A DNA stretch of 64,000 nucleotides from positions 106,054 through 170,053 of the IMG/VR virus record IMGVR_UViG_3300042544_003795. One strand, written 5' to 3'. Positions within the stretch are counted from its first letter, which is position 1; each line of letters opens with the position of its first letter. Shown here piece by piece: positions 1 through 64,000 of the stretch. The notes below the pieces were generated by a model. The model saw only the letters and a list, made by a program, of their open reading frames with translations. It did not search any database and was not told the DNA's origin. The position numbers and the translations under genes are program-made. The stretch is from a virus.

Positions 1-784
1 AAACAATAGATTTTATATTTTTAATGTTTAAAGAATTTAAATCTAAAGGCTTTTTAGTGCTTATATCCGCTTTTGTTATATTTAAGATAGGAACAAGACA
101 CTCTTGATTATCAAAAATATCAAGACGTATATTAAAAGCTGTATTAACTAACTCTCTAGGAAAAAATCCGTCAGGAATAAAATTTAAAAATCTAGGACCA
201 TATTTTTCTCCAATATATAATGTTTTATAATTTACAGAATCTTGTATACCTATTTTATTTAAAATTGCATTAGCTATTATTTCCGGCTTTATAGTATTTA
301 TAGTCTTTGGCCATTCATCTTTTTTATAATTCCATCTCGCAGTTTTTAATTCTGGCTCAATATAAAGAACCTTATCAAAAGAAGGAACCACTACTTTGCT
401 AGGATAATTACTTCCGAGAAGGATTAAATCTTTATTATAAACTCTACATAATTTAGCAGTAAGCTGGTTAGATGTAACACAAAGTCTACTATTTTTAATT
501 ACATAAGCCAATTGTCTTACAGTTAAAGCTGATCTCAAATCCAAGGAACTTAAGACAGTGGGGTCTTCTTTATCTCCAACTTGAATGACTTCAATACCTG
601 TGATCCTTAAAAAATCAAGAATCATAGGAATGACTTCTGAACTGTAATCGTAAATTTGAGATTTCTTTTCAGAACCTGTTTGATATACTATATAATCAGA
701 AGGTACAGGATAGAAGTTTTCAGGGAAATCCTCTTCAGAAGTATAATCTTCTACTCCACAATGTTGAAATATTTTATTAAGCAT
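1..784 (-). CDS. GT9-like (heptosyltransferase-like) glycosyltransferase, runs off the left edge
   Basis: Not in the ORF track. Manual translation from ATG at 784 is open to the window edge: MLNKIFQHCG...YIVYQTGSEKKSQIYDY...IEVIQVGDKEDP...LDLRSALTVRQLAYVIKNSRLCVTSN, resembling the C-terminal Rossmann lobe of GT9 enzymes. Confidence 0.6.
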   Translation of the reverse strand, partial: MLNKIFQHCGVEDYTSEEDFPENFYPVPSDYIVYQTGSEKKSQIYDYSSEVIPMILDFLRITGIEVIQVGDKEDPTVLSSLDLRSALTVRQLAYVIKNSRLCVTSNQLTAKLCRVYNKDLILLGSNYPSKVVVPSFDKVLYIEPELKTARWNYKKDEWPKTINTIKPEIIANAILNKIGIQDSVNYKTLYIGEKYGPRFLNFIPDGFFPRELVNTAFNIRLDIFDNQECLVPILNITKADISTKKPLDLNSLNIKNIKSIV

Positions 785-785
785 A

Positions 786-2477
786 TTAAAAATTATTTTT
801 CATGAAATCTACGCAATTCCTTGTTATTTTTGGATGGAAAGCCATATCGAAAAAACCTTTATGATTCTCTATCCCCTCCATACCTAGGACATCATCTAAT
901 GCTGGACTACAAGGCATTGTTTTTTTAATAAAATCCAAGTGCTCAAACATTTGAGGAAATAATGTAGATACATAGTAATCCCATTCTGATTTAGGGAACT
1001 TTTTATGTAGCCTCTCTAGAACAGCAATAGAATCCACGCAATCTCCTAAATTGCCATCTTCTACATATAGAATTCTTTTTTTATCACTTTTATAATCTAT
1101 TATATCATCTATAGAAAGAGTTTTATTTTCTGGCTTCTCTTCTATTTTTTGATTAAAAGAAAAATCGTAATCAGTAAAAGGAAGATCATCTATAAACTTC
1201 TCAATTTTAGCGCAAATTTTATTACCATCAAAATTTTCTAAAGCCCATTGTCTTAGATTATATCCTTTTCGCTCTATTTCTTCTTTAGAAAGAGAAGTTA
1301 TCTTCTCCATAAATTCGACTATTGAAGATGGCAAGACTTGAGCTTTATCAAACTGAGAGCCGTGTTCTCTATACAAAGTAAAGTCGAGAGGGAAGACTTC
1401 AGGATTTACTGTAAAATTAGTACCATAAGAATAATTAGTAGTAGCAACAGGCAAACCACAGAACAAAGCTTCTAAAACAGGCATCTCAAATCCTCCACTT
1501 GTAGCTGGATGAATATAAGCATCGCACATATTGTACAATTCGCACAAATCTTCTTCTTCCACTCCTACAGAAACATTTGAAGTATTAACTTTTTTCTCTG
1601 ATTGACAATTTTGACAGTTCAATTCTTGACCAAAGAAAGGTTTAACAGATACATCCTTACAAGCAGAGCATACATAAGTAGTTAGAACATCCTCTCTTCT
1701 GACATTGAATCTCTCTAAGAATTCAGGAATACGCCATCCCTCTGACCAATTTGTATGTAAAAATAATTTACAATCAATTTCTGGATGAGCTTTCTTAAAA
1801 ATAGAAAAAGCTTCGATAAGTGTACCTACAAGCTTTCTTAACTGATTTCTAAAAACAAAACCAAATACAAAAGTATTATCTGCTACTCCGAATTTTCTTC
1901 GAACAGCTTTCTTTTCTTCTTTTGATAGAATTTTAAAATTCTTATCCTCAATAAGAGCTGGCATATACTCAGAATCTACTCCCTGCTCTGCCAAAGCATC
2001 TTTCGCAAATTGAGCTTTAACCCAGAGGTTTCCAAATTTATCTTTTTGATCTTTAAAAACTCTTAGCAAAGGAAGAGAATCAATAGGAGTCCAAAAAACA
2101 TGTGGGAACTTATTGATCCACGGTTTATCAAAATAAGGCATACCCCATATATCTTCTAACATTATTAAAGCATCTGGCTTTTCTGTTTCAAGAACTCGAT
2201 TTATATTATATTCCCCATACTGAATAGCTTGCATTTTAGATGCATCACCTCGAAACTGATCTAGCTCTCTAGGATTGTCTGGTAGACACCCGTAACATTT
2301 CCAAGGCATTGACTTGCAAATATTATCACTCCAAGTAAAAGATCCTCCTGCGTACTCTACTAATTCATATTTACCTGTCTTAAAAAGATAAGACAATAAA
2401 AATTTCATATGTCTACCAAAACCTGTATTGGCTAAACATGAATTAGAGTGTAATACTACTTTTTTCTTTCTTTGCAT
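786..2477 (-). CDS. GT4-family glycosyltransferase with Cys4 insertion
   Basis: N-terminal TGFGRH; RNQLRK; LYNMCDAYIHPATSGGFEMPVLEALFCGLPV (GT-B/GT4 E-x7-E-like motif); CSAC...CQNC insert; C-terminal GNLGD segment. Confidence 0.8.
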   Translation of the reverse strand: MQRKKKVVLHSNSCLANTGFGRHMKFLLSYLFKTGKYELVEYAGGSFTWSDNICKSMPWKCYGCLPDNPRELDQFRGDASKMQAIQYGEYNINRVLETEKPDALIMLEDIWGMPYFDKPWINKFPHVFWTPIDSLPLLRVFKDQKDKFGNLWVKAQFAKDALAEQGVDSEYMPALIEDKNFKILSKEEKKAVRRKFGVADNTFVFGFVFRNQLRKLVGTLIEAFSIFKKAHPEIDCKLFLHTNWSEGWRIPEFLERFNVRREDVLTTYVCSACKDVSVKPFFGQELNCQNCQSEKKVNTSNVSVGVEEEDLCELYNMCDAYIHPATSGGFEMPVLEALFCGLPVATTNYSYGTNFTVNPEVFPLDFTLYREHGSQFDKAQVLPSSIVEFMEKITSLSKEEIERKGYNLRQWALENFDGNKICAKIEKFIDDLPFTDYDFSFNQKIEEKPENKTLSIDDIIDYKSDKKRILYVEDGNLGDCVDSIAVLERLHKKFPKSEWDYYVSTLFPQMFEHLDFIKKTMPCSPALDDVLGMEGIENHKGFFDMAFHPKITRNCVDFMKNNF

Positions 2478-2502
2478 TTGATTGTATTGTTTAAATATTT
2501 AT

Positions 2503-2538
2503 AAAAAAAGGCCGCTCACTTAAAAAGTGAGAAGCCTT
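2503..2538 (-). terminator. Intrinsic terminator after putative SSB gene
   Basis: Minus strand AAGGCTTCTCACTT-TTT-AAGTGAGCGGCC followed by a T7 tract. Confidence 0.65.
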
Positions 2539-2560
2539 GAATATTTTACTTAACTAAACA

Positions 2561-3193
2561 TTAAAAAGGGATTTCTTCTTCAGCTTCCCAACTTTCAGAT
2601 TCATCAGAAGCAAAAGATTTAGTTTCTGTTTCTTCAGAGGCTTTAGTAGGATTTAATTTAATCCGTTCATTAAGGATTTTAATTTGATCTACGAAAAACA
2701 AATCAATCTTAGTAAAATCTCTAATAATTTTTCCCTTGAAAGAAATTTCTTCTGGAGAAGGAAGCTCTGAAGATTCAAACTTCCAAGTCACCTTCTCATC
2801 ATTTTGAGTAACATAATACGAGTCATACCCAGCTTTGGACAAGTAGTATCGAATAGAGATATTTTCAAAAGATTCTAAATTAAAAAATGAATTAAGAAGG
2901 CTTCGAGTCGCAATATTCATTCGGAAAGGAACAAGATAAGCTTCATCTTTATCTTTAATTATAGCCTTGACTCTAAAGTACTTGTCTCCCTTATACTCCT
3001 CTTCTACAGCTTCAATCTTAAATATAGAGCCAGATATAGAATTTATAGAGTTATCTGTGGATGGAACCCATTTATTTGTAACTGCATCTTTAGATGAGAC
3101 TTCAAAGAAAGGTTTAACACTTTCGCCATTTATTTTAGAAACTGGCTTAAGAATTAAAAGCGTTCCAGTTTTTTCGTTTTTATTGCCTAACAT
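2561..3193 (-). CDS. Putative single-stranded DNA-binding protein
   Basis: Beta-rich core, acidic tail ending EEEIPF (like bacterial SSB DDDIPF), located next to the replication genes. Confidence 0.6.
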   Translation of the reverse strand: MLGNKNEKTGTLLILKPVSKINGESVKPFFEVSSKDAVTNKWVPSTDNSINSISGSIFKIEAVEEEYKGDKYFRVKAIIKDKDEAYLVPFRMNIATRSLLNSFFNLESFENISIRYYLSKAGYDSYYVTQNDEKVTWKFESSELPSPEEISFKGKIIRDFTKIDLFFVDQIKILNERIKLNPTKASEETETKSFASDESESWEAEEEIPF

Positions 3194-3291
3194 TCGAGTA
3201 TTTTTTTATTTGTTTGGTTTGTTTTTGGAAAGAGACTTTCGTCTCAAAATTTTTGTATATTAATATTACATTCTAAAATGAAAAATGTTTC

Positions 3292-3555
3292 TTAAGCTTT
3301 AAAAATATGTTCCATTCCATTTTCAAGAATGAAATCAAAAAGCTCTAGTACTTCTTCTGAAAAGTTATTTTGATTTTCATCATCTATAGAAGAAATATAT
3401 TTATCATATATTAAGTACATCAAGGAGGCTACCCATAAAGCATCAAAATTATGACTTTTTTCGTCTTTTATAAAAGGTAACCATGTTTCATTTTTTTTAG
3501 AAAGAATTTGACCTATGGAAAGTAAAACTTCTAAAGAATTTTTATCTACACTCAT
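3292..3555 (-). CDS. Hypothetical protein (paralog of 3571..3936)
   Basis: ORF track; shares a helical pattern with the adjacent gene. Confidence 0.55.
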   Translation of the reverse strand: MSVDKNSLEVLLSIGQILSKKNETWLPFIKDEKSHNFDALWVASLMYLIYDKYISSIDDENQNNFSEEVLELFDFILENGMEHIFKA

Positions 3556-3570
3556 AGGTATATTTATTCC

Positions 3571-3936
3571 TTAATTACCGTCAGATTCTGGCTGATCAGT
3601 AGCGATATCTTCTTCGTCAAGAGTTTCTTCTCCTTTCAAAGACTCAATAAATTTTTGCACAACATCTATAGCAAAACTTTCACGTTCATCTTCAGGAACC
3701 ATAGAACAATAAGAATTTAAAATTAAATGTATTAGTGCAACTACAATTTCCGAATTAAACGAATGAGGGTCTACATAGTCAAAAAAAGCAGATGAAGCGT
3801 CTTCTCCAGAAGCCTTGAATAATACTCTAAATAGAGTTTTAGTATCAGTGGTAATGGTCGGCTCCGATGTTTCAGTGTTCAACTCTTCGTTGATAATTTC
3901 AGCGTCTAAGATTTCTTCATTCATATTATTATTCAT
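3571..3936 (-). CDS. Hypothetical acidic protein
   Basis: ORF track; overlaps the dnaE stop. Confidence 0.55.
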   Translation of the reverse strand: MNNNMNEEILDAEIINEELNTETSEPTITTDTKTLFRVLFKASGEDASSAFFDYVDPHSFNSEIVVALIHLILNSYCSMVPEDERESFAIDVVQKFIESLKGEETLDEEDIATDQPESDGN

Positions 3937-6499
3937 TTTCTTCTATATTTTTTAATTCCGAGAGTTTCGTGTAAGCTTTATGGTTTTGGATTTCCATATG
4001 ATTTATCCAAAGTATATCTTCCCCTTTCTCTCCTGTTATATACAATATATCTTCCTCTTTTGGTGCTTCAGCTTGTTTTAAATATTTCGCTAATTTATCA
4101 CCTAGTAACATAGCATAGTTTGAACCAGTCTCATCAAAAATTTTCATTTTTAGATAAATATTACCACTTTTACTTTTACCTTGAAGAATATCTTTTACAA
4201 TACAAGTAAGCTCAAAAGAACCTTTAAGGCGAACGTATTTATCAATTTCATCTAAATTCCTAATCATAGGATTCAAGTCTCCAAAAACCATTTTCATGGT
4301 AGTCGAATAAGAGAATCCGAGAAGCATTCTTTCATAAAAGAATGAAGCTAATAATTCATTTCGACTATTAAGATTATATATTTTAAAATATCCTATAGAA
4401 TTTTTTCTGATAGTACTTAAACGAGAATCTTTTGTAAACTTTTTGCCATTAGAATCTATCCAATTCAGATAATCTTTAAGCATAATAACAAGATCAGAAT
4501 TATATTTATGCTCATTATTTATACAAAAGATTTTCTCTTTAGGAGTTAAGAGATTCCACAGTTGAGCTTCTAAAACTTTTTTAGATCTATCTTTAATAGA
4601 ATGTCCTAGAGCACCGCTTTGAATGAGAGAAGAAAGAATCCCAATACCTAACCTTGCATCCTTTGCAGAATTATAAAGTTTAAAATCAGAATCTATATCA
4701 GAAGATATGAAACTTTTAAGCTTTTCTATACTCTTGTCTGAGATACCTTTAATCTCTCCCAATCCGAATCTGATATTTTTACCCTCAATAGAAAAAGCTA
4801 ATCCACTTTTAGCAACATTCGGAGGTAGAAGTTCAATTCCGAAATGAGGAAGTTCATGCTGAATAAGCTGAAACTGTTCTAGGAAATCGCCTCTAGTAGC
4901 AGCTATCTTTAGACAGGCCAGAAAAAACTGTTGAGGATATTTATGTTTTAGATAAACCGTTGAGGCTGCGATAGTTGCATAAGAAAAGCTGTGGCTTTTG
5001 TTGAACGAATAATTTGCAGAATCTTCAAGAATCTTCCACAACAACTCTGGAATCTCTTTATTTAAACCATTCTTCTCGCAGGTTTCAAAGATGACATCTT
5101 TCCACTTGGCCATGTCTTTTATCTTCTTCTTACCAATGCATTTTCTGATGACCTCCCCGTCAGCTTTTGTTAAGCCAATCTTCTCACACATCTGCATCGT
5201 ACTTTCTTGATACAAAGCTAAAGAGGCAGTGGACTTCAATAATTCGTCGAAAAATGGATGAATAGATTCATTTTTCCCTTCATTGACGAATTGAGCATAT
5301 CTGTCCACAAACTGCAATGCTCCGGGTCTAGCGAGTGCTGTAACAGCAGCTAGATGATCCATATTCTTTGGCTTTACCTTATTTACTACTCCTAAGTTAC
5401 AATCTCCACTAATTTGGAAAAGACCATAAGGATACTTCACATCTTGAAGATTCTTAAAAACATTATCATAATTTATTTCAAAATCTTTTGGATCTAAATC
5501 TAAATTAGAACAAACTTCATTGATAATACCAACAGCTTTCAATCCCAACAAATCAAGTTTGATATTATCAAGCTGAGCATAATCCATATCATAAGTCGTA
5601 ACCATTTCTCCTTCGCCCATTTCGCATGGGATAGAATCAATCAACTTATTATAAGACACTATATAAGCACTCGCATGAGAGCCTTTAGAACAATTTAGTT
5701 CTGCAAGTTTCAGAGCTATCTTATAAGCCTTTGGATTATCTTTGACAAATTGAGCAAAAGAAGGAACCTCTTCTACAGCTTTCTTCAAGGAATGAACCTT
5801 CCCAAATAGAGAAGGGATCTGTGCAGAAATCTCAAGACTTTGCTGTTCAGAATATCCCAAAACAATTTTACAAACTTCCTTAATACATTTTCTACTTTGT
5901 AATGTGCTATGAGTAGATATTTTGCAAAAGTATCCATTATATTTTTCTTTTAGAATTTCAATTAATTTTTCACGTTTCGAATCTTCGATATCTAGATCAA
6001 TGTCGGCAGCATCAGAATAATATTTAACGCCATCAACAATATTTGGAGTTGTTCTAGATGGAGAAAGAAACCTTTCGAAGAAAAGCCCGTTCTCTACAGG
6101 GTCTACATCTGTCACCTCTAGACAGTAGAGAACTAAGCTTGATGCGGCGCTGCCTCTTCCCGGCCCTACAGCGATCTTATTCTTCTTGGCTATATTGACT
6201 ACATCCCATACCATTAATAAATAATCTACAAAATCTGTGGGTGAAATTACCCCCATCTCATAAGACAATCTATCTCTATAGGATTTTTCCTTTTTAGGAT
6301 CAATGTCATTTTTTAATCTTTTCTCAAATCCTCTTTCGACTAACAAATTAAAAAGCTCTAGACTTGTTAGGTCTGATCCATTTAAATTAAAAGGAAGATC
6401 TAGGGCAGAATAATCCTCCTTACTTAAACAGAATTTAGGCAATCTAATACCGTGGATATTAAGATCTATATTTTCGAATTGATCTAAAAAGAATAACAT
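3929..6499 (-). CDS. dnaE: DNA polymerase III alpha (C-family) catalytic core lacking the N-terminal PHP domain
   Basis: GPGRGSAASSLVLY, FFERFL, DIDLD, KLDLLGL, FQIS, RPGA, YSFNKSHS, IRFGLGEIKGI and a C-terminal OB fold. Confidence 0.92.
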   Translation of the reverse strand: MLFFLDQFENIDLNIHGIRLPKFCLSKEDYSALDLPFNLNGSDLTSLELFNLLVERGFEKRLKNDIDPKKEKSYRDRLSYEMGVISPTDFVDYLLMVWDVVNIAKKNKIAVGPGRGSAASSLVLYCLEVTDVDPVENGLFFERFLSPSRTTPNIVDGVKYYSDAADIDLDIEDSKREKLIEILKEKYNGYFCKISTHSTLQSRKCIKEVCKIVLGYSEQQSLEISAQIPSLFGKVHSLKKAVEEVPSFAQFVKDNPKAYKIALKLAELNCSKGSHASAYIVSYNKLIDSIPCEMGEGEMVTTYDMDYAQLDNIKLDLLGLKAVGIINEVCSNLDLDPKDFEINYDNVFKNLQDVKYPYGLFQISGDCNLGVVNKVKPKNMDHLAAVTALARPGALQFVDRYAQFVNEGKNESIHPFFDELLKSTASLALYQESTMQMCEKIGLTKADGEVIRKCIGKKKIKDMAKWKDVIFETCEKNGLNKEIPELLWKILEDSANYSFNKSHSFSYATIAASTVYLKHKYPQQFFLACLKIAATRGDFLEQFQLIQHELPHFGIELLPPNVAKSGLAFSIEGKNIRFGLGEIKGISDKSIEKLKSFISSDIDSDFKLYNSAKDARLGIGILSSLIQSGALGHSIKDRSKKVLEAQLWNLLTPKEKIFCINNEHKYNSDLVIMLKDYLNWIDSNGKKFTKDSRLSTIRKNSIGYFKIYNLNSRNELLASFFYERMLLGFSYSTTMKMVFGDLNPMIRNLDEIDKYVRLKGSFELTCIVKDILQGKSKSGNIYLKMKIFDETGSNYAMLLGDKLAKYLKQAEAPKEEDILYITGEKGEDILWINHMEIQNHKAYTKLSELKNIEENE

Positions 6500-6502
6500 A
6501 AA

Positions 6503-7123
6503 TTAAGATTCCTGAAAATTGTAAGCAAGTTTTTTAAATATCTGAGCAGTCAAATAACAATCATAGTCACCTTGGTGAGTTCTAGATGCATCTATTTCGA
6601 TTCCCCATTCATTACACAAATAAGTGACATTACTTTTCAATCCTCTTTTAATAAAATTAGCCCAACGAGTTTGCCATGCATCAAAATTATCATAATCAGG
6701 CTTTGCCCCTGAAAGATAAGCTTTAGCTAAAGCATTCGTATCGACAACTCTTTTTACCCATTCGAAATCAATAGGCTTGCCAATTTCCCTAAACCAGTTT
6801 CGAATTTGATAAGCGTCGAAATTTAGTCCATTATGAAAACCTAGCAAGTCTTCTCCAAAAAACCAAGGGGATATTTCTTCATAAACCTTCTTCGGACATA
6901 GAGCTTTCTTTTCATACTCTTTAAAATTAAAACCTGTAATTTCAGCTGCCCTAGGATTAACATTCAAATCTTCCCACCACAGATATCTAGATTGACTATC
7001 TAGAATCTTTCCATTCTCCATGATAACCCAAGCAAACTCCCATGGCCGAGAAGTGTTAAGATTAAGTCCTTCTGTTTCTGTATCAGCAAAATAAATGCGC
7101 TGATTGATATCTAGTTTATTCAT
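6503..7123 (-). CDS. DEDDh 3'-5' exonuclease (DnaQ/epsilon-like)
   Basis: ExoI DTETEG, ExoII HNGLNFD, ExoIII HQGDYDC. Confidence 0.85.
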   Translation of the reverse strand: MNKLDINQRIYFADTETEGLNLNTSRPWEFAWVIMENGKILDSQSRYLWWEDLNVNPRAAEITGFNFKEYEKKALCPKKVYEEISPWFFGEDLLGFHNGLNFDAYQIRNWFREIGKPIDFEWVKRVVDTNALAKAYLSGAKPDYDNFDAWQTRWANFIKRGLKSNVTYLCNEWGIEIDASRTHQGDYDCYLTAQIFKKLAYNFQES

Positions 7124-7350
7124 ATTTGGTTTAAAAAATCTATTTTCTTTTCAAGTTTTTTGATAATAGCTTTAGCTTCTTTTCTTTCTATTAGAAGAGG
7201 ATCACAGAATGAAATTTCCCCATCCTCAGTTATACAATCGTAAATAGGCGTTCCATCTTGATAAACGATTTCAACGACTTTTCCAACTCTACAGCTATCT
7301 CCAAAAAAGATTTTGGTTTTAACAAAGTCACCTTCTTTTATTGTTTGCAT
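7120..7350 (-). CDS. Small hypothetical protein (SH3/KOW-like)
   Basis: IKEGDFVK...VGKVVEI pattern; translationally coupled to neighbours. Confidence 0.45.
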   Translation of the reverse strand: MQTIKEGDFVKTKIFFGDSCRVGKVVEIVYQDGTPIYDCITEDGEISFCDPLLIERKEAKAIIKKLEKKIDFLNQI

Positions 7351-7352
7351 AT

Positions 7353-8114
7353 TTATTTTTTATTTTCTAGAAATGATTCCCAACAAAACTCCCTAGAAGA
7401 CATATGATCAAATCCGGGATTGTCAAGTGTTCTTCCTGATCCAAATTGTTTTCTATTCAAGCACTTCAAAGTAAGAAAGGCTTCGTAATCACTTCTATTT
7501 TTATAATAAATACTTTTAACCTCTTCTGTCTTAAAGTTATTCATCTTAGCAAAAAGAAGAGCAGCTTCTCTAATTAGATAATCAAAAGGTAGATTATTAT
7601 CCTCAAGAAAAACTGTAGGGTTAATCTTTTTTAATTCAGGAATACAAAGAGATCCTTGTAATAGATTTTTATGGAGGAAAGAATCATAAAAAGGAATAGC
7701 TAATGCTAAATCTTCGCTCCAAAGAGAATGCAAGTCAGAATAAGAAAGTCTTGCCTCCTTGTTGAAATTATTATAAGCCGCCATAGTAGAAAGCTTAATC
7801 AAAGCCTTATAACCATTAAAATTCTTTGGAAAAATAATATTTTTGTGAGAAGATAAAGAGGTTTCTTCCGAAGAGCTGTTAATGAAGGAAACTCTTAAGC
7901 CAAAAATAAGTTTAATTTTTGAATCTTTACAGGCTTGTAACGCAGCTACGAATCCAGCCATTGTATCCTCTACAAGACATAATTCTTTTAGATTATTCTC
8001 AACAGCAATATTTATAATACTATCTGATAGATCAGTATCTTTATTCTTCTCGTAAGGATCGAGAGTTAATATACTACGTAAAATAGAGTAGTGACTCTTA
8101 AAAAGAGGAATCAT
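7353..8114 (-). CDS. Stand-alone PHP domain of DnaE
   Basis: KSHYSIL, LCLVEDTMAGFV, IKLIFGL, KNFNGYKALIKLST, YYKNRSDYEAF match the DnaE N-terminal PHP domain. Confidence 0.8.
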   Translation of the reverse strand: MIPLFKSHYSILRSILTLDPYEKNKDTDLSDSIINIAVENNLKELCLVEDTMAGFVAALQACKDSKIKLIFGLRVSFINSSSEETSLSSHKNIIFPKNFNGYKALIKLSTMAAYNNFNKEARLSYSDLHSLWSEDLALAIPFYDSFLHKNLLQGSLCIPELKKINPTVFLEDNNLPFDYLIREAALLFAKMNNFKTEEVKSIYYKNRSDYEAFLTLKCLNRKQFGSGRTLDNPGFDHMSSREFCWESFLENKK

Positions 8115-8138
8115 TTGTAAGTAATTTAAATAAAAAGC

Positions 8139-9080
8139 TTAATTAAATTTAGGACAGCCGGAGTGCTTTCTCTGAACTATAGTATAGCCCAAAGCTACAT
8201 AACTATCAAGTTCTTTTTTAAAATAAGCAGATTTAGAAGGTAAGCCTTCTTTAACAGCTTCAAAATACAAGAAGGGAGCTTTATATTCACAAACCCAAAC
8301 AGGTGATCCGTCTTCCTTATAAGTAAAAGGTTCTTTACCACAAAGCCATTTGCGTTTAAAATCTCCAGCAGCTGTATTAGCTAAAGCTTTCTCTAATCCA
8401 AAATCTTGCAAATATCCTGATATATATTCAAGGTAATGCTCGAAAGCTTCTATCTGACTCAAAGAAAACTCCATCTTAATATATGGATTCTTTCGGAATT
8501 TAAGGAAAAGAAATTCTACAGTTATTTTTTTTCCGGGATAAAGTTTAGAAGCCACTAATGCATAAATTAATGCTTGGATATTAAAATCCATATCTTCTGA
8601 ACCTTTTGAAAATTTAGATTTAGAAGATTTAAAATCTAAAATTCTAATATGATCTTCATAAATAAATAATCTATCTATAAAACCATAAATCCAATATTTA
8701 CCATTATTTATATTGAATTCATATTCTGTCTCGTATTTCTCACAGCCTTTTCCGTGGAAATCATTTTCTAAACCGGTTACCAAAAACCCGTTTATTTTTT
8801 CATAATTTTCAGAAGAATCTACCTCTTCTTTTTTAAGCCACTTAGAAGCAAGTCTATGAAGACATGGCAACGATAATGGCCTTCCGCAAGTAAGAGCTTG
8901 ACTCACCTTTTCTTTCCTTTTCGGATGAGCCAAACATTCTAAAATAATGTGAGTTATTCCTCCCAGTTTTGAACCAGTGTTCCCCTTTGAAGGTAAGCCA
9001 CAGTTATATTTTAAATATGCAAGATAAGAACAACTACTATAAGATTTTATTTTGCTTGCGGAAAGCCTAGGAAGTGACAT
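8139..9080 (-). CDS. PD-(D/E)XK exonuclease (RecB/AddB/Cas4-like)
   Basis: LSASKIKSYSSC, GGITHIILE, GFIDRL, ILDFKSS, QALIY, plus C-terminal Cys residues. Confidence 0.8.
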   Translation of the reverse strand: MSLPRLSASKIKSYSSCSYLAYLKYNCGLPSKGNTGSKLGGITHIILECLAHPKRKEKVSQALTCGRPLSLPCLHRLASKWLKKEEVDSSENYEKINGFLVTGLENDFHGKGCEKYETEYEFNINNGKYWIYGFIDRLFIYEDHIRILDFKSSKSKFSKGSEDMDFNIQALIYALVASKLYPGKKITVEFLFLKFRKNPYIKMEFSLSQIEAFEHYLEYISGYLQDFGLEKALANTAAGDFKRKWLCGKEPFTYKEDGSPVWVCEYKAPFLYFEAVKEGLPSKSAYFKKELDSYVALGYTIVQRKHSGCPKFN

Positions 9081-9081
9081 T

Positions 9082-9687
9082 TTAATTTTCGATTAGATTC
9101 CAGAGAGTGTCATCAAACAATGATGATTTTACTAGAGTCTTTATATCAGAGTCTTTGGGTTTGTCTCCTGAATATTTCACTTTTCCGCCTCTTTTTTTGT
9201 ATTCCTTCAAAACAAATAGATTTTTTACATAAGAATTTTTTTCTCCAAATTTTCTATCTGCGACTTCCTTTACTTGGGAATACTTTTCCTTGTCCAAATA
9301 CTCAACTTCAGCGAATGAGAACTCAATAGGTTCTTCTTTGGCATTTTCAAGATCTCTATCTAGAGCGATTATTTCTTCTTGAGATGGAAGATTATCAAAA
9401 TCAAAATGATCTTCTTCCGATCCTACAATTTGACTAACTGGCTTATCTGACCACATTTTACATGACCAATAATTAGCTTTGTATTTAGGTCCGGGATTAT
9501 CACAATTATGTCTGGCTCTATAATTGCTTCTACGCTCAGGATCATCTCTTTTGATTGACATATTCGGATCACCGAATTTTACAATGACAACACTACCTTT
9601 GTCATTTTTTACGTACACACCAAATTTTTTAGCACTTCCACCCGGAAGTCTGAATGGTTTATTTAAGGTTTTATTTTCGTTTTTCAT
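9082..9687 (-). CDS. Conserved viral two-domain protein of unknown function
   Basis: KKFGVYV...VKFGDPNM...RARHNC...ANYWSC domain plus KEVADRKF...EYKKRGG domain; both resemble recurrent phage/giant-virus hypothetical families. Confidence 0.6.
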   Translation of the reverse strand: MKNENKTLNKPFRLPGGSAKKFGVYVKNDKGSVVIVKFGDPNMSIKRDDPERRSNYRARHNCDNPGPKYKANYWSCKMWSDKPVSQIVGSEEDHFDFDNLPSQEEIIALDRDLENAKEEPIEFSFAEVEYLDKEKYSQVKEVADRKFGEKNSYVKNLFVLKEYKKRGGKVKYSGDKPKDSDIKTLVKSSLFDDTLWNLIEN

Positions 9688-9747
9688 ATTTAATGCTAAT
9701 TATACTGTATACACCAAAAGGATGAACTAAAAAACTTGTAGATTTTT

Positions 9748-10647
9748 TTATAATGATTTGTACCATTCAATAATCTCTTGTTTTTCCATATCTCCAAAAT
9801 CTTTTTTATAAGGAAGTTTTACAAAAATAGAATCACTGCTAAAGAATTTAGATAGTTTATATTTGATTCCCAATGCAGCTTCCATTCCTCTATTAGTTTC
9901 AGAATCTATATCATTGTTAGTCGCAATAATAATTTTATCTACATTGCTTTTTATCAGAGTAAGTATTACAGGCTTTGAAACACTTAATCCGAAAAGAACT
10001 AAAAAGTTTTTTATACCAGCCTCATAAAGAGAAAGAGCATCTCCAATACTTTCCACTAAAATTACACATCTTGAAGATTCGATATCAGAGTGTGTGAGTT
10101 TATAAGGGTAAACAAAATTAGCCTTTCTACCTAATATTTTCCATTTAGGCCTTTGAGAGTTAGTATATAAATCTCTCCCAGCAAGACCTATGATTTTTTC
10201 TCCTTGATAGATAGGGAAAACGAATCTGTTGTTAAGTTTCCCATAAGTTTTTACTCCTCCACCAAAATCTTTTACAGTTTGTTCTGAAATGCCTCTATTT
10301 TTATAAAATGTATACCAAGGCATTAAATCTTTTACGAAATCAGAATCAAAGAATTTATCTTGAACTATTTTAGTTTCCTCTTCTTCTTCCTGAGCATTAG
10401 CCGAACTATCGAAATACTCATCCCTTAAGAAGTTTTTAGCATCCTTTTCATTTATGTTCAAGGTTATCATGGCCAACTTTACAAGAGGACCCGATTGACC
10501 AGTAACGAAATCTGTAAACCATCCACTTTTAGTGTTCACACTTAAAGATGAACTAGCACTATTTCTATAAATAGCTTTCATTCTTAGATAATCAGATCCA
10601 GACTTCTCTGGCATATATCCCATTTTCTTGAGTAAATCTACGATCAT
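9748..10647 (-). CDS. DNA primase (TOPRIM, DnaG-like)
   Basis: RFVFPI, GLAGR, PKWK, LVESIGDALSL, ATNND, KDFGDM; the N-terminal zinc-binding domain appears to have lost its Cys ligands. Confidence 0.8.
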   Translation of the reverse strand: MIVDLLKKMGYMPEKSGSDYLRMKAIYRNSASSSLSVNTKSGWFTDFVTGQSGPLVKLAMITLNINEKDAKNFLRDEYFDSSANAQEEEEETKIVQDKFFDSDFVKDLMPWYTFYKNRGISEQTVKDFGGGVKTYGKLNNRFVFPIYQGEKIIGLAGRDLYTNSQRPKWKILGRKANFVYPYKLTHSDIESSRCVILVESIGDALSLYEAGIKNFLVLFGLSVSKPVILTLIKSNVDKIIIATNNDIDSETNRGMEAALGIKYKLSKFFSSDSIFVKLPYKKDFGDMEKQEIIEWYKSL

Positions 10648-12107
10648 ATGAAATCTCCTTTAGTGTATTTTTTATTATTTGCAACTTCTATTTGCCCTAA
10701 TCTTTTATTGAATACATCTTCTGCACTACCGCATTCACTAACCTTAAAGTTTTCGACTTTAAAATTAATATAATTTTCTACAAAAACATCTCCGTCTTGA
10801 GTAGATCTCTTTACATAGTTGTCTGCCCCCATAGCCTCTTCGCCTTGAACACGGGCTCGAACTTCGATAAGTTTATGAGTTCCGAATTCTTTGCCTCCTT
10901 CTCCAATCTCCTCTGGGCTTTTCTTCTCTAGTCTATACATGTTGGAACAATGCCATTCGATCTGAGAAGACATTGCTGTGCCTCCGCTACGATTAGTCTG
11001 AACGGCTGTCAATCCTGCGGTTCTAGGTAATAAAGACACGAGCTTTTTTAGTTTATCAGTCTTTTGACCAAGAAGCTCATATCCCTCGAATGCATTAGTA
11101 ATATTTTCTTGAGTAGATTTCAGATAATCATAAATAAGTAATACATTCTCCCCATTTTTGACATTTTGAACATACCATCTTTTAGCAATTGATATTACTT
11201 CATCAATAGATTTGTTAGCAACATATTTATGGTGAACTCTCCCCTTGTATTTCTCTAGAGAATTTAAAGCTGCATATACTTTATTTTTATCAATTGGATT
11301 ATTTAAGAATTTGCCAGTTTTAATTTTGTATTCATTGACACCCGAAATAGCAGAAAGATTTCTAGCAATAATACGATCTGTTTCAAGTTCTGTATCCAAA
11401 ACCAATGCTAAACAATTATTCTCTTCTAGACCAGCTACTTCATAAGCTAGAAAGTTTACGAAAGTACTCTTGCCAACCTTTGGCCCAGCGGCAATAACAA
11501 ACAAGTCACCGAAGCTAGGACCTCCATACATTTTTGTAAAAATTGGAAATGGGGTTTTGAGACATACTGGCCTTGGATTATTAGCCCAGTCTAGAACGGT
11601 CTCCTGCATCGTAGAAAAAACATCAATAGGCTTTTCCTCATCAGCTACGTTTTCTGTGCCTGCACTCTTTAATGTGTTCTCAATAACATTGGCAAGCTCT
11701 GGCAAAGATTTATCAATATTACTCCTGATTTCATTCTTACCTTCTTCTAAAGATTTATCTGCTTTTCTAGCAAAATCATATTTAATTACGTTACTAATAA
11801 AGCTAGGAAGAGACTGCTCTCTGATTTGCATCTGAGACAAACAATCAAGATAATCTATAATGTTTAAATCTTCAAATAGCTTTAGACCAATAGACGTTAG
11901 CTTTTCAGAGACAAGCAATTTATCAACAGTAGCATTCTGATTGTAAACAGCCAAGATAGCTGAAAAAATGGCTGAGTGAACTTTGTTATCAAAATGAGTG
12001 GCTTTTAAAATAGAACCGTAATCGGCTACATTGTCTGGCCACTTTATAAAGCCAGCTAGACATGCACGTTCTTGTTCTTGAGGAGTTGAAATTCTGCTAT
12101 GATTCAT
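10644..12107 (-). CDS. dnaB: Replicative DnaB-like helicase
   Basis: N-terminal ERACLAG domain, Walker A AGPKVGKS, LDTEL, IYDYLK, AVQTNR. Confidence 0.85.
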   Translation of the reverse strand: MNHSRISTPQEQERACLAGFIKWPDNVADYGSILKATHFDNKVHSAIFSAILAVYNQNATVDKLLVSEKLTSIGLKLFEDLNIIDYLDCLSQMQIREQSLPSFISNVIKYDFARKADKSLEEGKNEIRSNIDKSLPELANVIENTLKSAGTENVADEEKPIDVFSTMQETVLDWANNPRPVCLKTPFPIFTKMYGGPSFGDLFVIAAGPKVGKSTFVNFLAYEVAGLEENNCLALVLDTELETDRIIARNLSAISGVNEYKIKTGKFLNNPIDKNKVYAALNSLEKYKGRVHHKYVANKSIDEVISIAKRWYVQNVKNGENVLLIYDYLKSTQENITNAFEGYELLGQKTDKLKKLVSLLPRTAGLTAVQTNRSGGTAMSSQIEWHCSNMYRLEKKSPEEIGEGGKEFGTHKLIEVRARVQGEEAMGADNYVKRSTQDGDVFVENYINFKVENFKVSECGSAEDVFNKRLGQIEVANNKKYTKGDFI

Positions 12108-12649
12108 TTAAATAGAAAATCTTTTAGAGATTTAGGTTTTTTCACTGATAGTTCTAAGTCTAACTGTACATCTTGAACAAACATATCTTCCGATTTTTCT
12201 TGTTTTTGTTCTTGTTTTATTTCTATACTAGGTAAATACGCTCTAATATATTTTCGACCTTCTTCACATAGATAGAAAAGAAGAGTAGAAGCTTTTTTGT
12301 TTGGAACTACAGAGAGAAGAGTTTTTAAATCAAACAAAGCTAAAAGCTTATTTGCCGCCAGCATTTCCTTAGGCCAAAAAATATTATCTCTTTTTCCAAG
12401 GAAATGGAAGATAAGCATTCTTGCCTCTTTAGGATTAGAAATTTTCTTTTCCTTTGGTTTAAGTTTTAAAATCAAACCAAATTTTCCATGCAAATATTCT
12501 CTGATTTCCATGACCCCTTTTGACCCCATGCCCTCTAGAGACTTAATATCTTCTAAAAATTTACCATTGAAATCAACTTCAGAAAGGAAACCGTTTTGCA
12601 ATAATACATTTTTTGTCCTATTAGAAATAGGGAATTCAGAAACAAGCAT
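12104..12649 (-). CDS. Protein with N-terminal RNA polymerase alpha-CTD-like domain
   Basis: VSEFPISNRTKNVLLQNG...LEGMGSKGVMEIREYL aligns by eye to alpha-CTD (LELSVRSYNCLKRAG...IRNLGRKSLEEI). Confidence 0.65.
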   Translation of the reverse strand: MLVSEFPISNRTKNVLLQNGFLSEVDFNGKFLEDIKSLEGMGSKGVMEIREYLHGKFGLILKLKPKEKKISNPKEARMLIFHFLGKRDNIFWPKEMLAANKLLALFDLKTLLSVVPNKKASTLLFYLCEEGRKYIRAYLPSIEIKQEQKQEKSEDMFVQDVQLDLELSVKKPKSLKDFLFK

Positions 12650-12651
12650 AA

Positions 12652-13068
12652 TTATTTAATAATATGAGAACCAAAAACACTCTCTATCCATTTTTCTTTT
12701 AAGGGCATATTCTTTTCATAGATTTCGATTACTTCAAATCCATTCTTTTCAAGAAGATGCTCTTTCAGAACATCTCTATAAACCTGTTTCTCAAAATCTT
12801 CAACTGAATTTTGAAAATAAGGAGTATATTCTACATGAAATAATCCGTTTACTTCTACAGCTATTTTTCTTGAGAAATTCATCAGATCAACTCTCAAGCG
12901 AGTCTGAGGCAACAGGACCTCCTCTCCAACCACATCATCCTTCCAATATTTTTTAAAGAATTGTTTTACATTAAACTGGAAAAAACTAAGACTATCGCCA
13001 TTCCATTTTATTGCATATTTTTTCTCAGATAATGGTCGGATATTATCCTTTGCCGTTATCCATTTCAT
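12652..13068 (-). CDS. Vsr/DUF559-like PD-(D/E)XK endonuclease
   Basis: EE...RLRVDL...IAVEVNGLFH...RDVLKE...NGFEVIEI. Confidence 0.65.
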   Translation of the reverse strand: MKWITAKDNIRPLSEKKYAIKWNGDSLSFFQFNVKQFFKKYWKDDVVGEEVLLPQTRLRVDLMNFSRKIAVEVNGLFHVEYTPYFQNSVEDFEKQVYRDVLKEHLLEKNGFEVIEIYEKNMPLKEKWIESVFGSHIIK

Positions 13069-13075
13069 TTAAAAA

Positions 13076-13363
13076 TTATAGAGATAATTTTTGGATTTCC
13101 GCAATTATAAGACTACAAGCCTGTACTAGATTGTCTTGAACAGATTCACTAGGAGAAAAATTTTTAAATGGCCAAAGTTCTTTAGCTTCTTTAAAATTAT
13201 TATCGCCAGAAGTTTGACCATGAGCAAAACCAACAAGAGTTAAAGCAGCCAATAGAAGCTGACCATTTTTATATTGTAGATCATGATCTACAGTATAGCC
13301 TTTTTCGATCTGCTTTTCTCTTTGAGCCTTAATTGAATCTAGTATTTCTTGAATGTCTTTCAT
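13076..13363 (-). CDS. Conserved phage hypothetical protein
   Basis: QREKQIEKGYTVDHD...LLLAA...WPF...NLVQACSLIIAEI, a pattern recurrent in phages. Confidence 0.55.
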   Translation of the reverse strand: MKDIQEILDSIKAQREKQIEKGYTVDHDLQYKNGQLLLAALTLVGFAHGQTSGDNNFKEAKELWPFKNFSPSESVQDNLVQACSLIIAEIQKLSL

Positions 13364-13366
13364 ATT

Positions 13367-13780
13367 TTATAAAGATATATTGTATTGCTTTAGAAAAAAA
13401 TCAAATGATAAATTATCAATGTTCTCATTAAAAAGTTCTACTAATGTAATATTATTTCTAATGCACCATTCTCTTTTGATATCGTCACTTTTAACTTTGT
13501 TTAAGAAATTTTGTCGATTCTTATGCAACCATGGATTAAAATTTACATGGTATTCGTCGGGACTAACTTCTATAGCTATTTTTTTAGAGAAATTGAAAAG
13601 ATCAATTCTGAATTTGCTGCCCGGAATAACAAACTCTTCTTTGACTACATCATTTTTCCAGAATGGGTAAAGGAAATTTTTTACTTTAAACTGGGGAATA
13701 GAAATTTTCTTATCCCAATCTATACAAGATTTAGCAACAACATTTACTTTTGTATTGCCTCTTAATTTCGTTAATTCCAT
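13367..13780 (-). CDS. Vsr/DUF559-like endonuclease, paralog of 12652..13068
   Basis: QFKVKNFLYPFWKNDVVKEE...FRIDLFNFSKKIAIEV. Confidence 0.65.
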   Translation of the reverse strand: MELTKLRGNTKVNVVAKSCIDWDKKISIPQFKVKNFLYPFWKNDVVKEEFVIPGSKFRIDLFNFSKKIAIEVSPDEYHVNFNPWLHKNRQNFLNKVKSDDIKREWCIRNNITLVELFNENIDNLSFDFFLKQYNISL

Positions 13781-14919
13781 TAAGCTATAATCTCATTAAC
13801 CTTTCTAAGAAGCCATTCGAAAACATTTCGATTGCTTTCTATATAATCATAAAGAGAAGACATTCCTTGATGCTGTATTTGTATTTCTACCCCATCATCT
13901 TTAGCCATTGAAACAATACTTTCAGAAAAAGAATACCAAGCTCCTTTTTTGGTAACGAGTTCAAAGGATATAATCATATCCACTACTTCTTTCTCAACCC
14001 AAATAGCACAACCACTTCTTCCCTTTTTAATAGGGATTTTTACTTTAGATCCGGTTACATCTGTAGATGACTTTTTGATTTCAATAGTAGCATAAACTCC
14101 AAGAACTTTATTCTTTACAGGATCTGGTTTCTCATTAGGTTTTTCAAGAATGTAATCTCCACCATAACGAGGCTGATAGGAAAGGGTAATATCACTTTGG
14201 TGATTGATTGCTGATCCTCCTGCCCCATCACTTTGCCTTGGAGGAGTCTTACTATAAGGATCGAGTTTGATCTCAGCTGTGTACTGACTTGTAATCAAAA
14301 ACAAAGCATCAAAGTGAACTACCTTCAAAGCCAATCTTTTAAATAAAATTTTTGTAAGAAGAGGAACCCCAGCTACTTTAACATTCTCATCTCCATTCCA
14401 TAGATTCTTCTCTTTATCTGATTTAAGGATCACACCATCTAGAGAGTCAAGAATAATACATAGTTTCTCTCCTGCCTCATGCATTTTAGGTAGAATGCTT
14501 TCAATTAAAGATGCTATAGTTTCAAAAACATTACAACTAAAAACAAAAACAGTACCGTATTCCCAATTACTTGGATCAGTAACAAATTTCATTCCTGTTC
14601 TTTTCTGCATTTCAGGGGTTAAGCGAGCTTCAGCTTTAATAAAAATGGTTTTAGATTTTTCAATCTTATCCATATAATTTTGAGAGAAAACAAAACATTG
14701 TGAAGTTTTACCTAACTCACTCCCCTTACCACAAACTCTGACAAAGGAGCCAGAGCGCACCTTAATTAAGGTATCTAGGCCTAAAGATCCAGAAGAAATC
14801 GTTACCTCCTCAGGTTGAAGGTAATTAAAATGATTTTCCTCATTGTTCTTCAAAAATGAATTAAGCATATCTTTTGAATCTGCTTCATTTGAGGAGTCTT
14901 CTTTCTTTTTAGATGCCAT
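13780..14919 (-). CDS. RecA/UvsX-like recombinase
   Basis: ISSGSLGLD, variant Walker A GKGSELGKT, IILDSLD, ITSQ, GGSAINH, KKGAWYSF. Confidence 0.85.
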   Translation of the reverse strand: MASKKKEDSSNEADSKDMLNSFLKNNEENHFNYLQPEEVTISSGSLGLDTLIKVRSGSFVRVCGKGSELGKTSQCFVFSQNYMDKIEKSKTIFIKAEARLTPEMQKRTGMKFVTDPSNWEYGTVFVFSCNVFETIASLIESILPKMHEAGEKLCIILDSLDGVILKSDKEKNLWNGDENVKVAGVPLLTKILFKRLALKVVHFDALFLITSQYTAEIKLDPYSKTPPRQSDGAGGSAINHQSDITLSYQPRYGGDYILEKPNEKPDPVKNKVLGVYATIEIKKSSTDVTGSKVKIPIKKGRSGCAIWVEKEVVDMIISFELVTKKGAWYSFSESIVSMAKDDGVEIQIQHQGMSSLYDYIESNRNVFEWLLRKVNEIIA

Positions 14920-14934
14920 ATTATTATAATTTTT

Positions 14935-15126
14935 CTATTCTACTTGCTCTAATCCCTGAGTTTTCGAAGAATACAACTCGCAAGAGTTACAAACTTCATC
15001 TGTTAGACCGTGGATTCCACGTTCTAAACAATAATAACCAACAGATCTTTTGGATGAGCAGCATGAAGGGCCATACTCTGCAACTGTATCTGATCTGAAT
15101 TTACATGTTTCCATTTTATTTTCCAT
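14935..15126 (-). CDS. Small Cys-rich protein
   Basis: 63 aa with 6 Cys including CC and CxxC; preceded by the GTGTA motif. Confidence 0.5.
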   Translation of the reverse strand: MENKMETCKFRSDTVAEYGPSCCSSKRSVGYYCLERGIHGLTDEVCNSCELYSSKTQGLEQVE

Positions 15127-15145
15127 AGATAAAAGAATACACTTT

Positions 15146-15180
15146 AAAAAATAATCCCGCGCCTAATTAAAGGCGCGGGA
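15146..15180 (-). terminator. Intrinsic terminator
   Basis: Perfect 10-bp GC-rich stem TCCCGCGCCT/AGGCGCGGGA followed on the minus strand by TTATTTTTT. Confidence 0.8.
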
Positions 15181-15194
15181 GAAACATCAATCTA

Positions 15195-15443
15195 CTAAAC
15201 AATAGATGTTTTTGCAACTTTCAGAACTTCTCCATTATTAACATTTATGAATGTAACATAATTATTAGAGATGCTCAAGATCTTTGCGCAGAACTTTTGT
15301 TGCCCTTTCTTTGATCGAGTATGAAGAGTTATAAATCGACCTCGATGATTTGCGTAAGGATGGTCCGCAGGAGTTTGAGCTTCGATCTTTACTTTTTCAG
15401 TTTTTATTTTATTTTGCTTATTCATATAGAGATATTGTGTCAA
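15195..15443 (-). CDS. Hypothetical protein
   Basis: ORF track; the start may be the downstream ATG near 15425. Confidence 0.5.
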   Translation of the reverse strand: MTQYLYMNKQNKIKTEKVKIEAQTPADHPYANHRGRFITLHTRSKKGQQKFCAKILSISNNYVTFINVNNGEVLKVAKTSIV

Positions 15444-15603
15444 ACAAACATATTTTTGTATGCTTTATAATTAAAGCTTTTAGTCTATCTGACTGCTCTT
15501 TTGTTAAGAGCTCTTCTTTAGTGTAATCTATTATAGATTGCAATGCAATTTCATTTGCGATTGCTTTCACATCTGACTCTAGCACATTCATATTATTTGT
15601 CAA
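15418..15603 (-). CDS. Hypothetical protein
   Basis: ORF track, fills the gap after thyX. Confidence 0.45.
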   Translation of the reverse strand: MTNNMNVLESDVKAIANEIALQSIIDYTKEELLTKEQSDRLKALIIKHTKICLFDTISLYE

Positions 15604-15612
15604 TTAAAATTT

Positions 15613-16248
15613 TTAAAGATTGAAAGATTTTAGAGAAAATTCAAAGGGATTACCTTCGATACTCTTTACTAAGTTTAACATTTTAAGAGCTATGATTCGA
15701 GTTTCTTCTTGAGTGTCAGGCTTTAGTCTTAAATTCCAAAAATTAAGAAAAGAAAGTAACGATCCTGTCCAGATAAATTGAGTTTCTAGACACAAAGGTA
15801 AAATTGCTCTAGCTTGTTCCTTAGCAACTCCGGCCTCACAAAGTTCCTTATAAAGTAAAGAGGATTGCTTGACAAAGTTAGAAATTTTTTCTAATAATTC
15901 TGGGTTATCAATTTCACCTTCACTGCCCTGTTTAGATGACTTAGACTGTTTTCTCAGTTTCTCTATTGTAAAATAATTATCACTGAAATCAACATATCTA
16001 CCACTTATACTATTTGCAGACATTCCAACCTGATGTTTGAAAAGCTGTCTCTCTACAAAAATAGGACACTCTATTCTAAATTGTAATTGAGGATGTCTGA
16101 AAGGAGCGACATGTTTATGTTCAACAAGAAAATTTATTAGTTTTCCATCTTTTTCATCAAAGACATTTTTATATTTTCCATAGCTAACTCTAGCAGCATT
16201 GGCGATCATTAGGTCGTTTCCAAAATAATTTAATAATTCAGCTTTCAT
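15613..16248 (-). CDS. thyX: FAD-dependent thymidylate synthase
   Basis: AARVSY, H.APF, RQLFKHQVGMSANSISGRY (ThyX motif), EQARAILP, LRL...TQEE. Confidence 0.92.
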   Translation of the reverse strand: MKAELLNYFGNDLMIANAARVSYGKYKNVFDEKDGKLINFLVEHKHVAPFRHPQLQFRIECPIFVERQLFKHQVGMSANSISGRYVDFSDNYFTIEKLRKQSKSSKQGSEGEIDNPELLEKISNFVKQSSLLYKELCEAGVAKEQARAILPLCLETQFIWTGSLLSFLNFWNLRLKPDTQEETRIIALKMLNLVKSIEGNPFEFSLKSFNL

Positions 16249-16675
16249 TTTGTAAATTTATTTTTTTTCTGTTTTCTATATGAGATAAGATTATATCTTC
16301 TTTTGATTTTCCAAAATATTCGACTCCATGGAAGTTTTTAATTATTTCTACATTAAGACATTTGTTTGCAGAGGTATCAAAAACATAAGCTAATATCCTA
16401 CCAAATTTTTCTTTACCTTCTAATGACACATTATGTATATGAGTCTTAATCACAACTTCATTTTTATTATTTTTAAAAAATGTTTCTGCAAATTTTTTAC
16501 TTAACTCTCCGAACTTCTTTTCTTCGGAATCTTTAGTTTTTATCTCAGGGGTATCTACCCCCATTAATCTTATAAATTTCTCCTTTAAGGAAAAACCGAA
16601 TCCAAGATCAATGTCAGCTAAAAAAGTATCTCCATCATAGACTCTTAAGACTTTAGCTTTATATTCGTAAGGCAT
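16238..16675 (-). CDS. Staphylococcal nuclease (SNase/thermonuclease) homolog
   Basis: RVYDGDT, IRLMGVDTPE, KFGRILA. Confidence 0.88.
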   Translation of the reverse strand: MPYEYKAKVLRVYDGDTFLADIDLGFGFSLKEKFIRLMGVDTPEIKTKDSEEKKFGELSKKFAETFFKNNKNEVVIKTHIHNVSLEGKEKFGRILAYVFDTSANKCLNVEIIKNFHGVEYFGKSKEDIILSHIENRKKINLQNES

Positions 16676-17131
16676 TTAATTATTTTTTTTTATTTGACTT
16701 TCTAAAATAGGAGAAAGATTAGCAGGACTGTAATTTGGACCCTTTTGCCATTTACCATCCTCTCTACGAAATCCATTTGTAATTTTGGAATCATTAGATC
16801 TGCACACTTCATTCTCAAATGGCTCAATGTCAAGTCCATAAGAACATGCCGCTCCTATAGAAACATAGTTAATATCGGCTAGAGCATCAGCCACTTCTAT
16901 TAAATTGACTTCTCCTTCTATATCGTAATTAAAATCATCAATACTTATAGATTCTTCTTTATCTGACAAAGAAACTTTAACACCGCTTGCTTCAGCTAGT
17001 TCCAAAACTTCTTCTAAAAGAAGACTTATCCTTAGAACTCTAGTTAAATTGTCAGGTATAGAAGGAGAATCTGGGCAGTTTTGCCCAATAGCTTTCATAA
17101 AATTTAATACGCTTTTTTGGAAATTCGTCAT
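16676..17131 (-). CDS. MazG-like/PRA-PH all-alpha NTP pyrophosphohydrolase
   Basis: LLLEEVLEL, EVADALADINYV, EVCRSNDSK, DGKWQKGPNY. Confidence 0.8.
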   Translation of the reverse strand: MTNFQKSVLNFMKAIGQNCPDSPSIPDNLTRVLRISLLLEEVLELAEASGVKVSLSDKEESISIDDFNYDIEGEVNLIEVADALADINYVSIGAACSYGLDIEPFENEVCRSNDSKITNGFRREDGKWQKGPNYSPANLSPILESQIKKNN

Positions 17132-17165
17132 AACAACGAAAATACTATAACATATTTTAAAAAAG

Positions 17166-18338
17166 TCAAGCTTTTTCTACTGATAGCTTTTCGATGTCAG
17201 ACTTTAACATTTTATTCACAAGCTGATCAAAGTTACATTTTGGAAACCAACCCAAATCTTTTCTAGCTAATGAGCTGTCTCCTAATAAAGTTTCTACTTC
17301 AGCTGGTCTATAAAACTTTTTATTGATAATTACTAAAGTTTTTTTAATGCCATTTATACAAGCTACTAATTTTTCATCTTCAGGATTATTTGTTTCATTT
17401 TCCCATGAGCAATCTAATTTAATATAATTGAAAGATTTTTCTACAAACTCTCTAATAGAATGTGTTTCATTAGAAGAGAAAACATATTCATTGGGAATAC
17501 CTGAATAATCTTTATTATAAATATCTTGATTTAACATTCTCCATACCCCATCCATGAAATCTTCAGCATCGCTCCAGTCTCTTTTGGCATCTATATTTCC
17601 TAATTCTAAAGGAGAAAAGTCTAAAGAGTTATCTATACAATATTTTATAGAAGAAACTTTTTTAGATATTTTTCTAGTGACAAATTCTTCACCTCTTCTC
17701 GTTCCTTCATGATTAAATAGCCAGCCTTGAATAGCATAAAGATTATAAGATTCTCTATAAACTTTTACAAGCTGTCTAGAAGCTGCCTTACTTGCTCCGT
17801 AAGGACTTCTAGGGCGTAAGGGATGAACCTCATCTTGAGGAAAATATAAAACATTACCGAATTCTTCAGAAGATCCAGCTTGATATAAACGACAAGTAGG
17901 TTTATATAATCTGATAGCTTCCAATATATCAAGAACAGCTGTAGAATTAGTCTGCCATGTTTGCCTAGCAAAATCCCAACTACTAGCAACAAAACTTTGA
18001 GCAGCAAAATTGATAAAATAATCAGGAAGTAGTTTTTCTACAATCCTAGAAATAGCATGAGGATCAGTCAAATCAAAATTAATGAGATGAAATCTATCTG
18101 ATTTTACATGTTTAATATTTTCATGATTATAAACACTTAATCTTCTCACTCCTCCAAAAATTAAAAAATCTGTATTGTCAAGTAAATAGTCAACCATATG
18201 ACTTCCATCTTGACCAGTAACGCCTGTTATTATTACACAGGGCTTACCATTGCGTATATTAACAGCTTCATCTATATTTAATATATTAGATGTGTCTATC
18301 TTTTTGCCATAATAAGTTTCTTGTAAATTCTCACTCAT
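17166..18338 (-). CDS. gmd: GDP-mannose 4,6-dehydratase
   Basis: ITGVTGQDGS, AAQSFV, YQAGSSEEFG, PRSPYGASK, LFNHE, RGEEFVTRKI, LGNIDAKRDW, RPAEV; start placed at MSENLQ. Confidence 0.92.
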   Translation of the reverse strand: MSENLQETYYGKKIDTSNILNIDEAVNIRNGKPCVIITGVTGQDGSHMVDYLLDNTDFLIFGGVRRLSVYNHENIKHVKSDRFHLINFDLTDPHAISRIVEKLLPDYFINFAAQSFVASSWDFARQTWQTNSTAVLDILEAIRLYKPTCRLYQAGSSEEFGNVLYFPQDEVHPLRPRSPYGASKAASRQLVKVYRESYNLYAIQGWLFNHEGTRRGEEFVTRKISKKVSSIKYCIDNSLDFSPLELGNIDAKRDWSDAEDFMDGVWRMLNQDIYNKDYSGIPNEYVFSSNETHSIREFVEKSFNYIKLDCSWENETNNPEDEKLVACINGIKKTLVIINKKFYRPAEVETLLGDSSLARKDLGWFPKCNFDQLVNKMLKSDIEKLSVEKA

Positions 18339-18349
18339 TTTAATAAATT

Positions 18350-19999
18350 TTAAGATTCGCAACTAGTACAGGTCATTAGATTCCTAGACAATTCCTGAGC
18401 AGGATTAGCTGATCTTTGGTAATACAATGTTTTAATTCCCATCTTCCAAGCTTCGATTAGTAAGTCACTTACTTCTTTCGGCTTTATATCTGGAGGAATC
18501 ATAATATTCAAGCTCTGACTTTGATCAATAAATTTTTGTCTTTGAGCAGCTTGAATAATAATTTCTTTTTGACTGATTTCTCCAAAAGTTTTGAATACAT
18601 CTTTTTCATCAGAAGAAAGAAAATCTAAATGTTGAACTGATCCACCTCTAATCAAAATGGATTTCCAAACTTCATCTGTATCATTCTTATACTTCTTTAG
18701 AACTTCTTTGAGGAATGGATTCTTGAAAGTGAAAGATCCCTTAGCGAGTTTCTTTACAAAGTAATTACTATTTAAAGGTTCTATACTCGGAGATACTTGC
18801 CCCAAAATGAATGATGAAGAAGTGGTAGGAGCAACAGCAATTGTTGTTACGTTTCTTCTCCCATAACCCTTGAGGAGTTCTGGCTCTCCGAATAAATCTG
18901 CGAGCTTTTTAGAAGCTTCATCTGCTCTCTTTCTGATAGTATCCCATATATGAGAATTAAGCATCTTAGCCTCTAAAGATTCAAAAGCAATCATTTGTGA
19001 TTGTAGAAAAGAGTGCCATCCCAAAACTCCCATTCCTAAAGCTCTTTGATTTTTCGCAAATTCATGAGGAGCTTCCATAAATTTCATTCCTTGAGTTTTC
19101 TCAACAAACTCTTGATTTACAGTATCAAGGAAATAGATTAATGTCTCAATAGCATCAGTATTTCTAATCTCATCCCAATAAAGAAGATTCAAAGAAGATA
19201 AAACGCAAACAAAACTTTCATTACTGTTCGATTGAAGAGTTATTTCTGAACAAAGATTGCTTGAATTTATTTTGTATCCTTTATCTTTGTAAACTTGAGG
19301 AGCATTATTATTTACAGTATCAGTAAAGAAAATATATGGATACCCTGTTTCGAATCTTTTCTTTATAATCTTACCCCATATTCCTCTCTTATCTTTGTCC
19401 CCCTCTATCATCTTATTCATCCAGTCGTCTGTTATTGTTACACCAATGCTCATATTCTGAATAGCATGACCTTCAGAACGAATCATAAGGAACTCTTCAA
19501 TATCTGGATGTTCGACGGGAAGATAGGCTGCAAAGCTACCTCTACGAGCCGATCCCTGACTAACTACATCTGAAACTTTATCAAAAAGCTCCATAAAATG
19601 TGCAGCTCCACTGGATTCTCCCCCAGAACTTATTTTAGAACCTCTTTTGCGAAGGTCTCCAAAATAACCTGAAGTACCTCCTCCCATTTTAGACATGATA
19701 CCTACTTCGCCGACCTTCCAAAGAATATCGGTCATTGTATCATCCATATGGGAATTGAAACAAGAAACAGGAAGACCTCTCTTATTCCCATAGTTAATCC
19801 ACACTGGTGTACTTAAACTATAATATCCAAGAGAAGTGTACTTTTCAAACTTATCAGCAAACCCTTCAATGCCTAGAATATTCTCTGCATTTTTAGCTAT
19901 TTCTTTTACCCTCTCCTCTGGAGATACACCTTCTTCTAAATAGCCTCTCTCTAAAAAGAGACGGCTGTGGCTATTTAGCCATTTATAAGCTTTTTCCAT
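18350..19999 (-). CDS. nrdA: Class I ribonucleotide reductase alpha subunit (no ATP cone)
   Basis: VSCF, GGGTS, SNLCSEI, CVLSSLN, APTTSSS, KTLYY and C-terminal CTSC. Confidence 0.93.
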   Translation of the reverse strand: MEKAYKWLNSHSRLFLERGYLEEGVSPEERVKEIAKNAENILGIEGFADKFEKYTSLGYYSLSTPVWINYGNKRGLPVSCFNSHMDDTMTDILWKVGEVGIMSKMGGGTSGYFGDLRKRGSKISSGGESSGAAHFMELFDKVSDVVSQGSARRGSFAAYLPVEHPDIEEFLMIRSEGHAIQNMSIGVTITDDWMNKMIEGDKDKRGIWGKIIKKRFETGYPYIFFTDTVNNNAPQVYKDKGYKINSSNLCSEITLQSNSNESFVCVLSSLNLLYWDEIRNTDAIETLIYFLDTVNQEFVEKTQGMKFMEAPHEFAKNQRALGMGVLGWHSFLQSQMIAFESLEAKMLNSHIWDTIRKRADEASKKLADLFGEPELLKGYGRRNVTTIAVAPTTSSSFILGQVSPSIEPLNSNYFVKKLAKGSFTFKNPFLKEVLKKYKNDTDEVWKSILIRGGSVQHLDFLSSDEKDVFKTFGEISQKEIIIQAAQRQKFIDQSQSLNIMIPPDIKPKEVSDLLIEAWKMGIKTLYYQRSANPAQELSRNLMTCTSCES

Positions 20000-20009
20000 A
20001 ATCTAAAAC

Positions 20010-20037
20010 AGTATATGTACTACAATTAAAAAGTCAA
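20010..20037 (-). promoter_or_regulatory. Sigma70-type promoter candidate upstream of nrdA
   Basis: TTGACT-16 nt-TATACT on the minus strand in the nrdB-nrdA gap. Confidence 0.45.
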
Positions 20038-20049
20038 GGTGTATCTGTA

Positions 20050-21021
20050 TTAAAACAAATCTTCTTCTCCAAAACTTTTATTTGATCTTGCGTACTCAGT
20101 CGGACGAGAATGAAAAAAATCAGTCATATTATTTCCATGCAGCTGCTCATCAAACCAATCTGTTTTAGAAATTAAATCTTGATCAACCTCGAATATCTTT
20201 TTATATCCGATACTAACCAATGATTCATTCATTCGATTTTTAATAAAATTCTTCAAAAGAGGAGAATTTAATTTTTCCGATTCGAGTCCATTTAAAATCC
20301 AGTCAATAATTTCACATTCATATTTAACAGCTTGCTCAGATTCGTAAATTACTTTTGCTTCAAGCTCTTCGTCAAAAAACTCTGGATATTCAGAACGAAT
20401 AGTATTGATTATTTTAATTCCAACTATAGCATGGAGATTTTCTTCTCTAGAAGTATACTCTACTTGCTTGTTCGTATCCTTAAGGAGATTCTTGTAACGA
20501 CCAAACCAATTGATAATGTAAAATTGAGAAAACAATGCAATATTTTCAACAAATAAAGTGAAAAGAATTATAGAATATACGAACTGTTTTTTATTATCAG
20601 AATGAAACTTATGAAGATGTTTCCGAAGATAATTAACTCTACCTTTTACAATATCCAATTTTAAAGCATCATCAAAAGCAGTTTCCAACCCTAGAACTTC
20701 TAAGAGTCTTTCATATGCGTCCCCGTGTATAACCTCTGTATTCGCCATAACGAAGCCTAGATCGCTCATGGAAGGGTGAGGTAGGTTATCACCCAACTTA
20801 GACCAAAACTTTTTTACAGAAATTTCTAGCTGGCCAATCGTAGTTAAAGCTTTTACAATTATTTCTTTTTCCTTCTCAGAAAGCTTAACTTTAAAATCTT
20901 GTAAGTCACTTTGGAAATTGAATTCTTTATTAGTCCAAAATCCATCATGCATTGCCGAAATAAATTCTTGGCTCCAAGGATAGTGATCTGGCTTCCTTGA
21001 GATTTGTTCTTCGAAAATCAT
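20050..21021 (-). CDS. nrdB: Class I ribonucleotide reductase beta subunit
   Basis: FWT.KE, EVIHGDAY (radical Tyr), FVENIALFSQF, SREENLH, DFF. Confidence 0.92.
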   Translation of the reverse strand: MIFEEQISRKPDHYPWSQEFISAMHDGFWTNKEFNFQSDLQDFKVKLSEKEKEIIVKALTTIGQLEISVKKFWSKLGDNLPHPSMSDLGFVMANTEVIHGDAYERLLEVLGLETAFDDALKLDIVKGRVNYLRKHLHKFHSDNKKQFVYSIILFTLFVENIALFSQFYIINWFGRYKNLLKDTNKQVEYTSREENLHAIVGIKIINTIRSEYPEFFDEELEAKVIYESEQAVKYECEIIDWILNGLESEKLNSPLLKNFIKNRMNESLVSIGYKKIFEVDQDLISKTDWFDEQLHGNNMTDFFHSRPTEYARSNKSFGEEDLF

Positions 21022-21023
21022 AA

Positions 21024-21362
21024 TTAATTCTTTTTTATTTCTGAGGGATGAGCGACATTATACTTCTTTTTGTACTTTGCAACTTCTTTTTCAAGAATAG
21101 GGTCTTTACCTAGTTTATCTTTCCTCATATGGGAAAGTTCTTGAGCTCTATCCTGCAAATCTCCAATAGTTCCTTTTTTATTTGTTTTATTTAAAAAGTC
21201 CCTAGAGGAAAAAGGATCAATTTTAGTATCTATACTCGTGTGAGGAATAGTCCAAACTCTATTCCATTGAACACCATTCTGTGCATATACGTGTTCATCA
21301 TTCATACCTTGAACGACTTCGATTCTCTCTTCGGAATCTGGATTTTCATAAATATATATCAT
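21024..21362 (-). CDS. FmdB-like (degenerate zinc-ribbon) protein
   Basis: MIYIYEN...EVVQGMND...WNRV pattern, with the Cys residues absent. Confidence 0.4.
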   Translation of the reverse strand: MIYIYENPDSEERIEVVQGMNDEHVYAQNGVQWNRVWTIPHTSIDTKIDPFSSRDFLNKTNKKGTIGDLQDRAQELSHMRKDKLGKDPILEKEVAKYKKKYNVAHPSEIKKN

Positions 21363-21383
21363 AGGAATTGTATTTACACTTTT

Positions 21384-22001
21384 CTAAATATTTACAGAAA
21401 TTTCTGGAGTTAATTTTAAAGAAAAAATTGGCAATCCTATATGGCTAGTAATACCTAAATCCAAAGCTTCTTTAGCATTTAAATACCAATCTAAATCTTT
21501 TCTTTTATTTAATTCTTTTTTAAGCCATTCTTTATTTTTAGGGCCTTTTAAATGAGAAGAGATTACTTTAAGTATTTCTTCCTCCTCTTTCATTAAAGCA
21601 TTAAAAAATTCTTTTTGCTCACTAGCTCTTCCATCTGGGATAGAAGAAACCTGAATACCATGCAGCATTAAACCTGCATATTCTCCCATGAAACGAAAAC
21701 CTTCATCCCCGAAACAGAAGACAAAAGCTCCAGCAGAGGAAGCTTCACCAGCCGTCATTGTAGCAATCTTTAAACCTTTTTTCCTAGCAGAATAAAGGAT
21801 AGAAAGAATAGCTTTTAAAGATGAGATATCTCCTCCGGGAGACTCAATATGGATAGGAAAAAGTATTTGCTCCAGTTCTATGGCTTCATTGATTCTATTA
21901 CTTAAAGCTTTTACAGTTGTTGAAGAAAATTCTGTTAAGTAAAAACTTCTAGGCCCGTTTATTCCTTGAACAAAGTTTGGAGCATTTATATCCCATTTCA
22001 T
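21384..22001 (-). CDS. ClpP/crotonase-fold serine protease
   Basis: IESPGG, ASSAG (nucleophile Ser), LMLHG, DWYLNAKEALDLG. Confidence 0.82.
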   Translation of the reverse strand: MKWDINAPNFVQGINGPRSFYLTEFSSTTVKALSNRINEAIELEQILFPIHIESPGGDISSLKAILSILYSARKKGLKIATMTAGEASSAGAFVFCFGDEGFRFMGEYAGLMLHGIQVSSIPDGRASEQKEFFNALMKEEEEILKVISSHLKGPKNKEWLKKELNKRKDLDWYLNAKEALDLGITSHIGLPIFSLKLTPEISVNI

Positions 22002-23071
22002 ATTTTTGATAATAGTGTATCTACAGTATTTTGTACACTGAATACACTAGGAAGAGTTGATATAGTTTTTTCGCCAGAATTAAAAAATTCAACGGCTTCC
22101 AAAATTTTATCTTCTACTTCTTTATCATCAAAATCAAACATGTTCCCTTGATTAACTATATTACCTAATTTGAAAAAGGCATCATCATAAATAGGAATTT
22201 TCTGAGAAGGTTTTACAATAATAGCATTACCATTGTTAATAAAATCAGAATGAGCATGAGCATCCATTGCTACACAAACCTTGTTAAGAGAAAGCATATT
22301 AAACAAAGGAAGATTAAATCCTTCTGCGCCGGAAAGACCGGAAAGATCAATATCACAAGAATTCATTAGTTTGTTTACTTCTGAATTTTTATCTTGACGA
22401 GATATTAGATTAACATTCCAAGGAATAGATCCCTCAAAGATTTGATTCAAAATTTGTTCCCATTTTTCTCTCTCTATAAAAGGGTTATCTATTAAGCAAT
22501 TTAATCTATATCTTTTATCATTACCGAAAAGCTTCTTCCATATTCTGATTATCTTTTCTGTATGTTTTCTTTTTTCAAATTTTCCAATAAGCAAAAAGTT
22601 AATAGCATCAACTCTTGGAACAAGAGGATCAGCTTTTACATGAATAGAATCAAAATAAGGATGGCAGACTCCTACATTTTCTAGACCTTCAGATTTAGCA
22701 ACCTCATAAGAATAATTACTAGAAAACAATACCAAGTCATTATTTTTAATAATATTTTTTTCAACTTTAGTTAAAGTATCCGTTTCATGGAATGTCCATA
22801 AAATAGTTTTATCAGACAAACGTCTTTCAGATTCAATTAAATGCCAAAGTCTAATCGTAGGAAATTTACGAGAAAAATTGGCATGAGCTTTTTGACAACA
22901 GAATTGGAGCCAATCAAAAAATGGTTTATCAATATCGTAGGCTTTTAAATCTACTTGCCCGATAGGAAATATATTAGGAAGGAATTTTCTATCGAAAAAC
23001 TCTTTCAATAATCCAAATGATACTTGACCAAAAGATAATCCATTAATTGGAACTTCTAAATTTATATTCAT
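21998..23071 (-). CDS. GT4-family glycosyltransferase
   Basis: LSFGQV, GKFEKRK, SGAEGFNLP. Confidence 0.78.
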   Translation of the reverse strand: MNINLEVPINGLSFGQVSFGLLKEFFDRKFLPNIFPIGQVDLKAYDIDKPFFDWLQFCCQKAHANFSRKFPTIRLWHLIESERRLSDKTILWTFHETDTLTKVEKNIIKNNDLVLFSSNYSYEVAKSEGLENVGVCHPYFDSIHVKADPLVPRVDAINFLLIGKFEKRKHTEKIIRIWKKLFGNDKRYRLNCLIDNPFIEREKWEQILNQIFEGSIPWNVNLISRQDKNSEVNKLMNSCDIDLSGLSGAEGFNLPLFNMLSLNKVCVAMDAHAHSDFINNGNAIIVKPSQKIPIYDDAFFKLGNIVNQGNMFDFDDKEVEDKILEAVEFFNSGEKTISTLPSVFSVQNTVDTLLSKI

Positions 23072-23430
23072 TCTAAATCTTTTTTTAAATTATACTGATC
23101 AATCTTTTCTTGTAAATTTGTTTCTCCCCTTAGAAAGCTTTCAATAATACAATAAGAAAGTCCGAGATCGTAAGCTTTATCTATATACAATATTTCTGGA
23201 GTAAATGGTTTGTATTTTTTTAAAATATTTTTAATAACAAAAGAAAATTCATTATCATCTTTGCAGTTAAAGAATTTTTTTTCATTAGCTTCAATATAAG
23301 TTACAGATCTTTTATTAGAATCTGTAGATGAAATTATCTGAATACAAAAATATAAAAATTCACCACCTAAAGTTTCTGCAAACCCATTGGAGCTTTTTAT
23401 TATATGAGATAAATAAAAATTGGTATTCAA
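23068..23430 (-). CDS. Hypothetical protein
   Basis: ORF track, coupled to neighbours. Confidence 0.5.
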   Translation of the reverse strand: MNTNFYLSHIIKSSNGFAETLGGEFLYFCIQIISSTDSNKRSVTYIEANEKKFFNCKDDNEFSFVIKNILKKYKPFTPEILYIDKAYDLGLSYCIIESFLRGETNLQEKIDQYNLKKDLE

Positions 23431-23432
23431 TA

Positions 23433-23735
23433 TTAATTTTCCCTATGCTGGAAAGAAGTCAAAAAAAGATTATTTATGATAGTAGCAACTATAGGACAAT
23501 AAATAAAATTATTAATATCAAAACAAAGACAATACCAAAAAGTTAAACAAAAAATACAACCCATCAAATATCTAACTTTTCTGCATAGATATCCTAGAAT
23601 ATTTTTACTCCCACCTTTTATATCTAAATATCTATACGCTATTGATCTTGGATAATCAAATATAGGAGCGAAGTTTAATAGAAAAAATATGAATACACAA
23701 GCTGTAGCCGTTTTTAAAATTTCGATTATTTCCAT
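23433..23735 (-). CDS. Small membrane protein with CxxC..W motif (DUF1360-like)
   Basis: Hydrophobic segments; LMGCIFCLTFW. Confidence 0.45.
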   Translation of the reverse strand: MEIIEILKTATACVFIFFLLNFAPIFDYPRSIAYRYLDIKGGSKNILGYLCRKVRYLMGCIFCLTFWYCLCFDINNFIYCPIVATIINNLFLTSFQHREN

Positions 23736-24076
23736 TTCTTTAAATCATTTAAGTCTTCTCTTCCTATTTCTTCAAAGTGAATAATTGCCATCAAGTTAAA
23801 TATTACAGCTGCAAGATGGTCTTCGTCTCTATCTCCTTTCCAATATTGCATTAAATGTCTAAATGCACTGGCAAAGAATCTTGAGAATGGCATCCCTTTT
23901 TCCCAATTCCATTCACCATATTTAACAGCTCCTCTTTCCATCAAAGAAGCTAATCTTGTCATCATAAAAGGAGAGATTAAATCGAATCTTGGTTTTCCTT
24001 CTTGAGTATCTCTTTTAGCTCCAGATTCAAAACTTTGTCTAGCTCCACTATCTTTTGTTTTAAAATTCATACTCAT
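23726..24076 (-). CDS. dATP/dGTP diphosphohydrolase-like protein (DUF5664 type)
   Basis: KDSG.RQSFESGAKRD, GKPRFDL, GAVKYGEWNWEKG, RHL, EDHLAA. Confidence 0.75.
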   Translation of the reverse strand: MSMNFKTKDSGARQSFESGAKRDTQEGKPRFDLISPFMMTRLASLMERGAVKYGEWNWEKGMPFSRFFASAFRHLMQYWKGDRDEDHLAAVIFNLMAIIHFEEIGREDLNDLKKWK

Positions 24077-24151
24077 AAATTAATCTCTATTTTTATAAAG
24101 TCAATCTTATAATATGTCTCTTATATAAATATACTATATACATAAATACAT

Positions 24152-24199
24152 AAAGAAAGAAGAGTAAGAAGCTTTCCTTCTAGTCAGGGGACTTCTTAC
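24152..24199 (-). terminator. Terminator-like hairpin ending the candidate ncRNA
   Basis: GTAAGAAG...CTTCTTAC stem followed by TCTTCTTTCTTT. Confidence 0.5.
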
Positions 24200-24560
24200 C
24201 TACCTGTTTTTGAAAAAAAACAGAAGTATTTGTATGCCTGAACAAGTTTAAATCGCTTGCTTAAAAAAGTTTCCTTTAGTCAGTTTGGACTCGCCTTTCA
24301 GCGACCCATGAGGTTTTTATTGACGTATCAAAATTGGATAGAAGCCCTTTACCCAACCGACTTGCTCATCTGCCCACTAGATTTATTAGATCGTAGCTGT
24401 AGAAACTACTGAACAAGTACTCAAATTCTCAACTTCGGTGCACCCTTTCGGATGTTGGTGTTGACAAGTCCCGAGTCAGAGCACCATGCGATTTTCTTGA
24501 ATGACATCCGGCTTTGGGAGTCCCGGACCCATTGCGGCAAATGAGGCCGCTATGTAAAAT
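24152..24560 (-). ncRNA. Candidate large structured non-coding RNA, family unassigned
   Basis: ORF-free, GC-richer interval with multiple helices, two GAAA tetraloops closed by G-U-containing stems on the minus strand, an upstream promoter and a terminal hairpin with U tract. Confidence 0.65.
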
Positions 24561-24570
24561 TAACTTTCTT

Positions 24571-24599
24571 TATATAATGCCAAAATTTTCTTTTGTCAA
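24571..24599 (-). promoter_or_regulatory. Sigma70-type promoter candidate
   Basis: Perfect TTGACA, 17-nt spacer, TATATA. Confidence 0.55.
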
Positions 24600-24605
24600 G
24601 TACTT

Positions 24606-25880
24606 TTATGCAAAACCTTGCAAATCTACAATTTTATTTATACCCGCTAAATCATCTGTGCTAATCCCAAGAATACTGTAAGCTTCTTCTTCTGTCATTT
24701 CTTTTTTTAGAGTTATATCAGGAGGACTTCCATCAATTGTTGGTAGAGCTGTTTCCACTAAAATACTATTATAAAGTGAAATATTCTCATATACATTTTT
24801 CATTATTAATTTATCTCCTAGTGTTTCCTTATATATTAAAATTACTTGATAAACGGATAAATTTTCTTTTCTGAAATAAACTATCTCTGTAGCATTTTTA
24901 AAAAGACCATCGTAAATATAAGATTGATTTAAATAATTGATTCTTTTTTCTATTTCTTCTCTAGCTGACTCTGCTATATAATCTATTGATTTATTTATAA
25001 ATAAAGGGCTAGAAAAATAACTTGAATTTTCAACTAATAAACGATTAGGCCCAGCTCTTCTACTAAAAGAGTAAGGAATTGTAACCTTTTCATCTTCTGT
25101 TTTTTCGCTCCACTCGGTCAAAGGATCGTCTTCAAATCCCTTTATAGTTTCTACTTCATAATAACCTGCTAGTCCATTAAAAAGACCAGCTTGATAATCT
25201 CCTGCATCTATAGGAAAGCCTATTGTTTTAGCTACACTTTTAAAATATATTTTTATATTTCTAGCTGATAAATCTCCTAACCTTAAATACCTATGAGGAC
25301 TTAAAACATTTGATCTCAAGAACGGTGTAATTTTTACTTCATTACCTTTAATTATTATACTTGCTATTTTTATATATATTTTACCTGCGTATTCAGAATC
25401 TTTTAAAATTTGAGTTCCTCCTAATTTTATAAAATTATCTTTTTGTTGAGTGTAAAGTATATTATTATCATAATACTCTACGAAATTTTCATCTGTAGAT
25501 GTTATTATTGAAAATTGATTTATAAAATCCGAATGATTATTTTTGTCATCTAGCCACCAATTTATTTTACCGCCTAAAATTCCATCGCTAAAACCTGCTG
25601 GAACTTTAGGTATAGTTAAATAAACATCACAGCTTTCAGCTGTTTCAAATGTTTTTAAAAAAGATGTTCCTAATTCATAAGTAGTTTCTTCAAGGGAATT
25701 GAAGGGATAATAATTTTTTTTGTCTAAAGGATTATTTTTTATTTCGAAATTTAAATAGTTAGCTTTATAAGTATTTAATATAAATGAATTTATATCTCCA
25801 GCATTTACTATAAAATTATATTTATTACCTTTTTTAGTACTCAAGATAACTTGAAATGGTAAATATGTTTGATTACTCAT
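24606..25880 (-). CDS. Putative tail-associated protein (xPF-motif paralog 3)
   Basis: End of the structural operon; YLPFQV...VNAG...YIKIASI. Confidence 0.5.
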   Translation of the reverse strand: MSNQTYLPFQVILSTKKGNKYNFIVNAGDINSFILNTYKANYLNFEIKNNPLDKKNYYPFNSLEETTYELGTSFLKTFETAESCDVYLTIPKVPAGFSDGILGGKINWWLDDKNNHSDFINQFSIITSTDENFVEYYDNNILYTQQKDNFIKLGGTQILKDSEYAGKIYIKIASIIIKGNEVKITPFLRSNVLSPHRYLRLGDLSARNIKIYFKSVAKTIGFPIDAGDYQAGLFNGLAGYYEVETIKGFEDDPLTEWSEKTEDEKVTIPYSFSRRAGPNRLLVENSSYFSSPLFINKSIDYIAESAREEIEKRINYLNQSYIYDGLFKNATEIVYFRKENLSVYQVILIYKETLGDKLIMKNVYENISLYNSILVETALPTIDGSPPDITLKKEMTEEEAYSILGISTDDLAGINKIVDLQGFA

Positions 25881-26779
25881 TTTTTAAAATTTTTATAATT
25901 TTTTTGATCAAAGTAAAATGGAAAATTAAACGCATAATCAAAATCAATTATTTGTTCTAATTTATCTTCTTTACTGCTATCTAAGTAAGCTATAGGTATT
26001 ATTTTTTCACCATTTATTATAAAATTGTATTTATCTAGTTTTTCCTCTTCCTCTTTAGTTTGAGTTGAAGATTCTATAAATTCTATACTTACATCTGAAA
26101 TAGGACAAGAAGCATTAACAAGCGGAGTTAAAATAGATGATCCGAGTAAAGTCGCTGGTTTAAAAACGAAGGGAGCATTATTTGAATCTGCAATTTGATA
26201 AAAAGCGCTTATATCAGGAGTCCAATTTTTTAAAAGATTCTGTTCTCGAAGTATAGATTCTTTCTCTATTTTTACAGCATCTTCATACCCTTCAGACGTA
26301 GGATCAAATAAAGTATATGAAGGTATATAATTACCTATTTTTATTCCAAGTTTTTCATCTTCCAATTGTATTAATTGTAAATCATTAGCTATATAATCTC
26401 TAATTATATCTTCTGTTAAATATTTTTTAATATAAATTTTGAAAAGATCGGATCTTTTAGAAAATGAAGATGATTCCCATTCATTTACACTCTCTGCTAA
26501 AACAGAGTCTATATCTTTTAAAGTTATTCTTAAGCATATACATCCTTTAGCCGCCGTATCAATAGTATTAAATCCTATATTTCTTTTCTCTGCAAAAAAA
26601 TTTAATCTTTTTTTAGAAAGTGTTTTTGGAACAAATACATTTTTTAAAGAGTTCGAAGCTGTACAAATTACTAATCCAAAATTAACAAAAACTTTTGTTA
26701 CAATATTATTTTCTATTTTCTGGATAAAACAAGAAAATGGCTTCATAGGTTCTATATTTAATTTTTTCATTTTAAACAA
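25877..26779 (-). CDS. Putative tail-associated protein (xPF-motif paralog 2)
   Basis: MKPFSC...VNFG...IIPIAYL...LEQ. Confidence 0.5.
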   Translation of the reverse strand: MFKMKKLNIEPMKPFSCFIQKIENNIVTKVFVNFGLVICTASNSLKNVFVPKTLSKKRLNFFAEKRNIGFNTIDTAAKGCICLRITLKDIDSVLAESVNEWESSSFSKRSDLFKIYIKKYLTEDIIRDYIANDLQLIQLEDEKLGIKIGNYIPSYTLFDPTSEGYEDAVKIEKESILREQNLLKNWTPDISAFYQIADSNNAPFVFKPATLLGSSILTPLVNASCPISDVSIEFIESSTQTKEEEEKLDKYNFIINGEKIIPIAYLDSSKEDKLEQIIDFDYAFNFPFYFDQKNYKNFKK

Positions 26780-27668
26780 TATTAGAATCTATAGTTATGC
26801 TGTTACCGTTATCAATACTTTCTATAAATCTGTTCTCTTCACTCGGAAAAATAAACTGTTTACTATAAGAAATAATATTTATATTTTTATTATGTTTTAT
26901 ATATCCTCTTAATGAATTTTCAGATGACCTTCCCAGAAGAGTAGAAACTTGTTTTTTATTTCCTATAATTTTTTCATTTAATTCAAGCTTTTCATCTTCT
27001 AAAGTTTCACTAACATTTATATCATAAAATTCTGTATTCATTAATTCAAAAGAAGCTGAATCAAATAGTTCTGTTAAAGCATAGTTTTCATTTAAGAATT
27101 GATCTACTGTCCATTCGCCTTTTTCATCTTTGTAAATAGATGCTACAATAGCTAAATTAATAGCATTTCCTCCCCAATATATTTCATCTCTATATAAATA
27201 ATCTAATTCAGAATTTCTTTCTTCTGCATTTAAATCAAAACTTTCTAATTTAATATTAGAATCGCTTAAATTTTTTGTATTTCCCAAAATTTCAAAATTA
27301 CTTCTGTCTTCTTCATCTAAATAAGCCTTACAAGCTATCCATGCTTTGTCTAAAAATGGAATATAAGATGGTCCCGGAACCCATTTATCTGGAGGGTTAA
27401 AAGAAGCTAATATATATATATTTACTTTAAAATATTCAGATTTTAAAATAAAAGAAGTCTCCTTGATCGTTCCATTCCTTTCGCTTTTTCTTTCTTCATT
27501 TAAAAAAAAATCTAATTTAGGAAGAGGCTTGCCATATATATCACAAGTAACATTCCTATAATTTAAAGGATTATAAAAATTAAATACTTTTCCAGAATTT
27601 ATCGCGAAGATATCTGAGTTATTTATTTTAAAAACTTCCGTCTTAAATGGATGGTATTGAATTGGCAT
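26772..27668 (-). CDS. Putative tail-associated protein (xPF-motif paralog 1)
   Basis: YHPFKT...INSG...LAIVASI...VDQFL. Confidence 0.5.
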   Translation of the reverse strand: MPIQYHPFKTEVFKINNSDIFAINSGKVFNFYNPLNYRNVTCDIYGKPLPKLDFFLNEERKSERNGTIKETSFILKSEYFKVNIYILASFNPPDKWVPGPSYIPFLDKAWIACKAYLDEEDRSNFEILGNTKNLSDSNIKLESFDLNAEERNSELDYLYRDEIYWGGNAINLAIVASIYKDEKGEWTVDQFLNENYALTELFDSASFELMNTEFYDINVSETLEDEKLELNEKIIGNKKQVSTLLGRSSENSLRGYIKHNKNINIISYSKQFIFPSEENRFIESIDNGNSITIDSNIV

Positions 27669-30600
27669 TAAGGTATAGAGAAAGAAGAAACCACTGGAGA
27701 AGGGTCATTATTAAAAGAATAAGCTGTTAAAGTAATTAAAGCTTGATCATTTTCATTAAAAGTAATTTCTTCTATATCATCGTGTGTAATTTCCAGATAT
27801 CTTTTTTGACTATCTAAACTAATTTGAGTTGCGAAACCTTTTATTTCATATTTATCGAAATCAAGAGGAGTCGGGCCTCTAAATTCATATACTGGAATTT
27901 CATCATCAATAGAATTTTTAATTTTTACACTCCAAACTTGATTCATTCTTTTTTTAATATTATAGAATGTTCCAGTTAAGTCCAAAATTGAATTTGCGAA
28001 TTGTTTTTTAAAATAGCAACTTTGCACATAAACTGTTGAATTTATTGTTTTTTCTAATTCTTTAGGAATATTTGATTTTACTAATCTAGAAAAACTAATA
28101 TTAATTAAACTCATAGACTCTTTAAATGGTCTTTCATTTATTTTTGATTTTTCTTCAGGAAATAAATCTACAAACGTATTTTGAGTATTTATTAAATTAG
28201 TATTTTTCACATCATAGAAATTAGGAGTTTCATAAAAATAACCAAAATTTTGACTTCCAACATTTTCAGTCAAATAATATCTACAAAATCCAGCTTGAAT
28301 ATTCAAATCTAAACTTTTATTTAAAAATCCTGAAAATACAATATTGTCCAATTCATTATTTGGAATAGGTGTTAATTTATTAGTTCCATAAGATTTCGGT
28401 ATTTTATAAATAACTCCTTCTAAAGATACATATGAATAATCATAATTTTTATGTTTTATAAATAAATCAATAATTTCATTTACAGCGTAGCTATAAGTAT
28501 TATTATTTTTTAGATAAAAAGTATTTTTTGTTTCTAGAACAGTCCCATTTGAAGCGTATTTTGTAGCCTCAAAATATAATTTATCAAAATCTGTATACAA
28601 TTTCGGAAAATTATTATTTTTTATGTTGAATAAATAAGGTAAAATTTCTTTTGTGAAAAAAGATACAATATTAGAATTACTTTCAGATATGCCTTTATAT
28701 TTAGAATTGCTTCCTCCTATAATATTTTTATCCCAAAGTGTAGCCTTATTGTTTTCTTCAAAAAAGGTAGAAAAACATTTAATATCTCCGCAACTATTCC
28801 TTTTCTCATCTCTTATTAATGGATTGGTCGTAGTAAAAACTCTGTAATTATTATTTCCTTGACTAGTAATAGTAGAAAATTGACCCGGTATTCCATAGAG
28901 TTTATAAATAAAATATTGAAAAAGACCACTGAAAACACCTTCCAATAATGTTCCTTCTGAATATAATTGATATGGAGTTGGAGTTAAAAATGTAGAAAGA
29001 TTTTCTTCTTCTAACTGTACTCCAAAAATATTAACTTTCCATATATTTGATTGTGGATTAAAACCGTCTTGACTAATACTAGAGTCACTTGCATTAACTA
29101 ATTTTATATTTATATTTTCTTCATTAAGTATTTTAAATTTAACAAAAACTCTTTTTATATTCTGCGGATAGAATGCTCCTTCTTTATCAGTATCATATGA
29201 GCCTGCTTGCACTGATTTGTCAGTTAGAACTGCACCAAGACTATTTATATTACAATAAAAACTTTCCCCGCAAAATATTTGAATAAAAGGAACGCCTGTT
29301 TCAGCAGGCAAAGGATCTTGAGGTAAAATATAAAAAGAAAAAGTATAATCTTCTTTTGTTGAATCTTTTTTCGTAAAATTAAAATTTATTTTATACTCGT
29401 TTGTTGCAGTATTCGCTAATGTTCCATAAGATACAAAATTTGGATTTGCTATATCATCAATTTTTACATTTGTTGATAAAGAATCAACTGTAAAATTTTC
29501 CGATTGTGTAGATTTTATTAAATTAGCAGACTTAGAAGTAGATCTATCTGAAAGAAATTCTTTATCATCAAAAGTTATACCAAAATTTATAGAATCTGAG
29601 TCAGAATAAAAACATGACGTATTATCTTCTTTTTTTAAAACTAACAAATTATTCTCATTCCAATTTATACCATAATCAAGTTTTTTTATATCTTGATTGT
29701 CTTCTCTTTTGTAAAAATCATTATACACATCTTCTACATTATCAAATGGAGTTAAATTTTGATAAGTAATTATACCATCCTTTATTATTGAATTAATAAA
29801 TTCTTTTCCTTTATATTCTAACGAATCTGAGAATCCTCCGTTGTTTTTGAAATAATAAGTATTACTATTTAAAACTCTAGTTTTTACTAAATCTTGAGAT
29901 GATAATCTATATTGTCCATTGTAATCTATATTGCTAAGATTTTTAAAGAATAAAGTATCAGAATCTGAGGTTAAAAATATGAATGGTCTTGTTTCACCTT
30001 TCGCTTCTGAAGAAAATAAAATATATTGATCATTTAGAGTTGCGTAAGAAACTCCTCTATATGGATAAATATTTCCAATTTGAGTATTGGTAATAGATGT
30101 CGGAAGATTTTTTGTATGCAATAGAACACTTGACGGAAATATAAATTTATGTTTTTCAAAAACAAATTTACCTTCCATTTCCTCTTTATCTACTATGCCT
30201 GTTATGGGAAAAGGAGTAAAATTATTTGGAATAGCTATTGCCTTGTAAGTATTTAATCTTTCATAATTTAATTCGTAATTTTCAAATGTATTAGGTAAAC
30301 CAGTTTTACCTCCCAAATCTATAAAATAATCTGGATTTAAATTTAAATCGTTTATTTTAGTATTTATTGGAAGGCCATCATTAGGTTGAACAATATAAAC
30401 TACTTCTCCTGTAGCTTTTAAATTTGTAAATTCTCTACTTAATTGTCCTTCTAAAGAATAAAATTTTACATCTTGTATATTTCCTTTTATAGTATAGTCA
30501 TCTTTTGTTTTTTCGAAGTCTGTGTTATAAAGAAGGCCATTGGAAATACCATTTTGCGTAAAAAGAGTTCCAGAATAAGATACATTTATATTCTCTGATC

Positions 30601-31513
30601 CAAAAAAATCAGTGGAAGATCCAGTTATAGTTAAGTCTCCTGTTTTCCCTTCTGTGTATTGAAAATCTAAATCTATTTTAGAACCTTCTACTTGCAATAA
30701 ATATTCTAATTCAAAAATAGCTTTTGATATGCCTGTTTGAATAATATCCCCAGAGTACGCGGAAATATTTGACCATGTAATACGCTCAAAAACTATATCA
30801 TCTGTATCATCTTCTTGAGCATCTTCATTAACAGTTTGAGCATTCTGTATTTGTAATGAATACGACTGGTTCCCAAAATTTGTTTCTAAATCTAAGTAGA
30901 CAGGGAATCCTTGAGAATATCCGCTTGTATCATAGTTGAAAAAATTTATATAATTTCCGGGTTGTATTTCTTTTACATGTGTGAATTTCCCTGTAATGCT
31001 ACTCGAATTTATAGAAAAAATATCAACAATATACTGTCCTTTATTAGTTATTTTTCCGCTTACTGCTTCATTTGAATAAAAATTTGAAAATTCTAATTTA
31101 GGGATAGAGCTTCCATATATAAAAGCGTCTAAATCTACAGAATTCGAAACTGGAGAATCTAAAATTTTAACCACTAATGCGCTAAATATAGAAGTTGGAG
31201 TGGCGAGTACCCCCTCTCTAGTGATAGGAACAGAGTTTAAATAATCTTTATAAGTAGTATATCCTTGAACATAAGATCCTTCGGAAAATGGTTCTTTAAT
31301 ATAAGAATTTATACTAATAGGTTCTTTGTTAAAAGTTCCTATAATATTATCATTTGGATCTTTTATTATACCAGATTTAAATAAATAACGAACATAATGT
31401 GTTCCTGTAATTCCTACTTCAAAATGATCACTAGAATAATTATAAACTTTAAAGTCAAAGTTTAAAGATTTTTGAGGGTAAAAATTCCTATATTGTATTC
31501 CTGTAATTTTCAT
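27668..31513 (-). CDS. Large virion structural protein (tail tip/baseplate region)
   Basis: 1281 aa, beta-rich and Asn/Thr/Ser-rich, in the tail operon. Confidence 0.55.
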   Translation of the reverse strand: MKITGIQYRNFYPQKSLNFDFKVYNYSSDHFEVGITGTHYVRYLFKSGIIKDPNDNIIGTFNKEPISINSYIKEPFSEGSYVQGYTTYKDYLNSVPITREGVLATPTSIFSALVVKILDSPVSNSVDLDAFIYGSSIPKLEFSNFYSNEAVSGKITNKGQYIVDIFSINSSSITGKFTHVKEIQPGNYINFFNYDTSGYSQGFPVYLDLETNFGNQSYSLQIQNAQTVNEDAQEDDTDDIVFERITWSNISAYSGDIIQTGISKAIFELEYLLQVEGSKIDLDFQYTEGKTGDLTITGSSTDFFGSENINVSYSGTLFTQNGISNGLLYNTDFEKTKDDYTIKGNIQDVKFYSLEGQLSREFTNLKATGEVVYIVQPNDGLPINTKINDLNLNPDYFIDLGGKTGLPNTFENYELNYERLNTYKAIAIPNNFTPFPITGIVDKEEMEGKFVFEKHKFIFPSSVLLHTKNLPTSITNTQIGNIYPYRGVSYATLNDQYILFSSEAKGETRPFIFLTSDSDTLFFKNLSNIDYNGQYRLSSQDLVKTRVLNSNTYYFKNNGGFSDSLEYKGKEFINSIIKDGIITYQNLTPFDNVEDVYNDFYKREDNQDIKKLDYGINWNENNLLVLKKEDNTSCFYSDSDSINFGITFDDKEFLSDRSTSKSANLIKSTQSENFTVDSLSTNVKIDDIANPNFVSYGTLANTATNEYKINFNFTKKDSTKEDYTFSFYILPQDPLPAETGVPFIQIFCGESFYCNINSLGAVLTDKSVQAGSYDTDKEGAFYPQNIKRVFVKFKILNEENINIKLVNASDSSISQDGFNPQSNIWKVNIFGVQLEEENLSTFLTPTPYQLYSEGTLLEGVFSGLFQYFIYKLYGIPGQFSTITSQGNNNYRVFTTTNPLIRDEKRNSCGDIKCFSTFFEENNKATLWDKNIIGGSNSKYKGISESNSNIVSFFTKEILPYLFNIKNNNFPKLYTDFDKLYFEATKYASNGTVLETKNTFYLKNNNTYSYAVNEIIDLFIKHKNYDYSYVSLEGVIYKIPKSYGTNKLTPIPNNELDNIVFSGFLNKSLDLNIQAGFCRYYLTENVGSQNFGYFYETPNFYDVKNTNLINTQNTFVDLFPEEKSKINERPFKESMSLINISFSRLVKSNIPKELEKTINSTVYVQSCYFKKQFANSILDLTGTFYNIKKRMNQVWSVKIKNSIDDEIPVYEFRGPTPLDFDKYEIKGFATQISLDSQKRYLEITHDDIEEITFNENDQALITLTAYSFNNDPSPVVSSFSIP

Positions 31514-31514
31514 T

Positions 31515-33974
31515 TTAAATAATATTTATATAGGATTTGCCGGGGTTGCTTCTTAATGCATTATTTAATTGATGCGTTTTTACACTATCAGAAGGATTTA
31601 CAGGAAAAGAGTTTGAAAAAGTAAGATTAGTTCTAGTCCCACTCTGATCTAATCTTATGGAAAAAGATACTAGTCCATCTTCTGGACCTAATAAAGAATT
31701 AGGTAATCCAAAAATAGAATAAGTTTTAGTTTCTTTCTCCTCTTGCAAATTTGTATTTAAATTAAATAATATTTTATCTGCATAAGTTTTAATTTTTGCT
31801 TCATCTATATAACATCTATTATCATTTCTTTCTAAGTTAGAAATATCTCCATTTGTTATATCTTTAGTATTTGCTCTAATAGAAACATATTTATCATTTT
31901 GTTTTCCTTGTGTAGCAAAAACTAATTCAAGTTTAGGTATAATAGCTTTTATTTTTCCAAAATTAAAAGAATTGACAGTTTCTATAACTTTTATTACATA
32001 ATTAGAATCTATAGGTGATAAGATTGGTAATCTTGTATATGTACCCTTAGTTTTCTTTATATAAAATTTAAATAATTTACATTTATTGGATTTCGCTCCT
32101 AAGCCTTCAGTATTTTCATTTTCGTCTGGAGATATTCCATTTGAAATCTCACATTCTATATCAGGCTGCTTATTCTCTCCAAAAGACCAAACTAAATATA
32201 ACTTTTCTTTATCAGTCAGAGCTGCCCCACCTTCTGAAGTTCTGTCTAAAAAAACATAAGGTTTTAAGCCATCTATAAATTTTTCTACATTTTCAGAATT
32301 TGGGTCAGGTTGCCATATAGGAGTTCTATTAAGGACAACAATATTTTTTTCGGCAAACTTTGATATCTCAGCTGCTCTTATATATGGATGAGAAATATTT
32401 ATATCTGGAAATACAAATTTATTACCGGGTTTAATCCTTGAGAATCCTTTAACAGTTCCATCTGGACTTTCAAAACTTTTATCTTCTAAATCACTTGCAG
32501 CAGCAGACCAATATTTTCCACAAAATGTTTTAGCTATCTGAAGTTCAAAATCATAAGCTTTAGTTCCTGTTTCTTCTACAATTAATAAGTAAGCCCCTCC
32601 TTCTTTTAGTTCTTTTATTTTTTCTTCTGTAAAAGCTCCTCCTAAACTAGGATTAGAAGATCCTATTATATTATGGTAAAGAGCTTGGCATTGAGCTTCC
32701 CCTTTTTTGCCTGCTTGTTTATCTGTCGTATTCTCATGGCATATAGCTTTTATATTCCATCCTAAAAGAGCATTATTCCCTGTCCCTAATTTTACTTTAT
32801 CCGGACTTGTATATTCGAGTACTTTAACATAACAAAATAAATCTCTTAATTCTTTACTATAGTAACTTGCAATAACTGATGCTTGGAAATTGAATTCTGA
32901 TCCATATCTTCTTTCTAATGGTCTATTTCCGTTGGATAATTTATCGAGAGATATTGGGAAAAGCGTTCTATTACTATTTCTACTAGATCCAGATCCTCCC
33001 CCTGTATTTGAACTACAATCATATTCTTTTATTTCTCCATCTTTTCCAAAATATGCTATATTTATATCTTTGGAAAGTCCTTCTATGCTTTTACTTGTAG
33101 AAACTTCTTCTATTTTGCAGTTATTCGAATCTTTTATAGTCGAATCATTTATATTTATACCTCTACTTAAATCAAAGAAAATCACTGTATCGTTTTTCCA
33201 ATAAAATGAAAATCCAAAATCTTGACACCAATTGTTCAAAACTTCTCTAAGAGTTCCTGTGTATTGAGCTCTGTAATCGACTGGAGAAGAAAAAGTATTA
33301 TTGAAATTCACTCCATATCTAGAAGCTTCTTGTATGAGATCGCTAAATTTATAATCTACATCCAACTTGCTGAATCCTCTTGATTTCTGACAATCTAAAG
33401 AGTTATTAGGGGTTGTGTTTGATGTACAAGGATCACATTTATCTTTCTCAGAGTCATTTTCTAAATTGCCACATGGATCAATATAATCTCCAACAAAAAT
33501 CATATTTGAAAAATCTCCAACAGCTCTATAAATAGATAGATTGCTAACTTTATTTGAAACTAAACTAGGAGTAACTGATGAAGTTTTTAAATAATTATTT
33601 AAATTTATATTACCGGGTAATGCTACTTGTGTTGTATTTTGTTTTAATATATTCGGCAAAGGGCCTCCATCTTTGCCTTTTAATCCTACATATATTTTGT
33701 CTAAAATTACACTAGTATCGACAAGGGTAAGTTCACAAGTTTTTCCAGATGTTACGCTTTCCTTTGTAGAAAAAGAAATAGCATGTCCCTTAAAAGTATA
33801 AAAATTCCCAATCCTAACTACTATTTCGGATTTTGTGTTAAGATTGTAGTCTTCTTTTCCCCATATAAAAGATAATCTTAATGTAGACGGCTCAGATCCT
33901 CCACCGCTTAAATCTGCTGAGTAAACTTTTTTCGTAATACCTGATATTTTTATTGAAGGAAAATCCGCTTTCAT
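31515..33974 (-). CDS. Putative tail hub/baseplate protein
   Basis: LTLVDTS..LDK and GTLREVLNNWCQDFGFSFYW, reminiscent of gpD/hub-like proteins; located downstream of the TMP. Confidence 0.5.
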   Translation of the reverse strand: MKADFPSIKISGITKKVYSADLSGGGSEPSTLRLSFIWGKEDYNLNTKSEIVVRIGNFYTFKGHAISFSTKESVTSGKTCELTLVDTSVILDKIYVGLKGKDGGPLPNILKQNTTQVALPGNINLNNYLKTSSVTPSLVSNKVSNLSIYRAVGDFSNMIFVGDYIDPCGNLENDSEKDKCDPCTSNTTPNNSLDCQKSRGFSKLDVDYKFSDLIQEASRYGVNFNNTFSSPVDYRAQYTGTLREVLNNWCQDFGFSFYWKNDTVIFFDLSRGININDSTIKDSNNCKIEEVSTSKSIEGLSKDINIAYFGKDGEIKEYDCSSNTGGGSGSSRNSNRTLFPISLDKLSNGNRPLERRYGSEFNFQASVIASYYSKELRDLFCYVKVLEYTSPDKVKLGTGNNALLGWNIKAICHENTTDKQAGKKGEAQCQALYHNIIGSSNPSLGGAFTEEKIKELKEGGAYLLIVEETGTKAYDFELQIAKTFCGKYWSAAASDLEDKSFESPDGTVKGFSRIKPGNKFVFPDINISHPYIRAAEISKFAEKNIVVLNRTPIWQPDPNSENVEKFIDGLKPYVFLDRTSEGGAALTDKEKLYLVWSFGENKQPDIECEISNGISPDENENTEGLGAKSNKCKLFKFYIKKTKGTYTRLPILSPIDSNYVIKVIETVNSFNFGKIKAIIPKLELVFATQGKQNDKYVSIRANTKDITNGDISNLERNDNRCYIDEAKIKTYADKILFNLNTNLQEEKETKTYSIFGLPNSLLGPEDGLVSFSIRLDQSGTRTNLTFSNSFPVNPSDSVKTHQLNNALRSNPGKSYINII

Positions 33975-33980
33975 AATATT

Positions 33981-35633
33981 CTATTCAAAAGGTCCAAGAA
34001 TCCTAAATGCGCCTGACCAATTAGAGTTAGTATTATTATAAATACTACTCTGATCAACTAATGTTATTCTATCTCTTTTTCCATGAGATAAATGTAAAGT
34101 AGATGTTTCGTAATAATCTTCTTTTACCTGTCTATATTTTACTTTTGCTGAATTTTCTCCTAAAAATACTATACTTGCTCCCCTTGCAAAAAGGCCCTTC
34201 GAAAATGTAAAATTTGAAAATAACTGCAATGGATTAGCTGAAGTTTTATCGTATATTACTGGATATACTCCATTCTCTAATATCTCTGGAAATGTAATAT
34301 GTGTTTCGTCTATTGTATAATTATCTACTTTTCCAGAGTAACCCCAGTATACATTATAACCATTTACAAATTCTTCGTCTAATCTAAAAAGACCATTTGA
34401 AGTATCAAAAAGTAATTGCTTTCCTATATCTTTAAATGATTTGCCTGCTTGAGTTTGCAATAACATATATGGCTTTTCTAGGATCTGACTATCCATATAA
34501 AAAGCTTTTTCATTTATTGCTCCATCCATATGCAATGACTGTTTATAAGTAGTCGCTGTATTTATCTCTGTTAAGTTTGCAGTTGAAACATATGTGTATT
34601 TTTCCAACTTATTATATGTAAAAAAATCTTCTACATCAATATTTGCTCCAGTATAGAAAGAAAATAAATGACTTACTGTTCTTTCTGACTGATCATTCAT
34701 TGAGTAATAAATTTCATCATTAAATATTATATTATTTGAACCTATGCTAAAAGGAGTATATTCTCCTCCTATTGGAATTATAGTTCCTGTATTGTAACAT
34801 AATAAATCTTGACTTAAACTATATTCTCCTGACCAAAAAATTTTACTTAAAGCATTAGATCCTGTACCAAATATAGTAGATATATAATTACCTGTATTTG
34901 TAGGTATATAATTTTCAGTTACATAGTCTAAAAATGGTATAAATTTTTCAGCGTTAGACTGAGATAAACTCGAATTATTTTTTCTTTCAAGCTGTTTAAT
35001 CTCAGAAGTTTTTGTATAAACATTAGTATAAGTACCTTCTAATGGTAAAAAACCTGAAAAAACTTTTTCATAATCTTCTTTTTCTAATGTGCCTGTGAAA
35101 CAAACTAGCTGATCAAAATATCCCGATATACCACTTAACGAATTCTTGTTTAAAACATAAGTATTATAGCCTATGAAAAAACCTCCTCCTGAAAGATTTG
35201 TTTCTGGTTTAAATGAGAAAGACTCTGTTTTATAAATAGATCTTGAATCTATATCATAATTTAATAAAGTTATATTATTAGAAGCTTTTATTATACCTAA
35301 ACAGTTTTTTTTAGCTAGTCTTATATCGGAGAATGTGTAGCAGTCAGATTTTGAAGAGTTTGAGTATAAAAATAATTCATTATTATTATTAAAGTTTAAA
35401 GAAAAACCTGCATTCGATTGAATTTTAAAATTCGAAAGTAAAGAGCCTGCTTGATTATTCTTTTTTTCTAAAGTAAAAAATAATGAAAAATCACAATCTC
35501 CAGTTATCCCAGTTAATTGAGTAAACTCTGAATTAATAAAACTTCTAGATTTAGCAGAACTTGTATCAAGCCATTTATCTCTTACTAATAGAGATGCAGC
35601 TTCTGACTGTGATATAAAATAATTTAATTCCAT
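33981..35633 (-). CDS. Virion protein with N-terminal LamG/ConA-like domain
   Basis: DFSLFF...FFIG...SGYFDQLVCFTGTL. Confidence 0.5.
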   Translation of the reverse strand: MELNYFISQSEAASLLVRDKWLDTSSAKSRSFINSEFTQLTGITGDCDFSLFFTLEKKNNQAGSLLSNFKIQSNAGFSLNFNNNNELFLYSNSSKSDCYTFSDIRLAKKNCLGIIKASNNITLLNYDIDSRSIYKTESFSFKPETNLSGGGFFIGYNTYVLNKNSLSGISGYFDQLVCFTGTLEKEDYEKVFSGFLPLEGTYTNVYTKTSEIKQLERKNNSSLSQSNAEKFIPFLDYVTENYIPTNTGNYISTIFGTGSNALSKIFWSGEYSLSQDLLCYNTGTIIPIGGEYTPFSIGSNNIIFNDEIYYSMNDQSERTVSHLFSFYTGANIDVEDFFTYNKLEKYTYVSTANLTEINTATTYKQSLHMDGAINEKAFYMDSQILEKPYMLLQTQAGKSFKDIGKQLLFDTSNGLFRLDEEFVNGYNVYWGYSGKVDNYTIDETHITFPEILENGVYPVIYDKTSANPLQLFSNFTFSKGLFARGASIVFLGENSAKVKYRQVKEDYYETSTLHLSHGKRDRITLVDQSSIYNNTNSNWSGAFRILGPFE

Positions 35634-35673
35634 TACCCTTAGACCTTTAAACAGAATACACTTTAAAACCTAT

Positions 35674-38600
35674 TTAAAGAAGATTGTCCGGAATTATAAT
35701 AGCTTTTTCGGCAGACCAAGAAAAAGCAAAAGTTATAGATCCAGCTGGAGAAACTTTTGAAATTTGAGAAGAGTCTAAAATTTTATTAGCTCCATAAAAA
35801 ATCGAATTAGAAATTTGATTTACTCTATTCCTTAACTGAGCTACTGTTTTCTCGTAAGAGCAACAAACGGGTTTAATCAATGTCCCTTGGATATTAAATG
35901 CCGCCCTTTTTATTATTTTAATGTCTTCTATATAATGACAGCCATTACTATTAATAGGCAATGAAGCTTTTATTTCTTTTAAAGCTGGAACGAAAGAATA
36001 TTCATAAGTAAAATTTTGTAAACATCCACAATCAGAACCTAAACTGTTGCAAAATTTAGCACCTATTTGAATGGTTCCTTCAAATTGGTTCTCTGAATAA
36101 GAATTATCTTTTTCATTGAAATTCAATCTTTCCGTATTACCGAATTTTGTCCATTTTTGCTGCACATAATCTGCAAAATCTAAATTATTATAATATTTGT
36201 AAACATTATCCCATCTATCTTTTTTACATTTTATCTCAGATCTTATAGTCAAATTAGCTTCTATACATTTTCTTGAAGTTATTAGATCATGAGTGATTCG
36301 AGTTTCGTCTATTGTATAAACTTTATTGTCTTGTTTATTTGAAAACTCTAAAGAAAATCCTACGCTATTATTAGAGAAATCTCTTTGAAGAGAAAAATTT
36401 GTGGGAGTTGTATATAGTGGAGAAAAATCTTCCGGATAATATTCAGTCACAGAGTAATCACTCCCTAACTCTGAAAGAGCTTTATTTATATAATCTATAA
36501 AAGTCGGGATCATCAGAAATTTGCCTCCATTCCCAATTAATCCCAAAGTTATAATTTCATCATTTGGGGTAATTAAACATACATTGCTTCCGCTATCCCC
36601 AGCTATAAAATCATTAAAAAATAAACTTTCAGGAGAAAGATTTGATTGAACATATTCGTTGAAAGTATCATCAATGGAAAATTGTTGTGTTTGCTGATCT
36701 GTTACTGTAATTTTTTGAAATTTCCCGATACAAGCTCTTTGAAAAGGGGATGCTTCACTTACTCCCGGACTACTCTCTTCTATTTGGTCTCTGCAAAATA
36801 AAGAGTAATCTTTTAAATCTATAAAATTTTTATAATTTTTGGTGAGAACTCTAAAAAACTTTACAGTATCAGGCAAAGCTTCGTTAAGAACTCCTAATCC
36901 TAAATCTGAAGCTATTTGATTAGGATGCCCTACTTCTAATATAGAAACTAAAGTTCTAGTTAAAACTTTATTATCATTAGTTAGAAAATATAAAGTTTGA
37001 CCTACATTAACAGGGTAATGATAAGCAAATAAATAATGCTTTGGAGTAATTAATATACCTATTTTTCTATTTTCATATCCAGATTCACTACTAGCGACAA
37101 CAAACCCTGAAATATCTATGCCATAAATCCAGCAAGATGGATTTTTTACAAAAGTCAGAGTGGATGTACTAAAAGTGCTCCATATTCTTTTTTGTTCAGT
37201 CGTTCCAGTTAATCCTGCTACTCTTTGAGATATTCTAGATGAAAAATTAGGATATTTAAATTCTTTTGATTCCGTAAGATACATTTCATTAGCTGTTGAA
37301 TACCAATCTTTAGTTGATATATCATATTTAATAGCTTCTAATGTGCTATCTTTAGAAGAAATTTCATTCAATCCTTTAGCTAATAATGGACCTTGGTGAG
37401 TTCCATCTATTTTGACTGAAACTTCTCCATTTTCAGAAATAGACATATCTCTAACATATTTTAAAATACCATAATGACTTTTAGATAAACCAGATTGTAA
37501 AACAAAAGTTTTAGTTAAAGATACTTCACCTGTTAATCTATTTAAAGTTTCATTTTGAGAAATTAAAAAAGAGTTATAAGAATTTAAATCCGCTGTTTCA
37601 AAATAATTTTCTATAGCAGCTTTCCAAATGTAAAGAGATTTAGTAGCTACAGTTGTATATAAAGATACAGAATTAGAATCTACTATAGATAATTGAAAAA
37701 ATGGAAATAAAGATCTCTTTGTATCGTATGTTATAGATATTTTATACCAACCATTACCAGCATCGGAAATATAATGGTTAATGTAAGAAGTCGCTTTATT
37801 TTCATCTACATAAATAGATCCTTTCTGTCCAGTTTTTATATTGAACCAACCTCTAATTAAATAAGGATCTAAACCTGAATAGTTAATAGTTCCCCCGTAA
37901 ACATAAGGAGTAGTAGTTGTATTAGCATATGATATTGAAGTACTTGTAGAACCGGTAACTACAAAAGTCCCATTGTATCCAGATGGATTAATATTCTCTA
38001 CAGTAACTGTAGTCCCAACCGATATAGTTCCTGATCCAGCTAAATATGTTATAGTAGCTGTAATTCCATTTCCACTTGCTCCAGTAACTCTAAATTTTTC
38101 AAAACCGAATGATAAAGTAACCCATTCCGCTGTTACTGCTTTGACGTATATAGATGTTTTATATCTTCCTGAAGTAGTAGAACCATCTCCCGGATTTATT
38201 ATACTCCCTTTTATAAGATTCAATCCATTGGAAGGGCAAGCAATTCCGTCAGCTGTTAGAGATCCATCAGGAGCCAAAGTATCATTGGGCAAAACGCCCA
38301 TATTTACTGTTTTCCAATATGTGTCATTATCAAATGCGCTTTCTGATATAAGAATATTACTCTCATTTATTAAACTTGAGTAAGTTAAGTAAAGATTATT
38401 TAAATCAGAACTTAATAAATTAGAGTTAGAAGCTACAAAATTTTTAGCATTTTGAAAACCACCTTGTGTTTTATTTAATCCTTTGCAAGAACATGAAAGT
38501 GTTATATTTATTGTGTTGTCAGGAGAGACTTCTAATCCTAAATTTCTTTTAGGCTCTATTATTCCATAATTTTCAAAATATCCTTTTTTAAAACATTCTA

Positions 38601-39036
38601 TATTTATAGTATAGGGCACCCAATCGTACCATTTGTTGTCATCAAAACTTATAGATTTGATTATGCAATTTTCCCATTCTTCGACATTCTCGTAGCCTAC
38701 TATACCTTGTATACCTTGAATACCCTGTACACCTTGTACCCCTCTATTTTCTATTAATTGTAACTTTTTAAAATTTTTAGAGAATTTGGAAACAAGCAAA
38801 TCTGCTACATTTTTAATCCCTTCGAATCCAGATTCGCAAGGATTATAATATGAGCCTGTCGCTCCAGTTACTGAAATCGGATAATTTCTTTTTATTCTCC
38901 CTGTTAAAGATAAATTGTCTACTAAATTTATATCAGAATTAGAATAGATATTCTGAACATCTCTTGATATAAAAGGTGTTGGACCTATATTAGAAAAAAT
39001 ATCTTCCGAATCGTATAAAACTTTAACTTCACTCAT
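35674..39036 (-). CDS. Tail protein with inserted carbohydrate-binding-like domains and a trypsin-fold serine protease domain
   Basis: APDGSLTADG...GNGWYKISI domain; GILITPKHYLFAYHY (His), SDLGLG (Asp), GDSGS (Ser). Confidence 0.7.
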   Translation of the reverse strand: MSEVKVLYDSEDIFSNIGPTPFISRDVQNIYSNSDINLVDNLSLTGRIKRNYPISVTGATGSYYNPCESGFEGIKNVADLLVSKFSKNFKKLQLIENRGVQGVQGIQGIQGIVGYENVEEWENCIIKSISFDDNKWYDWVPYTINIECFKKGYFENYGIIEPKRNLGLEVSPDNTINITLSCSCKGLNKTQGGFQNAKNFVASNSNLLSSDLNNLYLTYSSLINESNILISESAFDNDTYWKTVNMGVLPNDTLAPDGSLTADGIACPSNGLNLIKGSIINPGDGSTTSGRYKTSIYVKAVTAEWVTLSFGFEKFRVTGASGNGITATITYLAGSGTISVGTTVTVENINPSGYNGTFVVTGSTSTSISYANTTTTPYVYGGTINYSGLDPYLIRGWFNIKTGQKGSIYVDENKATSYINHYISDAGNGWYKISITYDTKRSLFPFFQLSIVDSNSVSLYTTVATKSLYIWKAAIENYFETADLNSYNSFLISQNETLNRLTGEVSLTKTFVLQSGLSKSHYGILKYVRDMSISENGEVSVKIDGTHQGPLLAKGLNEISSKDSTLEAIKYDISTKDWYSTANEMYLTESKEFKYPNFSSRISQRVAGLTGTTEQKRIWSTFSTSTLTFVKNPSCWIYGIDISGFVVASSESGYENRKIGILITPKHYLFAYHYPVNVGQTLYFLTNDNKVLTRTLVSILEVGHPNQIASDLGLGVLNEALPDTVKFFRVLTKNYKNFIDLKDYSLFCRDQIEESSPGVSEASPFQRACIGKFQKITVTDQQTQQFSIDDTFNEYVQSNLSPESLFFNDFIAGDSGSNVCLITPNDEIITLGLIGNGGKFLMIPTFIDYINKALSELGSDYSVTEYYPEDFSPLYTTPTNFSLQRDFSNNSVGFSLEFSNKQDNKVYTIDETRITHDLITSRKCIEANLTIRSEIKCKKDRWDNVYKYYNNLDFADYVQQKWTKFGNTERLNFNEKDNSYSENQFEGTIQIGAKFCNSLGSDCGCLQNFTYEYSFVPALKEIKASLPINSNGCHYIEDIKIIKRAAFNIQGTLIKPVCCSYEKTVAQLRNRVNQISNSIFYGANKILDSSQISKVSPAGSITFAFSWSAEKAIIIPDNLL

Positions 39037-40733
39037 TATATTAATATGTTATCACTTTCAATTTTCTTTGTATAATAGTAATCAAAAGTAGCATTGAATG
39101 TGTTTTCGAAAGGATTAAAAGTATAATTCATATTTTTCAAAAAAACATTTTCAGCATAAACTCCCGATATAACTGTAGGTTTTTCAACTTTAGTAAAACA
39201 CTCTGTTAAGTAATCTTCTATTTGTAAATTAGGTTTGCCTATAATTTTTATGGAATTAGAATAGGAACCTTCTGAAGATTGTCCAGCTGATTGAATTATT
39301 TCATTTGAATTCGGCACAAGAAATTTATTATAAATGTGAACAGGTTTACTGTCTGAAATAGAATTAGTACAAAGAATAAAATTAGAATTTTCAGAATAAT
39401 AAGATGGATTATTTGAATAAGTATTACTATAAGAAATTTCGCCATCAAACTCCTTGTAAGAAGTCGATTTATTATTTAAATAAAAATTGCCAGTTGGTTT
39501 GCATAAAAATTTATTTACTTTACTAGCCAAAGAAAATGTTCCACTTATTCTAGAGTAAATTTCTGGATAGCCTCCTGTGTAACCCGATAGTGCTAGATTA
39601 AATCTTTTTTCTTTATTTTGTGATCTACCTATATAAGAACCATTCTCTTCTATAGTGAAATAACCGTCTTCGTCTTTAGATGAAGATCTGGAATTGTTAA
39701 ATATATAACCTGAATTTAAATATTGAGGATCATTAGTGTAAGAATAATTATATTGAACAGTTCCTTCTAATGGGTCTTCTTGTAAAGTTTTAGAAATTTC
39801 TGGATAAATCAAACTACAGGTTCCTGTATAAACATTCTGAAATCCTGTAATCAAATTAAAAGAACCTGATACTCTTTCATAAATTCCTGTTCTAACTGTA
39901 TCCCATCTTGTTCTTGCTCCCATTAAGTTTCTTTCTATACCATCTCCACTAAATAAAATAGATTTTAAAGTTCCATTCTCTGAGGCTACTATATTATTAC
40001 CATTGAAATCTACTGAATGAGAAAATTCCCATGTCGCTGAATTATTATTATCATAATAACTTCTTTTAGTAAGTGAATACTCATTGTTAATAGTATCACA
40101 ACTTTCATTTGAATATGTTATATATCCGCTATAAATATTTCCAGTTATAATAGATGGAAATATACTTTCGATTCCTATATTCGGAATTCTATATTGAGAA
40201 AATCCTGAGAATATTTTATTTTTTAAATTTATTCTTGAATTTAAATCTAAAGGACTATCAATAGAAACAGAAATTTCTTGAGCTGTTTCTTGAATACCAT
40301 TCGCATTCATTGAAATTGAAAATGATTCGTCTATAGATTTAACATATTTAAAATCGTTTTGAAAAATGCTTTTATCTATTTCTAGATAATTATTGCCAGT
40401 TAAATTATATAGATTGCCAGAAGAGGGAATTTCAAAATTTAATGAAAAAACTTTATATTGCAAATCATTTCCTTCCTCCCAATTTAAAGAAGTTATTTTT
40501 CCTGTACCCAAATTAATACCATGCAATACAAAACTAGAATATCCAAATCCTGATTCTATAATATTTTTCATGCCTGTATATGCTACAGAAATAGAATTTA
40601 AATTGGAATCTCCTGTTACTCTAGATCTTATAGAATAACTATCCAATGATGAGAAACAGAATATATTTCCTAAAAAATTAAAAGTTTTACTAAAAGAAAG
40701 AGATTCTATATCATTGAAATATAAAGTATTCAT
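39036..40733 (-). CDS. Tail protein immediately after the TMP (distal-tail/hub-like)
   Basis: Position; internally repeated beta-rich units; N-terminus similar to that of 35674..39036. Confidence 0.55.
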   Translation of the reverse strand: MNTLYFNDIESLSFSKTFNFLGNIFCFSSLDSYSIRSRVTGDSNLNSISVAYTGMKNIIESGFGYSSFVLHGINLGTGKITSLNWEEGNDLQYKVFSLNFEIPSSGNLYNLTGNNYLEIDKSIFQNDFKYVKSIDESFSISMNANGIQETAQEISVSIDSPLDLNSRINLKNKIFSGFSQYRIPNIGIESIFPSIITGNIYSGYITYSNESCDTINNEYSLTKRSYYDNNNSATWEFSHSVDFNGNNIVASENGTLKSILFSGDGIERNLMGARTRWDTVRTGIYERVSGSFNLITGFQNVYTGTCSLIYPEISKTLQEDPLEGTVQYNYSYTNDPQYLNSGYIFNNSRSSSKDEDGYFTIEENGSYIGRSQNKEKRFNLALSGYTGGYPEIYSRISGTFSLASKVNKFLCKPTGNFYLNNKSTSYKEFDGEISYSNTYSNNPSYYSENSNFILCTNSISDSKPVHIYNKFLVPNSNEIIQSAGQSSEGSYSNSIKIIGKPNLQIEDYLTECFTKVEKPTVISGVYAENVFLKNMNYTFNPFENTFNATFDYYYTKKIESDNILI

Positions 40734-40756
40734 TTACTTAATATATACACTCCATT

Positions 40757-43700
40757 CTAACCTGTTGTTGCTGGAGGCGCTTTGGTAGGAGGAGCAGCTG
40801 GAGGCGGTTTCCCCGCTGCACTAGCCACTTCTCTATTATGCTGTTCAACCATACCTATAATAGATGGTTTTAATTTTTCTATCATTTCAGGTGTAATCCC
40901 TTCTCCTGTTATATTCACACTTATCTGAGATGTAGTATTTACATTCGTAGTATTTACAACTCCTTGAGCACCTTGAGCGTTTTGACCTTCAGCTGCACCT
41001 TCTGTCGCGGCTCCTTGAGCATTAGTAAGTCCAGTCACAGCATCTACAAGAGGTTTTATAACTGCTCCTAGTTTATTCTCTTCCTCTTTTGTTTGAGCTA
41101 TTTGTTTTTCTATTTGAGCTTTTTTACTCTTTTCATCTTTTACGTTTCCAACATTATTTAAATCTTCAAAAGTTTGACCTTCTTTTTTTGGTATAACTTT
41201 ATTATAAGCATTTTTCAAAGCTCCACCTGTTTGTTCATCGGCCTCCTCTGCTGTAACCTCTCCTCGTATAAACTTATTAATGAAATCTGATTTTTTTCCG
41301 TCATTATCCGGCCCCATATCAGCCATTGCTTCAAAGCCTACTTTACTTCTATCTCTTCTTTTCGCCTCTATATCTGCTATATTTTTATTTATAGGATCTA
41401 ACTGAGCTTCTTGATCTTGTCTCTCTACAACTTTAGCATTATAAGCTTGAACTTTTTTCTTGTCTTCTGGTTTTTGTATTTGATCCATGATAACAGGAGC
41501 TACTTGACCTTTAAATAGTTCATTGTTTATAGCTCCCATGTTCTGATCTGTAGCCCGAGCTACATCTTCAGTACCTTTTTTTACTTCACCTCTTAATTGG
41601 GTTTCTTTTTCAGTATTTTTAGCTTTAGCCTGTAGCTCTTTCATTCTCTCTCTTTTCACTATATCCAAACCATCTTGTGGATCTGCTAATATTTTTGTAT
41701 CAGTCGCTTCTCTTGATTCTAATTCAGTTTTTCTAGCAATCTGTCCTTCACTAAGAGGCCCCATACGATCTAACTCCCTTAAATCTTGAAGCTCTAATTT
41801 ATTGTCTTTAGCTTCTTTTCTAGTGTCTAATGTTTTTGCATCTGTAGCCTCTGTTAATTCTAATTGTTCTTTTCTTTTTTTATCACTATCAGTAAGAGTT
41901 CCGTAAGGCTCTTTAGCTCTTAAAATATTAAGTTCTTTTCTATTACTTTCAGCTTTATCAAAACTTCTAGTTTCATCTTCAAGACCAGTAAGTTCTGTTT
42001 TTTCGTCTGCTGTAAGAGTTTTTCCTTTAAGAGAATCTAACTCAGTTTTCTTTTTATCTAATTTTTCTATTTTTGCAGCTACACCTTGTAAATTTTTATC
42101 TTTGCTACCTTTCAATTTAGCTACATAAGAAGCTCTTACTTTAGCAGGATCTTTAGCATCAGCTTTCTTTTGGGCCTCAGCTATCAATTGATCTTCTGAT
42201 AAAGTTTTTTCATCTGTTTCTATTCCTTTTCTTAAGTCCGCTATTTTACCTTTAGGATCTAGTCTTGCTTTAAATTCTCCAAGTTTTTTCTTTTTATCTC
42301 GTATATCTTTAGGGTTTACTCCTTTCCATGGTTCGAAATCCGAATAACTTGTTAGCTCCATATCAGCTGAAGATGTAGCCTCTAGTTCCGCCTTTCTTTT
42401 TTGTGATTGTTCGGAAAGATTAGGTATCTTATTCAATGCTTCTAGTTCTTTTATATTACTGACAGATTTATCGTAAGCTGTAGTTTCTTTTTCTAAACTG
42501 GTAAATTGATTTGCTTCATCAGCAGAAAGCGGATTAACTTTCTCAAGAGATTTGATTTCATCTTTTTTAGCTTGTATTCCTTTTTTTAATTCTTCTGGAT
42601 CTCTTGGTGGTCCGACTCCTCTTCTAGATTGCAATAATTCAAGATAACCTTTTGGATCTGCCATTTGAGCTTGAGCAGTAACACTTTTTATTTTATTATC
42701 AAGATCAATTTCTTTTTTAGCAGCCATATTAGCTTTCAAAGACTCTTCTTCTTTTTTTCTTTCTTCTGGTGTTAATGGAGTTAATTGCTCTTTTCCATCC
42801 TTTCCTTTCCTCATCACTCCGTTTTTAAGGTAATCTTGATTCTTTTTTATATTTTCGTCTATTTGCGCAGCATCTTGTAAAGGAGCTGTTCCTCTTTGTT
42901 TCTCTAAAGATTTTAAATATTGAACCGGATCTTCAGCCAATCCAGCTTTTACTCTTGCTGTTTCAGATTTATTTTTTATTCTAGCCGCAGTATTTTCAGC
43001 TTTATCTGATTTAAAACCGGCTAACTGTTCTTGTGCTTTTTTTACTTCCTCGGGAGACATTTTAACTCTTTCGATTTTTCCATCTTTACCTTGTACCTGT
43101 CTCCCTTCTCTCAAGTCTTCCTCAACTCTTTGAATTCTCTCATCATCTTTTTTACCATCTCCTAAAACTTTTGCTGTCTCTTCTAATCCCTGAAGTCTTT
43201 TTACATTTATATCTGTTTCTTGAGGAGTTTTACTTTTTGTTTTAGCTGGTAATACAGCATCTTGAGTTAAAAATTTAGAACTTTCAGTATTGTAACTTTC
43301 AGCAGCAGATATAGCGGCATCTATTCTTTCTCTCTTCGCGGCTAAAGTGGTATCAGATCTTTCTATTTCTTTTTCAAAATTTCGACCCGCATCTTTTTTT
43401 CTTTTAGTTAAATTACTTATCTGATTATCCTCCAGAGTAGTATCTAAACCCTGTTTAGCTTTTGCATCTTTTTTAGCTTGAGCCTCTTTAATTCTTTTTT
43501 CCACTGATACCTCATCCTCTTTAAAAGAGAATCCAGAGCTTTCTACTTGTGAAATATAAGCATTTCTAGCTGAGATTTCTTCTCTCGATCTATCGTTTCC
43601 TCCTTCATCCATTAGAGTAGATGCTTTTAAATTTTCAAAATCAGTTTCTGTAGCTTTTCCGCTTTTCATCCTTTCTTGAAAACTTACTAGATCATCCATT

Positions 43701-46700
43701 ACAAAATCTTGTTTAAGTGTGGCAGCTGTACCAGTATTTATTGTTCTCTGGTAATTTAAAGGAGTTTTTATTTTTTCAACAGCTTTTTGATTATCTATAA
43801 TTCTTTGTGGTTCACCTGCCTCTGCTACACTTCTTTCTTGTCTAAGCTGTACGTTTTTCGCTTTTTCAGCTTCAAAACTTTTATAATCTTGTGTTTGAGT
43901 TACCGCAGCTGATCTTCTTAATATATCAGCTTGTTCTGACCCTCTACCAGTTAATGATTTTGCAGTTATATTAGCTGTCGAGCTTGCATAATTAGGCATA
44001 GCGGCGGAGCTAGGATTCATTGATGTGTTAGTTGCTGCAACACCACTACTAGGAACAGTTGTAACACCAGCTCCAGCTACGCTAGGAACCGTTGGAACAC
44101 TGGCTCCAGCTACGCTAGGAACAGTTGTAACGCCAGCTCCAGCTACGCTAGGAACCGTTGGAACACCAGCTCCAGCTACGTTAGGAACCACTGGGAATCC
44201 AGCTCCAGCTGCGCCTGCACTCGCAGCTATTGGAACATTTGCTCCGGCTGAAGCTGCCATTTGGTTATTATTAGCAAAAATGCTATTTACTCCACCAACT
44301 CCTTTTATTTCTCTAGCAAAACTTTGAACAGTAGAATCTTGAAAATAAGGATTATTAAATTTTTCATCTAACATTCTTTTAGATTCATCTGCTCCTGATC
44401 CTCCTATCTGTATACCTTCTGTAATTTTTTTTATAGATGCATCGGAAAAAATACTACCTTGATTAGATTTTGCTCTAGCCTTATTTAAATCCCTCAATTT
44501 TTGGCCTATATCATCTGCCATAGTTTTTTGCAACTGTGCTTTCCCGGATCTTTCCTCGTTAGTTCTTTTAACTACATTATCTTTGCCGTATCTTTCAGCT
44601 TGAGCTTGTTCATCTTCATATTTAATTCTATCATTCTGCATCTCTAAATTTGATGCTTCGACTAATAATTTTCTTCCTGTTTCAGTCTCTCCTCCGCCTG
44701 ATCTTTCAGCTTTATCTCTTAATTTTTGTATTTTAGCATCTGTCTCTAATACTGCCCCAGTATTCATAAGTTTTTTAGTATATTGAGGGGGACCAGCTAA
44801 AGCACTTTTACCTATCTCAGCTAAATTCCTTCTTTGAGATTCTTTTAACTGGTCTTGAGATATTGTATTTATAGATCTTAAGCCATCGGCTTGATCTATT
44901 CTTAATTTTTCTATACCTAGTACAACTTCTTGATTTATATCAGCTATTTGGGATAAGATTTCTTTTGAGCCATCTGATGATCCTAAACTTTGCTTTATAA
45001 GACCTTCTAAAGATGAAAGATCTCCCCCTCCTTTTAATACAGAACTAGCTTGATTAAGAATATTTGATCTTTGTTCTATAGAAGCATTTTTTGGAATTAA
45101 TGCTGTAAGCTGCTCCACTGCTTTAGAAACTATTTCAGTGCCTTTCTTTTCAGCATCTAAATTTAAGTCTTTTGTTTGAAGACTAGCTTGTCTATTTATA
45201 CCCTCAGCTTCAGTAATTCTTCCCGATGCTCTATCCGAGTCTAGTCTGCTTTTTTCTATTGATAAATTAGTTCCCGCTGTTGAAAAATTCTTATAGTTTA
45301 TCAATGCTGTATCTAAAGTTAAACCTTTCAATCCTTCATCAAAAACTTTTTGGAAGTCTAAGCTAAACCCTTGTATTCCTGTTTGCACAGTGTCATTCAG
45401 ATTTTTATTAAAAGTCAAAAGCGCAGCTGCATATTTATCCATACTTTGTATAGAGCTATCTGTGAATTCTTTATTTAAATCTCCATAAGTTTTACTCGCC
45501 ATTTTTACTTGAGACTCAGTTAGTCCTAACTCTGAACCGAATTGAGTTATAAAATCTCCCATACTTAAAGTCCCATTCCCCAATTTATCTATAGCCTCTG
45601 AAGCTTCTTTGGATTTAACTTTAGTAAAATCTATACTATCAATAATAGGATTTAAAAATGTGTCAAAATCTTCTGTTTTGAAATCTGAAGTTTTAGTTTT
45701 GTTGCCAAAAACACTAACATTTTCTTCTCTAGATTTCTTTATTATCTCAGAAGTAACCAAATTCCCTTGACTAAAATTCAGATCTTTACTCTTCTTTTCT
45801 TGAAAATTTGCTATAGCTTCTTGTTTTTTTAAATCACTTTTTTCATTTAATATCGTAGAAATTAATTCCGGATCTTTAATCCCTCCTAATGATTTAGCAA
45901 ATGTGGATTGAGCTTTAGCTATCTTTTTTGGATCTCCTCCTGAAGTTTTTAATTCAGAAATTTCATTTTGAGATTTAATAGCTTCTTGCAAAGAAGTAAT
46001 TTGAGATTCAGTGGATTGAATTAATTTTTGGTTGTTATTAGTCAATTCCAATGTAGATGGAACAGCAGCTTTAGTAGCTTTAGTGGCATAATTAAAAGCC
46101 CCTGCGAGAACCCCTACAATAGGGGCAATAGGAGCTAGAGCCGGAACCATAGCTACCATCATTGCGGCTGAAGCTCCAGCTGCGATAGATTCTCCTATAT
46201 TCTGAACCTCCTTTTGAGCCTTTGTTTGCTCTTTTCCTTCCTCCGGCGTTGAAAACATCCCAGTTACAGTAGAAGCAGTAAAGGCTAATCCCATCATTTT
46301 TGCATTGATAGCTCCAGCTTTTGCTGCTCTTTTCTCTTTTTTCTCTTGTTTGAGTTCTTGCGGAGTTTTTGTTACTTTATTATCTGAATCGGGTAGATCT
46401 CCGCCCATAGGCATTCCTCCTCCCGCAGGCATTGCTCCTTGTTTCCCCCCCCCTTGTTGACCTCCTCCTTGCAAAATTCCACCTTTCTGGTTCGCGTTTA
46501 GTTCTTTTTGTTTAGCAAAATCAGCTTTGTATTCTTTTCTTATTGAACGTGATTCATTGTTTACGCTTCGTAATCTATTAGCTTTAGCTTTTCTTGCATC
46601 TTTTTCTACTTGAAATCTGTTCTCTATTTGAGTTCTTGGAAAACTTTGCATCCCTTTTCCTGCCCCTTGTATACCTTTCGTAGGTAAAATCGGAGATCCA

Positions 46701-49700
46701 AGCTTACCTCCGGGAGTCATAATCCCAGCTGCCACTGATCTATTGTAAAGTCTATCAGCTCTGATAGAGTCTGCTTTTCTATTCCTTTCTTCTGATCCTA
46801 CAATTTGACCATCTCTATTTCTGAACAATTTGCTTTGCCCTTGTCCTCCTTTTTTAAATGTATTTTCAACACCTTTCGCTCCTACTCTTCTTTTATTAAT
46901 TCTATCTTGAGTAAGATTTTTTAATATCTCTTTTCTACTTACAAACTGGTTCTGTGCTGTAAGAGTCGGCTGATATCTCCCCGGAGCTTGAGGTAGTTTA
47001 GCCATCTGCGCTTTAGCATTAGTGTAGTCAATTTTTATATTTCTCCTTTTTCTATCAGCATTAGCTTTAGCATCTCTTTTAGCTTGATCTTGAGGGGAAA
47101 TGCCTGCTTTTTTGATAGGCGCAGCATTTGTGCGAGAAGCTTTTTTTTCGGCTTCAGCAGCTTTTCTTTTAGCTTGGTTTCTTTGAAAAATTTCTCTTGT
47201 AGCTTGAAAAGATCCTCCTAAACCTGATCTTAGACTACTGGGCAAAGCAGGTCTAGCTCTTACGGCTGCTACTTTTTGTTGAGCAGCTTGAGTTTTATCT
47301 TTTTTTTCCTGATCCTTGTCTGCATTCTTTTGTTTTGCTTCATTTCTTTTCCTTATTTTCTTTAAAGCTCTTTTCTCTTTGGGAGTCGCAAAATTAGGAA
47401 TGAAACCTTCAGAAGAGGAATTAGGATTTTCTCTTGAAAAGCGAGAGCTTAAATAATCATCCACAGTTGGCACTATAACGCTCAAAGCTGTTCTGAGAGA
47501 AGGTAGATTGGCTCTTTGGACTGATGTTAATAGATTTCCTGTACTATATTGAACTTGATCTAAAACTTTTTTAAAAAATTCTATTTCATCAGAAGAAATG
47601 TCGGGAGCTCCATCTATTTGAGATATAAGAAGTGATAAAGCATTTGTAGAAGTAGGAGTATTTAGCATACTTCTAATTTTTAAAGCCAATGGACTATTAG
47701 CCGCAGTTTTTACTTTAGAGGCTCCTTGTCTTACCCTGTTCATTAATGAGGGTCTACGAACAGGAATTTCAAAATTAGGAATAAAACCAAAAGCTGAAGT
47801 TCTGCTTACCAATCCGCTTGAACTATCTCCATAAGTTCTTTTTGTTGTAGGCTCTATTTTCGCCATTTTGGCGAAACTCATCCCCTTGGATAAAGTCTTT
47901 TCGTCCTTGTTAAAAACTGCAAGACCTTTTGGGTTAGATTTTGTTTTTAAACTAGCTCTTCTCCCAATCTTAACATCTTTTCTTTCAAAACCCGCACTCA
48001 TTTCCGCGTTTACGGATTCATTTAAAGCTTTTCTTTCTTGTGCATAAGGAATTTTTGCAGGGGAAAGCCGAGAAAAGAAATTAGGAATAAAGCCTTTTGC
48101 AAAAGAAGTCGGTTTACCTCTCAATCCTAATCCTTGAATACTATATCCTCTACCTCTTTTTTTATTTGGATTTTTAGAACCCCTTATATCGTCACTTTTT
48201 TCGTCAAATCTTTTCGATAGGGGAATTAAATTTCCGTCATCATCATACTCTACTAAAGCAGCTGATTTGATTTGTGAGGCATTCGGAACAACTAGCTCAG
48301 AAGACATAGTTTTTTCTTGAAGTGTTCTTCCTGCTATTCCCCTTATTGAGTCATAGGGTATTTTACCCTCCTTCATTAAAATAGCTGTACCTATTTTGTA
48401 TTTTTCATTTTTTGCACTTCTTGATCTTAAAGTGGAAAGAAGCAATGAACGATTACTAATTTTAGCTATTTCTTCAGGACTTAAGTGGCCGTATTTGCCG
48501 AGTTTAGCGTAAGCATCATTGATAGCTATCTCATAATTGACTCTAGCATTTAAATAAGGCATAAACTCATCAGGCAAATTTCCCGTTAAAGGTTTTTGAG
48601 CTTTTACATATACTTCGTCTTTCCTAAATTGAACATCACTAGCTTTTAATCCTAATGCTTTGAGTCTGTCTTCATGTGGTTTTGAATTTACAGATACATC
48701 TGACCCACCAATAGATAAAGAAGCATCTTCAGCAGTATAATATCCCGGACCAAAATTTAGATCTTTAATCTCTGAACGCAACGGAACCCCTTTATTATAA
48801 AAACCTAATCTAACCCCTTTTCTATTGTATGGGGAATCTTGAGCTTCTTTTTCAACCATCTTCTTCAAAAGATCTGTATTATTTTTCTCTACAGCTTCTT
48901 TATACATTTTATCTTTTTCTGAAGAGAAATCAAAAGCTGGAGTTTTACTTATTTTAGCTAAACTAGATTCAACTTTTTCTCTTCCGTATTTTGCAATTAA
49001 GAAGTCATAAGTTTTTCTATCTATATTTCTGGCAAGATTCTTTCCAGATTTTTTATTTCCAACAACGTCTCTAAAAAATGTTTTGTCGGAAGCAAGAGAA
49101 GGAGTTGCGAAATTAGGAATAAAACCTCTTGAATTAGTTTTTTTGCTATACTCATTAACTTGATTTTTTAAATTTGGATCAATTACATTTGTATATCCGG
49201 CATCTATAATAGTAGCTTTACCTCCAGATTTAACAAACTTGTCGTATAAATCCTGACTTGATTCAGGTACTTTATAGTACTTAACATAGTCCTTAAGCAA
49301 ATTATTTTTATTTTCTTCAATAAATTTTCGACCTTGAGGATTTAAAGTATAATTGGCCCCATGAAGGTCATCCATTTCCAACCCAGCTTTTTTTAATCGG
49401 GCTTGCAAAATACGCCCGAAAACTCCAGAAGCCGCTATACCAACAGAGTCACGAGCCATTGGTTCTTTAATGATCTCTTTCCGAATGCTTTTAGCTCGCA
49501 ATGCTCTTTCTAAATTATCTGGAATTTTAGGTCCTGTAATTCCGTCAACTAGTCTTTTTTCAGCTAATAATTTTGATACTGTAAACTCATCTGTTATTGT
49601 TTTTGGTAAATTAGATTCAGATTTGACGTTTGCTGTTTTTGTGTCTTTTTTTGTTTCAAATCCTGCAAAAATTCCAGCTGACGAAGAGGGTTTTCTATTA

Positions 49701-52700
49701 TAAAATCTTTTTACCCCTATATCCTTAGTTAATCTATGAAATGTTCCTTCTGCTCCGCCACCCATAAAAGAAGATTGGAGTGCAAAATTAGGAATAAATC
49801 CTTCAGAAGCGGACATACCTTTAGATCTGGGATCTATACCTTCTTTTTTAGCTAAACCCATTCCATTAGCTAAAGTTCCTTCATACTTATTATAAGTGCC
49901 AAAACCTTCTGGATTAAAAGGAGTTCTTAAAGAAGGGTTTTTACCCATTCTTATTTTTCCGATAGGTATTCCAGCTTTAGCTTCTTTGGCTCTAGATTTC
50001 TTTTTGGCATTTTGAGTTTCTTTATAAGAAAGTTTTGAAGCAAAATTAGGAATAAAACCACTTGATAAAAAACGCTCTAAACCATTTTCTCTTAGCACTT
50101 GTTCTCTAGTCTTTTTTCTTCCTCCAGTGTTTCTCGGTTTATTATATCTTGCGGACAGAATAGCTTGAACCCGATCTTCATCAGATAAAGGAGCTATTTC
50201 ACTAACAGGCATATTTCTATCCTGTACATCAGTTGGTAATTGTCTTTCTGTTAGTATCTGTTGCTGAATTTTCTTATAACTGTTTGTAGTTTTCCTTGCT
50301 CTACTTCCTTGTCCTGCTAAATTAGCCGCCCATTCTTGAACTTTCCTTTCATCATCGGATAGAGGACCTGTTTCTATAGCAGGCATATCACTGTCCGGTA
50401 CACTCATCCTTTCAGGATAGGCATTCATTGTCATTCCAACTTCTTTACCCATGTTAGGTAGATCCCTCGCCCTAGTGGAGCCCTGAAAACGTAACTTTGG
50501 AATAACTATTTTAGGAACAATTCTTTTACCATTTACTATCTGTGTTAGAGGTCCGGCATTAGTTTGTCTACGAGTTATTGGATCAATATCATTTAAATCA
50601 GGGACAGCTATATAATTGGTTAATTTTATTCTGTCGTATTTATCTGGAACGCCTTCTGTAAAAAGGGGTAAAAGCATTGGACTTAACTCAGCTATATTTT
50701 CAGGAAGAAATCTCCCATATTTATCTCCAACTTTGGGAGCTGTCCAATCTCCAGCTTTAGCTTCAAGTAAAGAGATTTCTTTATTTTCTATAGAATCTAT
50801 TGAGAATGCATCGACTGCGTTATTGCCTTTATTAAATCCGGTGTTTCTAGTCGGAATAAATTTAGGGCCTACTTTTGTTTTATTGGCTTGCTGTATAGCG
50901 TATCTTTCAAAAACTCCAGTATAATCAGTTTGATCTACTTTGCCATCTTTTCTATTTTTATCTTTAAAGCGATAAGAATCTGGAGCAGATTGCAAAATTG
51001 AAGACATTAAATTTCTTCTTGAGCCCCCTTTATCAGGAATCTTAACTTGAACTTGTTCAAAAGAAATTGTACTAATTTTATCATCAAACTCAACATTTTT
51101 ATTGCCTCTAGACTGAGCTAAAGCAAATTGATTCGCAGCATTTACATTATTAGGTAAAAATTGTGATATATCTATATAATCATCAGATTCATCAATTTTA
51201 CTATTTAAATTAACATTCTTTTTACTCTTCGACTTAGGATTATTTATTGGTTCATCAATTATATCATCGACATAATCATCTGTTTGCAGAGCCTTGTACA
51301 TCCTAGTCGCTCTATCTAATATTCTACTTCCAGAATCAGATTCTTGTATTCTCTTTCTTTGTTTCCTAAGCGCTCGTATTTCGTCGGCTTGTTCTGGAGG
51401 GGTTATATTTTTTCCAACTGTATATATTTTTGGTGGAAGCTCTCCTAGCCGTCTATTTATTTTATCAATTGCTTTATTCTTTTTTAGAGAAGTTCTTCCC
51501 ATTGTTTTATCAATAAATGCGGTCCTATTTTGTATTTGAGGTAAATTAGCTATTAAAAGATCTTCTGACCCTCCCGCAGCTAATCTCCTAATTCCTTTTG
51601 TATCTCCTTCTCCAATTGCTTTTCTTAATTCAGTTCCACTTATACCCTCAGTCCTAGCGTCCTGCACCACTTGTAATCCCTTTTCTGTATATTTTGCGGT
51701 TTCATAGAGTCCCTTATCGTCACCTACTAATGCAATACTTCCGGGAGTAGGGCTTAGATATCTTCCGTCTGACACTTTAAAAACAGAAGGTATTCTACCT
51801 CTGAATTCGGAAGACGGAATAACTGTTGTTTTGGCTCCAGTCGCTTTTTTTATTAATTGTCTTCTAAGACCTATAGGAAAAACTGAGGTACGATAAGAAT
51901 GTTTATCGCCTTCCTTAAGTGTAGCTCCAGAACTAACTCCGAATACTATATTCTCTGGTTCGAAACCTAACGAACGAGCTTGTGTAAACATTTCCTTATG
52001 CCCTTCCGTAAATGGGGCAAAAGCTCCATATGCGAATGCAATTTTCTTCTTTTCAATATTAAGTTGTTTTTTAATTATAGATGTTTTATCACCTTCTCTT
52101 TGCAATCTTGCGACAGGAACACCTTTATTTTCAGCCACTGCGGCTATATAATTAGGGTCTTCAGGATTTTTTCCTACAGTTTCTAGTAATGATTTCCCAG
52201 ATCTACCTTGATTTGCTATTGGGTTATCACTAGCTGCTCTTTTTTTAGCAGACTTTATTTGATCTTCTCTGGATATTTGTAGAGAAATTAGCCTATCTAC
52301 TCCTCCGAAAAGTCCTTCTTGTAAACTCCTTTCAGCATTTGACTGGGAAGCTTTTGTAGCTACGACTTCATCAACTTTGTCAATGTCTGACTCTTGTAGA
52401 ATTGGTATTCGAGTCGTTTTTCTAAATTTACTATCATCGCTCTTTTTTGGTATGCCATATTTGTCTGCATTAAATGCAAGAGAAGTTTTTCCTGACCCCG
52501 GAGCACCATAAATTCCAGTAATTCTTTTTAAACCTCCGGTTTTTCTTTTTTGCATAGCATAATTACCTAAATGCTCCCAATACTCATGCGTTTTTGAGTT
52601 GCCAAGTCTTTCCATTTCTGAATTAACTATCTGTGCGTATTCAGGATTAGCTAAAACATCGCCATCTAATATACCAACTCTTCTAGTAATTTCTGCAAAA

Positions 52701-55700
52701 TTCGGAATAAAGCCTTTGCTTGAAAAGTAAGAAGGAAGAGCCGCCGTAGAATTTTCTTGTCTTTTAATTAATGTGTATGGCTTTTCAAAAGATATAGGTT
52801 CTTTGATTTTATTTTTGAAAAATGGAAACTTTGATCTTTTATCTGTTTTTGGCAATTCTAAAGCTTTGGTTTGTAAAGCTTTTGAAACCAAATTATCTCT
52901 AGTTATTTCTCCCGCTTTAACTTCTGCTATCCCCTGCCTCTTTGAATTGATTATGTCCATTCTTGCACCTTTACCAGTTGCTAATACAGATGCTTCTTTA
53001 TTTATTTCATTAAACGCTCTTTGTCCTGTTTTCTCAAACATATTCCCACCTACTTTAATAGCGAATCCATTTATTTGATTTTCGATAGAATCATTCTTTT
53101 CGCCTTCTATTAAAGGCATAGATGAGTCTTTAACTTCACCACGATTTCTTAAATTATCAATTAATAATTTTACCCCATCTTCAGTATATCCATTTTTTAG
53201 GCCTATATTAGTTATAAATTTTGCTTTATCTTCTGTAAATTCTCCTGCAAGTTTTTTCTTTATGCCTTTGATATAATCCGGAGTATTTAATGATACAACA
53301 TTATATTTTAAATTTTTTATAGTATCAACACCAACATCTGCAACACGAGAAGATTGTTCTCCTGAAATTTTACCTGAATATTCGATTGATTGTAATTGTC
53401 CATCATCATTTTTATTATATTTACTTATATCCTTTTTTTTAATTTTTCCTATTCCTTTTCCCCTCTCCAAAGAGGCTTTTGCGAAATTTGGAATAAAGCC
53501 TTTGCTAAATGATCTACGTTTATATTCGTTAATTTTTTCCTTTGCTTCTTTGCTTCTTGCTTCTGCCATGCCAGCGTCCACAATAACAGCTTTGCCTCCA
53601 GCCTTTACGAAATCTTCATAAAGTTGGTTATCTGAGTCATATGATGCTCCCGCTCTACGCGAAGACAAATAATCTAAATGTTTTTTTAAGAAATCTTGAC
53701 CTTTGGCGTTTACACTGTAATTTTCGCCAATTAGATCGCTCATAAGTACGCCAGAATCGTACATCTTACCCTCTAATATTTTTCCAAAGCCATTCGATGC
53801 ATCCCTTCCAATTGACTTAATAGCCATTGGATCTTTTATTATTTCTTTTCTAATACTGCTTGTTCTTACGGATCTATCTAATGTGTCTGGAATTTGAGGT
53901 CCTGTAACCCCCGGAATAAGGTTGCCTTCCGATAAAAGTCTGGATATCGAATATTCCCTTGTGACTTTATCTTGTATTTCTCTTCTACTTTGGTTTTTGT
54001 AAAATCTTTTTACGCCCACACCTTCTGAGAGTTTATGAAAAGAACCTTCTACTCCTCTTCCAATCTCCCTAGAGGTTTTTACGAAATTTGGAATAAAGCC
54101 ACTTGAACGTAATACCCCATTCGAAGACACTTTAAATTGTTCTTGTTCATAAGGGTTTATACCAGTTTTTTTAATAGACTCTTCTTTATGTTTTTTACCC
54201 CCTTTTGAATTTGGAGGTGGATTAATAAAATATTTTTTCTTAGATTCTGGTACAAAACCTTTGGAATTATTTGATGGTATTTTACTTGCTGTTTCAGCAG
54301 TATTCATGACCCCACCCACAGGAGAATTAACAACAAGTCCCGAAGCATAACTGGAACTTAAAGCTCCTTTTTTTTCTGCCATTTTTACTTCAGGAGAAAA
54401 GCCATTAGAATAAGTCGGGATATAACCTTTTGCTTTATTTTTTCCTCTTTTATTAGCTGCTAATCCTACTGTAACAGCTTCACTTACCTGAGCTATACCT
54501 TGTCTTCTAGCCATACTCATCATTAATTCTTCTAAAATCTGTGTTTTCTCTACTAAACTTGTAGTTGTCGCTAATCTATCTACTAAGCCTTTATTGCCCA
54601 TCAATATAGCTTTATTAACTGACAGTTGCATTTTTTCATCAACTAGAGAAGCTTTTTTCAAACCGGATAAAGCCTGAACTGCTGTAAAAGCATCTTTCGA
54701 AATTTTAAATAATAATCTACCAATAATACCTATTAATAAGTATGCCCCCGGCCCAGCTAATGCAGAACTTATACCATTAAGTATAACTTTGCCTATTGAA
54801 AGTCCTGCCTTTTCACCTCCATCCGCTGCTGCCCCCAAATTAAGAGTGTCTAATATTTTATTGCCAATACCCACAAAACTATCTAAAATAGGTTGTACAG
54901 TTACTTTTCCTGTTTCTGCTAAAAATTGAGTAAGATTATTCTTTAATTTTTGCAAATTAGCATCTGTAGTCTCTGTTAAGATTTTTAATCTTTCAGCTGC
55001 GTTTCCAGAAGAATCAGAAGCTACTCTAACAGCTTTATCAAATAAACTATACTCTCCATTTAAAGACTTTAATGTTGCTTGAAGAGTATTGATTTGATAT
55101 ACTCCGGCTACTTGTTCAAGAACGAATGCCCTTTGACTATCTGATAAACTGTCTAATTTATTAGATAAATTCGTAAGGACTTCAATTTGTGATTTAAATT
55201 CTCCATTAGAATTTTCAGTAGCTATGCCTATATTATTTAATACCTCTTGAACTGATGTTCTAGAAAGTCTAGTAAAAATTGTTTTTAAGCCGTTGGATAT
55301 AACTGGAGCTCCCCGAGCAGAAACCTGTTGAACTACAGATATCAAAGATGCAATTTCTTTTAGTTCTATACCAGCTGCACTAGCTACGCTACCAACTCTT
55401 TTTAAACCGTCAGATATTCCAGCTGCACTAATTGCGAATGCATTGTCAAGAGAAACAATACTATCTACAACATCTTCATAAGTTAAAGCTTCATCGGTGA
55501 AAGTATTTATAGCAGCTGTTAAATTCTCAACAGTTTGAGCCGCATCGGTTCCAGCAATTTTAGAAAAAGCAAGAGCGGCATTTGTAGCCTTCAATGTCTC
55601 TTCTACTGACAAACCCTGCCTAGCAAATTCAGAGGCAGCTGCGGCGGCCACATCGAAACTCTGGCCTGTAGCATTAGCAACCTTAAAAAGCTCTGATGAA

Positions 55701-56044
55701 AATATCTGTAAATTAGAATTAGATGTTTGTAATATAGCTTGAATTCCAGCTAATTGCTTTTCAAGTTTTACAGAGTCTGTGAAAAGTCTTGTAAATGCTG
55801 TGGCTAATCCATAAACGACTGTGGTTGTAGCTGTAAAAGCTAAAACTCTAGCGGTAGCAGCATCTAAACTGCCTGAAAACTTATCGAAATCACCTGTAAT
55901 TCTGCCAAGGGGCAAACTTCCACCTTTTAAATTTAGATTAAAACCTTTCTTTTCAAACAGATCTCTACCTTTTTTATGGGTAGTCAGAATAGCTGCATCT
56001 GCTTTATCTGTATATATTTGTAATCCGTAATTAATTTCGTCCAT
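40757..56044 (-). CDS. Giant tape measure protein with internal enzymatic cargo domains (5095 aa)
   Basis: N-terminal TP901-type TMP core (AASEFARQGLSVEETL..., FAISAAGISDGLKRVGSVA, NGLKTIFTRL); follows the tail tube and chaperone genes; hydrophobic segments and long coiled coil in the C-terminal part. Confidence 0.88.
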   Translation of the reverse strand: MDEINYGLQIYTDKADAAILTTHKKGRDLFEKKGFNLNLKGGSLPLGRITGDFDKFSGSLDAATARVLAFTATTTVVYGLATAFTRLFTDSVKLEKQLAGIQAILQTSNSNLQIFSSELFKVANATGQSFDVAAAAASEFARQGLSVEETLKATNAALAFSKIAGTDAAQTVENLTAAINTFTDEALTYEDVVDSIVSLDNAFAISAAGISDGLKRVGSVASAAGIELKEIASLISVVQQVSARGAPVISNGLKTIFTRLSRTSVQEVLNNIGIATENSNGEFKSQIEVLTNLSNKLDSLSDSQRAFVLEQVAGVYQINTLQATLKSLNGEYSLFDKAVRVASDSSGNAAERLKILTETTDANLQKLKNNLTQFLAETGKVTVQPILDSFVGIGNKILDTLNLGAAADGGEKAGLSIGKVILNGISSALAGPGAYLLIGIIGRLLFKISKDAFTAVQALSGLKKASLVDEKMQLSVNKAILMGNKGLVDRLATTTSLVEKTQILEELMMSMARRQGIAQVSEAVTVGLAANKRGKNKAKGYIPTYSNGFSPEVKMAEKKGALSSSYASGLVVNSPVGGVMNTAETASKIPSNNSKGFVPESKKKYFINPPPNSKGGKKHKEESIKKTGINPYEQEQFKVSSNGVLRSSGFIPNFVKTSREIGRGVEGSFHKLSEGVGVKRFYKNQSRREIQDKVTREYSISRLLSEGNLIPGVTGPQIPDTLDRSVRTSSIRKEIIKDPMAIKSIGRDASNGFGKILEGKMYDSGVLMSDLIGENYSVNAKGQDFLKKHLDYLSSRRAGASYDSDNQLYEDFVKAGGKAVIVDAGMAEARSKEAKEKINEYKRRSFSKGFIPNFAKASLERGKGIGKIKKKDISKYNKNDDGQLQSIEYSGKISGEQSSRVADVGVDTIKNLKYNVVSLNTPDYIKGIKKKLAGEFTEDKAKFITNIGLKNGYTEDGVKLLIDNLRNRGEVKDSSMPLIEGEKNDSIENQINGFAIKVGGNMFEKTGQRAFNEINKEASVLATGKGARMDIINSKRQGIAEVKAGEITRDNLVSKALQTKALELPKTDKRSKFPFFKNKIKEPISFEKPYTLIKRQENSTAALPSYFSSKGFIPNFAEITRRVGILDGDVLANPEYAQIVNSEMERLGNSKTHEYWEHLGNYAMQKRKTGGLKRITGIYGAPGSGKTSLAFNADKYGIPKKSDDSKFRKTTRIPILQESDIDKVDEVVATKASQSNAERSLQEGLFGGVDRLISLQISREDQIKSAKKRAASDNPIANQGRSGKSLLETVGKNPEDPNYIAAVAENKGVPVARLQREGDKTSIIKKQLNIEKKKIAFAYGAFAPFTEGHKEMFTQARSLGFEPENIVFGVSSGATLKEGDKHSYRTSVFPIGLRRQLIKKATGAKTTVIPSSEFRGRIPSVFKVSDGRYLSPTPGSIALVGDDKGLYETAKYTEKGLQVVQDARTEGISGTELRKAIGEGDTKGIRRLAAGGSEDLLIANLPQIQNRTAFIDKTMGRTSLKKNKAIDKINRRLGELPPKIYTVGKNITPPEQADEIRALRKQRKRIQESDSGSRILDRATRMYKALQTDDYVDDIIDEPINNPKSKSKKNVNLNSKIDESDDYIDISQFLPNNVNAANQFALAQSRGNKNVEFDDKISTISFEQVQVKIPDKGGSRRNLMSSILQSAPDSYRFKDKNRKDGKVDQTDYTGVFERYAIQQANKTKVGPKFIPTRNTGFNKGNNAVDAFSIDSIENKEISLLEAKAGDWTAPKVGDKYGRFLPENIAELSPMLLPLFTEGVPDKYDRIKLTNYIAVPDLNDIDPITRRQTNAGPLTQIVNGKRIVPKIVIPKLRFQGSTRARDLPNMGKEVGMTMNAYPERMSVPDSDMPAIETGPLSDDERKVQEWAANLAGQGSRARKTTNSYKKIQQQILTERQLPTDVQDRNMPVSEIAPLSDEDRVQAILSARYNKPRNTGGRKKTREQVLRENGLERFLSSGFIPNFASKLSYKETQNAKKKSRAKEAKAGIPIGKIRMGKNPSLRTPFNPEGFGTYNKYEGTLANGMGLAKKEGIDPRSKGMSASEGFIPNFALQSSFMGGGAEGTFHRLTKDIGVKRFYNRKPSSSAGIFAGFETKKDTKTANVKSESNLPKTITDEFTVSKLLAEKRLVDGITGPKIPDNLERALRAKSIRKEIIKEPMARDSVGIAASGVFGRILQARLKKAGLEMDDLHGANYTLNPQGRKFIEENKNNLLKDYVKYYKVPESSQDLYDKFVKSGGKATIIDAGYTNVIDPNLKNQVNEYSKKTNSRGFIPNFATPSLASDKTFFRDVVGNKKSGKNLARNIDRKTYDFLIAKYGREKVESSLAKISKTPAFDFSSEKDKMYKEAVEKNNTDLLKKMVEKEAQDSPYNRKGVRLGFYNKGVPLRSEIKDLNFGPGYYTAEDASLSIGGSDVSVNSKPHEDRLKALGLKASDVQFRKDEVYVKAQKPLTGNLPDEFMPYLNARVNYEIAINDAYAKLGKYGHLSPEEIAKISNRSLLLSTLRSRSAKNEKYKIGTAILMKEGKIPYDSIRGIAGRTLQEKTMSSELVVPNASQIKSAALVEYDDDGNLIPLSKRFDEKSDDIRGSKNPNKKRGRGYSIQGLGLRGKPTSFAKGFIPNFFSRLSPAKIPYAQERKALNESVNAEMSAGFERKDVKIGRRASLKTKSNPKGLAVFNKDEKTLSKGMSFAKMAKIEPTTKRTYGDSSSGLVSRTSAFGFIPNFEIPVRRPSLMNRVRQGASKVKTAANSPLALKIRSMLNTPTSTNALSLLISQIDGAPDISSDEIEFFKKVLDQVQYSTGNLLTSVQRANLPSLRTALSVIVPTVDDYLSSRFSRENPNSSSEGFIPNFATPKEKRALKKIRKRNEAKQKNADKDQEKKDKTQAAQQKVAAVRARPALPSSLRSGLGGSFQATREIFQRNQAKRKAAEAEKKASRTNAAPIKKAGISPQDQAKRDAKANADRKRRNIKIDYTNAKAQMAKLPQAPGRYQPTLTAQNQFVSRKEILKNLTQDRINKRRVGAKGVENTFKKGGQGQSKLFRNRDGQIVGSEERNRKADSIRADRLYNRSVAAGIMTPGGKLGSPILPTKGIQGAGKGMQSFPRTQIENRFQVEKDARKAKANRLRSVNNESRSIRKEYKADFAKQKELNANQKGGILQGGGQQGGGKQGAMPAGGGMPMGGDLPDSDNKVTKTPQELKQEKKEKRAAKAGAINAKMMGLAFTASTVTGMFSTPEEGKEQTKAQKEVQNIGESIAAGASAAMMVAMVPALAPIAPIVGVLAGAFNYATKATKAAVPSTLELTNNNQKLIQSTESQITSLQEAIKSQNEISELKTSGGDPKKIAKAQSTFAKSLGGIKDPELISTILNEKSDLKKQEAIANFQEKKSKDLNFSQGNLVTSEIIKKSREENVSVFGNKTKTSDFKTEDFDTFLNPIIDSIDFTKVKSKEASEAIDKLGNGTLSMGDFITQFGSELGLTESQVKMASKTYGDLNKEFTDSSIQSMDKYAAALLTFNKNLNDTVQTGIQGFSLDFQKVFDEGLKGLTLDTALINYKNFSTAGTNLSIEKSRLDSDRASGRITEAEGINRQASLQTKDLNLDAEKKGTEIVSKAVEQLTALIPKNASIEQRSNILNQASSVLKGGGDLSSLEGLIKQSLGSSDGSKEILSQIADINQEVVLGIEKLRIDQADGLRSINTISQDQLKESQRRNLAEIGKSALAGPPQYTKKLMNTGAVLETDAKIQKLRDKAERSGGGETETGRKLLVEASNLEMQNDRIKYEDEQAQAERYGKDNVVKRTNEERSGKAQLQKTMADDIGQKLRDLNKARAKSNQGSIFSDASIKKITEGIQIGGSGADESKRMLDEKFNNPYFQDSTVQSFAREIKGVGGVNSIFANNNQMAASAGANVPIAASAGAAGAGFPVVPNVAGAGVPTVPSVAGAGVTTVPSVAGASVPTVPSVAGAGVTTVPSSGVAATNTSMNPSSAAMPNYASSTANITAKSLTGRGSEQADILRRSAAVTQTQDYKSFEAEKAKNVQLRQERSVAEAGEPQRIIDNQKAVEKIKTPLNYQRTINTGTAATLKQDFVMDDLVSFQERMKSGKATETDFENLKASTLMDEGGNDRSREEISARNAYISQVESSGFSFKEDEVSVEKRIKEAQAKKDAKAKQGLDTTLEDNQISNLTKRKKDAGRNFEKEIERSDTTLAAKRERIDAAISAAESYNTESSKFLTQDAVLPAKTKSKTPQETDINVKRLQGLEETAKVLGDGKKDDERIQRVEEDLREGRQVQGKDGKIERVKMSPEEVKKAQEQLAGFKSDKAENTAARIKNKSETARVKAGLAEDPVQYLKSLEKQRGTAPLQDAAQIDENIKKNQDYLKNGVMRKGKDGKEQLTPLTPEERKKEEESLKANMAAKKEIDLDNKIKSVTAQAQMADPKGYLELLQSRRGVGPPRDPEELKKGIQAKKDEIKSLEKVNPLSADEANQFTSLEKETTAYDKSVSNIKELEALNKIPNLSEQSQKRKAELEATSSADMELTSYSDFEPWKGVNPKDIRDKKKKLGEFKARLDPKGKIADLRKGIETDEKTLSEDQLIAEAQKKADAKDPAKVRASYVAKLKGSKDKNLQGVAAKIEKLDKKKTELDSLKGKTLTADEKTELTGLEDETRSFDKAESNRKELNILRAKEPYGTLTDSDKKRKEQLELTEATDAKTLDTRKEAKDNKLELQDLRELDRMGPLSEGQIARKTELESREATDTKILADPQDGLDIVKRERMKELQAKAKNTEKETQLRGEVKKGTEDVARATDQNMGAINNELFKGQVAPVIMDQIQKPEDKKKVQAYNAKVVERQDQEAQLDPINKNIADIEAKRRDRSKVGFEAMADMGPDNDGKKSDFINKFIRGEVTAEEADEQTGGALKNAYNKVIPKKEGQTFEDLNNVGNVKDEKSKKAQIEKQIAQTKEEENKLGAVIKPLVDAVTGLTNAQGAATEGAAEGQNAQGAQGVVNTTNVNTTSQISVNITGEGITPEMIEKLKPSIIGMVEQHNREVASAAGKPPPAAPPTKAPPATTG
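44049..44212 (-). repeat. 33-bp coding tandem repeat (about 5x AGAGVTTVPSV) in TMP
   Basis: Repeated unit ccagctccagctacgctaggaac... with 33-nt period. Confidence 0.85.
47390..54100 (-). repeat. Dispersed GFIPNF peptide repeat, 9 exact copies in TMP
   Basis: Copies at 54083-54100, 53483-53500, 52697-52714, 50042-50059, 49784-49801, 49109-49126, 48077-48094, 47771-47788 and 47390-47407; degenerate GYIPTY (~54410-54427) and GFVPES (~54243-54260). Confidence 0.95.
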
Positions 56045-56085
56045 ATTGGTCTATTCACCTTGTTCCTTTAGCCGGTAATATATAT

Positions 56086-56090
56086 TACAC
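56086..56090 (-). promoter_or_regulatory. GTGTA upstream motif (one of 9 intergenic copies; candidate phage-specific promoter element)
   Basis: Also at 9710, 15138, 21375, 35657, 40746, 58048, 59305 and 61346, each 12-42 nt before a start codon. Confidence 0.55.
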
Positions 56091-56137
56091 TATAGGTTAT
56101 GAAGTAAGAAGAATTATAATTTTATGTCAAAAATAAA

Positions 56138-57012
56138 TTATGAATTCTTAAAAGACTCAGCTGCATTTCTTAATGAAGATGCTTCTGCTTGTTTATTAGG
56201 TTTATTTTTATTATTCATTTCTGTTATAAAAATTCTTTCAATCTCGTCCGCATCATTTCTTTCTTCGTCTGTTATATTTTCTGTTTTTTCTAATAAAGAT
56301 ATAAAATACTTTGAATAATCAAATAAGGTTAATTGATTCTGAGTTAAAAGATAACCATTTTTATTAAAATAAGATTCTGGATTAGAAGAATTTTTTATAT
56401 AATCTCTAACATTTTTAAGAGCTGACAACTTTCTTATATTAGATGTAGAAAATAAATCTAAACAATCTTTATAGCAATCAACAACTTCGTAAAGTTCTTG
56501 GTCACTGAAATCTATAACATCTTCAATCTCAAATACTTTATTTTCTAATTTTTCATCTTTATAAAAACTTAAATGTAAAATATATTCAGTAATAGGCCCA
56601 TTAGATAATGTTTCTGCTGATAAATTTAATAAATTTTCTTTTTTAGATAACAAAGAGTTATAAGATTTCCTATAATCTGTTATTATATTATCTATTTCAT
56701 CTAATTGCTCGTCAAACATAGCCTTAGATCTTTTTGATAACATTAATTGAATGTTACTACTTAAAGATTCTAAAGTCTTCTCTTGTTCTTCAGACCATAA
56801 ATTTTCTTTAATTTTTTTATCCAATAAGTCTTTCTTACTTAAAGCACCTTTAGCTTTATAGTTTTCTATAGACTTAAAAGTATAGTCATCAATAAGAGCG
56901 TACTCTATTGAACCAAAATGTTTTAAATATACTTTTTTTTTAAAAAAGTCTCAGAATACCCACGGCAAATATCAAAATAAATGCCGCCTGTATTTATGGC
57001 TTTGAATTCCAT
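56138..57012 (-). CDS. Tail-assembly-chaperone-region protein, requiring a -1 frameshift near 56932-56947
   Basis: ATG at 57012 opens 29 codons ending ACT TTT TTA AAA AAA AAG TAT ATT TAA; the -1 frame is open from there into ORF 56138..56824. Confidence 0.6.
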
Positions 57013-57017
57013 AAAAA

Positions 57018-57734
57018 TTAATCTTCCGATTCATCTATAATAGATTCTAACAATTTGAAGTCTTCTTCGTTTTCTGCTTGCTTTTTTAACCAAGTTGATA
57101 TGAGAATTGATCCTTTGGAAAAAACATTTTTTTCATACTCATAAATATCTCCTTCGTCATCTAAAATATTATAATAATTTTCTAGTTTATCCTTATAATT
57201 TTTACCAGCGAAAATAGGTTTAAATGTATCGTCTTCTTTATAGAAAAGAAAATTTAATGAACACCATTGTACAACTCTTCTTTCAGAGATAGACTCGGCA
57301 GATCTTTCAAAAATGCTATTAAGCCGAGATTGATAATCTTCTACCTGAGATGAAATATCTTTAATTTCTTCTAAAAGTTCTGGGTTCTCTACATTTTCAG
57401 CGCTTTCTTTTAGAAATCTATTTCTTTTTATATTGAGATCTTGAAGGAGTCTTTTCATAGCTTCTACATCTTTCTTGGAGTCAAGACCCCCAGAATCATG
57501 ATAGCTATTTAGAATCATTGTATTCGTGGAAATGCCTTGAGCCTGAAGCTCCGATATTTGAATACTATAAAAAAGATCCATTTCATCTATCTCTCTATGA
57601 GATGGCTTCTTTATATGTACTTCGACATCTTTTAAAACCTTAGTTTTAACAACAGTCTCAATACCTTGTTCGTTTTTATTTTTAGTTTCCTCAAATGAGG
57701 GTTTCTTTACTTTGAATGTGTATAATGTCTTCAT
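57018..57734 (-). CDS. Putative tail assembly chaperone
   Basis: Acidic helical protein between the tail tube and TMP genes. Confidence 0.55.
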   Translation of the reverse strand: MKTLYTFKVKKPSFEETKNKNEQGIETVVKTKVLKDVEVHIKKPSHREIDEMDLFYSIQISELQAQGISTNTMILNSYHDSGGLDSKKDVEAMKRLLQDLNIKRNRFLKESAENVENPELLEEIKDISSQVEDYQSRLNSIFERSAESISERRVVQWCSLNFLFYKEDDTFKPIFAGKNYKDKLENYYNILDDEGDIYEYEKNVFSKGSILISTWLKKQAENEEDFKLLESIIDESED

Positions 57735-57742
57735 AAAATCCT

Positions 57743-58036
57743 TTACCTTTGGTTTTCTATTTCTCTCAAAAGAGAGTTTCCGTAATCCAAAATTCTTTTT
57801 CTTAATTGTTTTATTTTATTATCGTCTAAATTGTTAGAATATTTAAGATACGATATTAAATTTACTGAAATTCCGTGTTCCTTTTTTAAAAAATCTTCGA
57901 GTTCTAAAAATGTTTTTTCCAAATTTTTTTGATTTTCCTCGTTCTCAACTTTTTCCTCATCAAGTATTTCCAAGAATAATTTAAAAAGAAGTTTAACAGC
58001 TCTTTCAGCCGTAAATTGCATATTATAAAAATTCAT
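57743..58036 (-). CDS. Hypothetical protein
   Basis: ORF track; ends LRKRILDYGN. Confidence 0.55.
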   Translation of the reverse strand: MNFYNMQFTAERAVKLLFKLFLEILDEEKVENEENQKNLEKTFLELEDFLKKEHGISVNLISYLKYSNNLDDNKIKQLRKRILDYGNSLLREIENQR

Positions 58037-58053
58037 CCAAACTCTCTTACACC

Positions 58054-58088
58054 AAAAAAAAAAGAGAGGGAAATTTCCCTCTCTCTTT
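58054..58088 (-). terminator. Intrinsic terminator after the major tail gene
   Basis: Minus strand GAGAGGGAAATTTCCCTCTC followed by a T10 tract. Confidence 0.8.
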
Positions 58089-58115
58089 ATTTTAATATTT
58101 ATTATTTATAAAGTA

Positions 58116-59279
58116 TTATGCGTAAGCAGTGACACCAGAGAAGAATATGTTATTATCTGCATCATCTGGAGCACCAATAGATCCTAACCATGTTAATGAA
58201 ACAGATTGATTAGCGTCTGCATCAATACTAAAAGCTTCAGACTGTAATGTTAATCCTTTTAATGTAATTTTAGCTTGTACTGTTCCCGTTCCATTACAAT
58301 CTGGTCTTCTCATTGTAATTGTAGCTGTTTGAGAAGGATTTGAACAAACAAATTCTCTTAGATTAGCAGCCTTTAAATCTCCAGCTATAGCTTCAACTGT
58401 AAAATTAATATCAAGAGGAAAAGTTAATTCTCTATTTCTAGCATATCGAGCTCCTAAAGATTGAATAGGTTCACGAGCTAAGTCAAAAGATACATTGAAT
58501 GACTGAATATTAAAGGTCGAATTAGTTGTATCTGCAAATAGACCTGTAGCATTTGTCTGTAAATCTACACTTACATCACCGGGTCTTAGTATGAAAGGTT
58601 TACTTGTACTACCTAGTGATCCGGCTGGTAATCTAAAGTTTGTGTTTACGCCTTCTACTTGAGTACCGTCATTAGGATTTATAGATGGGCTTTTAAGCCA
58701 TCCACTAATAGCTGGAAGAGTTGTTTGTAAAAGAGTTAAACCTCCAGTTTGACCTCTTAAATTGTAACCTTCAATAGTAACACTAGCTGTAGGATATTCT
58801 CCAACACTAGCTTCTATAGAGTAATTTGTAATTACACCATTACCAATTCCTAAAACGTAATCATCTGTAGCAGCTCCACTTCTAGTAACAGCATCTACAC
58901 CTTCTGGAGTAACTAGTATAAAATAATTCTTTTCATTTCTACCAGCAGCCTTTGTTAATATACCTGATATAGCGCCGACTTCAGCAGCGCCAATTCCAGT
59001 CGGAATTATATCAAATCCGATATTTTTTTCATTCTCGAAGTCTGTAAAGTAATATGAAAAAGGAACGCTGACAGTAGGATTGTCATTCGTATCTCTTGTG
59101 AGAGGAGCCAATTTGCCTATAACACTTATAGGGGCTCTTTCATAATTCCATTCTGGACCACCTATAGAGGTTAATCTAAAAAGTTGTTTTATATCTCCCT
59201 CTCCAGACATTGTACCTGTTGCGGTATTTACACTGGTGTATAGATTAAACGACTGTGATTGTGAGCGTATTCTTGGCAT
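58116..59279 (-). CDS. Major tail (tube) protein
   Basis: Beta-rich; NYSIEASVGEYPTASVT and IQSFNVSFDLAREPIQSLG; upstream of chaperones and TMP; has its own terminator. Confidence 0.72.
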   Translation of the reverse strand: MPRIRSQSQSFNLYTSVNTATGTMSGEGDIKQLFRLTSIGGPEWNYERAPISVIGKLAPLTRDTNDNPTVSVPFSYYFTDFENEKNIGFDIIPTGIGAAEVGAISGILTKAAGRNEKNYFILVTPEGVDAVTRSGAATDDYVLGIGNGVITNYSIEASVGEYPTASVTIEGYNLRGQTGGLTLLQTTLPAISGWLKSPSINPNDGTQVEGVNTNFRLPAGSLGSTSKPFILRPGDVSVDLQTNATGLFADTTNSTFNIQSFNVSFDLAREPIQSLGARYARNRELTFPLDINFTVEAIAGDLKAANLREFVCSNPSQTATITMRRPDCNGTGTVQAKITLKGLTLQSEAFSIDADANQSVSLTWLGSIGAPDDADNNIFFSGVTAYA

Positions 59280-59352
59280 AGTTTGATAAAGTTATACTAT
59301 AATATACACTAAAAATTATATTTTTGAAAAAAATATTACAATAAATTCTATT

Positions 59353-61329
59353 TTAAGGAATAAATTCAGAAGGATATGTATTTAGAGTTCTTAATTCTAG
59401 TTTATGAAGTTCTGCTATTCCAGCTGCATTATCAACCGCTATATTTCTAGAAATTTTAACTCTCATTATATCTCCGGGAGAAATACCACTTAACTCTCCA
59501 CTCGTTAAAGGCTGAGAAGTTTTTTTAATTTTACCTGCTAAAGGAGCTGAAGATGCTCCTATATAATAAGGTCCAAAAAAATTATCAGAAGAAATAACAG
59601 CTCCATCGTTTATTTTTTCTAAATACATTTCCCAACCAACAGTGCCCACAGCTACTTGGCAAGACCACCACGCATTAAATAAGATTCCGCTATTTAAAAA
59701 TGCATCATAAGGTACTAATGTTGACCACAAAGCTGTTTGAGTTGTAACATCAGAAAAATTTAAAATAGGTCTACCATTTCTAGTAGAGAGATCCGCTGTA
59801 GTACCTGCAACAGGTGCTTCATAATCTTTTGGACTTAAAACTCCAATAGTTTTAGAAAAATTGCTATCTAAGGTTCCATAAAGTAAAGAACCATCAGAAG
59901 AAATACCCGATACATATTGACCTAATACTCCTAAGTTTCTTTTGACTCCACCTAACACAGATGTAGTCGGAGTTGGCATTAAAGATCCAGATACAGTTCC
60001 AATTAAGTTATTCGAATTTATACTAGTTAGATTAAAGCCATTTCCATAATAATTATTGCCTTTTATATTACCGTTTACATCTAATTTTTGAGTAGGAGAA
60101 ATAGTATTAACTCCAAGATCTCCATTAGTATTTATAAATAGTCTGTAATTTAAAGTTCCTGTTCCCGGAGAATTTTTTACTAAACTATTTGTTTGAGCTG
60201 CTAATCCAAAACTTCCCAATATATCATAAGAGATTACAGTTTTATCTGAACCTGCTGTAATAGCTGCTGCCATACCTGTGCCGTAGCTGCAAATAAAACC
60301 TACTGGATTACCAGAAGTATTTTCTATATAAACATGTGCCCCAGAAGAATAAATAGATTGAGTTTTAGAACTATCAACGCTATTCACTCTTAAAGTTTTA
60401 GTAGAAATAGATCCGTATCCAGCTCCACCATCATTAATTTTAAGTATACCCGAAGATACTCTTGATATTCCTATATCTGTAGAACCTGTTAATCCCGCAG
60501 CAAACATAACCCCTTTTGCAGAATTAGTTCCATAATATACTTGAGAAACTGAAGCTGCATTAAATTTTAAATCTCCTCCTTGAGAATATAATAAGGAACC
60601 ATTAGCACTATCCGATTCGAGTATTATTCTAGATGCTCCGCTAGGAGATATAATTTCAAATTGACTTTTTGCTCCGCCTGTTGCCCCTTGTAAAATAAAA
60701 GAACCATTTATACTTGAATCAGCAGATAATCCAGATGTTCCGGCTCCAATTCTTGCTGATGGATAATTTACCCCATCTCCCTTCGCAATAAATTTTGCAT
60801 TTATAGTTTGGTCTGCGGTAAAAATATTAGCCTCTGTAAGATAAACAGAATTCGGTCCTAAAGATCTAGGATAATTAACAGTTACAGTCACAGTACCTGT
60901 AGTAACAGAGGATGTAAAAACATCATCTGGATTACCATATTTACTAATATAAACCTTAGCCTCTCCAACCGTTGATCCTCCAGATCTTTTTATTCTAAAA
61001 GAAACTGTAGATGCATCAGAATTTATCAAAAAATCAAAATCATTTGTTCCTGATATTCCGCTATCCACTTCTGGAATAATTTTTTGCCAAACATTAGCTG
61101 TAGCATTATTTGTAACTGAGAATCTATAAGATTTAGATATTGTAAATCCAGATGTATTTACTTGTACAGATACTTCAAAATACGCAGCTCCATTCAATAA
61201 AACCCAATCCCCTATAGATATATAACTATTTGCTGTTCCTGATATATCTCTGGTAAAGTTTTTCCTAACAAGATAAGGCCAAGAAACATTGGCAGGAACT
61301 ATCATTTCTGTGGAAGTATCTAAATTCAT
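59353..61329 (-). CDS. Tail fibre/adhesin-like protein
   Basis: Gly/Ser/Thr-rich; NGDLGVNTISPTQKLDVNGNI; PTTSVLGGVK; C-terminal domain shared with 62451..64000. Confidence 0.65.
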   Translation of the reverse strand: MNLDTSTEMIVPANVSWPYLVRKNFTRDISGTANSYISIGDWVLLNGAAYFEVSVQVNTSGFTISKSYRFSVTNNATANVWQKIIPEVDSGISGTNDFDFLINSDASTVSFRIKRSGGSTVGEAKVYISKYGNPDDVFTSSVTTGTVTVTVNYPRSLGPNSVYLTEANIFTADQTINAKFIAKGDGVNYPSARIGAGTSGLSADSSINGSFILQGATGGAKSQFEIISPSGASRIILESDSANGSLLYSQGGDLKFNAASVSQVYYGTNSAKGVMFAAGLTGSTDIGISRVSSGILKINDGGAGYGSISTKTLRVNSVDSSKTQSIYSSGAHVYIENTSGNPVGFICSYGTGMAAAITAGSDKTVISYDILGSFGLAAQTNSLVKNSPGTGTLNYRLFINTNGDLGVNTISPTQKLDVNGNIKGNNYYGNGFNLTSINSNNLIGTVSGSLMPTPTTSVLGGVKRNLGVLGQYVSGISSDGSLLYGTLDSNFSKTIGVLSPKDYEAPVAGTTADLSTRNGRPILNFSDVTTQTALWSTLVPYDAFLNSGILFNAWWSCQVAVGTVGWEMYLEKINDGAVISSDNFFGPYYIGASSAPLAGKIKKTSQPLTSGELSGISPGDIMRVKISRNIAVDNAAGIAELHKLELRTLNTYPSEFIP

Positions 61330-61363
61330 AATATGCTATATTTTATACACTGTTTAATTAGAT

Positions 61364-61807
61364 TTATTTTGCTAAAATTTCGTCTCTTCTGGTTTCGTTT
61401 ATTATGCCCGAACTTATCAGAGCGGAAAGCCCGCTTTGCACTCTAGGGTCATCGCTCCAAACCTCTCCAAACCAAGTAGATAAGAGAAGTCTTAAAGCAG
61501 CGACAGTCGTGTCTTGGGATAAACTTATAGCGGCCATTTCTGTTAAAGTAAATTCCTGAACAAACATGGACGAATTGTCCCAAGATTTCCTAGCATCGGC
61601 GGCTAATTCTTCTTCTGATTTATCTTCTACTACCCATTGACCTAAACCCCAGTAAGGTTCTTTTTGAAGAGATGGATCAAAAGAAGGCTTTTCTGGTACA
61701 GGTTGAAAATAATCTTTTTTAGGATTATTGTTTTCAATCCAATCTAAATAAAGAGAATCTGGTAAGTCTCTGATTTCAAATTTTTGTATATCGTAGTAAA
61801 GGGACAT
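61364..61807 (-). CDS. Putative fibre-associated/assembly protein
   Basis: Lies between fibre genes; PSFDP...W..GQWVV; FTLTE...DPRVQSGL. Confidence 0.45.
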   Translation of the reverse strand: MSLYYDIQKFEIRDLPDSLYLDWIENNNPKKDYFQPVPEKPSFDPSLQKEPYWGLGQWVVEDKSEEELAADARKSWDNSSMFVQEFTLTEMAAISLSQDTTVAALRLLLSTWFGEVWSDDPRVQSGLSALISSGIINETRRDEILAK

Positions 61808-61813
61808 ATTTTT

Positions 61814-62449
61814 TTAACCGTATATTCTTGGATGATCAAAATTTGTTATAGAAACTTGTGTTAAAGTTCTGCCTTGAGCCAAATCCTTAGATAGTTGAAG
61901 GCCCCTATTATAAAATTTTAAATTATTAGAGCTAACAAGATATGGGGCAAACCCTTTTGACAAAGATATTATTTGATCATCTGTTAATGCTCCGCTCCAA
62001 ATTGCTGCTTCTGCTATTCTACCATTGAAAAAAAATCCTCTTGATGTGCTCCATCTAGAACCTAACATAATATTATTAATTCCAACTGGATTTGAACTAG
62101 TTGTATTAGTAGCTTTTCCTCCTCCATTTAAAAAAATAGATCTACCAGTTATACTTGTACAAACAGCTGCTGCATGATGCCATGTATTTGCTGTATATCC
62201 AATTGTGCTAGTAGCTGTTCTGTCTACAGCTCCTACTAAAGAACTTATAGCTATAAAATCTCCTGCTAGATCTCCTCTGTTTACCATTTGAAATCTATCA
62301 ACTCCATTAGCTACTCCAAGAGACATTAAAGTTCCTCCAGCAGTAACATTAGCAGGATTAAACCAGCAAGCCATTGTAAATGGAAAAGTGGTAACTGGGG
62401 TAGATGTTGATTCTATATAAGAACTTGTACCATTTAAAGATAATGCCAT
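61814..62449 (-). CDS. LamG/concanavalin A-like domain protein
   Basis: LSLNGTSSYI, FTMACWF, NTWHHAAAV, FFNGRIAEAAIWSGALT. Confidence 0.8.
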   Translation of the reverse strand: MALSLNGTSSYIESTSTPVTTFPFTMACWFNPANVTAGGTLMSLGVANGVDRFQMVNRGDLAGDFIAISSLVGAVDRTATSTIGYTANTWHHAAAVCTSITGRSIFLNGGGKATNTTSSNPVGINNIMLGSRWSTSRGFFFNGRIAEAAIWSGALTDDQIISLSKGFAPYLVSSNNLKFYNRGLQLSKDLAQGRTLTQVSITNFDHPRIYG

Positions 62450-62450
62450 A

Positions 62451-64000
62451 TTAAGCGATAGTTAAGAGGTCTACATAGAGTAATTGAGCGTCCCCAGCTA
62501 ATGTATCAAGGGCGTTAGCTCCAGATCTTACAATATGGAGTCTAAAAGAATCTCCTTGACTGAGAGAGTCTATTGCTGTACAGTTTAAAGATAAAGTGGA
62601 TATAATTCCTGCCGTACCATTCGTAGCGCTAACACCTGTAGCAAAAGGACCAAAAGAATCTCCATCTAAATCATGATTAGCATTTTCAAATCGTGCGCCC
62701 CAGAAAACATTTCCAAGTATACCTGTTAGAGCTATCCATTCAACATTAACTCTTATTCCAGATATCAAATTAGATCCAGTAGGAATAATACCTTGGAAAA
62801 TCCCGCTCTCATTCAAAGCTGCATCAAAATTAAGAACTGGTATAGAATTTCTTGTATCTAAAGTTGCAAATCCACCACCGGGAGGAATATTATCTAAAGC
62901 AGTAAAGTATGATAAATTTTTAGCATGAACTAAGTTAGTTAATTGACTTCCGTCTCCACTAAAGAAACCAGCTCTAAGAGTTCCATGCCCAGCGGCACCA
63001 TCTGACACTTTTAATATTCCAGATGATAGTCTGGTGAATCCAACATCCGGATTGCCACCTATTCCTGTTCCGAAAAGGACTCCTTTGTTATTAACTCCGA
63101 CTGCATTTACAACATTAAGATTACCTTGTATTCGTGTATCTCCATTGATGTATAACCTATCTGAGGTCGAAGTAATAGAATTATTTATAGATATATTTCC
63201 AGCAGAGTCCATCCAAAAATAATAAGTAGTTCCTCCTCCTCCCGCTGGATTATTCAATATACCAGCATTATCTTGTTTTCCTATACCAAAACTTCCAGCA
63301 CTATCATAAAGAAAAATAGCAGCTTGTGTTCCAGCCACTAATGCTCCAGCTCTTCCTCCTACATAGCTAAAAATATATCCAGCTGTACCAACTGTGCTTT
63401 CCATAAGCATTTGACCTGTTACAGCTCTTGCATTAATTAATTTTCCAGTTATACTAGGACTTCCTATTCTAAGAGATCTACTAAGAAATATATCTTCAGA
63501 ATTGAAACTTCCGACAGTATCTCTTTGAACTAGGGTATTAGCAACATTTAATGATGTTCCAGTTGTTCCTCCTCCCCCTCCAACACCTTGAATACCTTGT
63601 ATACCTTGTACAGATAATCCTTGAATGCCTTGAATACCTTGGGCACCTTGAACTCCTGTTCCAGTAGCTCCTATAATACCTTGGATACCTTGAACTCCTT
63701 GAGTACCTTGTACCCCTTGAGTTCCCTGCGCCCCAGTAGCTCCAGTAGCCCCAGTAGCTCCAGTAGCTCCAGTAACTCCTCTAATACCCTGTATCCCTTG
63801 GATACCTTGGATGCCTTGGATACCCTGAACCCCTTGAGCGCCTTGCACTCCTTGGGTACCTTGAACTCCTTGGGTACCTTGTACCCCTTGAGTTCCCTGC
63901 GCCCCAGTAGCTCCAGTAGCCCCAGTAGCTCCAGTAGCTCCAGTAACTCCTCTAATACCCTGTATCCCTTGGATACCTTGGATGCCTTGGATACCCTGAA
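62451..64000 (-). CDS. Collagen-repeat tail fibre protein, true start beyond the right edge
   Basis: The frame stays open to the window end; (G-X-Y)n QGIQGI/GATGAT repeats; globular C-terminus. Confidence 0.8.
63583..64000 (-). repeat. Collagen-like 9-bp repeats with a 171-bp higher-order duplication
   Basis: 63715-63829 recurs at 63886-64000 (offset 171). Confidence 0.9.

Follow-up and report, generated by a model that had tools for sequence, protein, structure and literature searches.

The window analysed here is a 64,000-nucleotide stretch from an AT-rich lake phage genome, a source type indicated by its replication genes and by lake metagenomes. Close to its tape measure protein (TMP) gene, the window encodes a 1120-aa Dit-like tail-tip protein with a trypsin-fold serine protease domain inserted in it. 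The reading we favour, with a little better than even confidence, is that this protein is an “evolved Dit” which displays a probable adhesin together with an optional protease for cutting host-surface proteins. The initial annotation had proposed that the protease processes the TMP, with digestion of a host surface protein as the alternative; the alternative is now the better-supported reading. The protein would work like an evolved Dit; no report of a protease in a Dit was found in the open-access literature searched.

A Dit-like scaffold with two inserts

On the minus strand the genes run from the TMP through a 565-aa gene to the 1120-aa gene, which is thus the second after tmp, behind its own paralogue, and this order is conserved. 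The genes and the parts of the 1120-aa protein outside the protease domain are as follows.

40757..56044, minus strand: TMP, 5095 aa, with PHROG TMP matches and 9 exact GFIPNF motifs
39036..40733, minus strand: 565-aa paralogue of the scaffold, without the inserts (hhalign P 95.5, E 1.5e-8)
35674..39036, minus strand: 1120-aa Dit-like tail-tip protein, made up of a ~550-aa scaffold and two large inserts
38572..39036, minus strand: N-terminal Dit/tail-tube ring domain, ~residues 1-155, boundary approximate (from the model of orthologue P0162 and a profile)
37588..38376, minus strand: insert A, residues 221-483, Rcc01080 homologue and candidate capsule-binding module (E 6.1e-17 to 6tb9_F3)
37870..38103, minus strand: small beta-rich module nested in insert A, residues 312-389, found only in the window protein and P0002
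37273..37587, minus strand: scaffold segment between the inserts, residues 484-588
35677..36420, minus strand: C-terminal scaffold repeats, residues 873-1120

Related phages carry an orthologue of 505-580 aa in the same place, and alignment shows the window protein to be that orthologue scaffold plus two inserts at approximately residues 221-483 and 589-872. The insert-less orthologues align around the protease, which bears out the earlier description of it as an insert in a tail protein, second gene downstream of the TMP. The 565-aa neighbour is likewise the paralogue it had been taken for, without a protease match, and the domain is single-copy within the window. No phage in GenBank matches the scaffold of the 1120-aa protein, and the N-terminus of the TMP finds only matches of 24-28%, to Bacillus and other phages. 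Verrucomicrobiota are present in the Atlas rows, which are not usable as a host call, and no holder is listed for this sequence in RNA. Single contigs of three lake runs, which are possibly the source of the window, span the 1120-aa gene without differences; these contigs and 15 other carriers of the protease rule out an assembly chimera.

The insert-less orthologue P0162 was modelled with a pLDDT of 88. Residues 5-124 of the model superpose on the 80alpha Dit with Z 11.5 (rmsd 2.4, 112 aligned) and on the SPP1 Dit with Z 10.6, and the top five VIA rows, at Z 9.5-11.5, include the Dits of 80alpha, SPP1, TP901-1 and p2 and the monocin tip. Because myophage tube initiators come next, at Z 8-9, “Dit or tube initiator” is the safe name for the N-terminal domain. 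The orthologue profile maps onto window residues 6-211 with E 1e-44. Downstream of this domain lie four beta-beta-alpha-beta-beta repeats without a clear fold match in a fold search that barely covered residues beyond 129. Each insert occupies the loop that follows the repeat helix, the first insert in repeat 1 and the second in repeat 2 (P0162 positions ~187-195 and 287-290).

Insert A is homologous over ~175 residues to Rcc01080, the head spike fibre of RcGTA (PDB 6tb9; E 6e-17), and matches the tail protein family PHROG 5939 (E 2e-14); it is missing from the other orthologues. The small module nested within it has a weak match to a PHROG virion protein (E 0.002). Rcc01080 binds capsule polysaccharide (PMC10218006), and by homology insert A probably does so too. 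The module here sits in a tail-tip protein, whereas Rcc01080 is a capsid spike.

Evolved Dits are known from siphophages of lactic acid bacteria (J-1, skunaviruses and S. thermophilus phages; PMC7291167, PMC9437275, PMC10688798). Their gene follows tmp (PMC7291167), their inserted modules, which are CBMs, project ~60 A from the ring (PMC9437275), and these modules aid adsorption, including on EPS-covered hosts (PMC10688798). The window protein shares with them the N-terminal Dit ring domain, the gene position next to tmp, and optional host-interaction modules in peripheral loops that are present in only part of the phage group. It is on the Dit fold, the position after tmp, the placement of the inserts in post-helix loops and the homology to Rcc01080 that we base the evolved-Dit reading. 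Against that class, the fold match covers the N-terminal domain only, and the periphery consists of the four repeats rather than the galectin domain of classical Dits. There are also two paralogous Dit-like genes here, and where the inserts of evolved Dits are CBMs, one insert here is a serine protease and the other, the probable binding module, resembles the RcGTA head spike.

Three other GFIPNF phages (L141:2001-3518 in G047, L024 and L107) seemingly have one Dit-like gene of 505 aa after the TMP and no pair. A loop of the Dit domain (38701-38743, minus strand) holds a short collagen-like GVQGIQ repeat; in orthologues the repeat is missing, or there is a GPTGAT repeat elsewhere in the N-terminus instead.

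The protease domain

The second insert, with its catalytic residues, is located as follows; conservation was measured over 165 aligned domains.

36421..37272, minus strand: insert B, the serine protease domain (residues 589-872; trypsin fold, PA clan, S1-like)
37018..37020, minus strand: catalytic His673 (chymotrypsin 57), 98% conserved
36904..36906, minus strand: catalytic Asp711 (chymotrypsin 102), 99% conserved and invariant in alignment A2
36592..36594, minus strand: catalytic Ser815 (chymotrypsin 195) in GDSGS, 98% conserved; Gly816 at 36589-36591

The order, spacing and codon positions of the triad are as the initial annotation gave them. An AlphaFold model of the domain, built from an alignment of 149 homologues, reached pLDDT 90 and pTM 0.89, and matched trypsin-family structures with a Foldseek E of 6e-9 and a VIA Z of 17.8 (209 aligned, rmsd 3.8). 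In the model insert B has the chymotrypsin two-barrel fold; its triad is in order and conserved. The oxyanion-hole motif G193-D194-S195-G196 is present in the window protein as GDSG.

The domain was identified only by profile, Atlas and fold: single-sequence searches with the protein or the domain found nothing in Pfam, PHROGs, NCBIfam or the PDB, and a search for related loci that started from the protein alone, or from P0016, gave none. It falls below the Pfam cut-offs for Trypsin, Trypsin_2 and Peptidase_S6, PF00089 matches five of its 149 relatives, and its Atlas feature neighbours carry S6 at just 14%. By fold and triad the domain belongs to clan PA, but it is in no curated family searched. 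It resembles the S1 proteases of that clan (PF00089; trypsin, thrombin, V8 protease) in the two-barrel fold, the order and spacing of His, Asp and Ser, and the GDSG. It differs from them in its low identity (11-17%), in an N-terminal extension of its own (YVRNxxCW, DLTxxSPWNS), in a 216-226 loop that is very short by alignment, and in lying within a structural protein; it lacks a signal peptide, and an activation site of the Ile16 type is not evident. GC and GC3 of insert B equal those of the scaffold, so there is no sign of a recent foreign origin.

Functionalised Tals with inserted lysins (TP-778L, SW13; PMC9437275) likewise have catalytic domains within a tail-tip structural protein, and theirs project outward, as this one would. 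Those Tals carry a glycosidase and a CHAP domain against peptidoglycan, whereas here a PA-clan protease sits in a Dit-like protein. A search of mostly open-access literature found no direct precedent among tail or virion proteases.

The protease and the tape measure protein

The initial annotation held that the domain cuts the TMP at its GFIPNF motifs during assembly or ejection. The protease and TMP genes are adjacent, the Dit and the C-terminus of the TMP are neighbours in the initiator complex (PMC7291167), and TMP cutting during tail assembly has precedents in lambda gpH and T5 pb2 (PMC12617516; 10.1101/2022.09.20.507954), the catalyst for lambda being unknown (PMC12617516). In those papers no tail protein with a trypsin fold is implicated, and the domain here does not travel with GFIPNF.

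A DNA pattern for GFIPNFA matched 118 viral stretches, most of them in long multi-motif TMP-like ORFs; the motif is common in IMG/VR phages, each TMP stretch having 1-13 copies. When 86 GFIPNF-TMP contigs, most of which are fragments, were searched with the protease profile, it matched one of them (G029); none of the five near-complete ones had a match, nor did any of these five genomes match Trypsin_2. The 505-580-aa orthologue without the insert is present in sixteen GFIPNF contigs, of which three are near-identical. Because most of the contigs are fragments, it is the near-complete genomes and the insert-less orthologues that carry the co-occurrence argument. The one positive contig has two free-standing protease genes at 44.7-48.0 kb, more than 20 kb away from a TMP that starts near 71 kb. 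At least one other carrier of the inserted domain, L148, does have a GFIPNF TMP. The co-occurrence check across related phages suggested in the initial annotation thus found GFIPNF TMPs mostly without the domain, the outcome that the annotation itself had named as a refutation.

Specificity points the same way. The initial annotation had read the motif as PNF|A and the enzyme as chymotrypsin-like. Ala does follow six of the nine exact GFIPNF motifs in the window TMP, but V, F and E follow the other three. By count, Asp809 is position 189 and Phe810 is position 190, orthologues differ at 189-193, and no part of the protein varies more than the S1-forming loops (50-55% identity, vs 81-87% for the scaffold), while the GFIPNF motif is nearly invariant over 399 copies. 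On these residue counts and comparisons a conserved Phe-specific S1 pocket is not evident. The protease family also occurs in the virion module of a podovirus (MW202510), flanked by an annotated lyase and an FN3 protein, and one phage within the carrier group, P0269, has lost the domain cleanly. We therefore consider TMP cutting by this domain highly improbable. A cutter of GFIPNF TMPs, if any, is to be sought elsewhere: a host protease, self-cleavage, or a universally conserved tail gene.

The window TMP has two degenerate motifs (GYIPTY, GFVPES) besides the exact ones, and the motifs separate enzyme-like cassettes.

Carriers, relatives and a proposed host-surface role

In a tree of the scaffold the protease carriers form one subclade (100/100). 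The insert-less P0269 is nested within them, sister to P0013 (100/99; AU p 0.033 vs holding the carriers together), and this nested position indicates a clean secondary loss of the protease. P0269 lies on a short contig, with its TMP motifs outside the view and its upstream gene order kept. An independent insertion in P0018 was considered; a single origin was not rejected (AU p 0.69).

Asp102, Asp194 and Ser195 are retained in all 16 carriers, though the loops around them diverge. Of the 15 other carriers, 13 have exchanged Gly193 for His, Asn or Ser. Position 196 is Ser instead of Gly in six carriers and Asp in P0268, and P0012 has Asn in place of His57. To judge by these substitutions, part of the carrier clade may have been altered or be in decay; the copy in the window is canonical. 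The same substitutions would fit a domain that is, or is becoming, a non-catalytic pseudo-protease which grips a host protein as a second adhesin, and the evolved-Dit inserts described to date are binding modules. The full GDSGS of the window copy argues against this, as do the three residues kept in every carrier despite the diverging loops and the 98% retention of the triad across the family. Active proteases with a residue other than Gly at 193 exist as well, mesotrypsin with Arg193 being one. We regard a pseudo-protease as unlikely.

Estimates from three genes only put dN/dS at 0.21-0.39 for the protease, 0.33-0.52 for insert A and 0.08-0.23 for the scaffold. In the same three genes dS is about twofold higher in the C-lobe of the protease than in the scaffold (0.9-1.7 vs 0.5-0.8), and this raised C-lobe dS suggests that the specificity-setting half of the protease has been exchanged by recombination. 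P0013 (L145:3958-6597), P0267 and P0268 carry an additional beta module of 60-70 aa within the protease, in two different loops, and such additions would be easier to house in open space than in a lumen. That beta module also matches other phage proteins, one of them with PF17482.

The protease could also mature or release accessory proteins of the phage (fibres, spikes or the protease itself), in this subclade only. A lineage-specific substrate would account for the patchy presence of the domain, and both family members of G029 come after a fibre-like gene. No candidate cut site was found, though, the carriers share one set of downstream tail genes, P0269 keeps its upstream order without the domain, and fast turnover of the S1 loops is unexpected for a self substrate; we think this role quite unlikely. 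In G029 the fibre-like gene and protease gene form a cassette that occurs twice in tandem (L133:6663-11388; 332, 443, 360 and 415 aa), with the 443- and 415-aa genes encoding the proteases and the fibre-like pair sharing an N-terminus.

An exhaustive search (E <= 0.001) placed the domain in an uncurated family of ~1470 clusters. Among 152 domains located in other proteins, 94 are C-terminal, many of these in proteins of ~400 aa; another 16 are at the N-terminus, 20 are internal, and 22 make up a protein by themselves. The fusion partners in 44 longer proteins include, on the virion side, T4-type baseplate wedge, tail sheath stabiliser, tail fibres, head decoration and BppL_N, each virion family matched by one or two members only, and, on the bacterial surface side, cadherin or PG-binding domains; for many members no partner is annotated. 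Part of the family is found among non-structural phage genes, so that the family's link to virions is frequent, not universal; surface display is the common thread of its contexts. One member, P0060, has the domain inside a 1454-aa T4-type baseplate wedge-like protein. A 4782-aa bacterial protein (L146:10001-24349) has two protease copies and FN3/FG-GAP matches, and its gene is upstream of glycosyltransferase and type I secretion genes.

The fusion of the family to baseplate, fibre and surface modules, the patchy presence of the domain and its clean loss in P0269 lead us to the host-surface reading. In the mechanism we propose for this evolved Dit, the N-terminal domain, whose fold comes from the orthologue model, would join the tail-tip ring around the TMP channel, with the two accessory modules plugged into equivalent post-helix loops of repeats 1 and 2. 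By analogy with other Dits, both modules would point outward on the virion. Insert A, a head-spike-type adhesin by homology, would anchor the tail tip to the outer coat of the cell. Insert B, a protease by fold and triad, would clip a proteinaceous cover (S-layer, large surface proteins or matrix) that masks the receptor or stands in the way of the tip, an improvement in access comparable to the better adsorption of evolved Dits on EPS-covered hosts (PMC10688798). The protease would then be a dispensable accessory for host range that one subclade acquired, that was lost again at least once, and whose specificity loops turn over fast. No paper on a virion serine protease that cuts host surface proteins was found in the mostly open-access literature searched.

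A site of action further in, or away from the host, would have the protease attack periplasmic or membrane proteins (e.g. defence sensors) after adsorption, or destroy decoy proteins or vesicles in the environment. Phage peptidases of patchy occurrence are expected to be directed against the host (PMC7824862), and the TMP of this phage carries many enzyme-like cassettes. Against this, the neighbouring insert A is the homologue of a surface-binding protein, and Dit rings are not known to pass into the cell; we find such a role very unlikely.

The envelope-breaching virion enzymes known so far are mostly glycan depolymerases and peptidoglycan hydrolases. A tentative generalisation, which we hold with less than even confidence, is that the whole ~1470-cluster family consists of widespread virion-displayed proteases, the protein counterpart of tailspike polysaccharide depolymerases, which aquatic sipho-, myo- and podophages graft onto different parts of the virion for cutting S-layers or other protein coats; this Dit would pair one of them with a capsule-binding module. 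If true, host surface proteins would join the targets of such enzymes through a serine protease family found repeatedly on Dit, baseplate and fibre proteins, and this family would offer a testable enzyme for how phages pass protein coats. It would also extend evolved Dits from binding modules to a catalytic one.

Other proteins of the window bear on its virion. At 61814-63848 on the minus strand are a LamG-domain protein and a collagen-repeat protein, which are candidates for further virion adhesins. Two genes upstream of the TMP (56138-57734, minus strand) are conserved across GFIPNF phages and have no Pfam match; by position they would be the tail chaperone and the tail tube protein. Homologues of the gene at 56138 are often ~130 aa longer at the N-terminus. 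A 1281-aa protein (27668-31513, minus strand) corresponds to two separate genes in L001 (679 and 594 aa) and to a similar pair in L148 (682 and 607 aa), while L145 and L156 have single genes of 1259 and 1336 aa.

Follow-up and report, generated by a model that had tools for sequence, protein, structure and literature searches.

A tape measure protein clade carries a variable cassette of predicted enzymes bounded by a repeated GFIPNF motif

Results

The window analysed here is a stretch of 64,000 nucleotides of viral DNA, in whose numbering all positions are given. Its reading frame 40757–56044 is, judged by its domain matches, a TP901-family tape measure protein (TMP) of an uncultured phage: Pfam places a PhageMin_Tail domain at residues 123–314 (E 1.7e-30), and PHROG TMP families match the frame down to E 3e-38. 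The gene is no assembly artefact, for 41 contigs reaching 170 kb carry a 5,095-aa copy that differs in 3 places. It lies in a tail operon after chaperone-sized genes, in an order kept in relatives, and the sizes and order of the surrounding genes, which drew no database names, are identical in L359, L388 and the P0005 contig. A gene of 521–565 aa directly follows the TMP in 5/5 loci examined, with no cognate immunity gene adjoining the TMP; the neighbours recur in the relatives examined, no variable small genes flank the TMP, and no dedicated protease gene was found beside it. Within the protein, copies of the hexapeptide GFIPNF delimit a series of modules between an N-terminal core and a long C-terminal part, as listed below.

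40757..56044, minus: TMP gene, 5,095 aa (ORF call, Pfam and PHROG matches)
54428..56044, minus: conserved N-terminal TMP core, aa 1–539, TP901-family/PhageMin_Tail
54410..54427, minus: first motif, variant GYIPTY, aa 540, position shared by relatives
54101..54409, minus: S0, conserved small unit of the 'first' subfamily, 103 aa
54083..54100, minus: GFIPNF copy 1, aa 649
53501..54082, minus: M1, protein-kinase-like, paralogue of M5, 194 aa
53483..53500, minus: GFIPNF copy 2, aa 849
52715..53482, minus: M2, predicted PD-(D/E)XK-type nuclease (motif pattern), 256 aa
52697..52714, minus: GFIPNF copy 3, aa 1111
50060..52696, minus: M3, predicted P-loop NTPase, HxGH nucleotidyltransferase and PD-(D/E)XK nuclease, 879 aa
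~52115–52696, minus: P-loop NTPase of M3
~51485–52057, minus: HxGH nucleotidyltransferase of M3, NMNAT-like neighbours in the PDB
~50555–51187, minus: second PD-(D/E)XK nuclease, in M3
50042..50059, minus: GFIPNF copy 4, aa 1996
49802..50041, minus: M4, conserved small unit, 80 aa
49784..49801, minus: GFIPNF copy 5, aa 2082
49127..49783, minus: M5, protein-kinase fold (structure model and invariant residues), 219 aa
49109..49126, minus: GFIPNF copy 6, aa 2307
48095..49108, minus: M6, ART-PolyVal-like module (lead only), 338 aa
48077..48094, minus: GFIPNF copy 7, aa 2651
47789..48076, minus: M7, conserved small unit, paralogue of M4, 96 aa
47771..47788, minus: GFIPNF copy 8, aa 2753
47408..47770, minus: M8, no family given, common only to P0006, 121 aa
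47390..47407, minus: GFIPNF copy 9, aa 2880
40760..47389, minus: C-terminal TMP part, aa 2886–5095

The core contains a weak hydrophobic segment (aa 420–438), and the C-terminal part a further one (aa 3295–3313) inside a region kept in close relatives (aa 3250–3900). An earlier sequence-only reading had counted nine exact GFIPNF copies and two degenerate ones. Both the nine copies and the module lengths agree with our recount; no other frame of the window encodes the hexapeptide, and about 6e-5 copies would be expected from composition. Of the degenerate pair, GYIPTY at aa 540 stands, since relatives carry the motif there, while GFVPES at aa 597 falls in an insertion unique to this protein among the aligned rows shown and is dropped as a family copy. 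We likewise rejected a suspected decayed copy at aa ~1627, which alignment places within the conserved interior of the M3 nuclease.

The consensus is (A/S)-x-G-[FY]-[IV]-P-N-F-(A/S), and G, P, N and F are nearly fixed over ~1,550 instances, G and P being fixed by the search pattern itself. Spacing is aperiodic, from 8 to >800 aa. The copies vary in synonymous codons as had been claimed, and codon use near background across 266 copies bears out selection mainly on the peptide. The next residue is A or S in 74% of instances and L/F/W/Y/R/K in 5.6%, compared with 30% in the background, a preference for small residues that fits a stable new N-terminus. Placement at module boundaries is borne out by an AlphaFold2 model of M5, whose core has pLDDT values mostly of 83–98 and whose two flanking motifs lie mostly below 50. 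M3 comprises three predicted enzyme domains with no motif between them, and fencing is thus not universal for domains.

The motif is present in 59/59 close homologues and 0/17 distant TMPs. A wider search gave 205 proteins with 1–14 copies, 192 of them with a TMP core, and a DNA-level search of viral contigs gave 118 matches, most in long ORFs and largely from the same clade; on these sequence comparisons GFIPNF marks a whole TMP clade. The modules of 167 proteins (595 in total) fall into 171 clusters, of which 114 are singletons. The anticipated pattern of conserved flanks and varying cargo is what the relatives display: proteins whose cores are 72–77% identical carry cargo in different numbers and order, and in P0002–P0009 the core spans 542–544 aa and the cassette 550–1,365 aa, compared with 2,340 aa in the present TMP. 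Close relatives accordingly range about two-fold in length (2,806–5,095 aa); the variable cassette lies inside the chain, followed by a C-terminal part that they conserve. Of alignment ends, 74% lie no more than 15 aa from a masked motif (15.5% expected); for alignments restricted to cargo, 46.5% lie no more than 20 aa away (18.5% expected). These breaks in homology show that related phages swap domains at the motif, and the motif DNA is probably also a crossover point for the swaps.

As for the cargo, the modules had been proposed to be unrelated, but not all of them are: M1 and M5 share 37.5% identity (E 1e-44), and the supposed spacers M4 and M7 share 36% (E 5e-10). The kinase-like call for M1 and M5 holds, the M5 model matching kinase folds at E 5e-5 with PRPK/Bud32, Rio2 and WbdD-like neighbours, and its catalytic Lys, Glu, Asp-x4-Asn and Asp-x-Gly being invariant; fold and catalytic residues place both modules in the protein-kinase-like superfamily. 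For M2 the PD-(D/E)XK assignment, called from motif only, agrees with a FE..D..E.K pattern kept in homologues. The threefold call for M3 was likewise substantiated (P-loop, HxGH nucleotidyltransferase with NMNAT-like PDB neighbours, second PD-(D/E)XK nuclease). The ART-like call for M6 survives only as a lead, through an ART-PolyVal hit (0.87) and a single PF18760 protein, to which 12% of M6 matches; Pfam gave no direct match. Neither Pfam nor PHROG detected a zincin metallopeptidase domain in this TMP, and one cargo module of a relative matches a PHROG metalloprotease. The predicted cargo thus comprises two kinase folds, two PD-(D/E)XK nucleases, a P-loop, an HxGH nucleotidyltransferase and an ART-PolyVal-like module.

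M4 and M7, taken for short spacers in the sequence-only reading, actually represent one conserved, predicted-folded unit of ~75 aa that contains two invariant glutamates and usually stands at both ends of the cargo array. In M4, E2021 and E2055 are invariant and N2052 nearly so, and M4 is 90% identical to the unit of P0009, the TMP cores being 76% identical. The unit went unrecognised in 21/203 proteins. Fold searches with its model gave no clear match (BFVD E at least 0.3, best PDB Z 3.5, Atlas TM at most 0.50), a PDB sequence search gave none, and profile comparison with lambda-type, T5-type and in-clade canonical modules gave no significant match (best E 0.02–0.06). A predicted complex of the unit with the motif peptide scored 0.03, which we count neither for nor against an interaction.

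This unit, together with a link to the ordinary TMP maturation motif, is what is new relative to the sequence-only reading. T5 pb2 is cut after R1127 (PMC10038345); the sequence there is FVPR↓AEGG, and the T5 copy of a common TMP A-x-G-G module (hhalign probability 91%, E 1e-6) begins precisely at this cut. GFIPNFA matches in register the sequence just upstream of that module. At canonical [FY][AS]xGG sites within the clade, G at −5 together with I/V at −3 occurs in 33%, compared with 1.7% of control sites, and the motif PSSM scores these sites with p = 1.6e-26. A maturation site of the T5/lambda type consists of a hydrophobic residue, Pro-x-[RFY] and then A-x-G-G, which opens a canonical module containing Glu. 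The G-G after Ala is absent from the motif, and hybrid PNF-A-x-G-G sites are not enriched (11 observed, 10.4 expected). At the C-terminal position, 99 of 189 proteins have the canonical module, 36 GFIPNF, 1 both and 53, including this TMP, neither (none was found in aa 2886–5095), a near-exclusion that rests on only ~4 switches in the tree. The register match with the T5 site predicts a cut at F↓A and lends indirect support to a role in cleavage. We consider it most likely that the motif multiplies the TMP maturation site, each copy being cut after its second Phe as pb2 is at R1127↓A.

Discussion

The modular cassette, the motif at its boundaries, shuffling at the motif and intact catalytic residues are directly supported by our data. 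We put at about 0.5 the probability that the TMP carries a processed cassette of injected effectors. The TMP would serve as carrier of a variable, motif-fenced set of cytoplasm-type enzymes between its N-terminal core and C-terminal part, and TMP biology suggests that it enters the tail tube as an unfolded chain, so that the enzymes would be kept inactive in the producing cell; this would explain the lack of neighbouring immunity genes. The motifs would be cut at tail maturation or ejection, the pieces remaining in the tube as do T5 pb2C and lambda gpHC, and would then be ejected ahead of the DNA and refold. The refolded enzymes may immediately target host proteins, nucleic acids and NAD metabolism, in takeover or counter-defence. 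The cassette adds 2,340 aa to the ruler, a cost that counts against this reading.

Who might cut is a separate matter. A ClpP-like gene at 21384–22001 is far from the tail genes and below family cut-offs, and is not favoured; ClpP is no site-specific processor. Speculatively, the ~75-aa unit is the best candidate for cutter or recognition site. We also entertain, as a doubtful extension, that the tail polyprotein processes itself, the unit being an autoprotease, or the recognition half of one, with F↓A of every motif as its cut site and interchangeable anti-host enzymes freed from the tail lumen; the canonical A-x-G-G module found in T5 and lambda would be its counterpart. If true, this would identify the catalyst of TMP maturation; for lambda gpH both cut site and catalyst are given as unknown (PMC12617516), and our homologue search with gpH returned near-identical copies only.

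It is also conceivable, if somewhat unlikely, that the chain stays uncut and the motif has a role in structure or docking, with the tail chaperone, the wall of the tube or adjacent TMP chains as its partner, the enzymes being ejected and working while tethered to the membrane-anchored TMP. A tethered enzyme is what the authors propose for the RNA polymerase of P23-45 gp96 (PMC10770324), and the cassette, lying between two hydrophobic segments, could hang as a single cytoplasmic loop; two aromatics and a Pro would moreover suit a binding peptide, and no dedicated protease gene adjoins the TMP. However, the register with the proven T5 cut site and the small residue after the motif favour cleavage, and the aperiodic spacing is unlike a structural repeat. 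Were the motifs instead cut in tail assembly and the cassette removed before packaging, with its enzymes acting late in the producer or packed in the head, the remaining parts would set tail length and a two-fold change in it among close relatives would be avoided. Cutting at that stage has precedents in the morphogenesis of T5 and lambda, but their TMP fragments stay in the virion (PMC10038345, PMC12617516) and the gpH cut follows tail measuring (PMC12617516). Since, furthermore, a TMP of 5,002 aa that includes a fused enzyme is known to specify a very long tail and late enzymes would need no TMP fusion, we regard excision as improbable.

A recombination footprint, in which the motif DNA is kept for crossover during module capture and its peptide is without function, would account for copies found as 30-nt direct repeats, for swaps that break at the motif and for a DNA identity of the nine copies slightly above the codon-resampled expectation (0.889 versus 0.846, p 0.02). 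It is nevertheless very improbable that this is all, given near-background synonymous codons, near-fixation of G, P, N and F (subject to the search pattern noted above) and a reading frame always preserved across the motif.

The arrangement we favour, a processed effector cassette, has parallels in several systems. Polymorphic toxins (Rhs, MuF, contractile-injection effectors) combine a conserved delivery part with enzyme cargo that varies beyond a conserved junction motif, and the present TMPs share carrier, variable enzyme cargo and junction motif with them; in contrast to their single C-terminal toxin tip, the cargo here is internal and multiple, and no cognate immunity gene adjoins the TMP in 5 loci. 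Polyvalent proteins (Iyer et al. 2017, PMC5512222) likewise join numerous unrelated conflict enzymes into a single virion-linked chain, with 2–15 unrelated effector domains per chain and predicted early delivery and processing. This clade has their trait of several effector domains per chain that vary between relatives, and contains predicted kinases, nucleases, nucleotidyltransferases and, as a lead, the ART-PolyVal-like module. However, frequent zincin metallopeptidase domains are the proposed processors there, the paper has no mention of tape measure proteins (0 matches), and the passages of it that were consulted describe no repeated delimiter. In T5 pb2 (PMC10038345) and lambda gpH (PMC12617516), with whose A-x-G-G cut site the motif shares the upstream half in register, a single cut lies near the C-terminus, that of pb2 separating a muralytic motif from the rest (PMC10038345), whereas this clade has up to 14 candidate sites mid-protein and a small unit not demonstrably homologous to the canonical module. 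Another parallel is gp96 of Thermus phage P23-45, a TMP–RNA polymerase fusion that also combines ~5,000 aa with a cytoplasm-type enzyme, proven in that case; its one N-terminal enzyme is conserved in relatives and thought to be tethered (PMC10770324), unlike the many swappable internal modules and delimiter described here. The literature searched contains neither 'GFIPNF' nor a description of a delimiter-based TMP effector system.

If the favoured reading is true, the tail lumen joins the known routes for phage enzymes pre-loaded for the first moments of infection. The clusters provide well over 100 different modules, trimmed to domain size by the motif, that are candidates for host takeover or counter-defence, and the question of TMP cutting becomes testable in one protein that holds ten copies of the candidate site and a small glutamate-containing unit.

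With regard to occurrence, INPHARED yielded no cultured member, its TMP matches being just 24–28% identical over the core. A genome-collection search gave 28 matches, nearly all MAG contigs from many unrelated taxa and some of ~200 kb, which are probably mis-binned phage.

A motif-delimited enzyme cassette in the tape measure protein

We show that the tape measure protein (TMP) of this phage encloses a motif-fenced, shuffled enzyme cassette with intact catalytic residues. The gene is:

40757–56044, minus strand: TMP ORF, 5,095 aa (ORF call)

The N-terminus of the ORF is a TP901-family TMP core. The same 5,095-aa protein, apart from three differences, is recorded on 41 contigs as long as 170 kb, so the gene is real. 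The window belongs to a large phage genome; it also encodes ribonucleotide reductase, DNA polymerase III alpha, ThyX, a helicase and a primase, and has a ClpP-like gene. The motif GFIPNF occurs in nine exact copies, with the positions and spacings claimed in the sequence-only reading, against ~6e-5 expected by chance, and six-frame translation of the window gave none outside the TMP copies. Two degenerate copies had also been proposed: GYIPTY (aa 540) is a genuine tenth copy, because a motif stands at the same site in relatives, but GFVPES (aa 597) sits within an insertion and was rejected as a family copy.

The modules between the motif copies (S0 and M1–M8) are not all unrelated, as had been supposed: M1 and M5 are paralogues, and S0, M4 and M7 form one family. 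The predicted structure of M5 has a confident core flanked by low-confidence motif on either side, placing the motif outside the folded domain as anticipated, and it matches the PRPK/Bud32, WbdD and Rio2 kinases with invariant catalytic residues, in agreement with the kinase-like assignment. PD-(D/E)XK-type residues are kept in M2 and in the final portion of M3; both are putative nucleases of this type, called from motifs and not from a database match. M3 also contains a P-loop that is conserved, and an HxGH nucleotidyltransferase for which NMN adenylyltransferases are among the closest solved relatives, at weak E-values. In M3's low-complexity tail (50175–50402) two 54-nt copies, 78% identical, lie 174 nt apart. 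Two weak leads suggest that M6 may be ART-PolyVal-like. Modules of relatives also match GNAT, GHKL ATPase, DUF7178, endonuclease and metalloprotease families, and most gave no database match. Precomputed Pfam annotation of two relatives' TMPs (P0033, P0041) lengthens the cargo list with PF23802 (DUF7178), accompanied by PF26092, and PF00565 (SNase).

Cargo exchange at the motif

The eight nearest relatives have cores 72–77% identical to that of the query and differ in module number and order; their cassettes span 550–1,365 aa compared with 2,340 aa in the query, whereas the core stays at 539–544 aa throughout, confirming that cargo varies beside a conserved flank. Splitting 167 proteins at the motif yielded 595 modules, which form 171 clusters, including 114 singletons. 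For M1, M5 and M6, most homologues start right after one motif and stop right before the next. When the motifs were masked, 74% of alignment ends lay no more than 15 aa from one (15.5% expected), and a stricter cargo-only count places 46.5% within 20 aa (18.5% expected). M4 is 90% identical to its counterpart in the relative P0009, whose core is just 76% identical to the query's, indicating recent exchange.

A search with the TMP core found 59 close homologues, each of which has the motif, and 17 distant TMPs, none of which does. Copy number ranges from 1 to 14 per protein among 205 motif proteins, 192 of which contain the TMP core; the other 13 look like fragments without an N-terminus. A DNA scan of viral contigs gave 118 stretches, mostly within long ORFs and largely of the same TMP clade. 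Six distant TMPs without the motif (P0071–P0076) have PF14890, some also PF07591 or PF05203, which we take to be intein/Hint families, a different self-processing route in TMPs.

A conserved small unit

S0, M4 and M7, two of which had been read as short spacers, instead belong to a conserved family of about 65–100 aa for which a folded structure is predicted (pLDDT 70). The M4 subfamily has two invariant glutamates and a nearly invariant asparagine, and other subfamilies retain an equivalent Glu plus an Asn/Asp-x-Glu/Gln pattern. A profile of the unit matches 1,140 cluster representatives (E ≤ 0.001), all large proteins among the 150 listed. At least one unit occurs in 182 of 203 proteins, as first module in 104 and last in 144, the usual layout being core, unit, cargo, unit and C-terminal part. 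With M4, a unit also lies inside the query's array, which may therefore be two arrays joined. One lineage (P0077, P0079–P0081, P0085–P0088) has an extra unit in the C-terminal 100–500 aa, a place occupied by a lambda-type module in other clade members.

A proposed link to TMP maturation

In T5, pb2 is cleaved behind R1127, and the virion retains the fragment (PMC10038345); for the lambda TMP, cut site and catalyst are unknown (PMC12617516). The T5 cut region (FVPR|AEGG) aligns with the common A-x-G-G module of TMPs, profiled from 98 unrelated phage sequences (probability 91%, E 1e-6). At least 76 of 205 clade proteins have their own lambda-type module, and what stands upstream of the clade's [FY][AS]xGG sites is motif-like and in register: 33% of these sites, against 1.7% of controls, combine I/V at −3 with G at −5, and the motif PSSM gives p 1.6e-26, a value inflated by related sequences. 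Canonical module and GFIPNF hardly ever occur together near the C-terminus, but the exclusion represents about four switches. The motif is followed by A or S in 74% of cases, and rarely by an N-end-rule destabilising residue. Register match, C-terminal exclusion and small next residue together predict a cut at F|A. Several results speak against this prediction: small unit and canonical module gave no significant profile match, motif/A-x-G-G hybrid sites are not enriched, and the query C-terminus has neither the canonical module nor GFIPNF.

Proposed delivery of the cargo

Processed delivery is the favoured reading, with a probability of roughly 0.5: threading within the tail tube would keep the cargo unfolded and harmless, cutting at the motif would free the pieces, and these would be ejected and refold in the host. 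Harmless cargo in the tube is consistent with the lack of immunity-type genes among the TMP's neighbours at the loci examined. Uncut, tethered delivery is a distinctly less probable course, and excision of the cassette before packaging appears improbable. TMP and tail length are related by about 0.15 nm per residue, which for the full chain would mean a tail of ~760 nm, and for the shortest of the close relatives one of ~420 nm. That a TMP of such length with a fused enzyme can exist is shown by P23-45 (5,002 aa; PMC10770324). Within the window, DNA identity among motif copies is slightly in excess (p 0.02); in 266 copies the choice of synonymous codons is near background, so that selection acts mainly on the peptide, as the sequence-only reading held, and a pure recombination footprint is very unlikely.

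Each ingredient has precedent, namely enzyme-bearing TMPs, TMP cleavage and polyvalent cargo. The query TMP would work like polyvalent proteins, although the paper describing those never names TMPs, and it differs from polymorphic toxin systems in two defining tests. No description of a repeated delimiter that comes together with a dedicated small unit and shuffled cargo was found in the literature searched.

Neighbouring genes

The ClpP-like gene (21384–22001, minus strand, 205 aa) scores under every family cut-off and sits among non-structural genes. ORFs of 786–27668 (minus strand; the first ORF alone mapped singly) include glycosyltransferase, epimerase/GDP-mannose dehydratase, dATP/dGTP diphosphohydrolase and PRA-PH domains, possibly a DNA or virion modification pathway. 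Contigs of the phage clade (L360–L386) were found in many bacterial MAGs from unrelated taxa and are probably mis-binned.

The gene directly upstream of the TMP (56138–57012, minus strand) begins with ATG 57012 but meets a stop after only 28 codons; a T6-A9-G slippery run (56932–56947), when read with a −1 shift, joins this start to a long ORF, giving 290 aa. The run is a candidate programmed frameshift or slippage site at the tail-chaperone position. The gene is unbroken at 290 aa in one relative's locus (L388) and also unbroken in distant relatives; the break recurs in two others (L359, L389), and gene calls imply it for the P0005 contig as well. This recurrence makes a homopolymer error less likely.
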